A stretch of 60,433 bases of DNA, the filler included, from Sluysia triapertura (taxonomy: Eukaryota): assembly GCA_046118255.1 (NCBI GenBank). It is 5 parts of 5 records of this genome, joined end to end, with 100 filler letters (N's around TTAATTAATTAA, not from the genome) between each part and the next. Parts side by side here need not be neighbours in the genome. Positions count along the whole stretch, not along the records: positions 23,892 to 37,105 come from JBJNIA010052555.1; 4 more parts are not named here. One strand, given 5' to 3'. This document shows, one piece after another, positions 1 through 60,433 of the stretch; position 1 is the stretch's first letter, and the number at the start of each line of letters is the position of its first letter. The translations under genes and the position numbers were made by a program. A model generated the notes under the pieces. That model ran no database searches. It was not told where the DNA came from and saw only the letters and a list, made by a program, of their open reading frames with translations.

Positions 1-1859
1 ACATTTTCCATTACAAAATTAAGTGTGAGGAATTAAAAATTAATTAAAATGTAAAAACTAAAGTTAAATTCATTATTGTTAAGTATGTAAATAATAATAA
101 TAATTGTTATTTTAATATAAGAAGTGATTCATGTAAAACTAGATCGAGTAAAGTATAAGAAAAAATGAGAGTTGATTGTTGTGTTTTGCTTGACAGGTCA
201 TACCATGTAAGTTCCAAAATCGTTTTAGTTGGTTTAATCTTTAAAAGAGGTTTCGATGATTTGTGTAAGAGAAATTCCTGATTGCGAATGTAGAAATGAT
301 TGGATGACAAAGGGTTATAAATTAGAATACTTAGAAATTTTTAGTCACACGTAAAAAATTGAATTTACTCGCCGCTGATTTCAAACAAGAAGATCCATGC
401 TTTCGGTATCATTTTGCTTTAATTTTTTTAAAAAAATTAATAAATATTGATTTTAATTACAATATTTTATTGATTTATTTAAAATAAATTTTTAAAATTT
501 GAATAGTTTTTCGTAAGGTTCATTATTGAATTACTCAATATAAAATTGTATTTTAAACAAATATTGAGGTATATTTTGTTCCAACATTTTTTATTTTTAG
601 TTAAAACTAAAGTATATTTTTGGGGATTCACTCATATTTTATAGTCAATTTTGTTATTTTGTTATTTTAATTTAAATGAGTGACACCCTTTTTTAAAGTG
701 AGTTTGTATGATGTTAAATTGATATTTTTAGAGTTCATTAGGCTATCATTGATATTTATTATTTTGATAGACTTTCATTTATTTTTAGCAGTCCTTAACA
801 ATTTCGTTTTTCAGACAATTGTTATTTTGTAGATTACTTCAAGTATATTAAAGTGTTGTTGTTTTTTGACTTTATTATTAACTAATGATAATATCATTAT
901 TGACTATCGATTTTATTCGACCATAAGAAATATAATAATTTTATATAATATTAATATAATCACAAATTTATTACATATAATAATTTTTTATATAATAAAA
1001 TCACAATAATAAAATCACAAATTCGGCGTTAATTAGTTAACGTTTATTCTATCTTCATTCTATTCAGTCTATTTCTATTCAGATCTCTCTCCTCACACAC
1101 CTTTACATATGTAACAATATATTCCTTATTGTTTAATATTGGAATTTGAGAGTGAGTTTATCACTCACTTCCTTAAAAAAAGAATGAACTTATCAATAAG
1201 AATCTTAGGGGTTATATAAATTATTGAAGAAACAGCTATGCCACCAAATGCAAGTAAAATCTCAAGAAATGCGATTTTATTTTTTTAGAATAAGTGTAAA
1301 CTTTCCATCGAATGTAAAAATCTTTTCAACAAATATAGATATAATTTTTCAAAATAAATGTAAACTTCCCACTGAATGTATTTCAGGATATCTGTATAAA
1401 TGCCGATTAAATTTAAACTTTAAAAAATTATTTCTAAACTTCTATTTATATACTTATTTAAACTTGTTTTATTTGATTATTTTCATTTAATTTAAAATTA
1501 ATTTACAGGTAAAAATTCGGATTAAAAAATGATTAAATAAAATTTGACAATAATTTAATAGCATTTGTTGTTTATCAATCACCTTGTGGTGTAATGTTAA
1601 GTAGCTTAGTTTATTTATAATGGTTTGATTATTAAAAATCTTTGAATATAATTTTATTAAGCTTTTATTAAAAAATATTATATGAAATTGGAAATTAATC
1701 TTATCTTTAATGAAAAACTTTAATACAAAATTAAACTTAATTTCTCAGAATTCAAGAAAAATATAAAAACAAAAGCTACAACTATTTGTTTTCATTGTCT
1801 TTAAGCACAAAACATATAATTTTAAACATAGTTTGTATTCTTATCGAATATATCATGGG

Positions 1860-2576
1860 ATGTTTTCAATTATAACTCTGAACAAATAAGAATATAAAAA
1901 TTGACTTTTATCAAGACAAATGAAAATAAAATTTAAAATTACTTTAGCGTCTTTTTGAATAACTGGATCAAATGGTATCATAGTCAAGTTTGCTAAAAGG
2001 GCATTTATTCGATCATAGTGTTCATTGTGATCAGTTGGATAGCCGAAAATATCTTGAAATTCATGGAAACTGTGGGAATATTGACAAATTTTACCATATT
2101 TCGAACAATCGCCAGATGGTCTAGTGTCGACTTATATGCAAAGGTTTATCGCCATCATTGAAAAACTTAAAATAGATAATTTTTAATATATCATTTGGCA
2201 AGTTTGTCCTAAATGATGTAACTTTATTTGTCATGACAAAGGAAACTAAATCTATTAATTTGTGAACAATTAGAAGTGCGTTAATGAGTACTCGTATAAC
2301 TTGATCATCGATTGTTATTATGGATCTATCAAAACTTTTATCTCGCATTATTGACCTGCATTTCAAAGCATGAACATAATTCAAACTTAATAATATGACC
2401 TTATTATTACTGGTACTAATCATGGCGGATTCATTAGAGTGAAGTGTACATATTCGTTTTGTCACACTTCTTGTACGAATATTTTGCATTTGTATTAATC
2501 TAACATAGATTTCATTAATTCTAAAATTCGGAAAATTTGTAACTTTCCGTAGTACTATATATAATTGATGAAACAT
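1860..2576 (-). pseudogene. Frameshifted gene remnant with a CCCH zinc finger, possibly NYN/PIN-CCCH (Regnase/ZC3H12-like)
   Basis: 151-aa ORF 2576-2121 continues after a frameshift as LCI*VDTRPSGDCSKYGKICQYSHSFHE, a C..C..YG..C...H CCCH pattern. Upstream KRICTLHSNESAMISTSNNKV and IDDQVI only loosely resemble the NYN motifs (VIDGSNVAM, DDRFI). Confidence 0.35.
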
Positions 2577-2969
2577 AATAGCTAAAACTAATTTTTTATT
2601 TCTAATTACTGGATAATTGTTCTCTCTTTAAAATATTGTGATAAATTACATTCATCTTGACATATACCATCTTTTATTTGATTGCTGTTAACAGAATAAA
2701 CAATATAATCACTTTTTAAATTATCTATTTCACTAAAGTTGAATAACATATTTCCAAAAAACATATTTAGATGACATAATAAAAAAACTAATTGACTTTT
2801 CGATATCTAATTCATTTACAGAAAGCATCAATATTTATTTAACTTCTATTTTAATTTTTGTTTAAGCAAATACCATAAAACTTTTTAAAACACGTTTTGA
2901 ATTGTCACTTTTTGATCTACGTTTTGCAAATTGTGATTGAGATTAATTTTTTATTTTATGTTGTTAATG

Positions 2970-2989
2970 TTGATTGGACGTCCAATCAA
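2970..2989. promoter_or_regulatory. Perfect 20-bp palindrome of two inverted CCAAT boxes
   Basis: TTGATTGGACGTCCAATCAA, about 400 bp upstream of the minus-strand ORF ending at 2576. Sequence is certain; regulatory role is inferred. Confidence 0.4.
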
Positions 2990-3059
2990 TTGCTATATTT
3001 AAAAAGACAGCTACGAACATGCATGTATGCCGATTGAGATATTATATCAACTACACTGA

Positions 3060-4143
3060 CATGTAATTAACTGTCATCAGTCGACAGTTCATGAGGTATG
3101 TTAAAATGTTTTAAATTAAACTGTTGACTAGTGACAGGGTGTGATTAAAAAATGGCAATAAAAATGATAATATAATTAATTTTAATAATGCAATAAAATA
3201 ATAATAATAATGATAATAAAATGGTTATCATTATTAAATAAAATAAAATGATAGTAATTATATAATAACGAAAAATAAAAATGAAATAAATTGTAACAAA
3301 GAAAAATACGTAAATCTTTGTCTTGAAATAAAATTTTCTTATTTTATTCTTTAAACAAGATCTTTTTAAATTACTCTATTTCTTGACATATTTAAAATTT
3401 CTTAAAAATGATTTCTTCTATAAAAATAAAATTCTTTTAAGATTCTTTTGAAAAAGACCTTGTTCAGTGATTTATATATGTAATATAGAAAGGGTTCATA
3501 GGAGAATTTTTAAAGAAAATAAAACGTAACTAAAGATGTCAAAGAAGTAACAATTTGATTGCAAGGTCTAAAAATGATTTCAAAGTATTAATTTAATGTT
3601 TTCAGTGATATTAAATATTGAGTGTTAAGGATTGTAAACTTGAAATATTTGGATTGATTTTCAAGATGTAAATTTGATAATTTGAGATGTAATTGTGATT
3701 CTAATATTATAAAATCATGAATAAATGTTTAAAAGAGTTTTTAGATGTATATTGATGGTTTTGAATGTAATTATGATTTGGATATTGAAAGCTTTTGAAT
3801 TAAAATGTTTTGAATAAAATTTCATGTGTATTAATGGTTTTGAAATGAGACTAGCTTTAGTGGATCTGAAAGAAATAAAATATAAAAAAGGTTTTGATAA
3901 TGAAATAAGTTAAATGTTATGGAATGTGGTTTTTATGTGCGATATGTTGAATTAAATTTGCAATGTTTTGAATTAATTTTTAAGTATATGTTTGATGACT
4001 TTCCATGTCCAATATGATTTTGATGTTATGAAATTTTATGTTTGAAATGTTTGCAAGTATTAACAATTATGAAATGCTTCGAAGAATAATTTTGTTGTGC
4101 AGTAATGAAATAAAATTTTTGAAGTATTGGGTTGGCCACCACA
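3060..4143 (-). mobile_element. Interspersed repeat family R1 (LTR-like terminus TGTGGTGGCCAAC), copy 1
   Basis: Ends in GTTGGCCACCACA (4131-4143). Shares the block TTTAGTGGATCT..A.GA.ATAA...AAA...GGTTTTG with 44490-45462. Related termini at 17271, 35554, 56983 and 57958. Confidence 0.6.
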
Positions 4144-4802
4144 CACCTAACTTTATTAATTTTTTTAATAATAATAATAATAATTTGATTTATTTATTTG
4201 TCAATTTGTTTTTTAAATATTTTTACATACAGATATACAGATATGGTGCAGATAGCATACATGCTATAGTACCATGTCAGGACAGATCATCATGACAGAG
4301 GCAACATAACCTGAAACAGGAATATTAATATAATAATAAAGTAATAAATAATAATAATAATATTATAATAATATAATATATAATAATAATAACAAAAAAT
4401 TACTTTTCAACTTTGATAACCTAAATAAGAAATAATTAGTTAATGAAAAAAATGAAACCTGTTGCATAGTATGATAATAAATTAAAATAATATTATAAAT
4501 AATAATTAAAATAATAACAGCCGTTAAGTGTTAAATTAATGATAGTAAAAAAGGAAAAATCAGCTTAAGAACTGCTATTTAATAAAATTTATATAAATCC
4601 ACAATTATATGTGGTGACGAGCATTCGTAGCGCAATCATAAACCGTGGAACGTAAGTTAACAAATTATTAAATATTTGTTTATTAAAAAAATAATTCAGT
4701 AATCGTTTTCATAGCTACAGACACTCCAACTGTATGTTTTAAGTCGTTTAAGTTAATTCATTTCACTAAAGTGTTCTGTTTTAAGCAAAATAGTAGAATG
4801 CA

Positions 4803-5390
4803 TACCGAGTTCCCCGAAAATACAACAGGACTTATATTAATTTTCATTCCAAAATATGACACTAGGGCTTATTTTTTAGGGGTATCCTATTTTCATCTAT
4901 CGAAAACAAAGTTACAAAGTAGAGAATTATGAAATTTCTAAATGCACAAAAAACACTTACTACATTTACAAATAAATAACACCTTTTGTTTGAAAACCAC
5001 TAACTATAAATCATTCAATCGTGTTTCTGTCACAATGAACATTCTTAATTTAAATGATTTTTATTATTTCAAGTCACTCTAAGGGATGTTATGCTGTGAT
5101 GATTGCGAATATAATCTTGTTGTCGAAAGTGAATCACAATCAGAATCTTGTTACAATCAGTCACAGTCAAAAAGTGAACCAGAGTGCTTTGACAATGAAG
5201 GTATCCCAGAATATATTATAACTTAAAGTTAATTATGTTTTAAATACAGAAGTATATGATAAATAATGTATTGAACGCCGTCTCAGACATTAATTAACTT
5301 TTATTAGGTAGTCTAAACGGCTATCAACCAAGGCTTATTTTTGAGGTAGGCCTTAAACTAAATCAGAGAGGGTCTTATTGTACACTTTTC
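4803..5390. mobile_element. Non-autonomous Tc2/pogo-like DNA transposon remnant
   Basis: Starts TA-CCGAGTTCCCCGAAAATA. Recurrent subterminal motifs AGGGCTTATTTT / GGGTCTTATT near both ends (about 4864, 5331, 5370) are typical of CCGTNTTTCCCCGAAAATAAG-type TIR elements. Right TIR is truncated. Confidence 0.55.
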
Positions 5391-6639
5391 ATTTGGTATA
5401 TCTTTAATAAATTATTATAATGTGATTTGAAATTTGTCATATTGTTAAAAAGTAAAAGAAAGAAGTTTTCTATCACAGATCCTATAAAAATTGTACTTTA
5501 GTTCTTGTTAAGCTGACATGTTAATAGTAAAGAAAATAATGCAATAAAGATTGTATTACGACACTCGAAAAAACCTTCGTCAAACTAATTTAAATAAGCT
5601 TAAGTAACTTATAGGTGTGTCTGCTATGAGTTATAAGACAAACCCATAAATTATAATTTTATTTTACTGTAGAAACCCTACAATTATTATTATTTTTTAT
5701 TTTTATTAATATTATTATTATTAATTTTGCTATTTTTCATAATTATTTTAATTAGGGTTTATTTACAATTTTTTCATTTTAGTTCCAAAAATTATTTAAA
5801 TAAACATTGTAGTTCAAATGTTCAAAAAGTAAACAGTGACTTAATAAATACTTAATTCATATTTGGTTAATAATTCATAATTTGGTCTAGGAGAGCTATT
5901 ATTTAACTGTAGACATTAAATTAATAACTGTTTAAAACATATGGATAATGAAAAATAAAAATTAAATTGGATATTATTATAATGTTAACTAATTAATATT
6001 TATATTCAAATTTCAATTCATCTATCATTTAACTTAAATTGGGTAAGATAAAATCAAAGTTTGTAAAAGTAAATTTTAAATAAAAATATAGTAATTAATA
6101 TTGTAAAATATTGTAATTACTTAGGTAAATTTCGATAAATTTATATAATTAATTAATAAAAAGAAATTATTTCAAGAATTAATATTTTAATATAAATAAA
6201 AAGTATTAATATTGCTGAGTTTTCTTACTTAGACTTACGAATAAAGTAAAAGATTTTCTTATGGCGAGTCCATCAACGTACTAGGCCTAGTCGTTGGGTT
6301 TAAATGAAAAGCTTTATGTGGAGATCAAAATTTTATTTGCACGTTTGTGACTTAATCGTTAATTTATCTTGCTACAAAAATATTTGGACACTAAATTTCT
6401 TGTTAATTATAAGTTAGCGATAAATCCTATGAAAATGATTTATATTAAATATAGATTTTACGTGTCCGAATGAAATTCGGAGAAAACTTGTATATATTAT
6501 GTAATTTATTATTTTACGGAGATACTTAATCTATCTATATCCTATAAAAATAAACTAACGTTACAGAATTAACAATATTGTTTTTATAGTTCAAGGCCTC
6601 GATGATGAATAAATATTTATTAATACGGAACTTACAAAA

Positions 6640-6900
6640 ATTATGTACAAATTGTTTTTGTATAAAAGCATAATGTCAAACATTTTGCATATACACAATG
6701 ATTGTTATGATGACGAAATATGCATTTTTTTGAAACTCTTTTAAGTTTACTGGGTATCACATTATACAAAACTATTTTTAACTATGGAAATAGATTTTTA
6801 TATACATGTAATTTTCTGCACCAAATGTATAAAATGCTGTCTGTTTAATATCTTACTTGAGTTTGATTTCACTGTACAAAGCTTTATTTCTACAATAATT
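6640..6900 (-). pseudogene. Small Cys/His-rich ORF remnant, probably a Polinton accessory gene
   Basis: Minus-strand fragments AFYTFGAE... and CIFRHHNNHCVYAKCLTL, co-oriented and just downstream of the protease remnant. Confidence 0.3.
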
Positions 6901-7139
6901 GATGTTTCAGTAAATATTTGTTTGTTTTAGTTTTTCGTTCATTTCATGTCTTAGATAAAACCAGTCGATTACGTTTCTAATACACAATTCTTCAATTAAT
7001 AATTTATTTTTATTATTAACAAAACTTTCATATCAATGAAGGCAAAATCCATTTAATATTTTTTCTCCATCTACAAATTTTTATTTATACAAAAAAGACA
7101 ATTAACACAAATATATTTATATAAAATTGTTTTCACAAA

Positions 7140-7502
7140 TATTATTACAAATATTACAACCACAAAATACATAATTGTTCACAACGAATTGTTATTATAT
7201 TTGAACTTTTGTTTATTGAAATGTACGGGTCTACCACTTTGAATAAAGCGATGAACTAATGAATTTGGGTAAAAAAAACTAAATGGATCAAATACATCAG
7301 TACATTCAAATTTCGCATAAATTGCAAGCCAGCGTTCATCATCAAAATTACTGGTATATGTATTTATAATGTAATCACCTTCATTCAAATATGATGGAAG
7401 ATGGGTATACATCTTAAACTCACTTTGAAGCAGAGCAGTACTAACTTGATTAATTTCTAAATAACTAATTAAATGACAATAAAATAAAAACTTCACTTTC
7501 AA
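7140..7502 (-). pseudogene. Polinton/Maverick adenain-like (C5) cysteine protease remnant
   Basis: LPSYLNEGDYIINTYTSNFDDERWLAIY...DVFDPFS matches the pattern LP..YIVNTD.S..PGEHW.AIY..EYFDSYG, with the catalytic His changed to Arg. After a frameshift, CEQLCILWL matches CGQYC..FL. Confidence 0.75.
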
Positions 7503-7504
7503 TG

Positions 7505-8215
7505 TGATAATGAGTCATTATTTATTTGTACTTCATTATCGAATACACAATATATCAAAACCTTTGGAAAATTTAATGTCTAATCTCAAGTTTCCTTGTT
7601 GTGTCAATTGTTTTTGGTCGATATAAAATCAGGACAATGAAAAGAATGGATAATCTAGTTTGAATTTAGTCATTCCTATTACATTGTTTATATTTTTATT
7701 AAAATATTTTAAGTTTCTATTAATTGAATGCATGTAATTTTTAACGACTATGTTCATATTTCCAAAATTCACTGTATAAATTTCTTGATAATCTGCGTTT
7801 CAACATAAACCAACTGATTCGACATAGTTCTTTTAATTCTATCTTTAGATTGAGATGTAACCAAAACAAATTTCGTAATCATGAATCACTGAAATATTAA
7901 TATACTTTTCCAACACAAAAAATTAAATTAATTGTTTCTTCTGCTATAACCGGTTGTTGATAGAAACTCATCATTAAGTTGGTAATACTTTTAATATCTG
8001 AAGTAAAACAAAATTAAAGACTAATAATAAAAAATTATATTCATTTAGATTCTCCGATGCTCTCGGAATGTGATCAAGTGTAATGACATCCAGTTGTTCA
8101 CCATTTAATTTTTTAATTAATTTTGTGATGCTGTATATCCTCTCAATTTCAACCGCATTTAGGAGAACTACTTGATATTGGTTGCAACTTAGAAGAAGAT
8201 CCATTGGATTCATGA
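7505..8215 (-). pseudogene. Polinton/adintovirus double-jelly-roll major capsid protein remnant, internally deleted
   Basis: C-terminal NNVIGMTKFKLDYPFFSL..QQGNLRLDIKFSK, then (frameshift) VLIYCVFDNEVQINND, matches GNLRLE.KF...V.VYAEFDN.IEID. N-terminal MDLL...YQVVLLNAVEIERIYSI...IP resembles LDLF...TQTSI...EY.P. Confidence 0.75.
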
Positions 8216-10170
8216 TAATTTTAAATGATTGCAAATGAACTTATTTGTCTATTAATTTTTTACTTGAAATTATCCAATTAGAACTGAGATACCAAATCAT
8301 TTTTAATTTGTTTTATTAATTCAGCGAAATCTAAGTTTCTAATTCCAAACAAAACTTTACCAGTATCAAAAATATTGATAAACAAAGAATTGTACTTCAA
8401 ATATCATAGAACCAGAAAAATCCAGGTTCAACATGCATTGACTGCAAAATTTCGTTGAGAGCTTGCATAAATTAATTGATTCTGTCCATTTTGAATGACC
8501 ATGATTGTGTGCAATACATTCCGACTCTGATTAAGTATGAAATATATTCTATTAGTTTCTTACATCCACTAATTCTGCTTTTACAATTAACACAAATAAC
8601 CAATACATAATCTTATAATTTACATACGTACTGTTTTGGCTTCCATTGATTAAATTTTAAATGAATAATATTATCTAAAACGCGAACTTTGTCATTAATA
8701 TTTGCTAATATGTCACGTAAGAAATGACAAAATGATTTCTTTGCACCTATTCATGTGCATACATTTTATTCCATAAATTATTACATTCTTTGTTCTATTT
8801 TTTCTGTCCATCCATACACTAAAAGAATTTACATAAAATATGAAGAGCGTTTTCTATTGTATCATTTTTCATGTTTATAAAGCAATTCAAAATTTACCAA
8901 AGTCATCAGGTACATCATCAGGGACCAACATCGGTTGGCTTACTAAAATAGTCACCCAATGGCAAACCAAAATTTTCATCCGAAATAGATACATTAGATA
9001 CAGAATTAAATGAAACACCAATATATTAAAATACAAAAAACCTAGAATATAATATACTATTTACAAATTCAAAACACGTGTAAGTCTATCTGATGCTATT
9101 TTCTTAGGAATAAGTAAAGAATATATAATATTTCTAAATGAAATACTAAACAAATTCAAAGTACAAAATATAATTCCAGAACATACTTTTATTGGCTAAT
9201 GAAAAAACAGTGTTACAAGAATAATAGAAAATACCTCATCTACGAAAATATTGTTGCATATACATCAATTTGATAAGTCGGAGGTGGTTGCGATAATATT
9301 TATTACTCAAAATAGATTTTATTTATTTATAATATGAGCTTATAAAGTTCTACTATCACTCTATAAACCAATAACTAAAAATACATATTCAATTTACGAA
9401 CACCAAATACAAATTTAATATTTTCACTCTAACCAAAACATTCAACTAATAAGATCTTCTCAAACTTGTACCCGTGCTAACCACAGTAAACCACGAGTAA
9501 ATCATATGTTCGAGATAAACCAATCCCCAGATGGGTTACTTTAGAACATTTTGATCATAAAGAATTATAAATTCTAAATTAAAATTCAAACAATTTATAA
9601 CCTAACTGGAATAAAGTGTGTTACACAAAAAGACAGACATTTATTGATTACAAAATCTATTTTCCATTGTCAATTAATGTTTGAAATTTAATTATAAAGA
9701 ATAGTTTATTGGTTTTTTAAAACTAATTAAAATAATTTCTTTTCTGATTATAAAATTCACTATAGAACTAAAATAATAAATTTGATTAACAATTAATTTA
9801 ATTTATAAAAGTATGAAAATGGCGTTATTTGTGTAGTTTTATTTTTTCTTCTAAGCCATACGTTTAGTCTCATGCAAAGCTTTAAAAGTTTGTGCATGTA
9901 AAGTGTATTCTTTTTCAATTTTTACACTTATTAGTAATATAATAATGCGAATGTAAGAGGTATCATCAAAGATCTTCTCGTGGTTACGTTCAATATTAAA
10001 AAATAAGAAAATAATAAATTGAATAAGTAATGAATAATTAGGATTTGACGAAGTTTTAAGTGGTACGCACGCAACGGTTTGAATTCATTTTATTTATAAA
10101 TAATTAATTTTATTTAAATAATTAATAATTAGCTGTTTTTATAAGAAAAAAGCTTAAGCACCTTCTTTGT

Positions 10171-10323
10171 AGACCTAAAGTGCTACAAAATAATGATAGT
10201 GTAATTGACTATAATAAAACAAAATTGTTAGACGGGGCAGTGATCAGAGCATCGAACTGCACAGCTGTGAAGAGAGAAGTGCCGGGTTCGATTTCCGGTC
10301 AGTTCATTTATTGAAGTCTAATA
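10171..10323 (+). mobile_element. tRNA-cassette mini-LTR family, degenerate copy A
   Basis: Shares the upstream AATTGACTATAATAAAA(C/T)AAAA..AGACGGG, a B-box GGTTCGAT and the 3' GAAGTCTAA with 59291-59447. The A-box region is partly deleted. Confidence 0.7.
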
Positions 10324-10899
10324 TTTAAAAACTTAGAACGTGTGCAGAATCGGCTTTAAAGTCATTTGAATTATTAAATATGAATTTTAATGAGTTCGGT
10401 CGTATAATCATTGAACTATCAGCCCAATGTAACAATTTATTTTCATTATCAACAACAATTTTTAAAAGTTGTAATTAAATAAGTGGGCTAAGTAAATTTT
10501 GTTTTTTGTAAAACCATTATGTTTTATAATTTTATAATTCTTCACGGACTGCATCAAGCATATTCACTATGTTTTCTTATACGAATTTTTACGGGAAATT
10601 TTACCAGAGTCAATAAATGATTATCATTAAGTATTAAGTATTTTATATTGTCATTTTTTAGTTTGTATTTTATAAATGTTAACCAATCTTCCAATTGTTT
10701 TAATATAATACATTATTAGTTTCCTATTTTCAAAGATATTATGATTTGTGGTAAATGAAGTTAAGAACTATACCAAACTTAATAAATTGGAAAGTAAAAC
10801 AAATGTGTAGCCAAATAATTCTATGTATGTATGTCTTGTTTTTAGTTGATACTAAGTACAGAATATAGAATTTAAATGATTTTAAATTCTACTGATGAA

Positions 10900-11155
10900 T
10901 TTATTGATAATCCATATGTTGGGATTTGTGAGAAACTAACAGAACTATAACATAAAGGAAGAACTTATACAAATTGATGGATTTAACATTATAAACATTG
11001 TCGAAATAAGAATCATGAAAGTAAAAAAGTCTATAATAATGTTAACAGCTAAAAAATATCTTGGCATTCCAAAAACCTATATAAGGTGTTGAGGCATTAT
11101 GGAAGGTTGAAAATGACTTTTGAAGACAAAGGTACCTTTGAATTTGTGAATCTTT
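10900..11155. repeat. Interspersed repeat family R2, partial copy
   Basis: AGCTAAAAAA...TTGGCATTCCAAA and AAGGTAC(C/T)TTTGAA are shared with 57240-57930; related to 41865-42400 and 53945-54260. Confidence 0.6.
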
Positions 11156-11175
11156 ATTTTATTATTGTTATTTTA

Positions 11176-11176
<1 letters not shown>

Positions 11177-11226
<50 letters not shown>
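11177..11226. repeat. (TAT)n microsatellite
   Basis: Direct trinucleotide run. Confidence 0.95.
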
Positions 11227-12276
11227 TGGTATTTTGGGGAAATATCTCAAAATTAGTCTTGTGTAAGACACCATTCTCAATTTATTTTAAAAATATTTTA
11301 AGTTAATTATTTGATTTTTAGCTATTTGTAAAATAATTTTGTGGAAGACAATCTGCTTAATTTATTTTTAAAATTTCTGGATATTTATATTTTTAGGGTC
11401 TGTTGCGTCACCCATGGTTTACTTAGTCAGAGTGTCATAAACGTTATTGTTAATCTCGTCATTTTAGTGATTTATAGAATTGTTTAGTGGAGATTTTATA
11501 ATAATAATTTGTATTTGATTTTTGTTTAACCATTAAATTATTGTGTTGTTATTAATTTGATTTTCAAAAACTTATTTTTTTGGTGAATTATTAATATTAT
11601 CAATATAAGAGAATTTTTGAAAATTTATATTTGATATAGTGAGTACTTAAATTATTGAGATTCTTTTTTAGCTAATTAAATTGATATTGATTTATCACAG
11701 CTACTAATTTTCAAAGACGCAACATATACAATACTTTGAGATACTATTGTAAATAACAAATACTAAATAACGCACATTTTCGTTTTGTCTAATACATTGA
11801 TTATTTTATTGATTTTTAACTATCTATAATATTTGTAACTATTCATAATTTTATATTTTGTAATTTTTGTTATAATTTTTGATTTTTAATTAATTGGATT
11901 ATTTTCGAATTGGACTATAAACTAACGTGAATAATTATATTAAATTTTAAATTATAAACTTTAAAATTAATCAAATTTCAAATTACTTTTGTTTTAATAA
12001 ATGAAATAAATAATTTGTTTTAATCTGGCCAAATTAAATAGTCATAAAATTTAACAACAAAACACAATTTTCTGTTAATTCAAATTTTGTTAATCAATTT
12101 TTACAAAATTTTTGTCGAAGCAAAAAGAAAGGAACCAAACTTTTGAGGACTAAGAAAAAATTCCTAAGAAAAAAATTAAATTTTTATTGAATTTCTCCTT
12201 AAACATTAGTTTATGATGTTAAGTTTTGGATATAGAATATATCCTCGCAAAATACACGTAAATTAACTTTCTATAA

Positions 12277-12376
12277 NNNNNNNNNNNNNNNNNNNNNNNN
12301 NNNNNNNNNNNNNNNNNNNNTTAATTAATTAANNNNNNNNNNNNNNNNNNNNNNNNNNNNNNNNNNNNNNNNNNNN
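12277..12376. other. Assembly gap with synthetic all-frame-stop linker
   Basis: 44 N + TTAATTAATTAA + 44 N. The same construct occurs at 23792-23891, 37106-37205 and 49170-49269. Plain N gaps at about 17685-17813 and 58269-58402. Confidence 0.95.
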
Positions 12377-12699
12377 TTTGAAAATAAATCAATAATTAAC
12401 ACATCAATAAATATTTAATATTACAAACCAGTAATTATTTATAGAGTCATACAAATATAAAATCAATAATATTAATTTTCTATTAATCATCATTATTAGT
12501 TTAGTCATATTAATGCATGTCAATACAAATACCAATGCATATTTTATGTTGTATGTCATCGTACAAATTACAAATGTAATATTAGTCATCTTAGTCATCA
12601 CAATAATAATAACAACGACAATAATAATAATTATAAATTGTTATGACTGTGTTTATATTTTGTATGTATTGAGTCAGTACAATAAGGTGTAAATTTCCT

Positions 12700-12870
12700 T
12701 ATGAATCATGAGTGCAGTGAAATCTATGGATGCATCAATAGAAGCTGGAACTCGTGACAAAGCCCGTCACAAAAGTAAAAAGAAAATGGAACAAGGTATA
12801 GGAGAATTGGAAGATTCTCTTGATACAGTAAACTGATAGCAATGTATAGAAATTCCAACAGCAAGCTAAG
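12700..12870 (+). pseudogene. Isolated myosin heavy chain/paramyosin rod fragment
   Basis: 12708-12836 translates MSAVKSMDASIEAGTRDKARHKSKKKMEQGIGELEDSLDTVN*, matching myosin II tail RAIESMQASLEAE.RGKAEA...KKKLE.DINELE.ALD.AN. It is followed out of frame by KFQQQ. Confidence 0.7.
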
Positions 12871-14475
12871 AAAAACGCGACAATAATCCAAACTTTTATG
12901 TATTTATTTTGTTTACCAAAAATATGACAAAGAACAAGAAAAATAGTAACTGCCCACAGAAATTAACATTTTATTGATAAAATTATATTTTTATTGTTTG
13001 TATAGAATTTCTAAATGCTGAACGATAATAAAAACATCGACGATAAATTCTCTATTAACAATTTATTATTTATTCAATTTTTATTAAGAATGCTCATATA
13101 TTAATCGATCGATTGATGAAATTGAATTCAACAATAAAGACTCCATGTTTAACAATAAAAGGCATCAATAATAGCATTAATTCTCGTTACAAAGATATAT
13201 CACATCAAATTCAACAAATAAACAAGAGAAAAAAAATATTATTTTTATGGTCTTATTATTTCATAGTCTTCAAGTTTGCGAAATATAATGCATTATTAAT
13301 AAAGTATTAATGATAACTTATATGCGACTATCAAATGGTTCTTTTAACATTTTCTTTGTTCGTGCGTTAAATTCTTCTATATGTTAGCATTCTTCTTCTT
13401 TACAATGAGATGTGATATCGGTAAAATTATTAATTGGCACATTATATAAAAAGGTATTATGTTTAGAGAAGATATGAAATTTCATTATCGTAATTGTTAT
13501 TAAATTTATTAAGTTACAATGAGAAGTTTGTTTTGTTATGTCAAGATTTTCAATCAAATTGTGTGTAAATAGGTGCTATTCCATATTTACAATTTACATA
13601 CAACATTCGGTGTATTTTAATTGAGATTTAATCTTAATCTTTTTGAATTTATGCAAGTGTGAAATTCACCACAAATGCTAAACGAAATTACGCAATTTGA
13701 GATTGGTTGTAAAACAATTAATGCTGAAGTTTATTTTGTAATAGTTCCATATTTTAAATGTAAACTTTAAAAATAAACATTATTCAAAAAATGTATTTAG
13801 ACATTCCCTGCCTACTTATAATTTACCATTTGTTGCATTTTATTGGTAGTAAAGTGATTCATTAAGAGTCATAAAAATAAAGTAGATTATTGATGATGTG
13901 AGTATAGGAGAATGTAAAAATGTAATGAAACGTGATTGAATGTGTAATATTAATGTTGGGATTTTTAGAGGATGATTTTTGGATTATGACAAACTTGAGG
14001 TAGATCATCCAGAATAAATAATTGTAAAAACGAAAATAGCTATTTGTAAAATTGATTTTACTGATAAGAAAATGGTTTTAATTAATTGCAAATTAATTAC
14101 GACTTTTAAAATCGACTTGGTTTATCATAAACTTGTAAATAATAATATTAGTAATTACGATATATTCAAAAACATTATATATAAATATGATGAAGTTTAA
14201 AATACAAGAAAAAATATTAATAAATAATTATCATTTAAAATCTATTGTAATATATATGTAGTTTGAATTTGAATTATTTATGATAATAATTACAACGTCG
14301 TAGAAACTTTATTGAAACATTCATTTAAAAAATGACATTAGAACAAGTAATCTCTATTGTTATATTAATTATATTTCAACAATTAAAAAGTGTAACGTAG
14401 CTTTATGAAATATTTATTGAAATTTTTACAAGTTATTTATCATAATTTGAATTGATTATAAGTGTAAAATAAAAT

Positions 14476-15246
14476 ATGCATTTATTTACTTTATTATGTT
14501 GGATAACAATAATTATAGAATTAATATGGACATACCAAGATACCAAATTACAATGTTGTTTTAATGCTTTCTTGAATAACAAAGATGTTTTTATTTATAC
14601 AAATCAAAAATGTTTAACTGCGACTGGATCAAATAAAAGTATGATATCAAATAAAGGAATTTATATTGGTAGTAAGAAACAGTTATTATTTCGAATTGTT
14701 TCAGGTAGTGGAATAAATCCATTAAGTATATATCAACAAAATTTCCAAATGAATTATAAAGATGATAAAGGTAATTTTAAAAGTGTCATACTTGAATTGT
14801 GGAATGATGTGAAACCGCAAATGATAATTGTAGAAGCTAAGAGTGATACTGGTATTGTATTAGTAAATATGACTTTTAATATTAATTCAACTGATACAAT
14901 ATTAACATGGTATAATTTGAATAATTTGGTATCTGTTTATCCATATGATATTAATATAATGAAAAGTCAAACTTATAATTATTTTAGTGTCACTGGGCAT
15001 ATTACTGACGATAACAGTACTGCGCAACGAGTATTTTATATTAATAACTTTTATGAAACTGGTGATACTGGATATTTTGTAATATTGCAAATAGTTGATG
15101 TTTGCGCATATTTTTCTCGTACTATAGTACCAAGTATAGTTTATACTCCTTATGGTGGTAGTCATAAATGGAATCAAGATTATAAATCAGCACAATACTT
15201 TGAACTAACTGGAATATATGAAGATAACGTTTATATGTTACCATAA
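14476..15246 (+). CDS. Intact single-exon 256-aa secreted protein with a conserved invertebrate extracellular domain of unknown function
   Basis: Longest ORF in the window, ATG to TAA, with a hydrophobic N-terminal signal peptide and a short PAN/apple-like Cys segment. Motifs LLFR..SG.G, FKS.IL..W, TWY, YFSV.G, R.FYIN..Y...DTGYF, C......P.I.Y resemble a domain I recall from marine invertebrate proteins. Confidence 0.8.
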   Translation: MHLFTLLCWITIIIELIWTYQDTKLQCCFNAFLNNKDVFIYTNQKCLTATGSNKSMISNKGIYIGSKKQLLFRIVSGSGINPLSIYQQNFQMNYKDDKGNFKSVILELWNDVKPQMIIVEAKSDTGIVLVNMTFNINSTDTILTWYNLNNLVSVYPYDINIMKSQTYNYFSVTGHITDDNSTAQRVFYINNFYETGDTGYFVILQIVDVCAYFSRTIVPSIVYTPYGGSHKWNQDYKSAQYFELTGIYEDNVYMLP

Positions 15247-16399
15247 ACAATGTAACATTAATGCACGATAAAATTTCTAGATGTGATTAATAATTTCTTG
15301 TATTAATATAAGAATTAGTATAGCAACGTCTTGTGTTATTTAACAGTCATTTAGCTCTAATAAGTGATCGCCAAATGCAGACACATTTCGAATAATGAGA
15401 TTGGTTGTAGAAAAGAGATTTATCTCATTTATTCGGTGCGTAAAAATAACAGATTTATTTTAAGTCACCAATTCGATTTCAGCAATATTTCATCAGAAAT
15501 ATAAGTCGTACATTGCTTTGCGTATTGTGATATGTTACTACTTAATTTGAAAATATAATTCCCTTTTAATTAACTGACACAGCGAAGGTGCAACTTTTGC
15601 AAAATTTTCATTCGTTTTGCATAAAAACCTGATAATCTTAAAATAGGTTCACCTTATTGGGAATTGTTATATGTATTGCTAATGGATGTAAAAATGCAGA
15701 GTAAGAGGAATTTCATTCATCTTTCGTAAAAATAAATTTTCTTATATTGAGATTTTAATATTTCAAAATTTATATTGTTCATGAAACTTAATTGAATAAT
15801 AATTTTATTAAATAGAAGTAAATTGCATGTTAGTTCCTTAAATGGTTGATCATTTAATAATTTAATGTGCTTAATTTTATATAATATGCATTTCATGAAA
15901 ACTTCAAAATTCGATTTGGAGAACATTTTTAAGTAAGTTAAATCACGTTTAATTAAAGTGAAGTTACTTTGTTTAAAATTAAGATTTAATTTATTAGTAG
16001 AATTTAATTAAAAATTTAACAAAATACCAAACAAAATAAAATTCATAAAATTTATAAAAACAATTATAAACACAGATAATTTTTAAAATATAAAAGCAAA
16101 CATGAAGTAACTCGAGTTTGAACGACAAGGTATCTGAGAAAAGCTGTAACGGTGCTGTTATTGTCTATTTCATTTTCTCTTTGATATCTCCGAGTTATTG
16201 TTGTGGTTTTCTAAAATTTGTAATTTTTAAGTTAAAATTTGACTTTTGAATTAAATTTAATTTAAATATCTTAGTTTCTTAGTTTCATTAAATTTCTATT
16301 TTTGGAATTCATCAATAAAGATCAATGAGTAAAGACACATAAAAATTTATTCGTGAGAATTTTATATTTTATAAATGCAATGTAGTGTATGCCTTTGAT

Positions 16400-16960
16400 T
16401 GAGATCCGCATTTCACTGTCTGAATAAAAATAAAAGAATTTAGTATCATCAAAGAAATGACAGAAATTATTTACTTTTGTTTGTCTGAACATAAATTGTT
16501 ATTTGACGTATCTTAAGCTGACGTTCCGAAACTCTGAGAAGGTTTTCGATTCTGGAAAAATGGTCATCATAGTATAAGTTTTCAGCCTTGGCATTTACTA
16601 ATTGGTGGACATCATGGGAATATTGGAAATAGATCCTGGACTTGATACAAATCCTGTTGTGATCGCTATTGAATAGGCAGAATGTTTTTTTGATAAGTTC
16701 AATCGAATTTGGTGCGTTATCATGCATACCAGTATATGATGATTAGGATGGTGGTGTTTTATGATGAGTAGTACAAGGATTCAGAAGACATTCGGATATT
16801 TAAATGCTGTTGCGCATGATCTCCAGAACTATCATCTTCGTGTAATATTAGTCATTCCCAAATTCAGCGAAGTACTATTCCAAGCCGATCGTTTTATTGT
16901 AATTTTAACTGATATTCAGAGAATATATAATAAACAATTGACACAGTGAATCAATTGCAT
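16400..16960 (-). mobile_element. Ty3/gypsy reverse transcriptase remnant
   Basis: Collinear degenerate RT motifs across frames: GDHAQQHLN (CGDY..LN), SIELIKKTFC (SK.DL..AF), GFVSSPG (FG.SSAP), YYDD, NLLRVSERQL. Confidence 0.55.
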
Positions 16961-17270
16961 CTACAGCTATCGGTTTTAAAAGAATCATTTACGTTTTCAT
17001 CGGATTTTTTTACGCCTATCAATAATGCTTTCGTCCGGATAAAGAGGTTGCCCATTTAACATTAAAATTTCATTGATAATATTGTAGTCATTTAAGTATA
17101 TGAACAATGAAAATGAATTCAGTAATTAAATTTAGTTTTCTCCAAAAAATAATTCAACCAAACAAAAGAATAAGAATACAGACTACAAAAAGAACAGAAA
17201 TCATGCTAACAATAATATAGTTATTATATATTTTAATGCGATGATGTTGTTGATATTGTGATATTATTAT

Positions 17271-17684
17271 TGTGGTGGCCAACTTATTACCTTAAAAAAT
17301 TTTATTAAAAATTTTATTTCAGGTACAATATACACTTTCAAAAAACCCATGAAAACATTTTTACACAATCCTATGTCAATATAACATTCACCCCCAAAAT
17401 CTACAGCTCACAAAAATAATTAATTCTAATTCTTCCGAAACAAATCTTAGTCAGTAATTTAGTTCAAATACATTTTAATCTATTTCAACATGCTAAAACC
17501 TTTCATGAATTTAAGTTAAATCGAATACAGTTTTAAAGAATTCAATTTAATACTCTGAAATAACAACGATAACTCCAGCATAGTACACCTTGTTATCGTT
17601 GCTAATTTACTTTTATCGATTTTTGTCTTTTTAAAAATTAAAGAATAGGAAGATCTTTTTAAAGAAGATTTATGCGTTATTTTA
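17271..17684 (+). mobile_element. Repeat family R1 copy running into a gap
   Basis: Begins TGTGGTGGCCAAC, followed by C-rich sequence matching the reverse complement of about 3700-4143. Confidence 0.55.
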
Positions 17685-18052
17685 NNNNNNNNNNNNNNNN
17701 NNNNNNNNNNNNNNNNNNNNNNNNNNNNNNNNNNNNNNNNNNNNNNNNNNNNNNNNNNNNNNNNNNNNNNNNNNNNNNNNNNNNNNNNNNNNNNNNNNNN
17801 NNNNNNNNNNNNNATCACATAATTAATTATCACCAGTGTTGACACTGCTCGTCAAAATCTTTATTATTGTGTCAATACTGATGATGGTCAATCATCAGCA
17901 ATCGCGTCTTTGTGTGCCATATATAATTTTCTGGCCATCATCCAATCAGGACCGATTTTACTGATTTATCTTTTTTAAAGCCCTGATTGGATGACCAACC
18001 AAACTAAAAATTAAAAATTGAATTATTAAAAAATATCAAAAATTATAATTTT

Positions 18053-19600
18053 ATGACAATGATGAACTTTTCGTTTGAGTTAATGGATTTCAAAGACGCA
18101 AAAAGTACAGTTATTGAAAAGAGACCGTCGTTATCTATAAAAGGTCGAAAAAAAGATTAAAATATGCAACTAAAAAGCCTGACCAAGATACCAATTACGA
18201 TAACTTAACCGACAATGAAGTAGATAAACTATTTGAATTATTTATGCGAAATATAAATATTCCAGTAATATTCCAGAGATAATTTACGTAGGTCTATTAA
18301 AATACAAATGATTCAAACTAATAAAACGATTGCTCAAAATAAAGGAGTTACTCATTGTGTTGAAAATTTAAAACAGAAATGTGAGAATAAAGAAATAAAC
18401 GCCGAATTCTTAGAAGATGCACGAATAATTATTCAGAATTCTACAATAAGTGTAATTAAAGAATTTGACAATGAAACTAATCACGGTGTTACTTTATTAA
18501 TAAAATTAATCGCTTCTATTCATGATAAACCTAATCTTCTGGAAATTAGTATGAAGTACTTGAAGGCATTTGGTAATTTTGGCTATGGTTTATTTACCAT
18601 GATTAAAATTGAGAATGCTTTGACCCATGTCACATTTACACTTTCAGGCACTAGTAACTTGAATGCTCTTGCAACAATGATAGAGATTTTGATGGTTTTT
18701 TTATTTTTATAGCAAAAGTGGTCATCCATATTTATTACAAGCTTTATTTGAAGCAAGCAGCTTGAAAAATCGTGGTCCTTTTGAACCTATTGTTAGAATA
18801 ATTCAAGAGCGTAGTCAAATTTTGAAAGAGAACTTAAATTTATGTTTCTAGTATATTCGTTTTGTCTACATTATCACAAACCCAAAATTTGTCAATCGTG
18901 ATTCTGATTTAGATTATTATTACAGAATGCATTTGAGACGGGAATTCGTTTTGTGTGGATTGGTCAAAGTTCATAATGATATATTACGAAATGTCTACGT
19001 ATCGCATGATATTAAATCGTATATTCAAAATTTTTATCAGGAAATTGAATGTGATGAATCTGAATACACTAGAGATGTTAAAAAATGATTTCAGAATTTG
19101 ATGATCCGATTCAATTGTTCCATCTTCTTAATAGCACTTGAGATTAAATTTGTAGTTATTACATCAATTCCATATTAGAGTCTCTTATGACAATCAAGAT
19201 TGTTCATGCTAGGATTTATTCGTATAAATTAGTAGATGCTAGCGTGACTGATTTAATAACTCAACTATCAGAAGACGAGAATTTCAACTTCGATCTGACT
19301 CATTACGGTTTTTACTGTATCAAATTAAAGGATTTGTATGATTATAAAAAGGACGATGAAATTTTTGATTTAATAGATGAACGAACTCAATTAAATATGA
19401 AATTAAAAGAATTACAAGTTGAAAATGATGTATTGAAAGAATCTTTGAAAGATGTGCCAAAACCTGATACTGCTCTTTCATAAGCTAGAGAAAGTTTGAA
19501 GAATTCTAAGGTTGATCATATTTCAACCAATCCTTCAACAATACGTCAAGCGACGGGAATTACGCGTAATTCAGTTATGTTATGGAAATTAATGCGCATT
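18053..19600 (+). pseudogene. Diaphanous-related formin N-terminal half (GBD/DID-FH3-DD-coiled coil), disrupted, with no FH1/FH2
   Basis: Collinear motifs LTDNEVDKLFELFMRNINIP; FLEDARII.....VIKEF...GVTLLIKL; YLKAFGNFGYGL; GHPYLLQAL...RGPFEPIV; DLDYYYRMHLRREF..CGL; EFDDPIQLFHLL; SILESLMTIK...RIYSYKLVDASVTDL. Several stops and frameshifts, and no polyproline. Confidence 0.8.
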
Positions 19601-20983
19601 TATGAGATATCGTTAATCAATGAAGAAGCATTTCCAGGCCTTATGAGTCACTGCTATCAAAGATCATGAAGTACCAGCGAAGACTACTATTAGCTTACAT
19701 CCTTTTTCTGAACTAGTAAATCTTAAATGTAATAATTCAAATTCAACAAATGATCAATTTGAAAATAGAGAGTCATTGTCAGATTCTTGGCCAACTGCAA
19801 GTAATAGCAGAAATACAGATATTATCAATCCTACTAATATGTTCGTCAAGTCTGTTCCGAGTTTCGTCATTATTATTTATAAATTATATCACGTCTCACA
19901 TAAAAAAGCTGCCAGTGATCTCCAAAACCAAGACAGATATTTATCCACTAACCAAATTTTTTCAATACCAAAAGATCTTGTACTACAAAAGGAAGATCGA
20001 CAATGGTAAAGTTTCTCCAGAATAAAGTCAAGAACAGTCACTATCAAACATTACTGACAGTAAAATTTTATTTTATTAATTTTAATTAAATATTAATTAA
20101 TATTTAATATTAATATTCAATCCCATAGTGTGGCTTGCTGGCATACCTACTGATGCAGTACAGAGATCATCAAAGCTGAAAAAAATTTAAATAAAACTTT
20201 GAAACTTATTAAGCATATTTTTACAATGTTCTACAATTTAATAAATAATAGTTTTTGTGTATTCCGTGAATATTTGATTAATAATGATTCGTACAAAACT
20301 TAAAAATCAAGTTTGGTGAGATAAAAGGCTAATTAATAGGTTATGCTACTTGTAATGACCAAATTTCTAAGTTTAGGCATTGTAATTTAATGAAAGATGA
20401 TAATAATTTTAACTTAATTATATTACAATATAAAAGTACAATATTTAAGACTGTAAATTTTTCCTTTTCATATGAACATAATAATGCTCTAAATCAGTAT
20501 TCTTCATACGAAATCATAAACCCTCTAAAATAATAATAATAATTTTACAACAAATATTTGTTTTGATGTTAAATGTTATTTCCACATCTAGCACTTTTTC
20601 AATTTATAATTCAATTTAAAATTTTTGATTTCTACAGTATTACTAACAAAAAAACCAAACAAATTTATTTTAAAACTACCAAAAAAAATAAAAATGTTAT
20701 TCATTATTTTCAATTGTTGGTGAAAAAATGACTGTCGAAATAATAACCTTGTTCCAATGATATTTAATTCATAATTTTATATGAAAATTTAAATCTAGTA
20801 CAGAAAATAAGTACGAAAAATATGTTTAGCATCATTAAATAAAAAATATAAATTAAAAAATAAGCAGGTTTTTTTCTGGAAACAATTATATAAAAAAATA
20901 ATGATCGAAAATGTACTTCAATTTTTCACGAAATGTATGACAAATAAATGGCAAAATATTAATCCAAAAGAAACATTATTATC

Positions 20984-21208
20984 TTAACGCATTTGTGATA
21001 ATAAAGTTTCCATCATTGCAATGATATTAGAATTGCTCATGTTATTATTTAGACTGTTTTGCATAAACGAATTAATGTCAAAATTGCCTTCAGCTTCATT
21101 AGTACCGAACCAAAAAGCCAAACTCGTAACAATAAACATTAAAAACCGTACTGGTATATTTCGATGATTTTGTTCGACAATCGGTGTATTTGTGGATTTA
21201 TTTTTCAA
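20984..21208 (-). CDS. Possible terminal exon encoding one transmembrane segment
   Basis: 74-codon frame starts right after a good acceptor (TTATTTACAG|), encodes hydrophobic FLMFIVTSLAFWF and ends in TAA. Upstream exons not found. Confidence 0.3.
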   Translation of the reverse strand: MKNKSTNTPIVEQNHRNIPVRFLMFIVTSLAFWFGTNEAEGNFDINSFMQNSLNNNMSNSNIIAMMETLLSQMR

Positions 21209-21585
21209 CTGTAAATAATTAAATCAAATAATATGACTAATCATTTATAAGTATCAAATTTTTCATCTCTTAAAGTATGCGTAGATATTGTCTAACATAG
21301 CAAAAAGAACTTATCGAAATGTACAATTATAAGGTTTATTTGGCTTATTTATTTATCAATTTTATTTCGATCAATGATAAAAAATATCTCAACTCTTTTT
21401 CCGAGTACATAATAGCAGTATAATATGTAGATAAATTATGCAATTACTAATTGATATCAACCAGTAATCCTTACGTAAAAAGACATTGGTAAAATTTACA
21501 CATTCAGAACCTCACTTAGACAAATTAAAAATTATTTGTCATAAAATGTATTACTAATGCATGGACATGCAGAAAATAGCAAATT

Positions 21586-22310
21586 GTAATGTGACTAATA
21601 TATTTTGGCAAACAACTGGACTATGATTTTTATTGATTTATGTTCCTAATTGGTATTTTGTTAATTTATATGTATATTGGCAAACAATTGATTTATATTT
21701 TTGGAAATATTTTATTAATTTATATAATTTAATTTAGTCAGCCATTTAATTTTTATAGCCATCTTAAATTACACATTCATCAGTCAGCCATTTTGGTTAA
21801 TTCTGGTTATCTTATCAGCGCTATTACAATTTGGTATCGAACAACTTCGTCAAAGGATTTAATCATCGGATTTTGGTTCCATGAAAGAGTAAATTATTTT
21901 ATTATTTAGGCGATTTTAATTTCCTAAAATCAAGATCTTAAAATCAATTTTTAGTAAGGAACCCGATATATTGAGGGGAAATTTTACACTTGAATTTAAA
22001 CAGACCATTAGATCGAATATCCCAAAAGGATTTAGATCTCTTTTTATCTTTGATTTTGCCTTTATCTTTTATTTTACATTAGTGTATTTAATTTAATAAA
22101 TTTCAAGAATTTAATTAAGTCTTTATTCATTGTAATATTTTGAGACCATCTTAGCGTGTAAAAGTGATATTTTAAAGTAAGTTAAGTAAGATTTTCCACT
22201 TATAAGTTGCAGAGGTGACAACTACTAGTTGTAAGACGCTTACTGTAGCAGGATTCTGCTCAATTTTTTATTTTACCGTAGGTTTAGCATTAAGAAAAAC
22301 CACAGCAAAT
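21586..22310. repeat. LTR-like repeat family R3
   Basis: Block GTT(G/A)CAGA..TG.CAA...AGTTGTAAGACG.TTACTGTA...GGA..CTGCTCAA...ACCACAGCA is shared with 43083-43153 and partly with 53581-53618. Left boundary is a guess. Confidence 0.5.
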
Positions 22311-23204
22311 TCCTAGACTATTCAATGAATTCTGATACCAAATTTGCTCACAATATTATGAAGATAGCTCAATGTTACATTTCTGTATTATAAAATGTAA
22401 ACAAAAAATAATTTCATATGCATTTTAGATAAATCCAAAACAAAAAAAATAAAAAACCTAAAAACGTCAGGTCAAATTATGGCATAAAAATGTCAATATA
22501 AACGAAAAGTGAATTTTTTGCAATAATGAAATATTTTATCGATGCATTTTATCAAACTATGATTATTTTCCTAAAAATAATTGAGTTAATGGGTTTGGTT
22601 ACAATCCCTTGACTCAAAACGTATCGGAGGTGTATTTGTTACTACAAATTTATAAAATTATTCAATTATATCTTTTTATATTATCTTATATCTTATATTA
22701 TTATATCTTATTATAGTCTATTATATCTTACAACTTGTTCAGTAATTTAATTAATGAGGCTTGAACCTTGACTTTAAAGAAATAAAAATAAGCCAAAAGA
22801 AATTAATATTTTTATATCAAAAACGTAGGTTACAATAAGTAAGAAGTGAATGAGCAATGAAGAAAGATGCATATATTTTAAGAGTAGTTCAGAATTAAAA
22901 TAAAAATATTTAATTTAATTGATTTTATAAATGTACAAAAAATCAACCTTATTAAATCAGCTCAATAAAATTATGTACACGTTTATTACGATTTTAGGGT
23001 TTCTGTAGGAAACCTGAAACTTATACTTATTAATTTACTGAAGGAAATCACTTAAGTCATTCCAAAAAATTAAGAGAAAATTGTGAAATAAATTTCGCGA
23101 AATTAGTATTTGTTTCTCTTTCTCTTATTTCATTATGTTATTTTTATAATTTTTCATTCCTTTATTATTTCATCATTATTATTATTATATTATTATTTAA
23201 TATA

Positions 23205-23302
23205 TTTTAATATATTTAAAATATTTAATATATTTAATATATTTAATATATTATTTAATATATTTAATAAATATATTAATATATTTAATATATTTAATAT
23301 AT
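23205..23302. repeat. AT-only tandem repeat with a ~9-bp unit (ATATTTAAT)
   Basis: Direct tandem units; gives a spurious FNIFNI ORF. Confidence 0.85.
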
Positions 23303-25659
23303 GTGTTGCAACCTAACACAAAGGATTATTGTAATTTATATCAGATATTGATAGGAAATAGTATTAGACTATACCCTGATGCAGGTATTCTATACAAAAA
23401 AATAAAAACTAAATACTAATTGATTATTTTTGGAAAACATTTATTTTATGATTTTTCTGTGATCTTCATTTACATCGCATAAATAATCGAATTTGGAATA
23501 ATTTTCTATTAATGTTAATCAATTTATATTAATGCCATACTTAAACTCGCATAGTAAAATGCGATACAGAAACCTAATTTTATATTTACAAAGTTTATTT
23601 CTGTACAATGTTTGGTTTTATACAAGTTTCAGATTCCCTCTAAGAAATAGTAGTAAAACATTAAATTATATACATTTGTAAGTAAATAAAACTTTAGTCA
23701 TTTAAAAATAATTTCATTTCTAATTTAAAATAATTTTATTTTTATTTCCAATTTAAATTAACAATAATAATAATAAGAAAAAATAATAAAANNNNNNNNN
23801 NNNNNNNNNNNNNNNNNNNNNNNNNNNNNNNNNNNTTAATTAATTAANNNNNNNNNNNNNNNNNNNNNNNNNNNNNNNNNNNNNNNNNNNNTATATATAT
23901 ATATAAGAAATTATGTTAAAGAACGCACAACATTAAGACAGAAAGTTTTTAAAAAATATTTTAAAAGTGCTCTATCAGCGATTTTGACCAGAAAAGTTTA
24001 TCTTGACGAAAGAAAAAAGAACAGACATACTATTACAGCACCATTTTGGACGACTACACCAGAAGGATTATTCTAAAGGAAATAAATCGGTTACATTATC
24101 ACGAAACTATCATTACAGACTTTGGATACAATATTATATTGGATATTTGGAAACATTATTATTGTCAAAATTCAAAAGTAACAAAGTAAGATAATATTTC
24201 CAGGATTGCTTCAATAATTTTAGCTTTAAATTTAATACTTAAAATCATCAATTTGTTCAAAGCCCAAGTATTAGGCCTTGGTTAAAATCTTAATAAAATA
24301 GAAGTTCATTCTTTTTGTTTAATTTATTATTGTTATTATATTTATTTTATTATATTTTGCTTACGTTTTATAGTAAATCTTTGTTTTTAATTAGTTATTG
24401 ATGATAATTAAAAATTTTGCATTAATCAGTTATTAAGAAATAATTAAGAGTTTAATTGATTAATGAAATTAATTTTAACTAAACGATAAGTCTTTACAAA
24501 AATTAAAAAACATAAATTAAGTATAAACGCATAAGAATACAAGTAAGAGACACATTGCATATGATTTATTCGCTTTTTAAGATTAAGGCAACGTCTTAAG
24601 TGGCAATTTTCTGTGATACGTCTACTTCACGTATACCACCAACGCTCCCTAGTTAACTATAATTGTTAAGTTAATAAACAAGAGAAAAAACTAACAACAA
24701 TAATAAGTACAATTCCCGACTTCCTAGCAATTATTAAAATAATATAAAAAGAACCGCACAAAGAAAATTATTATAACAGTTAATACTTTTGGTGTAAGAA
24801 TGCTGATTCAATACAGTAGTGGCCAGGACTGATTGAATCTTACAAATCTTTAGAAATCGGACTAAATTTTATCTTTAAGCCAACTTATTTGTGGTTACTT
24901 GGGTTTTTACTATTTATTTATTGAATATTAGGTACTAACATTTGTTGCGTATTATAATTGAATTTTATTTTATTGAATAATTAATTATTATTGACTTAAT
25001 CATTATTTGATTGTTAAAAACTTTGTAAAAATAGTAATACCGATATGAAAATAAATGTGATAAATAAATAAAAATGACACCGATAATAATTATTTAACAG
25101 AGTAGGAGAGGTCTTTACTAAACTTAGCTTTAAAAATACAAAAATACTAAATTTGTACATTAGTTTAAATATTGCCTGACTACTCAGTTTCTCGGGTAAT
25201 GCATACAATATTCTTTGTCAATCAATAGTGCAGAACACCTACCATCTCAAAGTTGTGATTTAAATAAATAATTACTTTACTTTACTCCCACTCAAATTCA
25301 ATAATTTCATTTATAACTACACAAGTATAATATGCACGCGCATTTCATCTAATCTCACATTAAATTATGTATATGGTAACAGCACTGTATCATTTGTTCA
25401 TATGCCTACATATTCGAAATTTATGAAAATATATTTTATCCAATACTTGCATTGCAACAGAAACCACTACATATACGTGACTAATATTTATCTAAATTGT
25501 TTTAATTTCAATTCCTTGATTAACTATTATTGTGCGTCAGTATTATAAAATGCAGTATTAATTTTAGTACTATTAATGCATTCAAATAATCAATAATAAC
25601 TTATCACTAAATGAAAATGACGCATACAAATTAAGTTTATATGTATTTACGTATGCAAA

Positions 25660-26704
25660 AATGATGGGCTATAACCTAACCTACAATGCAAATACGCCTA
25701 GAAGAGTTCGACCTAACAAGAACGACTTAAGTCTGGACGACGGCGGCCTATTAGGATTTACTGTGTAAAAGATAGAAATGACAAAGGCTTAAGATAAGGG
25801 TTATTTTTGAATGATTTTTAACTTAAATAAATTATTAAATTCGATTGGTAAATTTAATGATTTTAAGTTAGCCTTTTTACGGTCTAACTAATAAAATTAA
25901 ATGTTAAATTAGCCTGTTACGGTCTAATTTTTTGAAATCAAAATGTTAATGTTATAATATTGAGCTATCCTTATTACGGTATAGCGTTCTTTACAATTTT
26001 AGTAAATAACAAATTTAAAATACACAGTTATATTACTACAATAAAAGAATTAGATTATATAGAAGTAGTGGTTACTGATAATAATAATAATAATAATAAG
26101 GATTTTATTTAGCTTAAATTCAATTGAATTTAGCTTTCAATATTTTAGAATTAAGTTAACTTATCCTTTACGGTATAAGTTTTAAAAACTAAAAATTAAT
26201 TTAAGTTAAATTTTGCCCCTCCCTTCTTACGGTGAGGAGAATAAAATCCTACTAAAAAATAATCTTACTAATTGCATGGATTTTCTTTGCTGGCTGAAGA
26301 TTTTTCTGAACAATATTTTACCAAAAACAAATACTGGTTTCAACCCACAAATTGTTGGTTTTTTATATCCAATTTTTGTTTCTAGCTTCCATATTGTTCA
26401 CACGTAATTTTATTGATTTAAATAAACAAAAATTATTTTTTAAAACCAAAAATATTTTTTAATACTTTTATTTTAAATTATTTAGATTAAAAATATCTTT
26501 TAATACTTTTAGATTATTTAATAATATTTTTTGTTTATTTTACATTTTTATAATATAATAATAATTTTATTTATAAAAAAAATTTTTTATAATTTTTTAT
26601 AATATCATAAATAATAATTAGTTAATAAATAATAATATTAGTCAATTAGTTATAAAAAAATCACATTTATAATTCTTCACAATATTCCAGTCAGTTTCTT
26701 CACA
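25660..26704 (-). mobile_element. Solo-LTR-like element H1 with a 5-hairpin array
   Basis: Approximate TGATG...TTCACA limits, no TSD found. Same layout as 28236-29304. Hairpins at 25866-26237. Confidence 0.45.
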
Positions 26705-27639
26705 TATGTTACGTAATACTTTACCGTGTTTCAAAAACGGTAACCTATCAATCTTGATAAATTAATATTTTTAGTTGATTTTACAACCGAGTAAAATCGG
26801 TAGCTTTATTTTACAAATTCTTGTATAATAATGAAAGAAAAATTATAAAGTTTATTATTAAATGAATATAAAAATTATACAAAAATATAGGACAATATAT
26901 AAAGTCAATAGTGTATTAAAGATTAATAAATAATCAATAAAAATGTAATTCTAATTTGATATTTCAACTCCTCTTAAAAGGGTTGTTAAAAATTTCAATT
27001 AAGATTTTAAGTAAGATTTTTCAATCTTGTAAAAAAGATAATGCTTAAAAAATCAAACTAACGAATAAAATTATTATTGAAAAATTCTTAATCCAGTGAT
27101 AAGTAAGAATCCTATGAAAAATATGTCTTGATAATATTTGGTTAAAGAATTTCTTTCCACTAATTGATCCGACGATTTTTTACCAAGTATCCTCAAATTT
27201 GTATTTGTTTATTATGTTAAAATTTTTAAAAATTTCAAATTCGTATATGTTTTGTGCAGTTTCAACATTATATTTATAATAAAGGTCTAGTGACTTTGAA
27301 TCATAAAGAAAAACAAGAATTTTTTAAAGAATTTAATTAAAATTATTATTTAATTTATTTTAATTTATCATATTAATTTATTTTAATTTAATTTAATTAA
27401 TAATAATAATAATAACAATAATAATAGTAATAATAATACCAAAATTAGAAATTATAATTATATAATTATTGATAGACACAATTAAAGAAATTTCGACATT
27501 AAAATTTTTTTAGAAAACACAATTACATCAATTTAAAAATTTGATCTCTAACTGACCTGATAACAACAACAACCACAACAATAATAATAATATATTAATT
27601 TATATTGCGCTCATATCTACTGCAAAGTAAGTATTCACA

Positions 27640-28235
27640 ATCGCTTAAAATAAATCATTCACCGTAATATTTCTGAAACAAAAAGAACTTTGCCTTTTTC
27701 TTAAATATTTCTTAATCTTCAAGTAATTTTACATTCTCCGGTTGTACATTTTTGAGACAAACGGTATACAACTTATCACCTAGCTTGTTATCACTGTGGA
27801 TTCTGCATAGATTATCATGCCTCAATGAAATATTCATCTTGCTTTCCAATTTTCGTATTATTTCTAAAAGATATTCGGGACTTCCATAATGTAAGTATTT
27901 GTAAATTATTGTCATGATTTTGAATTCTATTCTTGCTTTTATTGAAAACTAATTTAATTCTTTAAGATAAGGTGTTACATGAGATCTTCCAACGTGGAGA
28001 ATTAGTCTTGCTGCTGGATTAATTATTAATTGTAATTGTTTCACTTTTCTATCTGAAATTGAGTACAACAAACCATTGCTAAAATCTATGTTGCTAGTTA
28101 TCAATGAATGAACAATAAGTTTATTCGAAATTAATAAAATTTCGAATTTTTGATATCTTATTTAATTTATATTTATACTTTTAACAATACATTAATATTT
28201 TCTTCCATGTTCATTTTTGAATCCATATAACAACC
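27640..28235 (-). mobile_element. L2-clade LINE ORF2, 3' part
   Basis: GCYMDSKMNMEENIN; LIVHSLITSNIDFSNGLLY...KQLQLIINPAARLI...SHVTPYLKELN*FSIKARIEFKIMTIIYKYLHYGSPEYL is the canonical L2 post-RT region. Confidence 0.85.
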
Positions 28236-29304
28236 TGATGCGAGATTTTCTATTAAAAGACTTAAAACTTATTGCAAATTATCTGAGAAGTCGGTTCGCC
28301 TAATATATACGATTTATACCACTAATTGGAGACCTACTACTAGGTTTTCTTAATTATACTTAACTAACTTTTAACTTATGACTTAAGTCTTATTAATTTA
28401 TACGACAATCCTTTACTAGGTGTTGTTTAATTAAACTGTTATATTTTCTATTTACGCAACCCGTATTAAGATGTTGCTTTCTCAAAATAAATATGTTTCG
28501 CAACCCGTATTAAGGTGTTGCTTTACGAAACGAATTTTAAATTAATAACAAAAAAACACTTAGAATCCTTAAGGTATATAAACAGAACTTACAAAAAATA
28601 GCGTATTATAAGAATAATATTTTAGTCAACTACTCAATTTCAGTTGGTAGTTTTTTAAATATTTTAAAAAGATTTTCCGCAACCCGTATTAAGGTGTTGC
28701 ATCAAAATAGAAATAGTTTAAGTGTATTTTAGGTTTCCTTTCTTAAAGTGAAACCATAAAACATATTAAAATAAGAATTACTTCTTATGCATGGAATTGA
28801 AATATTAAAAATGTTCTTCTGGAACTTCGGATTAATAAAAAATTTTCTTCTGGAATGTTAATTTGAAATTCTAAAAAATTCTCTGGTTGTTATCTAAAAT
28901 TTTGTTCTAAATATTTTATGCTAAAACTTACCCATTTATACTTAATTTATTCCAAGATGTCTTCCAATAAATTGAAACATTGAAACAATAACTTTTGTTC
29001 AATTTAATTTCTTTTATATTTCTATTAATTTTATTTTAATTTCTTTTATATTTATTTAATTTCCATTAATTTTAATTTAATTTCTTAAATTTACTATTTA
29101 TTTTAAATTTTATTATTTATAGTTTAATTATAAAATTTAATTAATTTTATTTAATTAATTGATTTCAATTCTATTATTATTAAAATTATATTTTGAATAT
29201 TTGATTTAATATAATAATATATTTAATATAATAATAATAAATATTTAATAATTTTACATATTAAACATATTTAAGTTACATATTAAACACGTTTAAATCC
29301 AACA
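28236..29304 (-). mobile_element. Solo-LTR-like element H2 (1069 bp) inserted in the L2 LINE, with a 5-hairpin array
   Basis: TGATG...CAACA termini. Removing it rejoins the L2 motif KVRNI-G-CYMDS. TATAAATGGG on the minus strand at about 28931-28940. TSD is not intact. Confidence 0.75.
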
Positions 29305-29540
29305 CTATATTTCGTACCTTTTGTTTTGCATCTAGTTCTTACTACCTAGAATTAACTTTGCTTCATTTCTTTTGGCATTGTCGCTTTATTATTACTAAAG
29401 ATTATAAATTCTGACTTTTCTTCATTGATTTTCAAGTATTTACTTCCAAACCATTTTATCAATTCAGATACTAGTTGTTCTGTTCTTTGAATAGTATTTT
29501 CTATGTTATTCATTTCATAAATTCTCTTGCAAAATATCAT
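29305..29540 (-). mobile_element. L2-clade LINE RT C-terminal part
   Basis: LVSELIKWFGSKYLKINEEKSEFIIF (W...N.LKLN..KTE....) followed by KVRNI. Confidence 0.85.
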
Positions 29541-30399
29541 TTTATTGTATTATTTTTGTACATATATTTCATCTTTAATAATATACCTTTAAGAAAATTT
29601 CATTTTTGTTATCTGAAGTTTATAAGAAGTAATTAAAAAGATCCTTTTAATAGGATTTCGTGCAAACCATTTAAATATTAATATTTTAATAATAATAATC
29701 CTCCAAAATTAAGACGGATTAGCTTAAGAACGCCTTTGTAGAAAAAAGAAAAAACTTAATCAAGTTACTTTTAAGAAATCTTTTGCATAAAAAATCTAAC
29801 GGCTGGCCCTAGCTGGTAAGTCCAGTACGTTGGTGGATTCACCTTCAATTTAATCTTTATTCTACCTTTCTCACAGATCTAATAATACTATTTCATATAT
29901 TTTCAACTTTCGATACAAAAAATTTAAAAAAGTCGTTTGACATAACTTTATCATTTTCAAAATGATTTTCATTTTTACCAATTAATTTATTTAATAATTT
30001 ATAAATATCTTTAATAGTTTTCCTTTTTATTATTACTATTATTATAACACAATAAGAATATAATAAACAATACTAAAATGACCTTAAAGGTCTATATAAA
30101 AACAACAAATTTAATTTTTAATGCTAACGATAATCTCAAATGTTTATTCTTTAGTGGATATTAGTGCTAAAAATATATTAATATAAAGTAAGTGATTTTT
30201 AAATAATTATTAAATGACTAATTGGGAGTAAATGCTAGTATTAATAGAAAAATAATGAGAATGTGTTGATGATTTTAGAATGTATATTAAGGATATGAAA
30301 GGTGTATTAACTAATAATTAAAAGTTGATGTTAGTGTATCCCTTGATTGTAAGTGATTGAGAACATTTAATGTTTCTGCTCACTGCATATGCATTTGTA

Positions 30400-32089
30400 A
30401 TAAGTGCAGTGACCACATTTTCTTGGCTTATTTTATGAGGATATTCAAGCTTTAACTCATGCTAAAAAGTATAATTTTATTTACAGAAAGTTCATAATTA
30501 TAAAACATAATATTTTCTACAAATCCCAATGAAGTTTCTAATTGTTCGGTTAGCCGAAATCAGTCAAATTATTTTGTTAAAAGCAAGAAAACACTTAAAA
30601 ACAAATAATGAATCACTTCATCTAATTATTCTGAGTAGAAAAATTAGTTAATTTTGTTAAGGGCTGCATGATTGAATTGATTCAATCTGACTGAATTTAT
30701 TCAAAGATGAAGAGTGTATAAATCGATGATATAAGCTCTTAGACCCTCCTCATCTTTCTTTTCCTTTGATTACCACTCTTCATCATCAATTCTTGCGTAA
30801 TTATGTTTCCGATCATGGTTTATTTTGTATAGAGGAAAATATGAAGAATATTTGAAACATACTCTCTTAATGTCTATTTTTTATAATTATTACATTATAT
30901 CCTGCTTTATTTCTTTGTATTGGTTTTGCTGGGATTTATTTACATAAACCTCATTTTTGAGGTTACTTTCATTTAGTTGTTAATTATGCCTTTTTCATTG
31001 TTCTATTCATTATTGTATCTATCATGACTTCTCCATGTGGTACTGGAAAGTGCTTACTGTTGAAGCTCCTCTTTGATATTGTGGTTGATAACCTCCTTGA
31101 AACAGAATAATTTTGTTTTTCACCTATTTTATTAGTATATCTTGAAGTTATCTTGATTTTCTTGAGATAATATAATTTATTATTCATATTAATTATTGTT
31201 CATTTTTATTATCGGCCTTGGTATTTCATAAATTACAATATTGTTATTTTTAATTATATTAGGAGTTCTATGACGTGACCTATCTTTTTCATATTATTTG
31301 TTTTACATTGTAATATATTGTTCCTATTGAATTATCGAACTTTTTTTAATGTGTCCATATGCTCTTCAATATTTCAAGCCATTATTGATATGTCTATACT
31401 CTTTTTTACATATATCATAAATTTTTCGGTTAATTTTTTCATAAAGTTTGCCCTTTCTTCTTCAGTAATTTTTTCTGCCAAGAGTCTCAAATAGTCTTAC
31501 TTAAATTTCCTTAAATATCCTTAATAAATGTTGCTTCAGTTTCTCCTAATCATTCTTTTCGTAATCTGGAATATATTTACGAACAAATAAATATGAATCA
31601 AATTTCCAGCAGTTCCTTCTGAATTCCTCCTAGAGATTCTTCTTATTCGTTATACTCTGCGATAAATTCTAAGAGTTTGGTTTCATTACTTGCAAATTTT
31701 TCCATTTTTAAATCTTGATTAGGTAATGAGCGATTAAATCCTTCATTTGAGAGCTTTTATAATAATATTTTCATTTCATATGCCTATTTTTTCCTATTTA
31801 ATATTGATTCATCACTTTTCATAACCCGTGCCACTTCGAGTAGACTCTTTCAACCAGCAAAATTTTTTCAGTTTAATGTAAAAGTCAATATATTTAATAA
31901 TTTTATCCAATTTTATAATAATGCATCAAGTTTCTCACTCTGGGCACGATATTGTAAGATAATTTCTATATCTTTAGGTTTACAGCTTTATTCATATTCA
32001 TCTTTCTTTCCTTATTTCAATTATTAACAGGGTTCAAATTTGTATATTAAACTTTATTATTCGTAACTTTGCATCTTTCTAAATCAACA
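30400..32089 (-). mobile_element. Degenerate Ty3/gypsy element: short LTR (about 31953-32089), PBS-like site, gag/pol remnants
   Basis: TGTAAG...TCAACA segment. On the minus strand it is followed after 3 nt by TCGTGCCCAGAGTGAG, close to the complement of a tRNA-Met(e)/Lys-type 3' end. Pol remnants FNSKHFPVP and KKDERGLRAYIID. Confidence 0.55.
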
Positions 32090-32278
32090 TATATATGTTA
32101 CTAATCGATTCAAAGTAGTTTTTAATTTTGTGTCCTACTTTAAGATAAACTTTTTTAGAAAAGCCATTTCTATTAGCCTTGAAAACCATGAAGTCTAACT
32201 AAACGATGCATTTATGCATTTTATCAATAATATCACTGATTAAATCACAATTACAAATATCACTACTAACATTATTAA

Positions 32279-32555
32279 CCCATTTCGCGAGCAACCCCTA
32301 TTACGTCCTCGGACTAGAGTAATTATCCTGTATTTACTGGGCCGATAGATTCACATGCTGTCACTGTTCAATTACATTGACTACTCCGTAGGTTCACCGG
32401 ATACACCCACGTATCGCATGTTATGCATACGTTTTTTGTTTATATATATGATAAAATTATTTCTATTAACCAATTATAAGTTAATAAATTAAAATTTGTA
32501 AAAAAAATTAGACATTTTATGCAAATTCTTTTACATTTCATTAATCGCGTAAGGG
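32279..32555. mobile_element. piggyBac-like MITE
   Basis: TTAA|CCCATTTCGCGA ... TCGCGTAAGGG|TTAA: CCC/GGG imperfect TIRs with a TTAA TSD. Confidence 0.7.
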
Positions 32556-33208
32556 TTAAATTACAAGTTTGGGTAAAACTAGATGTGGATTTTACAACTT
32601 GTAAATAAAGTTTGATTGGTTTAAACCTTCATTGGTTAAACCTTGCCGGAAAAATCAATTATTTGTTCTGTTTTTAAAAATACTTAAATATATCGTAATT
32701 ATTTAAGCAATTAAAAAAAATAATTATATTACTTAAAGATATTATCATTTACAATATATTTATTTATCATTGTTTTCAGCTTTACAAAAAACCGAAGTAT
32801 GTTAGATTAATTTTTCTAAAATTTAGTTGTATAATTAATATTAACGTACTAACATCTAAAACATTATTCAGAATTAACAGCAAGTCTCTGCTACTTATCT
32901 AAAATTATCATAAATGTGTGGTTATATGAACATATTTCTTTTTTTTGCAAATCAGCTTTTCGAAAATTAGGAAATGTTTGACATTTTGAGGTCGGATTAC
33001 TTCATTTCTTTATGAAGTGTGCAATCATTACAAGAAATTTCAACTCTCTTTAGGTTAAACTATTACATTTGAAGAAAATGACTGTTTCCAAGCATTTCTC
33101 TGTTTATCCATTTGAAGGAAAACATTATTTTTCCATGCTAAAAGACCACCTTCCAGAAAACACAGTCTGTTCAATAATTTTCATGTAAGGTATGCATTTT
33201 TGACGATG

Positions 33209-33261
33209 TTATTTGTGCGATCTCGTAATTTAATAATTAAATTATAAGATCGCACAAATAA
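33209..33261. repeat. 53-bp near-perfect palindrome, probably the core of a foldback MITE
   Basis: 26-bp arms with 2 mismatches and a 1-nt spacer: TTATTTGTGCGATCTCGTAATTTAAT-A-ATTAAATTATAAGATCGCACAAATAA. Confidence 0.9.
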
Positions 33262-36200
33262 AAAATCGCATAACAGGTTTGAGTGTACTGGATTTCTGGA
33301 ATCAAATTTGAATCCATGTGATACTTGCAAGCAAAAGTTTATTACCCGAATCCATCAGAAATCAAAGTAAGATTAGTTCATCCTATTCAAGGTGCAGTAA
33401 AGGGTAGCAGTATTTACTGACAATTTAATTCCTCGATTGGATACTGTTGTGATAAAGCTTTTAAAATTGAGATAAAATTTATTATTTTTTAATTAATTTT
33501 GTGTTACTTTTTGGTCAGATGTACAGTATCGTTTTTATGTATTGTGTCAAATAATGTAGATTTTAAAATTTTCCAACTTTCTCGAATTTAATCTATATAA
33601 ATTAAAATATTAACTTTTTCAAGACACAACTTGCATTGCATATTTTGCTCATAACCCTCAAAATTATTAAATATTAAAGTGATTCGAGTAATTTTTAATC
33701 TTAATCAATACATAATTTGCCTTTATTACTCATTATAATTTTTAATGAGATTACAAAATTTGTTAATATTTATAAAAATACATTCACATTTTTTATAATA
33801 ATTAGTTGCTTTTAAATTTGTGTAGGAGGCATTGTTTATTTCACAATTAGTAAATTTTTGAGCTTTTTCTACATCCTTTTATTATATTCGGAGCTATTTC
33901 TTCAGTTATACAATTATTAAGATTTGTAAAAATTCAAATTAGTAGATATTCTTTTTATTTTACAAATATTTGCGATATACTTTTATTACTTTTAGTCTTT
34001 CTTTCTACCTTGGGTTGCATCAAAATTAAATTAAAATAACTTTTGGCAAATTGTTTTGTTTAAATGTGTGGGACAAGCATTTTTACTGAATAATTATATA
34101 AAATTTATTTTCCGAATTTCTAAATTAATCAATCAATAAAATAAATATTTAATATATTTAAGGAAAAAATGAAAAGGAAACGATATTAATATACAGAAAT
34201 TTATTATTTTTCTTAGTGGTCCAAACCGGATAAATGTATGAATGCATTAATAGTAGAATTTTTATTTATTTATAATATTTTTAATTTTTGAAAAATAACA
34301 TGAATTATATATTTATTTTAAACCATACATAGACTCCTTGTTAAAACAGTATTCCGAAAATATGTGATTTATATAAATTTTATTTTGAAGGCAGCAAGTA
34401 TTAAAATATTTATAAAGATTCGAAAAAATTCATTGATAACTAATAAAATAGATTATAATATTGGTTTTGTAATTATAATGTGAAATGTGCAATTAGTTTT
34501 GAAACAATCGACAGAAATTAATACATGGGTTATACGAAATCATGGTGACAGTTTATACATTCTTACTTTGTGGATCCTGAAAATGTTTTGAATATTATTA
34601 GAAATGTTGAAAATAAAATGAATGTATAATGATGGCTTATGTGAGATACATGTTTTTAAAATGATAACGTCTATGACAAATGAGGTTTTTAAAGCGCTTT
34701 TGAGTAATTATTTCATTCTTATTAGATATTAACGCTATATAAATTATTATTATTATTATTGACGAATATACAAACAAGTAATCCTATTTTTGGATGAGAA
34801 TTTATAGTCTAAACGAAAAATTCCCAAACTACGTTTCACTGAACATTACTTTTCAGTAAAACAATTAAAAACTAAACACTAATTGATTATTTTATGCAAT
34901 CACGTAAAATTAATTCAATTACTGTATACTAGAAAATGCAAATTAAAAGTTTTAAATTTAAAATGCGTAAACTTAAAACATCTTGCATAACATCATGTTT
35001 TGATTTTAATTTTCACAGTCTACAATTCATTATTATAATAGTAATATTGGTTTTATGTTTCCTTATTGAATTACTCTATTACTCTATTTTCGCCATTTTC
35101 TATAACTTTATAAAATCAAAACATTATTATTAGCTACTAAATATTTTTAGAAAATTCAAATTAAAAAAGTTCAAATATTTCAACAAATGCAAAAGAAATT
35201 TTTAGATAAATTGGTTCATTAATAATAGACAACAATGTCTTTTGCGTAAATATCTACAAATGTAGATAAGAAAAATTCATTGGTCGAAAATTTTGTAACA
35301 CATCAAATAGATTATCAGATGACTGTATATCTGAACTGTATGGTGAATGAGATAATTTTTTAAAGGAATTTTGAAGGGCATTTGATGGAAAATTAAACAA
35401 AAATAATTCAAATTGTTAAACTCAAACCAATATAAATGTTTGAAAATGTGAAGGTACTTCTGAAAAACTGTATATTGAATCGTCAGTGGTCTTTATGAAA
35501 CTGTATTTAATATAAATAAAGTTTTAAAAGTACAAAAATGATTGGAGCATAAGTGTAGTGGTCCAACTTATTTTAAATTTTATTTAATGTAGAAAAGAAA
35601 ATAAATATCAAAATTTTTTAAACATCGTAATATCAAAACTTTAAAATGCAATACTAGATTCGAAACGGGAAAGAGATAAAGTCGCGTAAAAGAAAGAAAG
35701 CAATTGAAGGATATTTGAACACTTCGACTGCGAAAGCAGAAATATTACAACGAATAACAACGACATCAATCTAATATTGCGAGGTTTCTAAATCGAGTAA
35801 GAAAATAACTTTAAACGAACTGAAAAAAGAACCAACTCAAAGTTCGAGAAACGAAATGAACAAAGAAAAAGATGCCTGCAAGAATTTCTCAGTGAAAGAG
35901 CAGTGTTATGAGATTCTTAATAACCCTAAATTTTATTAAATTGATAAAACAGATGAAATCAAAGAGCAATGCTACGAAATTACCAATTAGATGAGACAGA
36001 TTAATGAAAGAGCGAAATAGTTAAAACAGGTACGAAGTTCTTAATAATGTTAAAGTTTATAAACGTGTGAAACAGATGAAACCAAAGAGCAATGCTGTGA
36101 TGGGCTTAATAAAGTAAAGAATATCCATCTTGAATCAGATAAAGCGACCAAACTCAACATTTCGGAGTAATATAAGTCATCTACTGAACTCATCTCCAGA

Positions 36201-36987
36201 GCGAAAACGAAATAAAGTATGAACTTTATTTAACTATTGTTGATAAGTTATTTAGTAATCCTTTTTATGAAATTAGAGAAGTAACTCTAATTACAGGTTT
36301 TACAACTCAGCAGATTTAAAATCAAAATTCTTACTTTTTTACTTCCATTATCTTTAGCTGAGATGCACCTAAGGATCTTGTTTGTGAGTTAGACAACAAT
36401 TATGAATCACGTGCTAGACTATTAATTGAATACTGCCCTCAAGACATCTTACGAAACGTTCACGCACCTTTCCAAATATCACCTCATTCAGAAATCTCCA
36501 CTCTCACTATTACCACGTTCACTCTTATTACAGTTACTGCAACTTCCAAAATACAAAATACAAAATAAATACAAACTTTCCAACATTAAAACACAATAAT
36601 AAATCATTATTTATTGAAATATATAAACAACTCAAAAATATTTAACATTTAAAATGCTTATACTAAAGATTAACATAAAAAAAATTGAAGAATAAACAAA
36701 TAATTCTTGCATCTTAAGAATAAATTAATCTTGGTTTTAGGTTCTACTTAAAATTTCATAAGTTCATTTTCTACATTAAATAAACGCTGTTCTAAATTTT
36801 AAGTTATATATACATTTTTTAGTCAATTGGAAACAGTTTTATTAATCCAAAATAAGAATTATTCAGAAATATAATTTTAAAATTTACTTTCAATGTGTCG
36901 TTTTAAATTTAATTTTAAAACTATTCTATCTAAATATTTTATATAGTTTGCAATTTTTATTTGATTATAATAGTGCAATCTTTTCAG

Positions 36988-37063
36988 GAAACCGTAAGTG
37001 AAACAAATCCATCGGACACAAATTTCTTTCATTGGTTTCAGAATAATATCCGTAATTATGGAC
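36988..37063 (+). CDS. Candidate internal exon, possibly the prodomain of the TGF-beta-like gene
   Basis: TTTTCAG| acceptor, open frame ETVSETNPSDTNFFHWFQNNIRNYG, |GTGAGT donor. Confidence 0.35.
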
Positions 37064-37690
37064 GTGAGTTTACTATTAGTTTACGTATTTTCATAAAAAC
37101 TGCATNNNNNNNNNNNNNNNNNNNNNNNNNNNNNNNNNNNNNNNNNNNNTTAATTAATTAANNNNNNNNNNNNNNNNNNNNNNNNNNNNNNNNNNNNNNN
37201 NNNNNTATTATTTATAATTTACATAATTATTACAAGATAATATTCTACACAATTATTATAAGAAAATAATATTATTTACAAACGTATCGTCGAAACACTA
37301 TCGTATGTAATTTGAAATAATGAAGAAATTATTTTTTATCGGAAAAAGAATTTTGTTTAATTTTCTAAAGACGATCAAATATTTTTATTGTCATCGCAAT
37401 ATACAAAGAGGTTCCGAGTTCGGGTCCTGGTCACTCTATTCACGAAAATTAGCAGTTATTATAAAATAATTAAAGTCTACAGGATCCAGCACACCTTTAA
37501 GTGAAGTAACAATCACACATGGAATAATAATTTATTTTTACAAACCCAAATTTTTTACCTTAATTAAAGTAAGCAGTAACACCAACGTTTCAAAAACGTT
37601 TTCTATTCCAAAACGTTTTAAGTTTTAAATATACTTATTTAACGATTTAATAAAATTATTCAGTAATTATAATAACTGTGTTATTTTTAG

Positions 37691-37937
37691 ATACATATGT
37701 CTATTCAAAGGTCCGTTGTTTTAACTTCTTTGTACAAAACAGCAGAATATATTGGTACAAATTATTGTGACAATATAAGTCGCAATTTACCGAAAAATAT
37801 TCCTGAATCAATTAAGCGTCAGAAAATGTCTTGTTGTCTTAAAACATTTGCTATCCATCCTAGAACATTAGAACTTCATAATTTGAAATATCCTAAACTT
37901 ATAAATCTAAATTATTGTGTTGGTGATTGTTTTCTAA
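37691..37937 (+). CDS. Exon encoding the N-terminal half of a divergent TGF-beta/activin-type mature ligand
   Basis: TTTTTAG| acceptor and |GTTAGT donor. TNYC...SCCLKTFAIHPRTLELHNLKYPKLINLNYCVGDC aligns to TGF-beta TNYC..CC..LYIDF..LGW.WI..PKGY.ANFC.G.C. Confidence 0.65.
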
Positions 37938-37958
37938 GTTAGTTTCAAATAATTCCAT

Positions 37959-37963
<5 letters not shown>

Positions 37964-38028
<65 letters not shown>
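37964..38028. repeat. (AAT)n microsatellite
   Basis: Direct run; similar runs at about 40747-40806 and 49270-49313. Confidence 0.95.
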
Positions 38029-38029
<1 letters not shown>

Positions 38030-38249
38030 CTAAATAACAATAACAATCAATATGTAATATCAATATTCAAAAAATAATGTTTTCATGAAATTTGATTTTT
38101 AAATTTTTCGCACTCAATTTTGTTTTTATTGTTTATGTAATGTATGAAAAATGTAAAAAAACTAACTTTAACAGTTGCACCTAAATTTTGCTAACTGTAT
38201 TGTGTAAGTTTCTGAATTGTAGTGTCGCACGCAATATTCCATTTTTTAG

Positions 38250-38800
38250 TTCTATTCCTATTATGCATAATCTGGATTATGACGTTTCAATTTCTTTGAT
38301 GTGATTTTACTCACCAGCACGTCAAATGATTTTCTTTAAACCAGTATTTCTTTTACAAACTGAAACCTTGTTCACTTACAGCAAAAGTAGATATAAATTT
38401 TCATTTAATTTTTCTAATTTGATTTCATTACTAATTTAAAATTTTGCTTCAGACAATTTATTGCTTAAAATGTTTTTATATTACAAGCAAGCGAGTAATC
38501 TAATATTACTTTGTGCAAACATTGACAAATCAAATTTTGTCCATTATTGTATTATTCCAAAATATAGTTTGTATTAGTTAGAACTTTTGCATCTACGTGC
38601 AAAGTATAAAATTAAGCATTTCGTAGTATTAACATCATATAGGAAAGTTACCTCTATCAATTTCTTTCGTCATTTTACTTTTGAAATAGAATTATTAATT
38701 TCAATCAACGTACAAGTGCAGTTTTTTTACATATTTTGCTTTATCATTTTATCTAATCGTGTTTGAAAAGTATTTAAATGTTTGTAAGTTCCTCAGTTAT
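38250..38800 (-). mobile_element. Possible pogo/Tigger (CENP-B-type HTH) transposase remnant
   Basis: Minus-strand FAVSEQGF...KRN.GL...GE resembles F.AS.GW...FK.R.G....GE; heavily frameshifted. Confidence 0.3.
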
Positions 38801-40744
38801 TGGAAATCGTTATAAATTGTTTTATCTTCATTATCAATTCAGAAATTAAGTTCCAATACTTGCAGTATTTTCAATGCTCTTTTGGTTTATCTTATCAAAC
38901 AAATTATCATATAGTCTCTTTTATTATCAGCGATTATAACGAATAAATAATAAACAATGAAAAAATTGTTTTTAAAAATTTCAATATAAATTTGGGAAAT
39001 CTTTATCAAATTATTACCATAAAAATATTGATTATTTAATTTCATTATGTATAATTAATTATTTGTGTACATAACAATTTTCGAGCATTTGAACATTTTT
39101 GTTTAAACTATTAATAACAATGTAGAACTATCGAATAATATAGAGCCTAAATTTTAAAATACCGTACGCATTATAATAAAATTGTATGGGTACAATTTCA
39201 TAATTCAAATTAATTAGTCTTTGTTCTGAAATGATTATATACTACTATTAAAAAATGGTAGTTTCAGATAATTTTTCATCAATATTGGTGAGATTTCTTT
39301 AAAATGGCTTTCAAGAAACTAATTATTCGATGAAAATATGTTGTAAATAAATGCACATTATATTTATAAATTAGCGAGTTTTTAAAAAGTAACTTTTAAA
39401 GTACATTCCACATTAATATTAAAAAATGTCTAAAAAATTATAAACATGCTTTTTAATTCACATAAAATATTGTAATTTTTTGAGTTTTATCATAATTACC
39501 TCTTTTGTCGCACAATGCAGGTGTCTGATTGTATTATGAAATTATTTACATTACTAACTGATATAGACATTGAATCAATATTACATGCTAATGTTCCCAC
39601 TAGCATTTGATCTAGTTTGTAAGTTGGTAAAGGAAACTTCAATCTTAGCTTATTTTGAGATATACGACTTTTGGAAAATCAACAAATTCATTCATTATAT
39701 TTTACATTCATTATATTTTATATATATATATATATAGCTTAATTACTTCGTCGATAAAAATATAACATTTATTTGTATATCAAAATTTATAATATCATCT
39801 CTATAATGTTTACATCTGAATGTTTTCCATCAATTTTGTATAAATTGTCGTGTTCTTTAATTATGAATATTACATTTTTTGATATGATTGCTGATAAAAA
39901 TTATTTACGAGATTTATAAATATCCTCTATTAGCGTATCAATGTGTAAAATATTTATATCATTAAATTTCAATTCAATTTTATTTTAACTTCATGAGTCC
40001 GGTGAAGAAATACATTTATTTCATTCACATTATTTATAAGCATGAATTTTTAAATTTTATTGCAAATAATATTTTCTTAAAAATTTCCGTTCAAATTTCT
40101 ATTTTTAAACGAAATTTTGTTAAGTTTGGTGTTATGGAAAAAAATATGTTTTATGAGGTAGTTTCTTAGTAAGAATATTTATAAATGTTGAGTAAACGCA
40201 ACACACCGCCGGTTGAAGTAGAACACTTGCTTAAGCTTGGCTGTATTACTGCCGGATGGAGTGATAAGGGTTAATTCTGATACATTTATTAATTATACAT
40301 ACACTGTAAAATATGAAATATGATCTGCTTTATTTTCAAGTTTGTTCATATTAATGATCATTATTCGATCCATCTTGTGCGTTAAGTCAATTAAAAGATT
40401 ACATTCAAGTTTTCAGAGATTTATTATAACCATTAGAATATTGGAGTTGTTGAACAATTTATTTTATTTAAATATTCATTTGTGTTCTACACAATAATAA
40501 TAATCAAATATATATAATAAAATTGTTATTATAATTATGATTCAGATACCGTAGAATGTGGTGATTGTAAAGACCTTCAATTAACTTATTATATGGTTGA
40601 TAATATATTAATTATTATTAATTATTCATTATTTCTTTAATAATCAGCTGTGATTTTATATTTATATTACAAAAATGTTTTATTTTAGACATTAGAGAAC
40701 TTTTTATCATTTCAATCTGAAGAAATTGTTTAAATGTATATTTA

Positions 40745-40806
<62 letters not shown>

Positions 40807-41864
40807 GAGTCATTTTATTTAATGATCTATCGATTTGAACACCTAAGTGTGTTTATTCTATTTTTTGCCTGAACTTTAACAAATTTAATTATTTTAACAT
40901 TACATGAGTCATAAATTACTAAACACTACAAAATACAAAATCAAAGGATATAAACTTTCTTGAAAATAAATTCGAATTAATTAATTAAATTAATTGTATT
41001 TGAAATAATTTTCATAGATTTTATCTTGAACCTAAAATTATTTCACTCAATCATTTCTCAGAGCACATTTGTCAGTAGAAATAAATGAATTTGAGAATTA
41101 CAATGTGTTTGTTGCTTAGAATGAAAAAAATATCTTGAATAATTAAATCATAATAGAAATTTAAGGATGAATATCTGTATGCTTCAGGGATAAATATCTG
41201 TCACAAATTGATGTAAACCGAAAATAATTATAATTACAAGAAAACAATCCATAGTATTATAATTTGGGAAATATAGACATGAGAAAATTACCATTTAGAA
41301 TATAAAGTATTTCACAAGTGAAATTCTAAGAAAGATTAATTATGAATAACATTAATATTTTATTTGATCAAAAATGAGTCTTGAATTTATTTTTATAAAT
41401 TTTTGCTTTTTCGATTTGACCATTTTATTAACCTTAGATATTGTAGATGTTCTTTAATCTTTAAATCTATTAAATTTGTGTTTTATATTTAATTTTTTAA
41501 GTTTTACATTTTCAATTGACACATTGAGATAATAAATAATTGCAAATTGATCATGTGATCATGATGCAACTTTAATACAAATTAAAAAATATTATAAGTA
41601 ACAGTAATATCGCAAATCTCCTTTTATAAATTATTTATAAGCAAAAGTACTTTTTTAGCTTTTTAAGGCTTTTGCAATCATTTTCAAATAAATAATATGA
41701 ACTAAAGGCATACTAATATTTTAACATTCTTGATCCAATGAAATATTGTTAATTATACTAATTATATATTACGTATAAGTTGTACAAATAAATAATTCAC
41801 CTAATAGAATATAGAACTTTTATTAAGCTATAATTTTCAATTTTACTACTAAACACTTCGTACC

Positions 41865-42400
41865 TAAATCTCTGGACAATCCAAAGTATGTCAAAGAAGT
41901 CACACGTTACAATGCTGCTGGGATTGTTCAGTTAGTGTATGGAAAATAGGTTTAAAGGTAAGAGGAATTTAAAATATAAATAAGAAAAAGTGATAAAATA
42001 TCTGAAATATAATAATATGAACAAGTAAATATTTCTAGAACAAGAGTAATAAAAAGTAAAATGTTTATAATCATTTTGAAACCGAAGAATACCTTTGTAG
42101 GTTTTTGAGACCTTTATGAAGACTTTGGATTAACTTTGTAATTTTTTGGACTTTTGAAATGTTCGAAAATTAAAATCATGGTTGATAATATTAATGATAA
42201 GTTTGATACATTAATAATTAAAATAAAAAGTGGAAAAAGGAATCAGAGTAGTGAAAATGAAAACTTCTAGAGCCTTCTGAGTACCTTATAAAGCATTTAA
42301 CAACTTTAAAAGCACGATAAACCTTTAAACTTATAATACTTTAAGTTAAAATAATTAAATGATTAATTAAAATCTTAATTAACTTAATTAAGAAAAATTA
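41865..42400. repeat. Interspersed repeat family R2 copy
   Basis: TCTGGACA..., GAAAAC.TCTAGAGCCTTCT and the end ATTAACTTAATTAAGAAAAA are shared with 57240-57930. Confidence 0.65.
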
Positions 42401-43189
42401 TATTTGTGTTAGGATGTCATCACAACCCTATAAAATAATTCAAAAATGTCAAATGTAACCTTAAAATTATTATAAAATATTTAAATCGTCAAAAAATTAA
42501 TTAAAAGCATATCAAACATCTTAAAACCATTTATTAATTTTTAAAATTACTTAAGAAACAATTATTTTCCAAAAAAGAAAATAAAATTTCTAAAATAGAA
42601 AATTAGCTTCTACAAATAGTTTAGAAGCTTCTGGAATTTTCTAGAATATTTTCGAATATTCCATCTATTTTCATTGGATGATGACTAGTACATAAACTGA
42701 CATCTTATAATGAAAATCGCCATTTTGGTAATCACAAAATTTGGTAATTTTATGCGATCAATTTTGCGTTCTATCAAATTTTTGGTAATTTATATATTTG
42801 ATAAGGGAAATTTTAACTTTTGAAGTTAAAATCATAAACTCCACGTAAATTCTAAGAGCACCTGATTAAATGCGTTAATCTTTAAATTAATTATTTTTAT
42901 CCTTGCAATCTATTATTTTATTTCTAAACTATTTGAATTTTTGTGTTTTTGAATAAATGGATTAGTGTTTTTTACATCATTAAATTATTAAATTATTGAA
43001 TTAAATATTAAATTATTTAGTAATTGTAAGACCCTCAAATTAATTTGGTAGTTACTTTTTTAAGTGATCTTTTAATTTATTCGTTACAGAATTGCCAATG
43101 ATACGTTGTAAGACGTTTACTGTAACCGGACCCTGCTCAAAGAAACCACAGCATTTCTGTGAATAACTTTTGAATGAGGAATGCTATGT

Positions 43190-44261
43190 TAAAATTGTAA
43201 CTATACATGAATGTGTTTTAATGGATATAAGGATTGACCGAGTTCGTGCGAGGAAAGCCTCCATATTGAGCAAAGTCGATTAAAAAGAATCCGTATAAAA
43301 ATGACATTGGTACTATTTTTATCATGCCTCCCAATAATTTACTTCGACCGGTTTCTAAAGATTTAGTGTTTGCTATTCATATAACAGATTATGATGACAT
43401 TCGACATTGTTGCTCAAAAGCAGATGTTTGTAAAAAATGTTGGTCTTTGATGACTGCAGGAATGAAGATATTGCATCGTATTCTAACTGAAGACTTTGTT
43501 TTCAAACATTTTGTGGCAATCATTGTTGGGTTTCTATAAAAGAGAGTTTTTTCTGCTGCTGTACAAGATAAGGAAAATTGTGTCTTGAATATAGAAAAGA
43601 TTAAACCTTTTGAGATTCTAACAATGAATTTAAGAGTAAAGTCTATGCCAAACAAAGCTCCACTAATTAACTCATCTGAGTTAAACAAGGACGATAAAGA
43701 TAAGTGTAAAAATAGCTCGGAGAAGTGCCCAGTGTAGTGATTTCCGTAATGAACAAAAAGCAAATAATATGTTCAAGATTTTAATGTCTGTTCGATCTGT
43801 TACTGTTAATTCAATCCATCGCAAATAAGTCCACGATTTATCAGGTATAGATGTTTGTTGTGAACCATTACTTTGTCCTTAGACAGCTTACCAAGTTGGT
43901 GAATGTACAAAATTCGGAACTAAATGCGTGTATGTACACAGTGTTAATCAACTGTGCATTCCGAACGGATCATCTCATTAGACTTACAGATTTATTCGTA
44001 AGCATTGGAGTAACAACTCCAGAGATACTTGATGACATTATTTTTGTTGGTAATAATAGGATAAATATTTTTTACGATTACATTAAAGATATTTTGACTT
44101 TTGATTCTTTTTCAGATAGTGAAGCGTGGTTATCAGAAAACACTATATGCGGACCAAACTCTATGAAAATTCAACTTTTTAAATTTGATATAATAAATAA
44201 AATTTTGTCTACAGATTCTCATTTACTGTTTATAAACTTCAAATTTTATCATTTTGCTTAA
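43190..44261 (+). mobile_element. L1/Tx1-like LINE ORF2 remnant, multiply deleted
   Basis: KRVFSAAVQDKENCVLNIEKIK...DDKDKCK is homologous to the 48780-49045 translation. Also YTVLIN, LDDIIFVG (YADD-like) and W...KIQLFKFDIINKILST (L1/Tx1 C-terminal pattern). Confidence 0.55.
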
Positions 44262-44489
44262 ATTTAATAAAAAGTAATTTTGTACTACCAAGTTTTAAAA
44301 ATCAAATAAAATCTTCTAAAAGGAATCAACTCATAATCACATTAATACTATTTCAGAAAATAAATTATTTTAAAATATCATACTATATGCCAGTTCTCAA
44401 ATGAATGAAATTGAATGTTTCTTAATGCAGGTACACAGACTTATGTACAGCGTAGCAAGCACTCACAATTCTCTCTTTACAATCTCAAT

Positions 44490-45462
44490 TAGTTGACTGT
44501 CACTCGCTAACAGCAATTGGAACACAGTTGATGGAAAACTGTCAAGGATGACAATTGCCAAGAGCAGAACTGGAAATAATCAATAATGGTAGCACTAACA
44601 ATTTTGTAGTAATGAGATTGGTAATAATAATAGTAAAAGTAAAATAGAATAAATAATAATAATACAATAAAATGAAAAATAGGAATAAAATTAATAAAAA
44701 GAAAAAGAAAACGCATGCATATATGCATCTTTAGTTAATTTAATTTCTTTTTCTTAAAATATTATGTTTTTATCTTTAAATTAAAAAAATGAACACTAAA
44801 AATGAAAATATACTTAATAATGATATGAATGGACTGGAGTAAAATGGATAATAACATAATGAGAACACTTAAGTCTTTTAGCACGTATCCTTCTTTTCTT
44901 TTTAAAGTTTTCTTTATCTTGAATATATTATCTGAATAGAATGTTTAAAATATTTTACAAATCTTTTAACTGTTGCTTAGTTTGGTATGTCTTTTACAAC
45001 ATGATTGTTGAATGAAGAATACGTGTTGCAGAAAAAAATGTAAAAGGAATTTAAAAAATGGAGATGTTGAAAGAAATTTCATTTAGATTATTATAATGTT
45101 TTGGAATAACTTTAAAATATAAATTTAATGATTTTCAATGTTAATGGTTTTAATGTTTTCACATTGTGAACTTAAAAATGTTTTAATGGTTTTTGAAGAA
45201 AAGTAATGTTTGGATGTTGGCAGATTGTGACTTGAAAATGTATTGAAAAGAGAATAGTTTAGTGGATCTAAAGGAGATAAGTTAAAACCGAGGTTTTGGT
45301 AGTTGTGCAATGTTGAAAATTATGATTATGATTATGTTGATATGAAACTATGTATAAAAATGTTTTAATGAATTTTTAAAATGTACATTGTAAACTCTGA
45401 AAGTGAGTGTGGTTTTGTGTGATGGTAGAGTGAAATTTGTAACAGATATAGGTTGGCCACAC
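44490..45462 (-). mobile_element. Repeat family R1, copy 2
   Basis: Ends GGTTGGCCACAC; collinear similarity with 3060-4143, including the distal CTGTCA/TGACA dyads. Confidence 0.6.
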
Positions 45463-46702
45463 TATGCGGTGGCTCAACTCATAATATATAATTTTATTGT
45501 TTCCACAACATACAATTACAACATAACTTATAAAACATACATAACAAAACTTCTAATTTTAATCATTCTGTTACGTCTTTATTTTGTTACTTATAACAAT
45601 AATTTAATAGTAAAGTAAACATAACTTAAAATCTTCCTGAATTTTAATAATTGTTAAAATCTATTATAAATTATCACAAAGAATTTTCTTTACCAATAAT
45701 ACAAATCAATTTATAACTTTAATGAACCTTTATTTCTAACAAATATGTCTTAATTCCTTTATTATAACTTTAAAATAAATAAAATCAAAAGATACAACTT
45801 TAATTATAATCAATATAAGGTAATTGCAATAATATTCTAAGTATTCTAAATATTTTTTGTGTCTAATAAAATTATTATCAATCTAATATTCAAAACTAAT
45901 TCCACAAATCATTAATTCAAAATAAAATAAGAAAAATAAACAAAATGATAATAAAAATAAAAATAAAATATAAAAATAAAATGAAAACGAGGAGTGACGT
46001 AACACTAAGTAAATATTAACTATTTCACGCTTATTCCTTAATAATAATTAAATGTAAATTTCCCCAAAGCAACCAAAAAAACGCTATTTTAATAAAATCC
46101 CCCAAATGTTATATTATTTCAATTATTAAAATAATTAAATTCTAAAATAAAGTAAATTCAAATATTACTTAAAACATGGATATTATCATTTATATCACTA
46201 ATTGTTGCTGTTGTTGTGTGTAAAATCTTTCCAGTATTCCAATTTTAATTCTCTCATCATCCAATCACTTTGAGGTAAACTATCAAACAATCTCTCACAC
46301 AAATTATTAGAATATTCTTTGAAAATTAGATCGATAATAACAACTGTGACAATTACACGGTATAGTTTGACAAACTTTATTAGGTACTAATCGATCAATT
46401 TTTACTTAAATTACTTCTCATATTAAAATAACAATAACCAGCATTTTTAACATACATAAAAATAATGAACTCAATATTTGTTTCTAGTATTTAATTGCTT
46501 TTAAGTTTTTCACACCCAATTTTCTAATGAAAAATGTTTGAGGTTCTTATTTACAAAAAACCATTTTACAGAGATTTCAAACTCAGCTCTAGATTCTCTT
46601 CTTTCATAGCAATCACCTCATATTCAATTCATTATATTTTCATCATTCATCATATTGAGAAAATATATGTTTGATTAAATAATTTAAAGTTATGATACCA
46701 CC

Positions 46703-48239
46703 TGCGATCCTAGTCTTACGTTTTGCGTTAGACTGTATGATTTTTAACGGTTAAGAATGTGGAATAAGACAATGAAGGTAAATTACGAAATTCGATTAAG
46801 TTTATTAACACTTCGTGTTAATCATAACGGAAATTCTATTGAGGAGCCTTAAAACAGTGAATGTTAAATTAGAATATTGATTCGAAATCCACTTCAGAGC
46901 GAGGTTAAATTAGTTTCCGCAGGATAGCGAGTTTAAATTTAAATTGGATTTTACTTACGTTCTTTGTAAATAGAACGTGTAACAAAATAGGACTTTAAAT
47001 ATAAAATAACAACGTAGTAACGAGGATTTTAATAGAAATTACAACTATATAATTTTACAATTTATCGTTGATCTGTTTTAAAAAGATCAAATAAAAGAAG
47101 ATTTTATATGATTACTCCAGATTTGATTTAAAAATTCTTAGTAATAATTAAATTTGATAAAATTTTGATATTAATGGTGTTATAAATGGTGATCATATAT
47201 AAAATTGTTAGACTTCATAAAATGGACTGACGTAAATCGAACATGAGCCTCTTGCTGCTCAGTTCGATGATTAAAAAACATGTATTAATATAATGGTTTA
47301 AGTCTCTTCTCTTTTGTTAATAGAAGTAAGGTAAAATAGAAGTAAAATAAAATAATTATTTTTATTATATTAGCATAAATTTTAATAAAATATTAACTTA
47401 AATATTTTTACATTTTTAATTTTAACTTAAAAAATAAATTTTAAAATTAATATAAATATTTTTCATAAATTTTAAATAAGTATTATTTTAAAAAGATTTT
47501 CTTTATTTCGCAAAGGATTTGGTGATTAAATCAATTAAATTAATTCGAATAAGTTTCAACATGGCTAAGGCCTAATTAATATAAATAGCAATAATTTTTT
47601 AGGAAAGAAAATTTTAAATTTTTAGAAGAAGTAAATTTATTAAAGAAAATCTTTTTACCGAAGACGATTTATTCGCCGTTTCCATGCAAAAGTAATTTTG
47701 TTTAATAATAATATTCATCTTATAGGAGAATATTCAAATCAACTTAAATTCATTAATTTTTTATGCAAGACCTTAAAAAGCCTTGTGATAATAATTTTAA
47801 AATCTGGATGCCACCAACTGAGGTTGAGTCTGCTAATAAATTATTATTTTTATTATAATTTAGTTGATACTTTTGAGCTCCTTTTATAAGTGTTTTGCAT
47901 AAGCGTTATAGTAATTTGTATAAGCGTGTTTAGTAACATACTTTAAGAAATTTATTTAGTTTTTATTATTAAATCAAAATCATTTTCATCAATAGTGCAA
48001 TTTCTAAAGACCTTAAAAGGCTAGAGTAATTAATTAAAATCTTTGAATAACTTTTGTACAAGACCTTAAAAAGGCTTGTGTGATTTATATTTATTGAACT
48101 AGACCTTAAGAAGGCTAGTGTAAAAATAATAACATAATTTAAAGTAATTAGATTTGAAAGAGTTAATTTTCAAGAAGCATAGCTGTGTTTAATTAAGTTT
48201 AATTAAGAGAGTAAGGTTTAATTTCAAGGACTTGTAACA
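46703..48239 (+). mobile_element. Solo-LTR-like element H3 with a 4-hairpin array
   Basis: TG(CGA)...TAACA limits with flanks CACC/TACC (TSD with 1 mismatch, tentative). TATAAATGG at 47181. Hairpins at 47765-48119. Confidence 0.5.
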
Positions 48240-48289
48240 TACCCACTTTAAGTTTAGTCTAAGTTTAAGTTTTTTGATAAGTTTAAATC

Positions 48290-49045
48290 CTAATAGCATA
48301 TCTCCAGAATTGATATAAAGCGTGTGTATTTGGCGAATCGACCCTCAGTTATTTTGTAAGTGCAAGTTCATTTTAAGATAAAACACTTGGATAAGTTTTT
48401 CCTGCAGTTTTTCTTGGAGATCAGCATACTTCGCAATATTTGTAGTTATCTCGAAGGCCAGAATATGATGTTGGCAGATTTATCATATTAGACAAATCTG
48501 TAGACAATTTGTTGTAGTCTATCGAAGGCAGTGCCGATGAGGGTTATGTCGTCAGAATATGTCAGGTATGGAGGAAATTTTAGTGATTTTGATATACTCA
48601 TCATCCGTGAACTGACGACAGATAATTATCATGGACAATGGACATCTTTGTTTCACTTCATGAATGAAATATTATTTTTTACGGACATTAAATTCTTGGA
48701 TATATCATTAGAATATTGTCATTTATGAGGATCAGTATGATGATATACTGAACATATCTCCAAGCCTTTTTACATTCATCTTTGTCATCCTTATTTAATT
48801 TGTAGAGCATTATTTGAAATTAAGTTTAAGCTTGCATTTATTGTTAGTAACTTACAAGATTTGATCATTTTTATATTCAATAAATTATCTTCTTTAGCTT
48901 GTATAGCGGTCATAAACATTCTTTTGCATGGCTTAGAGTAATCATAAACTATACCAGTAACTATTGGTGCGAGCTTTACATTTTGATTTAGATCAATCCA
49001 ATCAATACGACTAATTATATTTCCTCCTACTCGAAAACTCAACAT
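48290..49045 (-). mobile_element. L1/Tx1-like LINE ORF2 remnant, same family as 43190-44261
   Basis: ISRIDWI (end of APE endonuclease), KRMFMTAIQAKEDNLLNIK..DDKDECKK, YLTYSDDITLIG (RT YxDD). Confidence 0.6.
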
Positions 49046-49269
49046 CCCTTGTATAGGGAACTCGTCATACGGTACTCACCATAATTCATCATATAATATT
49101 CACTATAACTCATCTCATATAGTTCATCACAACTCATCACTTAAAAACGATACACGCATACACAAACTANNNNNNNNNNNNNNNNNNNNNNNNNNNNNNN
49201 NNNNNNNNNNNNNTTAATTAATTAANNNNNNNNNNNNNNNNNNNNNNNNNNNNNNNNNNNNNNNNNNNN

Positions 49270-49314
<45 letters not shown>

Positions 49315-50191
49315 TTTATTTTTATTTTTATTTTTATTTTTATTTTGCTTTAGTTTGTTTTGTTTCCAAAATCTATAATTTAACAACAATGAAATTTGTA
49401 ATTGTTTGAAATATTTTTATTTATTTGTCACAGATGATTCCTAAATAAACAAATCAATATGTCTTTCAAATGTGTTGCTTCGTATTTTTTTTAAATTCAA
49501 TATATATATTTTTTTAGTGAATTAAACAAATTAAAATCGTTTAGATTGTTTTAATCAATTTTGCAACTAATATATGATTTCTACTTCCTACTTCTAATTT
49601 ATACAGATACGTTAAAGAAAACTTTTTATAAAAGTACAATCTTGAAAGTTTTTGAAAGTCGCCAAGATGATGGAGCCTCTGTTTACAATACCATGATTGA
49701 GACTACTTTAAATACAAAAATAGAATGCAATCATATTGATTGAAATTAATAAACTAGTAGAAATAATGTTACATTATAGCATTGTTTTGTTTTGTCTGTC
49801 GTGTTTTACATGTGAAGTTCATTCCTGAAGTTGTTTTTCACCAATTTATTTTAATAAGTATTTTGCAATGTTCAATTTCTTCATAGTGTTATTCAGTGTG
49901 CATATTTATTTAATCTCACAATCTAAAACACGACTCGAGCCTTTTTTGTCAACTTGCTCCCATAACTCTTTTAAAATCAAAACCCATTTAATTAAAATAT
50001 TGCTTAAAACTTACAACCGAATTTCTCAATTAACCCACAGTTTTATATGTTCGATAAAACATCATTCACATACATAAATCATTAAATAATTCAATTCTCT
50101 AAGTCGTTTACATCCTGAATAATAATCATTAAATTGTTTTAGTAAACATTGACGACAGTATTAGAAATATTTTTCACAAAATAACACATTT

Positions 50192-51223
50192 TAATGATCT
50201 TTAAAGAATGAAATTCTGAAATTATTTTTCGAACATTCGCAATTTGTAATCTACTTTTAATTTAAAATGATGGTAGATGACTAAAGTCCTTCTGGATTTA
50301 ACTACATTTAATTGTATATCTAAGCTGAAGGCCTAACTAGCATGTATATCTACTTCGTGGTTTATTATTTCTTTAATTTTTTTCTACTTTTCTAAACGTT
50401 AAAATATTTAAAATACAGTATGCTATGTGATTTTTTAACTAGCTTCTTAATTTCCTTAATTTGATTATTAATTTAACTGTGAGCTGTTTTTTCTCATGAT
50501 GAATCTTTGTATGTACAGATGTTTACGACACCGACTGTTATTAAACTTTATTATATTTATTCATATTATTTTAATTTTGATCTCTTTAGTATAACTTATT
50601 TATAACTCGTAGAGATTATGAATAATTCTTGATTAGTAGGTTCAGTATTGTACGTAACTTAAGGCTACTACTCAAAGATTGTAAATATTTTCTGTATTTT
50701 AATCGTGCTTAAGTAAGAAAACCAATAAAAATGAACTGACGAGTCTGCAAGATGGTAAGTCAAATATATGAGCGTAATTTCTCATCGGCGAATAGACCTC
50801 TGTCACCACAATATTTGATAATCAAAAATACCAAAACCGGTCGACGATTAAGGACACCTTACCTGGATTAAATAAAATTCAGTGGTTGTTTTTCAACAAT
50901 AACAATTTATTTACTTCAATTTACGTGAAACCACAATACAGTTGACCAAATAAAATTTGTGTGTAGTTTATAGATTTTTGACTATGAATTTTTTCCAACA
51001 ATGACTTATTGAGATTTAATGATACTAACCTCGATTTTATATTTTTCCTTTATAAAATTGCGTTGCTCTTATAAAACGTTGTAATGATCTTTAAAGAATA
51101 AAATTCTGAACATTCATAATTTGTAATGCACTTTTAATTTAAAATGTTTTATCAATAATGGTAAATGACTAAAGTCCTCTGGAAGGCACCTATACAGGAT
51201 TTAACTACATTTAATTATATATC
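50192..51223. repeat. Pair of ~130-140-bp direct repeats (50192-50320 and 51080-51223)
   Basis: TAATGATCTTTAAAGAAT.AAATTCTGAA...ACTTTTAATTTAAAATG...GACTAAAGTCCT...GGATTTAACTACATTTAATT occurs in both. Confidence 0.85.
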
Positions 51224-51344
51224 AATTAAAAAATACGCACATACATCTAATAATTATACTTTAATTAAAATTAAATTTGAAATATAATAATAATGGTTAC
51301 ATCATCATCATTATTATTATAAAATAAAATAAAATCGTTAGACG

Positions 51345-51415
51345 GGGCTGATAGCTCAGTGGTAGAGCATCGACTGCGCAGACAGAGGTCCCGGGTTCGA
51401 TCTCCGGTCAGTCCA
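51345..51415 (+). tRNA. tRNA(Ala)-like pseudo-tRNA inside mini-LTR copy B (element ends at 51432)
   Basis: Acceptor GGGCTGA/TCAGTCC with G3:U70 and A73, D arm GCTC/GAGC, T arm CCGGG-TTCGATC-TCCGG, then TTTT. The anticodon stem does not pair. Confidence 0.7.
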
Positions 51416-52440
51416 TTTTACGAAGTCTAACATTATTATTATTATGGTTATGTTGAAAATTTAAATATGTAATTTGAAATTACGTTGGCGCATAGTATTC
51501 ATATAAGTTACATTTATATATCAGATTATCATGGATGAAATTTGTAGCAAAAAAGTTTTCTTACTTAATTCCTGTACAAAATTATTTAATCAACGGTTCG
51601 TCTTTAGCATACTATTTATGAGGCGAAACTCAACATATCTATTTGTAGGCAAATACAAATTATCAACATATTAAAATCTACGAATATCTATTACTTCAAT
51701 ACTTTGATATAATTAATAAAAACATATAATGAATAAATACGTTAAAGCTAACACTAAATTAGCTGGGAAATACAGAATGAATTTAAGAAGTCGTAATAGA
51801 AATTAACAGATTAATATTATATCCAAGAAATATTAACGTATTGAATCTTTTAAATTAATACTAATTGTTTAATTTTAATTATAGGTTAAACTATCTTTAA
51901 AAATTAATATATTTTATCTGGATTTTATATTTCCTCCTTCCTTTAAAGAAGAAGAAACTTATAAAAATTAAACATACTACTTGACACGGAAAAAAATTTG
52001 ATGTTACTGAAATGGATCTTGATAAAACGAACGTCGTGAGCCAATTAATTTGATTAAAACTAAGTCGAACTTGATTCGACCAAGTTGTTAATGCCGATTT
52101 ATTGGATTAAGAATTAGGATGAATCTCTTGCACTAGTAGCCGAATTTTTAATTTTGTTGTAACTTATAAGAATGAATTCTTTATGTATTTTTTTGATATA
52201 AAATGATTTTTATGTTCAATTTTGCAAGATATATTATTACTTTATTATTACAAACTATTTATTATTATTTTATTGTTTTTTACGTAAAATTTTATTACTA
52301 TACATAAAAATTCATAAATAATTTTTTATTATTTTCATTATTTACATAAATATTGTGCATTATTATTCCAAAATTTAATTATCATTTTACTGTCGATAAA
52401 CAATCTATCAGTCATTACATTACAAATATAAAGAAATGTT

Positions 52441-52998
52441 TTATTCATCGAAATATGAACCCATATTATTTAAACATTTTTGCCATTTAAGCAGTAGGTT
52501 GTTCAAGCCGGTAATATAATTAATTCCTTGAAAATCCGTTTTACAGCATTGTCGAATTAAATTGTTTTCCTACTTATAAAAATGTCCAAACTGCGGAAGA
52601 AATGCTAGTCAGTGGGAGCATGGGGGATGCTGAAGATTTCTAATTCCTGTAATTTTGAGCAGCATTATCATGCAATAAAATAGAAGTACATTTGTTGACT
52701 AATCTAGGCTGTTTTCTTTAGGTTTTTGCTGTTTATTTCTTCTGTGATCGATGACCCAAGTTTCATGAAATCATAATGGATCGCAGCTGTGCTAGCAAGG
52801 CAAAGACTCATCAGCTTCTTTTGTAGAATATAGCGCTTTCGAATGTGTTTTGGTGATTTATCCTTGTCCTTAACTTTTACGATTGTCATACTGGATCTAT
52901 TCCTCATCACAAGTGACATCTCGATTCAAAAATGAATGAGATTCGTGACTAAAAAGCAACATCAAGCAAGTTTTCAAACGCTTTTGTTTCTGTTTTTC
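52441..52998 (-). mobile_element. mariner (DD34D) transposase remnant
   Basis: FLNRDVTCDEE*IQYDN, ILLHDNA, HPP..APTD*HFFRSL, KWQKC....GSYFDE*. Confidence 0.9.
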
Positions 52999-53464
52999 AT
53001 TCAATTCATGTGAAACGAACTTATCTAACTTTTTAATTACTTCCGATTTGAGCTAAATTAGTTACCAGACTCTGAGATGGGTCAAATTCATCAGTCATCT
53101 TTAATTCGTAATTATTGATCTTTGATTCTGGGCGACTGGATTGCTTATTTGTAAGGTCAACGATACGTATAAGTAATAAAACTATTTAGAAAACATGCAG
53201 CAATTTTTAGAAAATCGAAAACTATGCGCTACGCTTATTTTTGATGAGAAAAAATGATGGATAACACTTTTAAAATGAAATAATTATCCAAGTTGAACGA
53301 TTTGAAAAAAAGTGGAAAGTAATTCAATTTCTGAATAATTATTATTTTCAAAGAATTTTAAAACACTATTTAACGCATTAAATAAAAAATGGAAGATATG
53401 TCTGACTTATGTATTCAATGTTCACATGTACATGAAAATGAAAACTTCATATTTTTACAGTTAA

Positions 53465-53704
53465 CTCCTTAACTCGCACACTCGAATTAACTCGAGCGAG
53501 TTAAACCTGCAGAAATGAGCACACTCGAGTTAATTTGATTAATATATTAAGTTGTTTGGTATTAGAATTAACAGGCGTTAGTTACAGAGGTGCCAACTAC
53601 TAGTTATAAGACGCTTACACTAAAATATAGTTTAATAAATAATGCAGCAATAAAAAAATGAGTTTTTTGGACGTTTTTTGGAAAAAAAATTGAACGTTAA
53701 AGGG
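53465..53704. mobile_element. piggyBac-like MITE
   Basis: TTAA|CTCCTTAAC ... GTTAAAGGG|TTAA, with internal ACTCGAG/TTAACTCG dyads; carries an R3 fragment. Confidence 0.5.
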
Positions 53705-53944
53705 TTAAAAATGTGTAACAATTTTTATGAAACACAGAAAATAAGCTTTTAACGAATCAGAGACTCAAACCCAATCCAATTGAAATATAAATTTGTGACA
53801 TTGTGGAGTTTTATTTACATATATAAGCTGAGCTCCATTTTCTTTTAGAAATACTTTTGCACTGCAGAATCATTTTTGTATTAACTTTGTAAGTCTCGGA
53901 TAGCAGATGAATTCACTGATATGAAATTTATTTTATGAATGTAG

Positions 53945-54260
53945 GTTTTTTGGGATTGTCCAACATTGGAAAAATTAAGGAAGACGTAGAAATAAAATGT
54001 AGGAAGAATTGATACAAAACTATGTCAAAACAATAAAGTATTGTTGGAGTAAGAATGATGAAGATGAACCGACGAATACCTTGAAATTCCAAATATATTT
54101 ATAAGATTTTATGGAAGCTTGAGATGAGCTTAGAAAACGTCTATAAGCATTAAGTTACCTTTGAACTTGTGAATCTTCAGGTAATTTGAAACCTTTATAA
54201 GCATTTGAGACCTTTGAGTAATTTAATGAAGTATTTGAAATCTTTAAAACCTTTGGAAAA
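53945..54260. repeat. Interspersed repeat family R2, partial copy
   Basis: GGATTGTCCAAC and GCATTAAG.TAC.TTTGAACT.GTGAA are shared with 57330-57600. Confidence 0.6.
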
Positions 54261-54263
54261 TGG

Positions 54264-54355
54264 AGTTGGGTTACAGGCCTAAAGTGTCATAGATTAATGA
54301 TAGTGTAATTGACTATAATAAAACAAAAAATGTTAAATGGAGCTGATAGCTCAGT
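54264..54355 (+). mobile_element. tRNA-cassette mini-LTR copy C, truncated in the D-loop
   Basis: AGTTGGGTTACAGGCCTAAAGTG...GACTATAATAAAAC...GCTGATAGCTCAGT, then an abrupt switch to LINE sequence. Confidence 0.75.
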
Positions 54356-55924
54356 AACTAACTGGAAGCGCCATAGCAACCTACTTCAATACGTACAATG
54401 CAGATCCAGAATCAGTGGTAATAGACTGTGTGACATCAAACTTTGCGATTCATAATGACGTATAAGCATACCCAAACTCTGAAAGTGGACATATCAACCT
54501 TGAGGATGATCTTCAAAAATACTATTAACAGCTACATCTCAATCGACCCACTGAATTCACAGCCTGCCCATCTCATCCTACACAACCAATTCATCTGCAA
54601 TGTCATTTACACACATACATATCTTCCAGTCAAGACTACGTATACCGCACAAACTGGAGCAACTGACTGTGGAACCTATATTTGCTACCACACGGTATAA
54701 ACAGAACCCAAACTTAACCACCTTCGTGAAGCGAATATCCCAAATATCAGACAAGCCATTTATACTTGTGTGGCTCAATCAATCAACACATCTTCAAAAA
54801 TAAAACCCATCCCCCCAATCCAAGCACTATACTACAAAATGGGAAATAATAATATTCCAATTGATGAAATATTCCAAACCACATAATCAAACCATCAAAA
54901 TTTCGAAACATCATGGCGCAACATAAAAGAAGCCTTCGACAAGTACCATTGCAACCCATCCTGGATAAAATATTTTCCGAAGACCAAATGATCATAGGTA
55001 CTGCCAAACCCCCTAGGAAACCCACATCAGAGGAGATTTGCCAATACTACCCCTCCATTCGACCCACTCAAAATAACTACCATAACAACCTACATAGATT
55101 ACATGACAAATGATCCATACCTTGAAATTGAAATGCTTGCCTTTCTAGAGCACTGCAAAAACTCAGGACCAGGACCAAACTACATTATCTTTAACCAAAT
55201 CAAAAAAGCTGATCTCACTGATCAAATCCCGGCAATCCTCTTCAATAAAAAATCTATTGCACTGCTCATTATCCATCCCAACAAATACGATATGGTACAT
55301 GATGTTGCCTCCTGGATACCCATAGTTATTGTGGACTGTAGTTAAGGAGTCTTTGCAAAGATCCTGAACGATCGTTACTTACGTGAATACCTTATTCGAC
55401 TTATACTCTTCTAATCGCAAATACTCCTATTCCTCGCGTTATAGACACGAAGGAGATACTTCCATTCCATTTGGTGAAATCATACATTAGTCCATTGATG
55501 ACTTGTTAAACGAAAATATCAAGCTCACTGAATTGATGCGACAATCCAACCTCCTTGCCAAAAATAAGTTTATCGGAACTTTGTACAATCCCGACTTATA
55601 GAACCTGGATGTCAACCCAAGAGTACATGCGAAGCTTTGCGATACGACGAAAAAATCCACAAAATATTTTTTTCTCAACAACAGCTTTGCCTGGCGCACA
55701 AAAACCATGGTGGACTTGACCTGACCTCAGAATATGACGATAACATGTGCCAAAATATGGTGTGTGCGTTATATGCACGCTATATGCACGCTGGATCATC
55801 ATGAGGTCATACGTGTAGTCAATAACCGTAGCAACTATTACCCAGTCACTTCTATAGCTCAATGGAGGCCCCGTGGATAAACTTGCCAGACTACGGACTA
55901 AGACCAAGACTATGCGGTCTTAGT
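54356..55924 (+). mobile_element. NeSL/Utopia-like (RLE-clade) non-LTR retrotransposon remnant with a Ulp1-type protease
   Basis: AQTGATDCGTYIC (Ulp1 Q..G.DCG); KNSGPGPNYI...ILFN; WIPI...FAKILNDR (NWRPI..); RHEGD..SPL; HGGLDL. 3' hairpin ACTAAGACC-N10-GGTCTTAGT at 55897-55924. GC content is raised relative to the flanks. Confidence 0.7.
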
Positions 55925-56036
55925 ATTGTCATAAATATTATTGTTAATTTTGAAATTTACTTATTTTTCATTTAGTTTACTTGTATTATTGTTAAAGCAG
56001 AAACTTATATTAACGATTTGTATTTGATTTTGTAAT

Positions 56037-56191
56037 TGTTATATTTATAACAATGGACTGACCGGGGATCGAACCCGGGACCTCTCGCTGCGCAGTTCGA
56101 TGCTCTAATACTGAGCTATCATCCCGTCTGGGAATTTTATTTTATTATAGTCAATTTTACCAAACGGCATTTTAGGCCTTTTACTCCAACA
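56037..56191 (-). mobile_element. tRNA-cassette mini-LTR copy D (155 bp, full length; tRNA-like part about 56054-56124)
   Basis: Minus strand reads TGTTGGAG...TAACA; flanks TAAT/TATT; intact B-box GGTTCGATCCCC. Confidence 0.8.
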
Positions 56192-57239
56192 TATTATTGA
56201 ATTAATTACTGCTATTAATTTGAAATAAGAGCGTAGTTTTTGGTTGAATAAATATCATTATTAAAATAAGAAATTTTGTGATAAGTTATACTTGATCTAG
56301 CGAATATTGAAATTATTTGAGATTTTATTTAAGTAAATTAAATTGATATCGGTTTATTGTTACTATTAATTTCAAAGACGCGAGAGTAACACTACTGACT
56401 TTTTAAGGAGCTTTATTATTAGATACTGGAGTTTTTAACAGAATCGTTTTTGTAGATAATATCTATTCACAATTATGTGTTAGTTATTGATAATCATAGG
56501 AAGATGTTTCCTCTAGAACCATATAATTTAAATAGAGACCCTATTTGCTAAGTTAATTAAAATTCTATAGTTACGTCTTTAGAAATAATATAAAACGTAT
56601 GCTGTAGACTATTTTTCAAGAGAAATACAAAGCACAGAGAATTCGAATTTGTTTGATAATAATTTTATTTTAATGTTATAAAAATATTTTGAAGTCTTGA
56701 GAGGTTAGTATATCATGTACAGCGCTAAGTTATAAAATTGGGATTTAAAATGATTTATGTTTATTGATTTTTTTCTGTTTTTTAACCGATGATAAAATTA
56801 TAAGTCTAAAATAACTCACCATAGTTATTTCATGTTTTGTATCTTATTAATAACCTTTATATTATACTTAAATATTAATAAAATTAAAAAACCTTATAAA
56901 GCACGTGTCTAACAATTAAAACGTTATAGGTATTCCTAAACAATGCGGATTCTAGATCAGTTTAAGGATAGCCATATACACGTGTGGTGGTCACCACCAT
57001 TAGACGGAATTTTAACACGCCACAAAACACCAAAATTTACATTGACATAGCATCTAAATCATTCATCACATCAAAATATACTAAATTTACTTTTTAAAAT
57101 CCAAAAAAATAAAACGAAATGAAATATCACTGACTTTCTCTTACAACTCTTTCTCTTATTCAATTTCACTTCTCCTTAACCTCCTACCTAACTGTCTTTC
57201 TTTAACAACAATTTGTATTATATTGACGAAGTTTCCAAA

Positions 57240-57930
57240 TGTATACAATCTCTGGACAGTATAACGGAAGATCCATATAGCTTTTCATTTCAAAAGAAAA
57301 CTCTGCTTATATCACAAATAAAAGTGTTAGGATTGTCCAACCGAGAAACATGTAGAACTACAAAATGAAGAAAGAACTGATACTAAGTGATGAATTGAAC
57401 ATAATAAGCAGCGTTGAAATAAGAATCATAAAATTTAAACATTTATAATAGTGTTAATAGCTAAAAAAAACATTGGCATTCCAAAGATATATGAAAGTTT
57501 ATGAAATATCTATGAAAGACCTTTATGGAAGTTTCAGATGAATTGGAAAAACCTTTTGAAGCATTAAGGTACTTTTGAACTGGTGAACCGTTAGATCGTT
57601 TGAGACCTTAGTAACCTTTAAGTATTCTTAGAATATCGATAAGTATTTGAGACCCTTTAGTAACCTTATAAAGTTATTTAAAATCTTTAATATAATTGAG
57701 AAATATTGTTGTTATTGGTATTGTGAATAAGTTTAATATAGTAATAATTAACATGAAGAAGTAAAAAAGGAATCAAATAGGTGAAGGTGAAAACATCTAG
57801 AGCCTTCTAAATGCCTTATAAATTACTACATAGCTTTAGAACCTGAATAAAACATAGAATAAGATTCAGTCTAAAAATAGAATTAATTAATTAAATCACA
57901 ATTAACTTAATTAAGAAAAAGTACGTTTTT
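57240..57930. repeat. Interspersed repeat family R2, longest copy
   Basis: Aligns by eye with 10900-11155, 41865-42400 and 53945-54260; degenerate internal GACCTT/TTTGAA periodicity. Confidence 0.65.
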
Positions 57931-58849
57931 GTGAATAACTTTTGAATGCAGAACGCTTGTGATGGCCAACTTCTTCACATAAAATTTTATTACATCTCAA
58001 TACATTAAAAAACTTAAAAACTTCATAAGATCAAAAATCATTAAATTCGTAATTTAAATTTAAATATAGTAATAAATTAAATGGAATTTCGTTTAACACC
58101 TTTAACTTTCTTATTACACTCTTTGATATTCCTTCACAATCTTCACTTCATGTTAAGTCTACCTTTTTAATCACCAAAGTGTCATTTTATTATATGTTTA
58201 TGAAATAAAACATTTATGTTAACAATTTATATTTTAAAGAGATTATTTTGTATAGAATTAGAAGAATANNNNNNNNNNNNNNNNNNNNNNNNNNNNNNNN
58301 NNNNNNNNNNNNNNNNNNNNNNNNNNNNNNNNNNNNNNNNNNNNNNNNNNNNNNNNNNNNNNNNNNNNNNNNNNNNNNNNNNNNNNNNNNNNNNNNNNNN
58401 NNTAACAAAAGACTTAACTATCAGCAAAATAAATTATTATTCAGACTCCGTTTACAGTATACAACTTACTAATGGCTTACCTGTAAAATTACGTGAGAAC
58501 AATCCTAAAGATTAACAATATAAAAATACTCTTTGCCTTAACTTAAACAATAGAGAACAAAATCGTCGATTATATCGACTGGTAACTAAATAGCTTATAG
58601 AGTATAATGTTAATAACGACCAACGCGGGCGTTTGTATTTAAGTTTAATGCTGAAAATATTAGTTTAAAAATGTATTTCTTTATTATCCTTAAAAACTAC
58701 AATTATTTACTACAATTATTAATCACTATTCTAATGATCTAAAATTTAAAATGACTAAAAGTTTATTATATAACAAAAAGTAAATACGCCGAAATTAAAA
58801 TAAAACAATTTTAAATTTGTAAAAATGATAAGACAAACAATGTTAATCA

Positions 58850-60120
58850 AATAATAATAATTATAATAACAATATTAAATTTATTTATAATAAGAGGTCT
58901 AGCCCGAATTTGTAAGTGACCTTAATGGCCAACTGAAAATTAGGTATTTTACGTGGAGATTTTAACTCTAGTGAGTTTTCACTTTATTTAAAATAAACTT
59001 ACTATTCAATCAATAAATTAATAAACGATGAGCGAATATTCGAGATAGGAGGATTGTTTTTGTTTGCTTAATTGGTCGGATATGAGAGAATTTGGAGCTG
59101 AGATATCTTTAATCGAATACGCGAGATCTAATTCTGCTTTGTAATTGATTTGAATTGCTACGGCCGTTGAATACCAAAAAGAAACCGAAACGATGATTTA
59201 AATTAACTGCTTGAATTAGTAAAATGACGATTATCAAAATGGTCGTCTGTTATCCTTTGTTTGTCTTTATATAGTTTTTGTACCTATAAATGTTGGGGTA
59301 AAAAGGCCTAAGGTGCCATTTGATAAAATTGACTATAATAAAATAAAATTCCCAGACGGGACTGATAGCTCAGTGGTAGAGCATCGAACTGCGCAGCGAA
59401 AGGTTCCAGATTCGATCCCCGGTCAGTCCATTTTATGAAGTCTAACATAAAGACGCATATATTAAAATTAATTCATTAAAATTATTCCTTGTTCTCGATT
59501 ATTTTCGATAATTTAAATTCTTTATAATTAGATTTTTTTATAATTTTTATAATTGTTAAAGAAAATAATAATCATAATTTTTTGTTATTTTTTAATAATT
59601 TTTATAATACTTTATAAGATTTTTGAAAATTTTTTAAATACAAATAAAATATAAAATATAAAACAAAAAAATAAAATTTTTTACATATTTACACATTTAT
59701 TATTATTATTTTGTTTATTAATTATTATTAGCATTATTATTGTCACTATTATAATTATTTGTAATCACCGTAACTGTCAGTTTTGACAGCTTTTAATTAA
59801 TCAGTATTTCATTTACTGATAATTGTTATTACAAAATTTTTAATTAGTTTTATGTTGAGGACCTTAACAACAAAATTAGTTGTCTGTTTATTGGCCATTA
59901 CTATTCACTTTGTTCCTGCTTTCAATGGCCAACGAATCACAATACATTTGCAATTTATGTACAATCACAAAAATAATGGCTCACTTTTTAATTAACTAAT
60001 GCACGAAATCACATTTAATAATAATTATAATAACAATATTAAATTTATTTATAATAAGAGGTCTAGCCCGAAGACTCTACCTGCTGATAATGATTTTGTA
60101 ATTGACCTTAATGGCCAACT
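58850..60120. repeat. Pair of ~85-100-bp direct repeats (58850-58934 and 60017-60120)
   Basis: AATAATTATAATAACAATATTAAATTTATTT.TAATAAGAGGTCTAGCCCGAA...TTTGTAA.TGACCTTAATGGCCAACT occurs in both. Confidence 0.85.
59291..59447 (+). mobile_element. tRNA-cassette mini-LTR copy E (157 bp, full length, 4-bp TSD; tRNA-like part 59359-59430)
   Basis: TAAA|TGTTGG...CTAACA|TAAA. Perfect 7-bp acceptor GGACTGA/TCAGTCC, A-box TAGCTCAGTGG, B-box-like TTCGATCC, TTTT terminator. Confidence 0.85.
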
Positions 60121-60433
60121 AAAGTTGTACCAAATAAACATTGGCAACTTGCTCTTTTTCTATCAAACGAATTTATATAGAATATTTTGATAAATTTAGT
60201 GTCAAATTCTATTAACCAGATTGATCAATGCTTTAGTCATGAACATTTTCAAAAGAACATAGTAATTCAAAGTCATATACTCAATCTATGTTATAAAAAA
60301 TGAATAATATACTAATGAATTAGTAGTAGGTATGGGCACATTTCTTATGATTTAAAGAATTGTTTATCTGCTTTGATTGAATTAAAAAAAGATTTAGACA
60401 ATATTTTTCTAAGAATTAATGCAATAAAAGATA

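What the first reader, a model, noticed from the sequence alone, without database searches (positions are those of the whole stretch)
25866..26237. Array of five covarying bulged hairpins in element H1: structure conserved, stems different
Seen on plus: AGTTAG-CC-TTTTTAC-GG-T-CTAACT (25866), AAATTAG-CC-TGTTAC-GG-T-CTAATTT (25906), GCTAT-CC-TTATTAC-GG-T-ATAGC (25964), AACTTAT-CC-TTTAC-GG-T-ATAAGTT (26158), CCTC-CC-TTCTTAC-GG-T-GAGG (26218). The stems differ in sequence yet pair perfectly, while the bulge, 2-bp upper stem and loop end are invariant. On the minus strand this reads stem-A(bulge)-CC-GUAA(N)AA-GG-stem. Known: the MS2 coat operator is ACAUG-A-GG-AUUA-CC-CAUGU (5-bp stem, 5' bulged A, 2 bp, 4-nt loop). 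Inference: a multivalent protein-binding RNA array, such as a Gag packaging signal or a TAR/export-like element, in an LTR leader.
Basis: partly seen in the sequence, partly recalled or inferred. Interest (0 to 1): 0.85.

Follow-up and report, generated by a model that had tools for sequence, protein, structure and literature searches.

The report
Repeated bulged hairpins in mobile element
A roughly 1-kb mobile-element remnant, present three times in this stretch of an AT-rich animal genome, carries five small hairpins whose shape is kept while their stem letters change, probably a set of docking sites for a protein on the element's RNA.

Summary
The five hairpins are real and at the stated coordinates: 9 strict copies in the window against 0.05 in shuffles. 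They belong to a ~1.0-1.3 kb interspersed repeat with three diverged copies (A 25.6-26.7 kb, B 28.2-29.3 kb, C 47.3-48.4 kb minus). Each copy has five hairpins in a 3+2 layout, a conserved upstream block, a TGCATGGA motif and an AT-rich end. Of the first five stem pairs, 70 of 75 are Watson-Crick; the T bulge is kept in 15 of 15; two upper stems change compensatorily. Hairpins 1-4 are homogenised within each copy. B lies between two pieces of a decayed LINE reverse transcriptase, so the unit was probably mobile. Its class is unsettled: solo LTR (A has TGT..ACA ends and a 6-bp duplication, but a joint score is at background) or a truncated non-LTR 3' end. No primer site or gag/pol was found, so 'LTR leader' is unsupported; the MS2 loop rule is not met; the strand is undetermined. 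Best reading: a multivalent, loop- and bulge-specific protein-binding array on retroelement RNA. No Rfam, protein, prokaryotic or literature match was found.

The parts
25642..26665 (+). Copy A of the repeat, candidate extent (TGT...ACA ends, flanked by an exact 6-bp direct repeat TTTATA); ends tentative
   Evidence: 1-3.5% of shifted window pairs give such a hit; joint score not above background
25685..25761 (+). Conserved upstream block of copy A, shared with B and C
25866..25889 (+). Hairpin A1 (6-bp lower stem)
25906..25930 (+). Hairpin A2 (7 bp)
25964..25985 (+). Hairpin A3 (5 bp)
26112..26134 (+). A different hairpin (4-nt loop) at the same position in all three copies, upstream of hairpin 4
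26158..26181 (+). Hairpin A4 (7 bp)
26218..26237 (+). Hairpin A5 (4 bp, extendable to 6 with one mismatch); the fifth position has its own stem type in all copies
26273..26280 (+). TGCATGGA motif, identical in A, B and C
26281..26665 (+). AT-rich distal segment (U5-like or 3' tail-like) with AATAAA at +149 from the motif
   Evidence: positional conservation not significant
28236..29304 (+). Copy B, candidate extent (left end 28208-28250, right end 29258-29304); no target duplication found
28404..28427 (+). Hairpin B1 (degenerate, two G.T pairs)
28456..28477 (+). Hairpin B2 (one upper-stem mismatch)
28500..28521 (+). Hairpin B3
28679..28700 (+). Hairpin B4
28732..28755 (+). Hairpin B5, compensatory upper stem CT/AG
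28788..28795 (+). TGCATGGA motif of B
47315..48400 (-). Copy C; homology with B begins near 48400; a TGT...ACA pair with a 5-bp duplication would extend it to 48644
   Evidence: 10% background
48098..48119 (-). Hairpin C1
48058..48079 (-). Hairpin C2
48004..48026 (-). Hairpin C3 (two stem mismatches)
47766..47785 (-). Hairpin C4 (one upper-stem mismatch)
47710..47734 (-). Hairpin C5, compensatory upper stem TC/GA, 7-bp lower stem
47681..47688 (-). TGCATGGA motif of C
29305..29549 (-). Flank of B (not part of the repeat): decayed non-LTR reverse-transcriptase piece just after the catalytic motif
   Evidence: RVT_1 E=0.09; 5 of 6 PDB hits are LINE-1 ORF2p or RT, E 0.3-2.6; weak
27600..28235 (-). 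Flank of B (not part of the repeat): decayed C-terminal part and tail of an L2/CR1-like LINE
   Evidence: read by eye against recalled motifs; related copy at 34427-34761; no database hit

Best explanation
The array is the cis-acting part of a retroelement's terminal non-coding region. A, B and C are dead ~1-kb remnants of three related subfamilies, either solo LTRs (about 0.4) or 5'-truncated 3' ends of a non-LTR element (about 0.3). In the element's RNA each unit folds into a 4-7 bp stem, a one-base bulge, two base pairs and a U-rich loop. An element-encoded protein (Gag/nucleocapsid or a LINE ORF protein) reads the bulge, upper pairs and loop end by sequence and the lower stem by shape only. 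Five units give avidity, so the protein picks its own RNA for packaging or reverse transcription. Units 1-4 are renewed by duplication or template switching within a lineage; unit 5 is kept apart. Shown: hairpins, covariation, 3+2 layout, homology, homogenisation. Inferred: mobility, RNA rather than DNA, strand, element class, ligand.
For: Motif 9 vs 0.05. Own-arm pairing 66 of 70 vs permutation mean 31.8, 0 of 100000 (14 copies). 6 of 7 pairs show two-sided changes and slid controls fall to 29-46% paired (10 of the 15 copies). Bodies of A, B, C are homologous, z 6.3-12.7 against local shuffles, 70-74% identity over aligned columns. Spacings are 41/56/196/57, 51/44/179/54 and 40/54/239/54. Arms of units 1-4 are 72% alike within a copy (18 pairs) vs 45% between (48 pairs), 6 of 20000 permutations. 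B lies between two LINE-RT-like pieces in gene order on the other strand. The five A hairpins fold at -5 to -7 kcal/mol as RNA and -1.5 to -3.9 as DNA. Precedent: zebrafish L2 ORF2p recognises the stem generally and the loop specifically, and a stem swap keeps about half the activity (PMC4176376, passages); a one-base bulge is needed for UnaL2 mobility (PMC1636434, passages).
Against: No full-length parent, paired LTRs or element protein was found in the window or in protein databases. Terminus evidence is mixed: B has no TG..CA pair with an exact 4-6 bp duplication, and the joint terminus score is matched by 51%, 54% and 71% of shifted windows. TATA and AATAAA positions are no better than shuffles (153 and 186 of 1000). 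There is no clean poly(A) tail. The RT identity of B's flanks is below significance thresholds. The strand is undetermined. RNAalifold found no consensus structure on the plain three-copy alignment. Only three, related copies were available.
Confidence: 0.5

Rival explanations
1. Same retroelement RNA, but the ligand is a host protein for export, germ-line transport or decay (for example Egalitarian/BicD-like, or Roquin- or SLBP-like, the last two recalled).
For: Egl needs 3'-strand bulges and two stem-loops and carries I-factor RNA (PMC13186709, passages and section 8). A second repeat family in the window shares the CC..TTAA-GG-T core, which would suit a common host factor.
Against: Egl signals have upper and lower helices of at least 6 bp; the upper helix here is 2 bp, at most 4. 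The Rfam histone stem-loop match is weak (18 bits vs 34 cut-off, E=0.28).
Confidence: 0.2
2. The hairpins act in single-stranded DNA of a rolling-circle or other DNA element (Helitron-like, HUH-recognised bulged hairpins).
For: No target duplication at B, no strand bias in wobble pairs, A|T junctions are possible.
Against: No CTRR-T end near A or B; one near C, at the wrong end for a match in the others. Canonical Helitrons have a single 3' hairpin (PMC8969392, passages). No terminal inverted repeats longer than chance AT matches. DNA folding energies are weak.
Confidence: 0.12
3. Copies of a host mRNA 3' UTR or non-coding RNA family (like the five iron-responsive elements of transferrin receptor mRNA, recalled), spread as retrocopies.
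For: The window holds decayed intronless gene copies (primase twice, formin). B-versus-C substitutions in the upstream block follow codon position (12/40, 5/39, 15/37; P=0.024), as at the end of a coding region.
Against: Three copies with different stem families in 60 kb imply many source lineages. The codon pattern is absent in B-versus-A and A-versus-C. The peptide has no homologue.
Confidence: 0.1
4. A double-stranded DNA binding site with dyad flanks, or neutral quasi-palindrome correction by template switching.
For: The 12-nt core is conserved in sequence and template switching can perfect inverted repeats (established knowledge).
Against: All three base-pair types occur at the innermost stem position, so the flanks are not read as sequence. 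The asymmetric T is kept in 15 of 15 and the two compensatory upper-stem changes keep pairing; palindrome correction would tend to erase a bulge.
Confidence: 0.07
5. Chance or assembly artefact.
For: AT-rich, gapped assembly (10 N runs).
Against: no N run lies inside A, B or C.
Confidence: 0.01

Closest known systems
Stringent LINE 3'-tail stem-loop (UnaL2, ZfL2-1/-2)
   Same: Bulged hairpin in a retroelement's terminal non-coding region; stem read by shape, loop by sequence (PMC4176376, PMC1636434; passages).
   Different: Those are one hairpin next to the terminal repeat. Here five lie about 430-1000 nt from the AT-rich end, with a 2-bp upper stem and a U-rich loop.
Solo LTR of an LTR retrotransposon with R-region stem-loops
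   Same: About 1 kb, possible TG..CA ends, TATA-like motif then AATAAA then AT-rich segment; long R regions keep stem-loops (PMC3601003, section 8).
   Different: Ends and duplications convincing in at most one of three copies; no parent found; I found no description of a five-unit covarying array in LTRs.
MS2 operator and multiple packaging signals of ssRNA viruses
   Same: On the minus strand: 5' bulged A, two pairs, loop; many degenerate copies could act cooperatively (PMC3662417, abstract).
   Different: Loop is 5-7 nt, not ANYA; no capsid gene nearby; no phage match.
Egl-BicD localisation signals (TLS, ILS, GLS)
   Same: 3'-strand bulge, multiple stem-loops per RNA.
   Different: Helices far shorter than the required 6+6 bp; here the loop end is conserved in sequence.

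Membership tests
MS2-type operator | 5' bulged A two pairs below the loop | tested here: met
   Minus-strand folds; only if that strand is the RNA
MS2-type operator | Four-base ANYA loop (PMC10380284) | tested here: not met
   Loops are 5-7 nt in 15 of 15
LTR-retrotransposon leader | tRNA primer-binding site after the LTR | tested here: not met
   No TGG start in the three 3'-end windows; letters after TGCATGG differ among copies; three TGG starts beyond C's 5' end and two at B's do not look tRNA-like by eye
LTR-retrotransposon leader | gag/pol downstream | tested here: not met
   No such Pfam family in the flanks scanned; decay limits sensitivity
Solo LTR | TG...CA ends with exact 4-6 bp target duplication (PMC8969392) | tested here: inconclusive
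   A yes (1-3.5% background), C yes (10%), B no; joint score at background
Solo LTR | TATA, AATAAA and downstream T/GT-rich tract in order (PMC3601003) | tested here: inconclusive
   Present in 3 of 3 but not beyond shuffles
Solo LTR | Same sequence flanks a full-length element elsewhere | not testable with these tools
   Genome not available; none in the window
Non-LTR (LINE/PLE) 3' end | End of ORF2 upstream in the same sense | tested here: inconclusive
   Codon-like pattern B vs C only; no homologue
Non-LTR (LINE/PLE) 3' end | Poly(A) or simple-repeat tail, variable 5' truncation | tested here: inconclusive
   AT-rich ends but no A-run over 8; 5' ends seem to cluster near the block
Stringent LINE 3'-tail stem-loop | Single stem-loop adjoining the terminal repeat | tested here: not met
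   Five internal units, last one over 400 nt from the end
Canonical Helitron | 5' TC, 3' CTRR, one subterminal hairpin (PMC8969392) | tested here: not met
Egl-BicD localisation signal | Upper and lower helices of at least 6 bp (PMC13186709) | tested here: not met
   Upper helix 2-4 bp
Any Rfam family | Score at the gathering threshold | tested here: not met
Any protein-binding RNA array | Transcription, folding and binding in vivo | not testable with these tools
   No expression or binding data

The most novel reading that the evidence does not exclude
An undescribed invertebrate retrotransposon lineage uses a self-renewing five-hairpin array and a small element-encoded protein as a natural MS2-like tag pair, for TAR-like activation or packaging. 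On an LTR reading with the start site between units 3 and 4, the RNA would carry two units at its 5' end and five at its 3' end, giving an end-counting or circularisation device. The second repeat family with the same core (58.9 and 60.1 kb) would be a passenger on the same protein.
Probability: 0.2. Interest if true: 0.78.

Novelty: new variant of a known kind. Interest (0 to 1): 0.52.

Why it matters
Cis-acting RNA signals are known for only a few retrotransposons, mostly as single hairpins. A five-unit array that keeps its shape across subfamilies and homogenises within each would show how a retroelement secures cis-preference by avidity, and it gives a ready search model to find the parent element. 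If the ligand is a compact element protein, the pair could be a new RNA-tagging tool. If the ligand is a host protein, the array marks a route that transposons use into the germ line. The biology stays speculative until the parent and the strand are known.

Tried and rejected
Protein identity of the element: no hit for the upstream-block peptides or flanks in three homologue searches, the representative library (one spurious repeat protein), the Atlas (none; leads at 0.88 only), Pfam, NCBIfam or PDB. I first read the sequence upstream of C as reverse transcriptase by eye; this is withdrawn, because 48650-49000 is homologous to the primase pseudogene (z 7-15) and 48400-48650 is unassigned. A long target duplication around B was rejected (423 of 2008 control windows score as well); a degenerate one around A was rejected (597 of 1000). 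Terminal inverted repeats: only short AT matches. Prokaryotic relatives: 67 loci from one scan of GTDB genomes; 4 of 225 cores have stems and the model gives 5 modest hits in 3 of 67 loci preselected for the core; no phage or plasmid match to copy A. Rfam: only weak sub-threshold hits. The sigma-70 scan was at background and is irrelevant to an animal. RNAalifold on the unedited alignment gave no structure because the hairpins were out of register. Literature: ten searches, read as listings; none listed such an array; the literal-motif search returned 41 papers, of which the 20 listed were unrelated by title. The library lacks most subscription papers, and Repbase/Dfam were not available. Eukaryotic genomes and the viral and metagenome contig collections stayed unchecked. 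No supplements were read.

Full report
Setting. The window is 16-39% GC per kb, has ten N runs and few long frames. It holds three tRNA-like matches in a SINE-like repeat, decayed intronless primase and formin sequences and a weak TGF-beta-like piece. I infer an AT-rich animal genome full of old repeats. The organism was not identified (one search found no homologue).

Observation. The five hairpins are exactly as described. The strict motif occurs 9 times in the window against a mean of 0.05 in 60 local dinucleotide shuffles; a relaxed version 13 times against 0.9. Five in the 411-nt region compare with 0.007 in 2000 shuffles. To avoid selecting for pairing I searched the sequence core alone: 7 matches, 0.27 expected, all 7 with a lower stem of at least 4 bp. 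In 67 prokaryotic loci fetched for two such cores, only 4 of 225 cores have one.

The unit is larger than the finding. Two more clusters lie at 28.4-28.8 kb (plus) and 47.7-48.1 kb (minus). Their surroundings are homologous to the first: 70-74% identity over aligned columns and z of 7.9, 6.3 and 12.7 against 100-nt-block shuffles. A covariance model built from 10 copies recovered those 10, found A2 and A4 at E below 0.03, C3 at 0.38 and a further copy at 28402-28429 at 1.1, among 23 matches up to E=3; it missed C5. With that copy each element has five hairpins spaced 41/56/196/57, 51/44/179/54 and 40/54/239/54 nt. In order, each element has a conserved block of about 80 nt, three hairpins, a spacer ending in a different small hairpin (weak in C), two hairpins, TGCATGGA, and about 400 nt at 14-18% GC.

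Structure. Over 15 copies, 70 of the first 75 lower-stem pairs are Watson-Crick, the T bulge is kept in 15, CC/GG in 11, and two fifth-position copies carry compensatory upper stems (CT/AG, TC/GA). On the 14 copies known at that point, own arms give 66 of 70 pairs against a permutation mean of 31.8, with 0 of 100000 as high. On the 10 copies with 7-nt loops, 6 of 7 pairs show two-sided changes and slid controls drop to 29-46% paired. These counts overstate independence, since copies are related and were partly chosen for pairing; within A alone 2 of 120 permutations equal the real pairing. Relatedness has its own pattern: arms of units 1-4 are 72% alike within an element and 45% between elements (6 of 20000 label permutations), while unit 5 is 18% alike to its own 1-4 and 40-60% alike to other fifth units. 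So units 1-4 evolve in concert within a lineage and unit 5 is a separate position.

Strand. Region A folds better than shuffles on both strands (z -2.6 plus, -4.0 minus). Whole arrays differ by 1-4 kcal/mol between strands, in both directions. Mismatches in or next to stems split 6 A.C to 3 G.T by my tally (P=0.51). Indirect hints favour the T-bulge strand. A second repeat with a similar core folds only on that strand and ends in a UUCG hairpin, AATAAA and an ATT tail (z -2.4 vs -0.5). TATA-like and AATAAA motifs also fall in promoter-then-polyA order there, though no better than shuffles (153 and 186 of 1000). The strand is undetermined.

Mobility. On the minus strand, B is flanked by a piece that weakly matches reverse transcriptase after the catalytic motif (RVT_1 E=0.09; 5 of 6 PDB hits are LINE-1 ORF2p or RT at E 0.3-2.6) and by a piece that reads by eye as the following C-terminal part of an L2/CR1-type protein (motifs recalled, no database confirmation; a related copy lies at 34.4-34.8 kb). 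The simplest reading is that B inserted into an old LINE. This is an inference from weak matches.

Class. For a solo LTR: A has TGT..ACA ends with an exact 6-bp flanking repeat at 25642-26665, which 1% (narrow) to 3.5% (wide) of shifted window pairs match; C has such a pair with 5 bp (10%); the lengths are similar and the 5' edges cluster. Against: B has none, and a joint score of terminus consensus (PMC3601003) and duplication is equalled by 51%, 54% and 71% of shifted windows. For a non-LTR 3' end: no terminal repeats, an AT-rich end, and a codon-like substitution pattern between B and C in the block (P=0.024). Against: no such pattern with A, no homologue and no poly(A). An LTR leader is not supported: no primer site at the 3' ends, and no gag/pol family in the flanks scanned. 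Helitron ends are absent. My early reading of RT motifs upstream of C is withdrawn.

Mechanism. A lower stem that accepts any base pair, with a fixed bulge, upper pairs and loop end, is what a protein produces when it reads the loop by sequence and the stem by shape. Zebrafish L2 ORF2p does this, and a stem swap keeps about half the mobility while a loop swap removes it (PMC4176376, passages); UnaL2 needs a one-base bulge (PMC1636434, passages). Several degenerate stem-loops acting together is the packaging-signal model of ssRNA viruses (PMC3662417, abstract). I therefore favour an avidity array for an element-encoded protein (0.5) over a host ligand (0.2), single-stranded DNA hairpins (0.12), a host UTR family (0.1) and a duplex DNA site or neutral palindrome correction (0.07). 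Folding, ligand and function are inferred, not shown.

Comparison with known systems. It is not an MS2 operator (loop rule, PMC10380284, passages), not an Egl signal (6-bp helices, PMC13186709, passages and part of section 8), not a LINE tail hairpin by number and position, and not a canonical Helitron (PMC8969392, passages). It works most like the LINE tail hairpin, multiplied. No Rfam family reaches threshold. Ten literature searches, seen as listings, showed no such array; repeat databases, eukaryotic genomes and viral or metagenome contigs were not available, so prior annotation of the repeat itself cannot be excluded.

Verdict. A real, well-supported structural feature and probably an undescribed variant of retroelement cis-signals. 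Parent, strand and ligand are open. Interest 0.52.

Noticed in passing
window 58852-58945 and 60016-60150, minus: A second repeat (57 bp identical) with one or two hairpins sharing the CC..TTAA-GG-T core, then a UUCG hairpin (intact in the 60 kb copy), AATAAA and an ATT tail; folds on one strand only (z -2.4 vs -0.5). Not hit by the covariance model.
   Followed up: partly
window 32618-32642, minus: Single hairpin of the same geometry with a 7-bp stem but a different loop, about 600 nt upstream of an ORF1-like decayed region; no homology to A-C around it.
   Followed up: partly
window 43200-44300 plus and 48650-49000 minus: Two decayed, intronless copies of the DNA primase small subunit (Pfam E=2e-9 for the first), 5 kb apart in opposite orientation.
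   Followed up: partly
window 18100-20050 plus: Decayed intronless formin-like sequence (FH3, E=2e-5) with stops and frameshifts; no homologue found.
   Followed up: partly
window 37691-37942 plus: Short frame ending in a TGF-beta-like cysteine pattern (Pfam E=0.003, below cut-off).
   Followed up: no
window 10203-10331, 47199-47269, 51320-51434, 56029-56197, 59286-59448: tRNA-derived SINE-like family with a shared AT-rich 5' flank; small bulged hairpins lie just upstream of some copies (10166-10190, about 59300).
   Followed up: no
window 52707-52925 minus: Mariner-type transposase fragment (Pfam E=7e-5).
   Followed up: no
window 54900-55900 plus: Decayed sequence that reads by eye as a non-LTR reverse transcriptase of another clade; no Pfam or PDB hit.
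   Followed up: partly
window 14473-15246 plus: The longest open frame (257 aa), with a hydrophobic N-terminus and no Pfam match.
   Followed up: no
window 21546-21572 plus: A fourth TGCATGGA with weak similarity to the same region of A-C (E=1.7) but no hairpin array.
   Followed up: partly
window 26715-26800 plus and 33209-33261: Other strong hairpins: two just beyond A's candidate end, and a 53-nt near-perfect palindrome.
   Followed up: no
L029:1493-1559 and L054:1460-1520, minus: Two bacterial loci with tandem near-identical repeats that happen to fold like the motif; stems do not covary.
   Followed up: partly

What the first reader, a model, noticed from the sequence alone, without database searches (positions are those of the whole stretch)
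28404..28755. Same hairpin motif arrayed in a second LTR-like element (H2), with covariation in the inner base pair
Seen: GCAAC-CC-GTATTAA-GG-T-GTTGC at 28500 and 28679, a GA variant at 28456, GACAAT-CC-TTTACTA-GG-T-GTTGTT at 28404, and GGTTTC-CT-TTCTTAA-AG-T-GAAACC at 28732, where CC/GG has become CT/AG. H2 has TG..CA ends and splits an L2 ORF at a definable point, so the array travels with a mobile unit. A minus-strand TATAAATGGG lies ~180 bp upstream of the array on the bulged-A strand. That last point is weak evidence in AT-rich DNA.
Basis: partly seen in the sequence, partly recalled or inferred. Interest (0 to 1): 0.8.

Follow-up and report, generated by a model that had tools for sequence, protein, structure and literature searches.

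The report
Conserved hairpin array in mobile repeat
Two diverged copies of a roughly 1-kb non-coding mobile repeat in a very AT-rich eukaryotic genome each carry the same row of five small bulged hairpins, whose stems changed in sequence but stayed paired; this points to a folded-strand signal, probably RNA, that matches no described RNA family.

Summary
All five hairpins sit at the stated coordinates (28404, 28456, 28500, 28679, 28732). Each has a 5-7 bp lower stem, two C:G pairs, a 5-7 nt loop and one unpaired T on the 3' side.

A second array of five hairpins, same design and same strand, lies 2.6 kb upstream (25866-26239, called H1 here). Its spacing is nearly the same: offsets 0/42/97/290/349 against 0/52/96/275/328. 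Between position-matched hairpins the apex is 75% identical. The stem arms are only 30% identical, yet 92.5% of cells pair, and 7 of 8 pairs show double changes.

H1 and H2 also share a 5' terminal block that starts with TG, an 8-nt block 33-34 nt after hairpin 5, a sixth hairpin of another design, and an AT-only tract.

H2 (28273-29330, 1,058 bp, TG...CA) interrupts a decayed L2/CR1-type LINE reading frame, so it is an insertion. LTR identity is not shown: no target-site duplication, no paired copies, no gag or pol nearby, and no relative in any searchable collection. No Rfam family matches.

Best reading: a structured cis-signal of a mobile element, bound in several copies by an element protein. 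The functional strand is undecided.

The parts
28273..29330 (+). H2: non-coding inserted unit, 1,058 bp, starting with TG and ending with CA, with 6-nt inverted termini
   Evidence: LINE homologue P0048 maps to both flanks, leaving about 1,060-1,070 extra bases. Termini read. No target-site duplication.
28404..28427 (+). H2 hairpin 1
   Evidence: 23.5 bits
28456..28477 (+). H2 hairpin 2 (GG to GA variant)
   Evidence: 32.5 bits
28500..28521 (+). H2 hairpin 3
   Evidence: 35.4 bits
28679..28700 (+). H2 hairpin 4 (the same 22-mer as hairpin 3)
   Evidence: 33.2 bits
28732..28755 (+). H2 hairpin 5 (inner pair T:A in place of C:G)
   Evidence: 33.3 bits
28628..28652 (+). H2 sixth hairpin of another design: 10 bp, one bulge on the 5' arm, 4-nt loop, 26-51 nt before hairpin 4
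   Evidence: z -4.0
28273..28316 (+). H2 5' terminal block shared with H1
   Evidence: score reached by 1 of 500 shuffles; the alignment starts at the TG in both copies
28788..28795 (+). 8-nt block identical in H1 and H2, 33 nt after hairpin 5
   Evidence: The 160 nt after hairpin 5 are more alike than 200 of 200 shuffles.
28990..29260 (.). AT-only low-complexity tract of H2
28931..28940 (-).
   Evidence: weak evidence in 25% G+C DNA
25687..26702 (+). H1: diverged homologous copy. The 5' end is defined by the shared TG block; the 3' end is uncertain (26702 or 26733).
25866..25889 (+). H1 hairpin 1
   Evidence: (35.7 bits)
25906..25930 (+). H1 hairpin 2 (6-nt loop)
   Evidence: (30.1 bits)
25964..25985 (+). 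H1 hairpin 3
   Evidence: (34.9 bits)
26158..26181 (+). H1 hairpin 4 (5-nt loop)
   Evidence: (28.6 bits)
26216..26239 (+). H1 hairpin 5
   Evidence: (30.5 bits)
26111..26135 (+). H1 sixth hairpin of the other design, 21-45 nt before hairpin 4
25687..25729 (+). H1 5' terminal block shared with H2
26273..26280 (+). the same 8-nt block, 34 nt after hairpin 5 of H1
26400..26660 (.). AT-only low-complexity tract of H1
27560..29549 (-). Decayed L2/CR1-type LINE remnant that H2 interrupts, given as one part. The upstream bound was not determined and lies beyond 29549. Breaks in the last ~260 codons: at least five in-frame stops, at least one frameshift and one insertion (H2).
   Evidence: C-terminal tail matches P0007 and 40 other proteins (best E 2e-22). 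Protein-representative hits P0001 and P0002. RVT_1 trace of 12.9 bits. Trinucleotide run at the 3' end.

Best explanation
H1 and H2 are two old, diverged copies of one family of roughly 1-kb non-coding mobile units. They are solo-LTR-like: they start with TG, H2 ends with CA, and H2 sits inside a dead LINE.

Their conserved core is a 350-nt domain of six stem-loops. Five of these are repeats of one module: a lower stem of any sequence, one unpaired base, two C:G pairs and a small loop whose 3' half is nearly fixed.

The arms have drifted to 30% identity while staying complementary, and the apex and bulge stay fixed. Selection has therefore acted on a folded single strand, most likely the element's transcript. 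The module is most likely a docking site read by shape plus apex bases.

Five interchangeable copies in a row suggest that several copies of one element-encoded protein (a Gag/nucleocapsid-like or reverse-transcriptase-associated RNA binder) bind it, marking the RNA for packaging or copying. In H2, three of the five are an identical 22-mer.

Shown: the hairpins, the covariation, the homology of the two copies, and the insertion into the LINE. Inferred: that the strand is RNA, that a protein binds, that the unit is an LTR, and which strand is functional.
For: - Ten hairpins of one design, all on one strand. A covariance model finds only these ten (23.5 bits or more); the next best match scores 16.8 bits.
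- 92.5% of cells are paired against 66.6% in shuffles and 31-44% with slid partners. 7 of 8 pairs carry changes on both sides.
- Position-matched hairpins: apex 43/57 identical, arms 18/60 identical.
- The two arrays have the same number, order and spacing. Only 0.5% of random placements are as close.
- Residual homology lies in the 5' terminal block (1/500 shuffles), in the hairpin 4-5 spacer and in the 160 nt after hairpin 5 (0/200 shuffles each).
- A sixth hairpin sits at the same relative place in both copies.
- The hairpins persist in the minimum-energy fold of each whole array, with z from -1.8 to -4.2.
- H2 is an insertion. The LINE homologue's residues either side are 27 residues apart but 1,152 nt apart in the window.
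- Arrays of stem-loops with a shared loop motif and free stems are the known form of capsid packaging signals (reviews PMC8472981, PMC6281560; MS2 data PMC4751978).
Against: - There are only two copies, both in one 13-kb piece, and the hairpins were partly found by their pairing.
- There are no transcript data, and neither strand is favoured. Summed hairpin energies are -71.3 (+) and -74.1 (-). The one wobble pair favours + and the two C-A mismatches favour -.
- There is no target-site duplication at H2 or H1 (and reading).
- No gag, pol or integrase trace was found in 30 stop-free pieces.
- No full-length partner and no relative were found in any collection.
- If the + strand is the sense strand of an LTR, the array would lie in U3, where DNA motifs are more usual than RNA signals.
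Confidence: 0.45

Rival explanations
1. The hairpins form in single-stranded DNA, not RNA. They would be recognition or nicking sites for a DNA-strand transferase (rolling-circle or HUH type, or a transposase that binds subterminal hairpins), and H would be a non-autonomous DNA element.
For: Covariation shows only that a single strand folds, not which nucleic acid. No target-site duplication was seen, which some such elements also lack. The array is subterminal, 130-480 nt from one end. Both strands fold about equally well, as DNA hairpins would.
Against: The piece holds no replicase or transposase trace. The termini are TG...CA with only 6 nt inverted in H2 and none evident in H1. Alternative Helitron-type boundaries fit the LINE homologue's spacing worse, about 38 against 33 residues expected (my reading). 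Five redundant sites are unusual for a nicking origin.
Confidence: 0.15
2. The repeated apex is a double-stranded DNA motif, such as a transcription-factor or enhancer repeat in the U3 part of an LTR. On this reading the flanking inverted repeats are incidental.
For: LTR U3 regions often carry repeated enhancer motifs (established knowledge). The 7-nt apex-3' motif is fixed in all five H1 hairpins, with a one-base variant in H2 (11 matches against 4.0 expected). If + is the sense strand, the array lies in the 5' third of the unit.
Against: A duplex motif does not explain why 5-7 flanking bases on each side stay complementary while their sequence changes freely. It also does not explain why an unpaired base is kept at one fixed place in 10 of 10 hairpins.
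Confidence: 0.1
3. The hairpins have no function. They would be small palindromic units that spread by duplication or gene conversion inside the repeat, with arms kept complementary by DNA-level processes such as fold-back copying or repair of extruded hairpins.
For: Three hairpins of H2 share an identical 22-23 nt, and about 11 nt upstream are also similar (family D3). This shows recent copying within the element.
Against: All five stems in H1 differ, yet all pair. The order and spacing match between two copies that have otherwise diverged to background similarity in three spacers. Stems of 5-7 bp are short for DNA-level arm homogenisation (inference).
Confidence: 0.1
4. H is a non-autonomous partner of the L2-type LINE, a SINE-like unit whose hairpins mimic the LINE's 3' tail hairpin that its reverse transcriptase recognises.
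For: Stringent-type L2-clade LINEs are recognised through a 3' tail hairpin that partner SINEs share (PMC1636434, PMC4176376). An L2-type LINE is present in the piece.
Against: The LINE's 3' untranslated region here shows no such hairpin: fold z is +0.6 and the model finds no match. The hairpins are not at either end of H. H ends in no tail shared with the LINE. A single 7-mer match in the LINE 3' region is within chance.
Confidence: 0.04
5. The hairpins are a chance product of AT-rich, low-complexity DNA.
For: AT-rich DNA yields many weak inverted repeats (125 pairs listed).
Against: 8 anchored hairpins were observed against a mean of 0.109 and a maximum of 2 in 1000 shuffles. The 22-mer found 3 matches against 0 expected. 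Covariation exceeded 500 of 500 shuffles.
Confidence: 0.01

Closest known systems
Multi-hairpin capsid packaging signals of RNA viruses and retroelements (arrays of stem-loops with a shared loop or bulge motif, bound by coat, Gag or nucleocapsid protein)
   Same: Both have several short stem-loops in a row, free stem sequence, a fixed apex and a fixed unpaired base, and redundancy of modules (PMC8472981, PMC6281560, PMC4751978). A single bulged base two pairs below the loop is, as I recall, also the layout of the phage coat-protein operator. That recollection was not tested here.
   Different: No capsid or Gag gene is linked to H here. Loops are 5-7 nt. No Rfam family matches. The functional strand is unknown. 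The array sits in a terminal-repeat-like unit; retroviral signals usually lie in a leader downstream of the LTR (my recollection).
Solo LTR of an LTR retrotransposon
   Same: About 1 kb long, non-coding, TG...CA ends with a short inverted terminal match, inserted into another repeat, with terminal bases conserved between diverged copies.
   Different: No 4-6 bp target-site duplication. No paired copy, primer-binding site or polypurine tract next to either copy. No internal region found.
3' tail hairpin of stringent-type L2-clade LINEs and their partner SINEs (eel UnaL2, zebrafish L2)
   Same: A small conserved hairpin acts as the recognition mark for an element-encoded protein (PMC1636434, PMC4176376). 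An L2-type LINE is the neighbour here.
   Different: In those elements the mark is a single hairpin at the extreme 3' end. Here there are five internal hairpins, none shared with the LINE's own 3' region.
Histone 3' stem-loop (Rfam RF00032)
   Same: Hairpin 5 of H2 gives a weak match (18 bits).
   Different: The match is far below the gathering score of 34, involves only one of ten hairpins, and the loop and bulge differ.

Membership tests
LTR retrotransposon (solo LTR) | Termini TG...CA with a short inverted match | tested here: met
   H2 starts with TG at 28273 and ends with CA at 29330, with 6 nt inverted. H1 starts with the same TG block. Its 3' end is uncertain.
LTR retrotransposon (solo LTR) | Target-site duplication of 4-6 bp flanking the unit | tested here: not met
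   The five bases on either side of H2 differ, and no shifted boundary gives both TG/CA ends and a repeat. None was seen for H1. Decay could have erased it.
LTR retrotransposon (solo LTR) | Family members occur as pairs flanking an internal region with a primer-binding site, polypurine tract and gag-pol | not testable with these tools
   There are only two copies in the piece, and neither is next to such features. The source genome is not in any collection on hand.
L2/CR1-clade LINE (the element H2 interrupts) | Conserved C-terminal tail block after the reverse transcriptase | tested here: met
   tblastn of 41 fetched proteins onto 27715-28128, minus strand, best E 2e-22. phmmer hits P0001 and P0002.
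L2/CR1-clade LINE (the element H2 interrupts) | Reverse transcriptase domain (Pfam RVT_1) | tested here: inconclusive
   12.9 bits against a cut-off of 29.6 on the one stop-free piece. P0048 residues 70-111 align at E 3e-7.
Partner SINE of a stringent-type LINE | 3' tail and hairpin shared with the LINE | tested here: not met
   No similarity between H and the LINE 3' region. No model match and no stable fold there.
Helitron | 5' TC and 3' CTRR termini, one hairpin just before the 3' end, insertion between A and T | tested here: not met
   The shared 5' end starts with TG. The hairpins lie 575-930 nt from the 3' end. The alternative boundaries read fit the LINE homologue's spacing worse. The features were recalled from established knowledge.
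TIR DNA transposon / MITE | Terminal inverted repeats of about 10 nt or more, plus a target-site duplication | tested here: not met
   Only 6 nt are inverted in H2, none is evident in H1, and there is no duplication.
Any Rfam RNA family | Score at or above the family's gathering threshold | tested here: not met
   The best matches are 13.7-23.5 bits, all far below their thresholds.

The most novel reading that the evidence does not exclude
The five-fold bulged hairpin would be an undescribed cis-acting RNA module of a retroelement lineage in a very AT-rich eukaryote. It would be a natural array of operator-like hairpins, read by shape, that recruits several copies of the element's capsid or nucleocapsid-like protein.
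Probability: 0.25. Interest if true: 0.7.

Novelty: new variant of a known kind. Interest (0 to 1): 0.5.

Why it matters
Cis-signals that let mobile elements mark their own RNA are known in detail for only a few retroviruses, yeast elements and LINEs.

Here two copies have diverged almost to background, yet they keep five interchangeable hairpins in the same order, with compensatory stem changes. Covariation evidence this clean is unusual from only two sequences. It gives a ready-made, searchable signature (model R1) for finding the family and its autonomous partner once the source genome is available.

If the signature tracks a capsid-like protein lineage, it would be a natural example of multivalent hairpin-protein recognition outside viruses. 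If it proves to be a DNA-level signal, it would point to an unrecognised class of non-autonomous DNA element.

Tried and rejected
- **Ciliate or other genetic codes.** No ORF of 70 aa or more under the standard code led me to test codes 6, 10 and 4. I rejected them: standard-code pieces of the LINE tail align to homologues, and the stops interrupt conserved blocks.
- **tRNA or tmRNA.** None found.
- **Known RNA families.** None found.
- **Looking up the window's own ORF.** Not on record.
- **Protein route to the source genome.** The LINE tail found only two distant proteins. Their relatives and the one contig fetched (L001, 40% G+C) belong to another organism and hold no such hairpin.
- **DNA route.** The exact 22-mer gave 0 hits in metagenome, viral and prokaryote-genome collections. 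A two-block apex pattern drawn from H1 hairpins 1 and 3 gave 32 metagenome loci. All are unrelated tandem repeats with no flanking stems, and the model found 0 matches in them. The same pattern gave 0 viral hits.
- **Whole-length similarity of H1 to H2.** Local alignment gave nothing significant. Homology showed only in anchored segment-by-segment tests.
- **A shared 41-nt tandem period in the AT tracts.** Not borne out by TRF.
- **Hairpin mimicry of the LINE 3' tail.** Rejected.
- **Pfam on 30 stop-free pieces.** Only an RVT_1 trace and chance-level hits.
- **Literature search for described hairpin arrays in LTRs.** Nothing specific found.

Full report
**Setting**

The piece (23892-37105) has 15-30% G+C throughout. 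It has no tRNA, no ORF of 70 aa or more and no Rfam match at threshold.

On the minus strand lies the decayed tail of an L2/CR1-type LINE. The best tblastn E-value is 2e-22, phmmer hits are P0001 and P0002, and there is an RVT_1 trace of 12.9 bits. The standard genetic code applies.

In its last ~260 codons the LINE frame carries at least five in-frame stops, at least one frameshift and one large insertion (H2). The part further upstream was too decayed to count.

**The observation**

The 22-mer occurs exactly twice and once with one mismatch, against 0 matches in 100 shuffles. Each hairpin folds as drawn on either strand.

The design on the + strand is a 5-7 bp lower stem, two C:G pairs, a 5-7 nt loop, and one unpaired T between the upper and lower stem on the 3' side. 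On the other strand this is an unpaired A on the 5' side.

**A second array**

A scan for this design found five more hairpins at 25866, 25906, 25964, 26158 and 26216. All are on the + strand and each has a different lower stem.

A test that does not select on pairing used the anchor CC-N(5-7)-GGT. It occurs 14 times on the + strand, and 8 of these have at least 4 complementary flanking pairs. In 1000 dinucleotide shuffles the mean was 0.109 and the maximum 2.

**Covariation**

The ten hairpins align in 28 columns (A2).
- Column shares: C 10/10 and C 9/10 for the upper stem, G 9/10 twice for its partners, T 10/10 for the bulge.
- Four loop columns are at 9/10.
- The last loop column is split 5/5 exactly by array.

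With the structure imposed, 92.5% of cells pair, against 66.6% in shuffles and 31-44% when partners are slid. Seven of 8 pairs carry changes on both sides, in 21 cells, and no shuffle of 500 reaches the covariation score.

A covariance model built from A2 (R1) finds the ten members at 23.5-35.7 bits. Nothing else scores above 16.8 bits on either strand of the piece. The members match by construction, but the gap shows that the piece holds no further members.

**The two arrays are homologous**

| Feature | H1 | H2 |
|---|---|---|
| Hairpin offsets | 0/42/97/290/349 | 0/52/96/275/328 |
| 5' terminal block, starting at TG | 25687-25729 | 28273-28316 |
| Shared 8-nt block after hairpin 5 | 34 nt after | 33 nt after |
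| Sixth hairpin of another design | 26111-26135 | 28628-28652 |
| AT-only tract | 26400-26660 | 28990-29260 |

- Only 0.5% of random placements have offsets as close.
- The 5' terminal alignment starts at TG in both copies, and 1 of 500 shuffles reaches its score.
- The hairpin 4-5 spacer and the 160 nt after hairpin 5 are more alike than all 200 shuffles. The other three spacers are at background similarity.
- The sixth hairpin has 10 bp, one bulge on the 5' arm and a 4-nt loop, and sits at the same relative place before hairpin 4 in both copies.

Between position-matched hairpins the apex is 43/57 identical and the arms only 18/60 identical. The copies are therefore old relatives in which the fold and apex of the hairpins have outlasted most of the surrounding sequence.

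**H2 is an insertion**

In homologue P0048, residues 70-111 map to 29513-29388 and residues 139-157 map to 28235-28179, both on the minus strand. The 27 residues between them correspond to 1,152 nt in the window, leaving about 1,070 extra bases.

TG at 28273 and CA at 29330 bound 1,058 nt, with six inverted terminal bases. I compared the two flanks apart and did not join them. I found no target-site duplication for H2 or for H1. The 3' end of H1 (26702 or 26733) rests on a weak alignment: 42 of 500 shuffles reach its score.

**What it is not**

- No Rfam family matches. The best match on a hairpin is Histone3 at 18 bits against a threshold of 34.
- It does not copy the LINE's 3' tail.
- Helitron or TIR-transposon termini are not met.
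- No coding trace other than the LINE appears in 30 stop-free pieces.

**Which strand**

This is undecided.
- Summed hairpin energies are -71.3 kcal/mol on + and -74.1 on -.
- H1 favours the minus strand for every hairpin. H2 favours plus for four of its five hairpins, the GA variant (hairpin 2) being the exception.
- Whole-array z-scores are -3.1 (+) and -1.8 (-) for H2, and -2.5 (+) and -4.2 (-) for H1.
- One wobble pair fits the + strand, and two C-A mismatches would be wobble pairs on the - strand.

**Mechanism**

Free stems, a fixed bulge and a fixed apex are the signature of a folded single strand read by a protein through shape plus a few exposed bases. Five interchangeable copies suggest multivalent binding; three of them are homogenised to one 22-mer in H2 (family D3).

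The closest known kind is the multi-hairpin packaging or recognition signal of RNA viruses and retroelements (PMC8472981, PMC6281560, PMC4751978). A second comparison is the hairpin recognition of LINE RNA by its own protein (PMC1636434, PMC4176376).

I rate the structural module as real and selected at about 0.75. I rate the full statement (RNA signal of an LTR-type element bound by its protein) at 0.45. Rivals are a single-stranded-DNA signal of a DNA element (0.15), a duplex DNA motif (0.10), functionless palindrome spread (0.10), a LINE-partner unit (0.04) and chance (0.01).

**Search for relatives**

Every search failed.
- The window's own ORF is not on record.
- The LINE tail has only two distant protein relatives among 1.84 billion representatives.
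- The contig fetched through them is from a 40% G+C organism.
- The 22-mer has no match in the metagenome, viral or prokaryote-genome collections.
- A two-block apex pattern returned only unrelated tandem repeats.

1. These were a phage coat-protein operator, the nick-site loop of rolling-circle replicons, pol III boxes, a heat-shock element, and splice and branch sites. I stopped when I noticed.
2. One search, made to find out which genetic code applies, printed the first 60 residues of frames read under codes 6, 10 and 4, in which some stops of the decayed LINE read as residues. I made no further use of those strings.
3. I do not repeat it here.

Model R1 is a search profile built from the ten hairpins as they stand. 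None of the fetched contigs looked human.

Noticed in passing
window 32618-32642, minus strand: A lone hairpin of the same design: 7-bp stem, CC, 6-nt loop, GG, unpaired T. Its loop is unlike the others, and model R1 gives it only about 9 bits. It could be chance or a stray relative.
   Followed up: partly
window 33209-33261: A near-perfect palindrome with 26-nt arms, 92% complementary and 1 nt between the arms. It gives weak microRNA-precursor matches far below threshold (mir-753 at 23.5 bits against 62).
   Followed up: no
window 26721-26743 and 26788-26805: Two G/C-bearing hairpins just right of H1. Their stems are built on the same CGGT/ACCG tetranucleotide that forms the apex of the H1 hairpins. 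The first would straddle one candidate 3' end of H1.
   Followed up: no
window 35947-35973 and 36070-36096: A 27-nt direct repeat, 96% identical, with copies 123 nt apart.
   Followed up: no
window 28792-28856: A 31-nt tandem repeat of 2.2 copies inside H2, just after the shared 8-nt block.
   Followed up: no
window 28567-28575: An apex-like nonamer (CC, four bases, GG, T) without flanking stems in the long spacer of H2. It may be a decayed extra hairpin.
   Followed up: no
window 27562-27581 and 27398-27438: Trinucleotide runs at and beyond the 3' end of the LINE remnant. They fit the microsatellite-like tails of L2-clade LINEs (established knowledge).
   Followed up: no
L028:169-760 and other loci L002-L033: The two-block apex pattern hit unrelated tandem repeats in metagenome contigs, for example five units of 120 nt in L028. 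None has flanking stems.
   Followed up: yes
window 31279-31491, plus strand: A weak F-box Pfam trace (E 0.012, 16 bits against a cut-off of 20.5) on a stop-free piece antisense to the LINE. It is probably chance.
   Followed up: no

Follow-up and report, generated by a model that had tools for sequence, protein, structure and literature searches.

We found that the DNA of Sluysia triapertura analysed here, a stretch of 60,433 nucleotides that we call the window, contains three arrays of small hairpins (H1, H2 and H3), and that these hairpins are real and form an apparently undescribed structural array, with a putative function, within a single old lineage of repeats. Each hairpin is 20-22 nt long and is built of 5 bp, a bulged A, 2 bp (CC/GG in most cases) and a loop of 5-7 nt, giving a stem of 7 bp. 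When both strands were scanned for the perfect motif (5 bp + A + CC + 5-7 nt + GG + 5 bp), nine were found in the 60.4 kb, eight of them within the three arrays. In 30 block-wise dinucleotide shuffles, perfect motifs had a mean of 0.1 and a maximum of 2 per window, and near-perfect motifs never exceeded 2 per 400 bp. A looser scan of the window, which accepted any paired upper stem with a C, returned ten perfect bulged-A hairpins, all ten inside the arrays.

The five hairpins of every array follow a 2+3 layout and are spaced at 59/194/57/40 in H1, 54/179/44/51 in H2 and 53/240/53/40 in H3 (Table 1). A preliminary description of this DNA had reported hairpins at 48058 and 48098 with degenerate copies at 47765 and 48003, in an array oriented opposite to H1 and H2; we recover all of these, with H3 on the plus strand and H1 and H2 on the minus strand. 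Its count of 4-5 units over about 350-370 bp needs adjustment, as there are five in each array and the spans are 372 bp (H1), 350 bp (H2) and 408 bp (H3). The loop is 5-7 nt long in 15 of 15 hairpins, and the bulged A is likewise present in 15 of 15, but was demanded by the scan. Loops have the form K-T-A-A.., and their letters T-A at positions 2-3 are nearly constant across the three subfamilies that H1-H3 represent (see below), as is the bulged A, at 49-58% identity among the units. All H1 loops begin GTAA, and most H2 and H3 loops are UUAA.. in RNA letters. The first hairpin of H3 (47712), absent from the preliminary description, and that of H2 (28754), which has the upper stem CT/AG, came to light by aligning the units. 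Between hairpins 2 and 3, at about 47935-47950 (+) in H3 and about 28575 (-) in H2, lies what may be a sixth motif, decayed and with TTAA as a four-base loop; in H3 it adjoins a depth peak at 47939-47980.

Table 1. Coordinates of the three units, their hairpins and neighbouring features (positions along the window).
Feature	Position	Strand	Remarks
H1 unit, five hairpins	25642..26681	-	alignment, covariance model
H1 hairpins	26238, 26179, 25985, 25928, 25888	-	motif scan, alignment, covariance model
H2 unit, five hairpins	28243..29302	-	insert in L2-type LINE RT frame
H2 hairpins	28754, 28700, 28521, 28477, 28426	-	motif scan, alignment, covariance model
Decayed L2/CR1-type LINE RT frame, interrupted by H2	27727..29510	-	P0151 E 3e-14; RVT_1 E 0.09
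H3 unit, likely solo LTR, TG..CA ends	47178..48385	+	collinear with H2/H1; boundaries +/- about 25 bp
TATAAATGG	47181..47189	+	5' edge of H3 unit, chance frequency
High-copy tRNA-containing short-repeat fragment inserted in H3	47207..47269	-	blastn to 59382-59447 and 56034-56102; X1 depth spike
Upstream TATA-like site	47581..47590	+	counterpart of H2 28940, H1 ~26369; AT-rich context, weak
TCCATGCA	47681..47688	+	kept in all three units right before the array (H2 28795, H1 26280)
Hairpin 1 of H3	47712..47732	+	fully paired; upper stem TC/GA replaces CC/GG
Hairpin 2 of H3	47765..47786	+	degraded in H3 copy
CCAACTGA..TTGAG, distinct small conserved hairpin-like block	47814..47829	+	H2 28646, weaker in H1
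Hairpin 3 of H3	48003..48025 (start 48003/48005)	+	degraded in H3 copy; covariance model E 0.58
Hairpin 4 of H3	48058..48079	+	perfect
Hairpin 5 of H3	48098..48119	+	perfect
Conserved 3' block	48289..48350	+	CCTAATAG, TATAAA (48314), Inr-like TCAGTT (48345)
H3 right flank, multi-copy, possibly decayed non-LTR RT	48386..49053	-	homologous to 43540-43791

Pairing has been kept in these hairpins while the letters change. Over the 15 hairpins, 98 of 105 pairs are Watson-Crick and three are mismatches; G-U pairs number three on the bulged-A strand and one on the other strand. The 5' lower stem takes 13 different forms among the 15, and the upper stem varies on both sides (CC/GG, TC/GA, CT/AG). In an alignment of ten hairpins with seven-nucleotide loops, 97% of cells pair and five of the seven pairs change on both sides. 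The covariation score of this alignment was reached by 0 of 500 shuffles, and slid controls paired at 23-46%; the test is biased upward, and therefore overstated, because the hairpins had been picked for pairing, and it covered ten of the 15, namely the ones then known to have 7-nt loops. A covariance model built from the same ten found three of the five held-out hairpins at E≤0.015 and one at 0.58, missed hairpin 1 of H3 (47712) at E≤5, and had no match outside the arrays of the window below E 2.5. Neither the looser scan of the window nor the covariance model gave a further copy of the hairpin beyond the three units. The motif is conserved in structure and common to a clade of repeats. To this extent the clade-wide reading of the preliminary description is supported, given the 98 kept pairs and 13 different stems, but it does not extend across unrelated families.

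We also compared the hairpins with each other. Similarity is 0.65 within a unit and 0.55 between units (permutation p 0.0012), and the position of a hairpin in its array is without effect (p 0.50). The likeness within units implies that the arrays have been homogenised or re-duplicated inside subfamilies.

Are the three arrays carried by separate element families, as had been proposed, or by one? The preliminary description saw no obvious primary similarity among them. This does not hold: blastn aligns H2 and H3 at 62% identity over 618 nt (E 3e-33), and all three units are collinear over about 1.0-1.15 kb with the same two ends. Composition-aware local alignments gave z values against block shuffles of 29.6 for H3/H2, 11.5 for H3/H1 and 4.4 for H2/H1. 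With 13 of the 15 hairpins masked, the scores in the same order were 159, 85 and 101; shuffles reached at most 80, 66 and 70, and random pieces at most 92, 92 and 73. H3/H2 and H2/H1 thus stay above all controls, whereas H3/H1 is borderline, being above the shuffles but below the best random piece of the window. The pairwise alignment that the preliminary description had called for runs end to end, but the copies are old rather than recent, with global identities among units of 49-58% (the tRNA-repeat fragment inserted in H3 excluded).

The units share a series of landmarks in the same order. Their 5' end is TATAAA-TG(G)TG-like, and an AT-rich stretch, TCCATGCA with GTAA after it, and hairpins 1-2 come next; these are followed by a CAACTGA block, hairpins 3-5, CCTAATAG and, in H2 and H3, a block with TATAAA and TCAG(T/A)T. 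By these alignments H1-H3 are old, diverged subfamilies of one repeat of about 1.1 kb, and the motif was inherited within a single lineage. A motif common to separate element families, or one host protein exploited by several such families, is thus not supported. Near a further TCCATGCA at 21565 there are no hairpins and no profile match that would mark a fourth unit. The preliminary description had also drawn attention to TATAAATGG upstream of the array. It is present at 47181, but the 3 copies in the window compare with an expectation of 1.9 and are matched or exceeded in 33 of 100 shuffles, and in the pairwise alignment the H2 copy at 28940 has its counterpart near 47581 of H3 and not in the copy at 47181. 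Spacers of the form N44-TTAATTAATTAA-N44 at 12277, 23792, 37106 and 49170 join separate pieces of the window, so in the genome H3 may not be linked to H1/H2.

Other copies of the repeat were sought in sequencing data, where only one run (X1), probably the source, carries the stretch, with 322 contigs on 47540-48140; no RNA run is listed with the stretch, and this has no bearing on whether it is expressed. Summed contig depth in X1, which is not equal to copy number, is 398-513 at hairpin 2, 1,677-2,488 at hairpins 4-5 and 25-79 in three spacer bins, making hairpins 4-5 the best-covered part of H3 among the other copies. Hairpin 1 of H3 has a depth of 93 and no peak, and single long pieces have depths of 9-31. 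Two non-motif blocks, 47813-47854 and 47939-47980, are depth peaks as well; the CCAACTGA..TTGAG block peaks at 406-601. Variants of the 3' block are present in 74-90 contigs, and at the site of hairpin 3 of H3 a paired stem is seen in other copies. From the summed depth, the repeat family may number from tens to the low hundreds of copies. Among the rows listed in the X1 variant tables, which are unphased, the two partners of a pair change together: 18/21 contigs have changes at 48060/48077, and 1/4 have them at 47718/47727. The former change renders the stem identical to that of the neighbouring hairpin, and cross-mapping could yield it. On either side of the H3 region, at 46388-46648 and 49054-49160, lie very high-copy short repeats with a summed depth above 100,000 in X1. 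The tRNA-like short repeat that supplied the fragment at 47207-47269 (-) is also found at 51337-51433 (+), 59347-59448 (+), 56037-56125 (-) and 10226-10324 (+). It is bounded by inverted ends GTTAGAC..GTCTAAC(A), has Rfam tRNA matches, no ARAGORN gene and very high X1 depth; terminal inverted repeats around a tRNA-like sequence are unusual for a SINE.

On balance the units are probably solo LTRs of an LTR retrotransposon, as judged from their TG..CA ends, their length and the presence, some 40-70 bp before the 3' end, of a TATA/Inr-like block. The H3 termini, TGTTATA..ATAAAACA, are complementary at 6 of 8 positions; H1 and H2 have TG and CA candidate ends, the exact ends being ambiguous. A TATAAA followed 31-32 nt on by TCAG(T/A)T is present in two of the three units: in H2 the two elements are at 28318 and 28286 (TCAGAT), and H1 is without TATAAA here. 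The spacing from TATA to Inr in H3 and H2 is about 2-4 nt above the textbook value. This 3' block is likely a putative LTR core promoter. Further upstream, the 5' segments of the units are about 80-87% A+T and contain 4-6 TATAAA apiece. Compared with the terminal motifs TGTNATRT and AYANAACA given for Mag C in the accessible part of PMC3601003, the H3 termini match at 7/8 and 8/8 positions, and TCAGTT in H3 matches the Inr consensus TCAKTY from the same source. A TGTAACA at 48234-48240 was considered as the LTR end and rejected, since it is not kept in H1 and H2.

The flanking duplications are not clear-cut. The 5-bp flanks of H3 agree at 3 of 5 positions, H2 has none at its homology-based ends, and H1 has one 6/6 candidate (26665..25642) chosen from many end pairs. 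On the bulged-A strand, AATAAA occurs 0 times in the 3' segment of each of the three units, and no PBS, PPT, gag or pol could be tied to any of them. H2 is a discrete insert of about 1,070 bp in one LINE RT frame: the RT protein P0151 (PF00078) matches its downstream flank (E 3e-14), residues 168-217 and 274-413 fall on the same strand at 29510-29367 and 28128-27727, and the DNA gap between them is 1,238 nt, as opposed to a protein gap of 168 nt.

The right flank of H3 contains, by eye on the minus strand, YxDD-like and QGCPLS-like words, which we take to be RT motifs; searches of Pfam, PHROGs and PDB and comparison with P0151 gave no support for an RT or ORF. Six of nine variants synonymous in one plus frame had suggested an ORF of the element itself, a reading dropped because the RT-like words read on the minus strand and H2 ends at the matching point. 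A host-like DNA primase small-subunit (PriS) fragment lies at 43270-43536 (+; PF01896 E 2.6e-7; 1,047 relatives at E≤0.001), followed, one stop on and in frame, by a stretch homologous to 48681-48925 on the minus strand. A primase-bearing element as part of the system was rejected, PriS being a short host-like piece and the window holding no more primase sequence. Neither the PriS piece nor a stop-free L2 piece had a match in protein searches, and the atlas search returned unnamed or weak matches only.

Most of the window has a G+C content of 20-29%, and only two of its frames reach 150 aa. It carries LINE, mariner and tRNA-derived repeat remnants, indicative of an animal genome. Its longest open frame, at 14473-15246 (+), encodes 257 aa with a hydrophobic N-terminus and has no Pfam match at E≤0.1. 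A formin FH3-like fragment lies amid short frames at 18269-19480 (+; PF06367 E 2.2e-5 at 18852-19085), and a mariner-type transposase fragment at 52707-52925 (-; PF01359 E 6.6e-5). Around 22340 (-), a PBS-like TTTGGTATCAGAA after ..GAGCA is possibly the 5' end of a different LTR element; 21827-22263 resembles 42721-43140, and 1-1030 is an inverted homolog of 45548-46537.

What might the arrays do? The array quite probably works as RNA on the bulged-A strand, with the G-U pairs favouring that strand by just 3 to 1; folding energies are alike on both strands, and pairing is equally good on either. We tentatively suggest, as a possible rather than an established role, that the five hairpins are a multivalent platform in U3, at the 3' end of the genomic RNA, for an element-encoded binder acting in export or packaging. 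Should the TATA/Inr-like block at 48314/48345 be the promoter, the array would be upstream of the start site, in U3. A U3 array would be transcribed from the 3' LTR only and would sit at the 3' end of the genomic RNA, where a protein encoded by the element would bind the five compact hairpins together, and the bound array would lead to nuclear export or packaging of the element RNA. Recombination to a solo LTR would leave the array functionless, which fits the decayed hairpins of these copies. We suspect that the binder is element-encoded, because loops and stems are specific to subfamilies.

The same LTR-like unit and RNA hairpins could instead serve one host RNA-binding protein, acting in transport, localisation or stability for the whole lineage. 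The near-constancy of the bulged A and of the core loop letters T-A over three subfamilies at 49-58% identity would suit such a binder, and retroelement RNAs do employ host adaptors, such as Egl-BicD (PMC13186709, in its accessible part). We consider it unlikely, since loops and stems are subfamily-specific and the window has no motif copy beyond the three units. Moreover, according to the same portion of that paper, Egl recognises stems that are long and bent, with bulges on the 3' strand and U-A pairs, and 5'-strand bulges are off its sites; the 7-bp stem here has a 5'-strand bulge, if the bulged-A strand is the RNA. One fixed host protein accounts less well for the likeness of hairpins within a unit than a subfamily-specific binder or repeated local duplication does. 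Local duplication could also be neutral, which would account for this likeness, or the repeats could belong to a U3 enhancer, as sites for factors that bind double-stranded DNA and of the CArG-like form CC(W)6GG: hairpin 3 of H3 contains CC(W)6GG, and tandem enhancer repeats are described as frequent in U3 in the accessible part of PMC3601003. Both seem very improbable, because the length of the spacer ranges from 5 to 7 nt, paired changes affect even the CC/GG core, and complementarity persists across 13 different flanking stems, a pattern that neither a sequence-specific DNA binder nor neutral drift explains.

The remaining alternatives concern the unit rather than the binder, and each appears improbable to about the same degree. 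Were transcription to start after the upstream TATA-like site (about 47581 in H3), the array would fall in a long R or 5' leader, where it would act as a TAR-like element or, placed after a splice donor, as a packaging signal. All three units have a TATAAA about 90-145 bp before TCCATGCA and a putative splice donor, GTAA (GTAAG/GTAAT), directly after it; with 4-6 TATAAA in each A+T-rich 5' segment, however, upstream sites weigh little, and the best-conserved promoter-like block is downstream of the array. The unit might also be a non-LTR terminal repeat or a non-autonomous element (DIRS/Ngaro, Crypton, Helitron-like, Penelope pLTR), its hairpins forming on single-stranded DNA or the opposite strand. 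This would suit the lack of a clean target-site duplication and of AATAAA, the 6-bp direct repeat that flanks one H1 end pair, and the equally good pairing of both strands. A hammerhead ribozyme in the terminal repeat is a feature of Penelope pseudo-LTRs, TC..CTRR ends with a terminal hairpin mark Helitrons, and terminal inverted repeats mark MITEs. The Rfam matches of the window and the units include no hammerhead, the units have no other match at or near gathering score, and the end sequences of the units show neither TC..CTRR ends with a terminal hairpin nor terminal inverted repeats; all three units, in addition, share the same two ends.

The closest parallels in position are export elements of mammalian betaretroviruses. 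The RcRE of HERV-K(HML-2) is, in the accessible part of PMC6916052, a structured RNA in the LTR U3 that is contained in RNA from the 3' LTR alone and left in solo LTRs, and the MMTV RmRE is, in the sources as far as available, an export element located in U3. Unlike the five separate 20-22 nt hairpins described here, each of these is one large folded domain, and no Rec/Rem-like protein was found for the present units. Among animal Metaviridae (Ty3/gypsy), the H3 ends and the Inr-like TCAGTT fit the Mag clade as given in the accessible part of PMC3601003, but AATAAA, conserved in animal Metaviridae LTRs, is absent from the 3' segments of the units. The 3' ends of H1 and H2 fit less well, the units have no coding region that would place the family, and the portion of PMC3601003 available describes no hairpin array for Metaviridae LTRs. 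The Egl-BicD signals (K10 TLS, I-factor ILS) are similar in that several bulged stem-loops are read jointly and a retrotransposon uses them, but they have long bent stems, 3' bulges and spaced U-A pairs (PMC13186709, accessible part), in contrast to 7-bp stems with a single 5' bulged A.

In shape, the nearest parallel is the operator hairpin of the MS2 coat protein, along with dispersed packaging signals; the natural operator has the layout 5 bp + A + 2 bp. As laid out in the accessible part of PMC4403262, it shares with our motif a short stem, a bulged adenosine, a defined loop and variable stem letters, but it needs a four-base ANYA/ANCA loop, as opposed to 5-7 nt in all 15 hairpins. MS2 is an RNA phage without homology to the units, and the analogy is of shape only. 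By this analogy it is conceivable, if doubtful, that an invertebrate LTR retrotransposon lineage uses an MS2-like code of five compact bulged-A hairpins at the 3' end of its genomic RNA, in which subfamily loops would co-evolve with their own Gag or Rev-like protein and each subfamily would select its own RNA to be exported or packaged.

Searches for the motif elsewhere were negative. At gathering score, Rfam gave only three tRNA matches in the window, and E-value scans of the units gave five sub-threshold matches (best E 0.13). Paired-motif pattern scans returned 0, 2 and 7 loci in viral contigs and 76 in metagenome contigs; none of these 85 loci has an array of covarying stems, and the covariance model gave three single weak matches. 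No description of the hairpin motif was found in the literature on retroelement RNA signals, as represented mainly by openly readable papers. As a lineage guess we considered the planarian Burro elements, for which the accessible parts of PMC6431247 and bioRxiv 10.64898/2025.12.11.693146 mention no such array; for the yeast L-A packaging signal, the accessible part of PMC8780742 yielded no structure for comparison. The repeat family may be catalogued already, with its structure unnoticed.

At present, the array stands as a structural motif with good support, known from the decayed repeats of a single genome, and its role is putative. The hairpins, at 20-22 nt, of fixed shape, five per unit and with subfamily loops, are small enough for direct probing and mutation, and the covariance model can locate old solo copies that sequence search misses. 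To our knowledge, cis signals for the export or packaging of retrotransposon RNA have been mapped in few elements beyond yeast and mammalian retroviruses. If a protein of the element binds the hairpins, they would be a natural analogue of the MS2/PP7 tags; and if the MS2-like code is true, they would provide a discrete, portable recognition signal in a group where most signals for packaging and export have yet to be mapped.

What the first reader, a model, noticed from the sequence alone, without database searches (positions are those of the whole stretch)
59291..59447. Mini-LTR carrying a complete Pol III tRNA(Ala)-like gene: a possible tRNA analogue of Cassandra TRIMs
Seen: five copies (10171, ~51320, 54264, 56037 on minus, 59291) share the tRNA-like body, up to ~65 bp of upstream sequence and ~17 bp downstream. 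The two full copies (157 and 155 bp) have TGTTGG...TAACA inverted termini. Copy E has a perfect 4-bp TSD (TAAA); copy D has a 1-mismatch one. Inside are TATAATAA about 25 nt upstream, A and B boxes and a TTTT terminator. Known: tRNA-SINEs begin at the tRNA 5' end and finish in a tail; TG..CA plus a 4-bp TSD is the Ty3/gypsy integrase signature; Cassandra TRIMs carry 5S/Pol III sequence in their LTRs. Inference: these are solo LTRs of a retroelement that captured a tRNA gene, either as a Pol III promoter or as a source of small RNA/primer.
Basis: partly seen in the sequence, partly recalled or inferred. Interest (0 to 1): 0.85.

Follow-up and report, generated by a model that had tools for sequence, protein, structure and literature searches.

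The report
tRNA-like mini-repeat, probable solo LTRs
A 155-157 bp dispersed repeat carrying a decayed tRNA-Ala-like Pol III cassette is real and looks like solo LTRs of a small retrotransposon, but that type of element (Helenus, "TRIMp3") was described in 2024 and the LTR reading cannot be proven from this 11-kb piece.

Summary
Four copies lie in the piece: E 59291-59447 (+), D 56037-56191 (-), B 51320-51432 (+, lacks the first 43 nt) and C 54261-54356 (+, cut by a LINE fragment). E and D share both ends (TGTTGG...TAACA). E has a perfect 4-bp flanking repeat (TAAA) and D has 3 of 4. Local chance rates are 0.85% and 8.7%.

The core matches Rfam tRNA at 39-43 bits, with A box, B box and, in two copies, TTTT. 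It is not a working tRNA: ARAGORN finds none, and the anticodon stem pairs in only 29% of cells.

Animal Helenus has LTRs of 104-323 bp, 4-bp TSDs and many solo LTRs. This element has that architecture, but its diagnostic k-mers are absent from the published consensus set.

LTR status is not proven. The piece holds no paired copies, PBS or PPT. Copy B is a 5'-truncated segment inside an (ATT)n run, which suits LINE-type retroposition or a later deletion.

Verdict: probable new Helenus-like family (about 0.5). Modest interest.

The parts
59291..59447 (+). Copy E, full unit (157 bp): TGTTGG...TAACA
59287..59290 (.). 5' flanking repeat TAAA of copy E
   Evidence: chance 0.85%
59448..59451 (.). 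3' flanking repeat TAAA of copy E
59291..59358 (+). Non-tRNA 5' part of E (U3-like). It is 90% identical to D, with only transitions and 2 gaps
59334..59341 (+). TATAATAA, 25 nt upstream of tRNA-like +1; shared by E, D, C and, as a variant, B
59359..59430 (+). tRNA-like core of E (Rfam RF00005, 40.6 bits). Acceptor, D and T arms are present; there is no anticodon stem
59366..59376 (+). A box TAGCTCAGTGG
   Evidence: read against the established Pol III consensus TRGCNNAGTGG
59409..59419 (+). B box GATTCGATCCC (one mismatch to GGTTCGANTCC; intact in D and B)
59431..59447 (+). Tail TTTTATGAAGTCTAACA (T4 run plus 13 nt, U5-like)
56037..56191 (-). Copy D, full unit (155 bp). Flanks are AATA (rc of 56192-56195) and ATTA (rc of 56033-56036). 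The tRNA-like part is 56054-56125
51320..51432 (+). Copy B, equal to E positions 44-157. The tRNA-like part is 51345-51415 (43.2 bits). It is abutted by ATT repeats at 51310-51318 and 51432-51443
54261..54356 (+). Copy C, 5' part only. It carries a 9-nt insertion and ends at tRNA position about 17, where a degenerate 5'-truncated LINE fragment begins

Best explanation
The 155-157 bp units are most likely solo LTRs, plus one truncated and one interrupted copy, of a small non-autonomous LTR retrotransposon of the Helenus/TRIMp3 kind. In that kind of TRIM, the LTR carries a tRNA-derived Pol III promoter cassette.

Inferred layout:
- U3 is positions 1-68 and contains a TATA-like box at -25.
- R is roughly the tRNA-Ala-like core (A box, B box, G3:U70 in two copies).
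- U5 is the 17-nt tail that starts with TTTT.

Inferred mechanism:
- Pol III, or Pol II from the TATA box, starts near tRNA +1 in the 5' LTR.
- It reads through the weak T4 run and the short internal region.
- It ends in the 3' LTR.
- A Gypsy-type reverse transcriptase and integrase supplied in trans copies the RNA and inserts it into AT-rich DNA with 4-bp duplications.
- LTR-LTR recombination then leaves solo LTRs.

What is shown: the repeat, its sharp TG...CA ends, the 4-bp flanking repeats, and the tRNA-like Pol III motifs without an anticodon stem.

What is inferred: LTR status, the U3/R/U5 split, transcription, and the trans-acting partner.
For: - Both full copies have identical ends, TGTTGG...TAACA, and B shares the 3' end.
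- Flanking repeats are 4/4 (E) and 3/4 (D), against local chance rates of 0.85% and 8.7%.
- The shared sequence includes about 68 nt upstream of tRNA +1 in E, D and C (C scores 16 and 14 against a background maximum of 11-12). It also includes 13 nt beyond a T4 run. A Pol III SINE transcript would not carry either.
- The tRNA core has A and B boxes but no anticodon stem. Helenus LTRs are described the same way (PMC10886601).
- Animal Helenus LTRs are 104-323 bp with 4-bp TSDs, and LTRs outnumber internal parts about 2-12 fold.
- Published Helenus LTRs have the same order: TGT..., upstream part, tRNA-like part, T-run, short tail...ACA.
- An ant TRIM (PbTRIM) has 152-184 bp LTRs, AT-rich 4-bp TSDs, clustering and many solo LTRs (PMC3532108).
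Against: - No two copies in the piece flank an internal domain.
- No PBS-like or polypurine sequence adjoins any copy.
- Only two complete copies carry the TSD argument, and both TSDs consist only of A and T.
- B lacks the first 43 nt and sits inside a continuous (ATT)n run. That looks like insertion of a truncated copy. An integrase cannot do this, so a later microhomology deletion has to be invoked.
- Four copies in 11 kb is a density more usual for SINEs or MITEs.
- There is no sequence similarity to any published Helenus outside the generic tRNA parts.
- No genome-wide census was possible.
Confidence: 0.5

Rival explanations
1. It is a non-LTR retroposon (SINE-like) mobilised by a LINE through target-primed reverse transcription. 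The RNA would begin at TGTTGG, upstream of the tRNA-like part.
For: B is a 5'-truncated copy (E positions 44-157) set precisely inside an (ATT)n run, and 5' truncation is the hallmark of TPRT. A LINE fragment is present in the piece. Local copy density is high. The 3' half of the tRNA-like part matches SINE-like repeats in insect-host contigs from metagenomes at 94% over 34-36 nt.
Against: A and B boxes would start Pol III at tRNA +1, so the 68 upstream nt shared by E, D and C would not be copied. A T4 run lies 13 nt before the shared 3' end. There is no A-rich or repeat tail. The flanking repeats of E and D are short (4 bp). The TG...CA ends would be unexplained.
Confidence: 0.2
2. It is a non-autonomous DNA transposon (MITE-like, for example derived from a Ginger-type or other element that makes 4-bp TSDs) that captured a tRNA-like gene together with its promoter and terminator.
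For: The unit behaves like a gene with flanks moved as DNA: upstream TATA-like box, T4 terminator, sharp ends, short TSD. Ginger elements have TGT...ACA ends and 4-bp TSDs (my own knowledge, not tested here).
Against: The terminal inverted repeat is only 4-5 nt (TGTTG/TAACA), far short of typical MITE TIRs. The truncated copy B is not expected. No transposase partner was seen apart from an unrelated mariner remnant.
Confidence: 0.1
3. It is an ordinary dispersed tRNA-Ala pseudogene family spread by small segmental duplications, not a mobile unit.
For: The upstream TATA box, the tRNA-like body and the T4 run together look like a native Pol III locus.
Against: Homology stops at the same nucleotide at both ends in independent copies with unrelated flanks and in both orientations. 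All copies share the same broken anticodon arm.
Confidence: 0.07

Closest known systems
Helenus (TRIMp3), TRIMs with a tRNA-derived sequence in the LTR; Kojima 2024, Biology 13:119, PMC10886601
   Same: Short unit (157 bp, against 104-323 bp in animals). TGT...ACA ends. The tRNA-like part with A and B boxes lies mid-unit in sense orientation and is followed by a T-run and a short tail. It is not a functional tRNA. TSDs are 4 bp in animals. Solo LTRs predominate.
   Different: No paired LTRs, PBS or PPT were seen here. There is no sequence similarity to the published consensus set apart from generic tRNA motifs. This unit is AT-rich (about 42% GC) with a TATA-like box, whereas the hymenopteran Helenus consensus LTRs read look GC-rich and begin TGTAACG, TGTGACG or TGTCACG. 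Its TGTTGG start resembles the Copia-driven fungal families, which make 5-bp TSDs. The host is unknown.
Cassandra TRIMs (5S rRNA-derived Pol III unit in the LTR; Kalendar et al. 2008, as cited in PMC10886601)
   Same: The concept is the same: a small-RNA gene with Pol III promoter and terminator inside a short LTR.
   Different: Cassandra carries 5S, not a tRNA. No 5S match was found in the piece. It occurs in plants and makes 5-bp TSDs.
PbTRIM of ants (Zhou & Cahan 2012, PMC3532108)
   Same: An insect TRIM with 152-184 bp LTRs (U3 61-64 nt with a TATA box, R 68-70 nt), AT-rich 4-bp TSDs, a preference for AT-rich DNA, clustering and many solo LTRs.
   Different: No tRNA-like part is reported for it. 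None of this element's k-mers occurs in its supplementary alignments.
tRNA-derived SINEs (SINE2)
   Same: A tRNA-derived Pol III head with a decayed anticodon arm. One copy here is 5'-truncated. The T arm and acceptor are shared with insect SINE-like repeats.
   Different: In SINE2 the tRNA-like part sits at the 5' end. Here 68 shared nt precede it, only 17 nt follow it, and there is no tail repeat.

Membership tests
Helenus / TRIMp3 | tRNA-derived sequence with conserved A and B boxes inside the terminal repeat | tested here: met
   Rfam tRNA at 39-43 bits in E, D and B. A and B boxes were read. Cloverleaf arms other than the anticodon arm are kept.
Helenus / TRIMp3 | Repeat unit ends 5'-TG...CA-3' | tested here: met
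   E and D run TGTTGG...TAACA, and B shares the 3' end.
Helenus / TRIMp3 | TSDs of 4 bp (animal families) | tested here: inconclusive
   E has 4/4 (TAAA) and D has 3/4 (AATA/ATTA). Chance rates are 0.85% and 8.7%. Only two testable copies exist, and both TSDs are made only of A and T.
Helenus / TRIMp3 | Two LTRs in direct orientation around a short internal part with PBS and PPT | tested here: inconclusive
   None was found in this 11-kb piece. Solo LTRs would lack these features. A genome-wide search was not possible.
Helenus / TRIMp3 | Sequence relation to a published Helenus family | tested here: not met
   The k-mers cagtccatt, cagacggg, gagcatcga and gactataataaa are absent from DataS1.fa. 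Only generic tRNA k-mers match. Membership does not require this, because the families have multiple origins.
Cassandra | 5S rRNA-derived sequence in the LTR | tested here: not met
   The Rfam scan at E<=1 found only the three tRNA hits.
SINE2 (tRNA-derived SINE) | tRNA-related head at the 5' end of the element | tested here: not met
   About 68 shared nt precede the tRNA-like part in E, D and C.
SINE2 (tRNA-derived SINE) | A-rich or simple-repeat 3' tail, variable TSDs, 5' truncations | tested here: inconclusive
   No tail is present: the unit ends GTCTAACA. B is 5'-truncated inside an (ATT)n run.
MITE | Terminal inverted repeats of about 10 nt or more | tested here: not met
   Only TGTT(G)/(T)AACA match between the two ends.
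Functional tRNA gene | Cloverleaf with an anticodon stem-loop | tested here: not met
   ARAGORN finds no gene. The anticodon stem is paired in 29% of cells. MFE folds are not cloverleaves.

The most novel reading that the evidence does not exclude
This is an independent Helenus-type (TRIMp3) lineage in a host outside the chalcid and cynipid wasps, which are the only arthropods reported so far. Its R region would be essentially the whole tRNA-Ala-like unit, and its AT-rich LTR would carry its own TATA-like upstream promoter. Less likely, a Pol III gene cassette with its upstream promoter is being moved by a mechanism that is neither LTR-type nor classical SINE-type.
Probability: 0.35. Interest if true: 0.45.

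Novelty: new member of a known kind. Interest (0 to 1): 0.3.

Why it matters
If confirmed, it would add a lineage to the recently defined TRIMp3 class. It would also show that tRNA-like 'genes' in this AT-rich genome are largely retrotransposon LTRs, which matters for tRNA gene annotation and for counting Pol III-bound sites.

Tried and rejected
- **Metagenome scan** for the T arm, acceptor and TT: six contigs (L001-L006, 40-54% GC; from their JGI contig names I take them for termite-gut samples, which no tool output states). They share only the 3' half of the tRNA-like part, so they are not the same family.
- **Genome contigs and viral-contig scans** with the family-specific anticodon-region pattern: only chance hits of 18-20 nt in GC-rich bacteria.
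- **Protein route to more genome sequence:**
  - The 46-aa ORF across E has no homologue.
  - An 80-aa LINE ORF is not on record.
  - The 115-aa LINE piece has one weak representative hit. Its contig (L130, GCA_019364655.1) shares no DNA with the piece.
- **'Empty site' idea:** the R1 repeat at 57330-57720 was considered as an empty site for copy C. The 14-nt match after the LINE fragment is not significant (score 23 against 20.6 +/- 3.3).
- **B as a full-length but diverged copy:** rejected. Its upstream sequence scores at background.
- **PBS search:** the cassette's own 3' end and 12 common tRNA primers were tried with up to 2 mismatches. Nothing lies adjacent to any copy. GGTTATG lies 13 nt after B and matches the first 7 nt of the copia-type half-tRNA-iMet PBS. 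It was judged to be chance.
- **Literal sequence search in papers**: irrelevant hits only.
- **PbTRIM supplement:** no shared k-mers.

Full report
**Setting.** The piece (49270-60433) is 28% GC and full of repeats. It is clearly eukaryotic. It holds a degenerate mariner transposase remnant on the minus strand (PF01359, E = 6.6e-5). It also holds a 5'-truncated, stop-ridden non-LTR (LINE) fragment at about 54357-55930. It carries no evident host gene. The organism could not be identified.

**Is the repeat real?** Yes.
- BLASTN of copy E against the piece finds D on the minus strand (88% over all 157 nt), B (87% over E positions 44-157) and C (80% over E 37-84, plus E 14-29).
- The repeat finder and MAFFT agree.
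- E (59291-59447) and D (56037-56191) have the same two ends, TGTTGG...TAACA. Outside these ends their flanks are unrelated.
- B (51320-51432) ends at the same TAACA.
- C (54261-54356) begins at the same GTTGGG. It stops at tRNA position about 17, where the LINE fragment starts.

**The tRNA-like core.**
- Rfam's tRNA model matches B, E and D at 43.2, 40.6 and 39.1 bits (gathering score 29). In all three the alignment skips the anticodon arm.
- ARAGORN calls no tRNA.
- Cloverleaf counting on the three aligned cores gives acceptor 95% paired, D stem 100%, T stem 87% and anticodon stem only 29%. Free-energy folds are not cloverleaves.
- B and D keep a G3:U70 pair, the classical tRNA-Ala identity mark (established knowledge). 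'Ala-like' is therefore fair.
- A box: TAGCTCAGTGG, intact in E and B, mutated in D.
- B box: GGTTCGATC(C/T)C, intact in D and B, with one mismatch in E.
- TTTT directly follows the discriminator base in E and B. D has TTGTT.
- TATAATAA lies 25 nt upstream in E and D, with variants in C and B.
- The unit therefore carries Pol III promoter motifs but not a functional tRNA. The same broken anticodon arm in all copies shows that they descend from one already decayed ancestor.

**Ends and flanking repeats.**
- With the boundaries fixed by TG and CA, E is flanked by TAAA/TAAA and D by AATA/ATTA.
- Sliding the same test along the piece gives 0.85% for a 4/4 match and 8.7% for at least 3/4. The joint chance is below 0.1% before allowing for choice of length and boundary, and perhaps 1% after.
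- This is suggestive, but it rests on two copies and on A/T-only tetramers.

**What the layout excludes.**
- E, D and C share about 68 nt upstream of tRNA +1. C's first 43 nt score 16 and 14 against E and D, where the background maximum is 11-12.
- All full 3' ends share 13 nt beyond a T4 run.
- A Pol III transcript driven by the A and B boxes would contain neither segment. A classical tRNA-SINE is therefore a poor fit.
- The terminal inverted repeat is only 4-5 nt, which is poor for a MITE.
- Sharp common ends with unrelated flanks, in both orientations, argue against segmental duplication of a tRNA locus.

**The awkward copy.**
- B lacks the first 43 nt. Its upstream sequence scores at background against them (p = 0.31 and 0.52).
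- B is abutted on both sides by ATT repeats (51310-51318 and 51432-51443). Read across the insert, these form one continuous (ATT)n tract.
- Such runs cover only 1.3% of the piece. B therefore looks like a truncated segment inserted into a microsatellite.
- That is typical of LINE-type target-primed reverse transcription. It is not expected from an integrase.
- Under the LTR reading, one must assume a later microhomology (TAT/ATT) deletion at a slippage-prone site. That is possible, but it is an extra assumption.

**Search for LTR partners.**
- No two copies flank a plausible internal domain. B and C are 2.8 kb apart, with a mariner remnant between them.
- No sequence complementary to the cassette's own 3' end, or to 12 common primer tRNAs, lies next to any copy.
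- The 40 nt upstream of each copy contain no polypurine tract.
- If these are LTRs, all of them are solo.

[quoted passage not shown] Together with Cassandra and Ajax they form 'TRIMp3'.
- Animal Helenus LTRs are 104-323 bp and make 4-bp TSDs.
- They appear to be mobilised by Gypsy elements.
- They usually cannot encode a functional tRNA.
- They show no PBS complementary to their own tRNA-like part.
- LTRs outnumber internal parts about 2-12 fold.
- In arthropods they are reported only from chalcid and cynipid wasps.
- The consensus LTRs I could read have the same order of parts as this unit: TGT..., upstream segment, tRNA-like part, T-run, short tail...ACA.
- This unit's diagnostic k-mers are absent from the paper's consensus file, so it is not one of the published families.
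- The TGTTGG start recurs in the Copia-driven fungal families, which make 5-bp TSDs. E's flanks fit 4 bp, not 5.
- The ant element PbTRIM shows that insect TRIMs can have 152-184 bp LTRs, AT-rich 4-bp TSDs, clustering and abundant solo LTRs (PMC3532108). It shares no k-mers with this unit.

**Origin hint.**
- A metagenome scan returned insect-host-like contigs. From their JGI contig names I take these for termite-gut samples; no tool output states the sample type.
- Their SINE-like repeats share the T arm, the unusual acceptor 3' strand (GGTCAGTCCA) and the following TT(T) with this unit. Identity is 94% over 34-36 nt. Nothing else is shared.
- This fits Kojima's proposal that Helenus arises when a SINE2 inserts into a TRIM LTR. 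It is only a hint.

**Limits.**
- Scans of bacterial and viral collections gave only chance hits.
- Protein-based routes to more of this genome failed.
- The decisive genome-wide tabulation of ends, TSDs and paired copies could not be made.

**Verdict.**
- The best reading (about 0.5) is solo LTRs of a new Helenus-like TRIMp3 family.
- A LINE-mobilised retroposon (about 0.2) and a DNA-transposon derivative (about 0.1) remain open, mainly because of copy B and the lack of paired LTRs.
- The concept is already known, so novelty is 'new member of a known kind' and interest is modest.

Noticed in passing
window 52444-53185 (-): Degenerate mariner-type transposase remnant with several stops and frameshifts. 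One 73-aa piece hits PF01359 Transposase_1 (E = 6.6e-5, 23.2 bits).
   Followed up: partly
window 54357-55930 (+): 5'-truncated, stop-ridden non-LTR retrotransposon fragment (end of the endonuclease domain and start of the RT, by eye). It interrupts copy C. There are no Pfam hits and only one weak hit among 1.8 billion representative proteins, so it may be an old or lineage-specific LINE.
   Followed up: partly
window 53950-54260 and 57330-57720 (+): Repeat 'R1', about 330-400 bp and 75% identical, with several indels. The first copy ends exactly where copy C begins. Its nature is unknown.
   Followed up: partly
window 58852-58937 and 60016-60123 (+): Repeat 'R2': 57 nt are 100% identical and a further 32 nt are 91% identical, separated by a 22-nt indel. 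The two copies are direct, 1164 bp apart, and bracket copy E. The 9-mer ATGGCCAAC occurs four times between 57960 and 60120 (read).
   Followed up: no
window 50181-50320 and 51071-51223 (+): Repeat 'R3', about 150 nt and 82-96% identical in blocks with indels. The second copy lies about 100 nt upstream of copy B. It may be a MITE.
   Followed up: no
L001-L006 (JGI metagenome contigs; taken for termite-gut samples from their names): Insect-host-like contigs (40-54% GC) carry SINE-like repeats whose tRNA-like 3' half (GGTTCGATCCCCGGTCAGTCCATT) is nearly identical to this element's, while the rest differs. This suggests a widespread insect SINE head of the same tRNA type.
   Followed up: partly
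window 49270-49314; 58269-58402: An (ATT)15 microsatellite sits at the start of the piece. A 134-N assembly gap lies further on and was left untouched.
   Followed up: no
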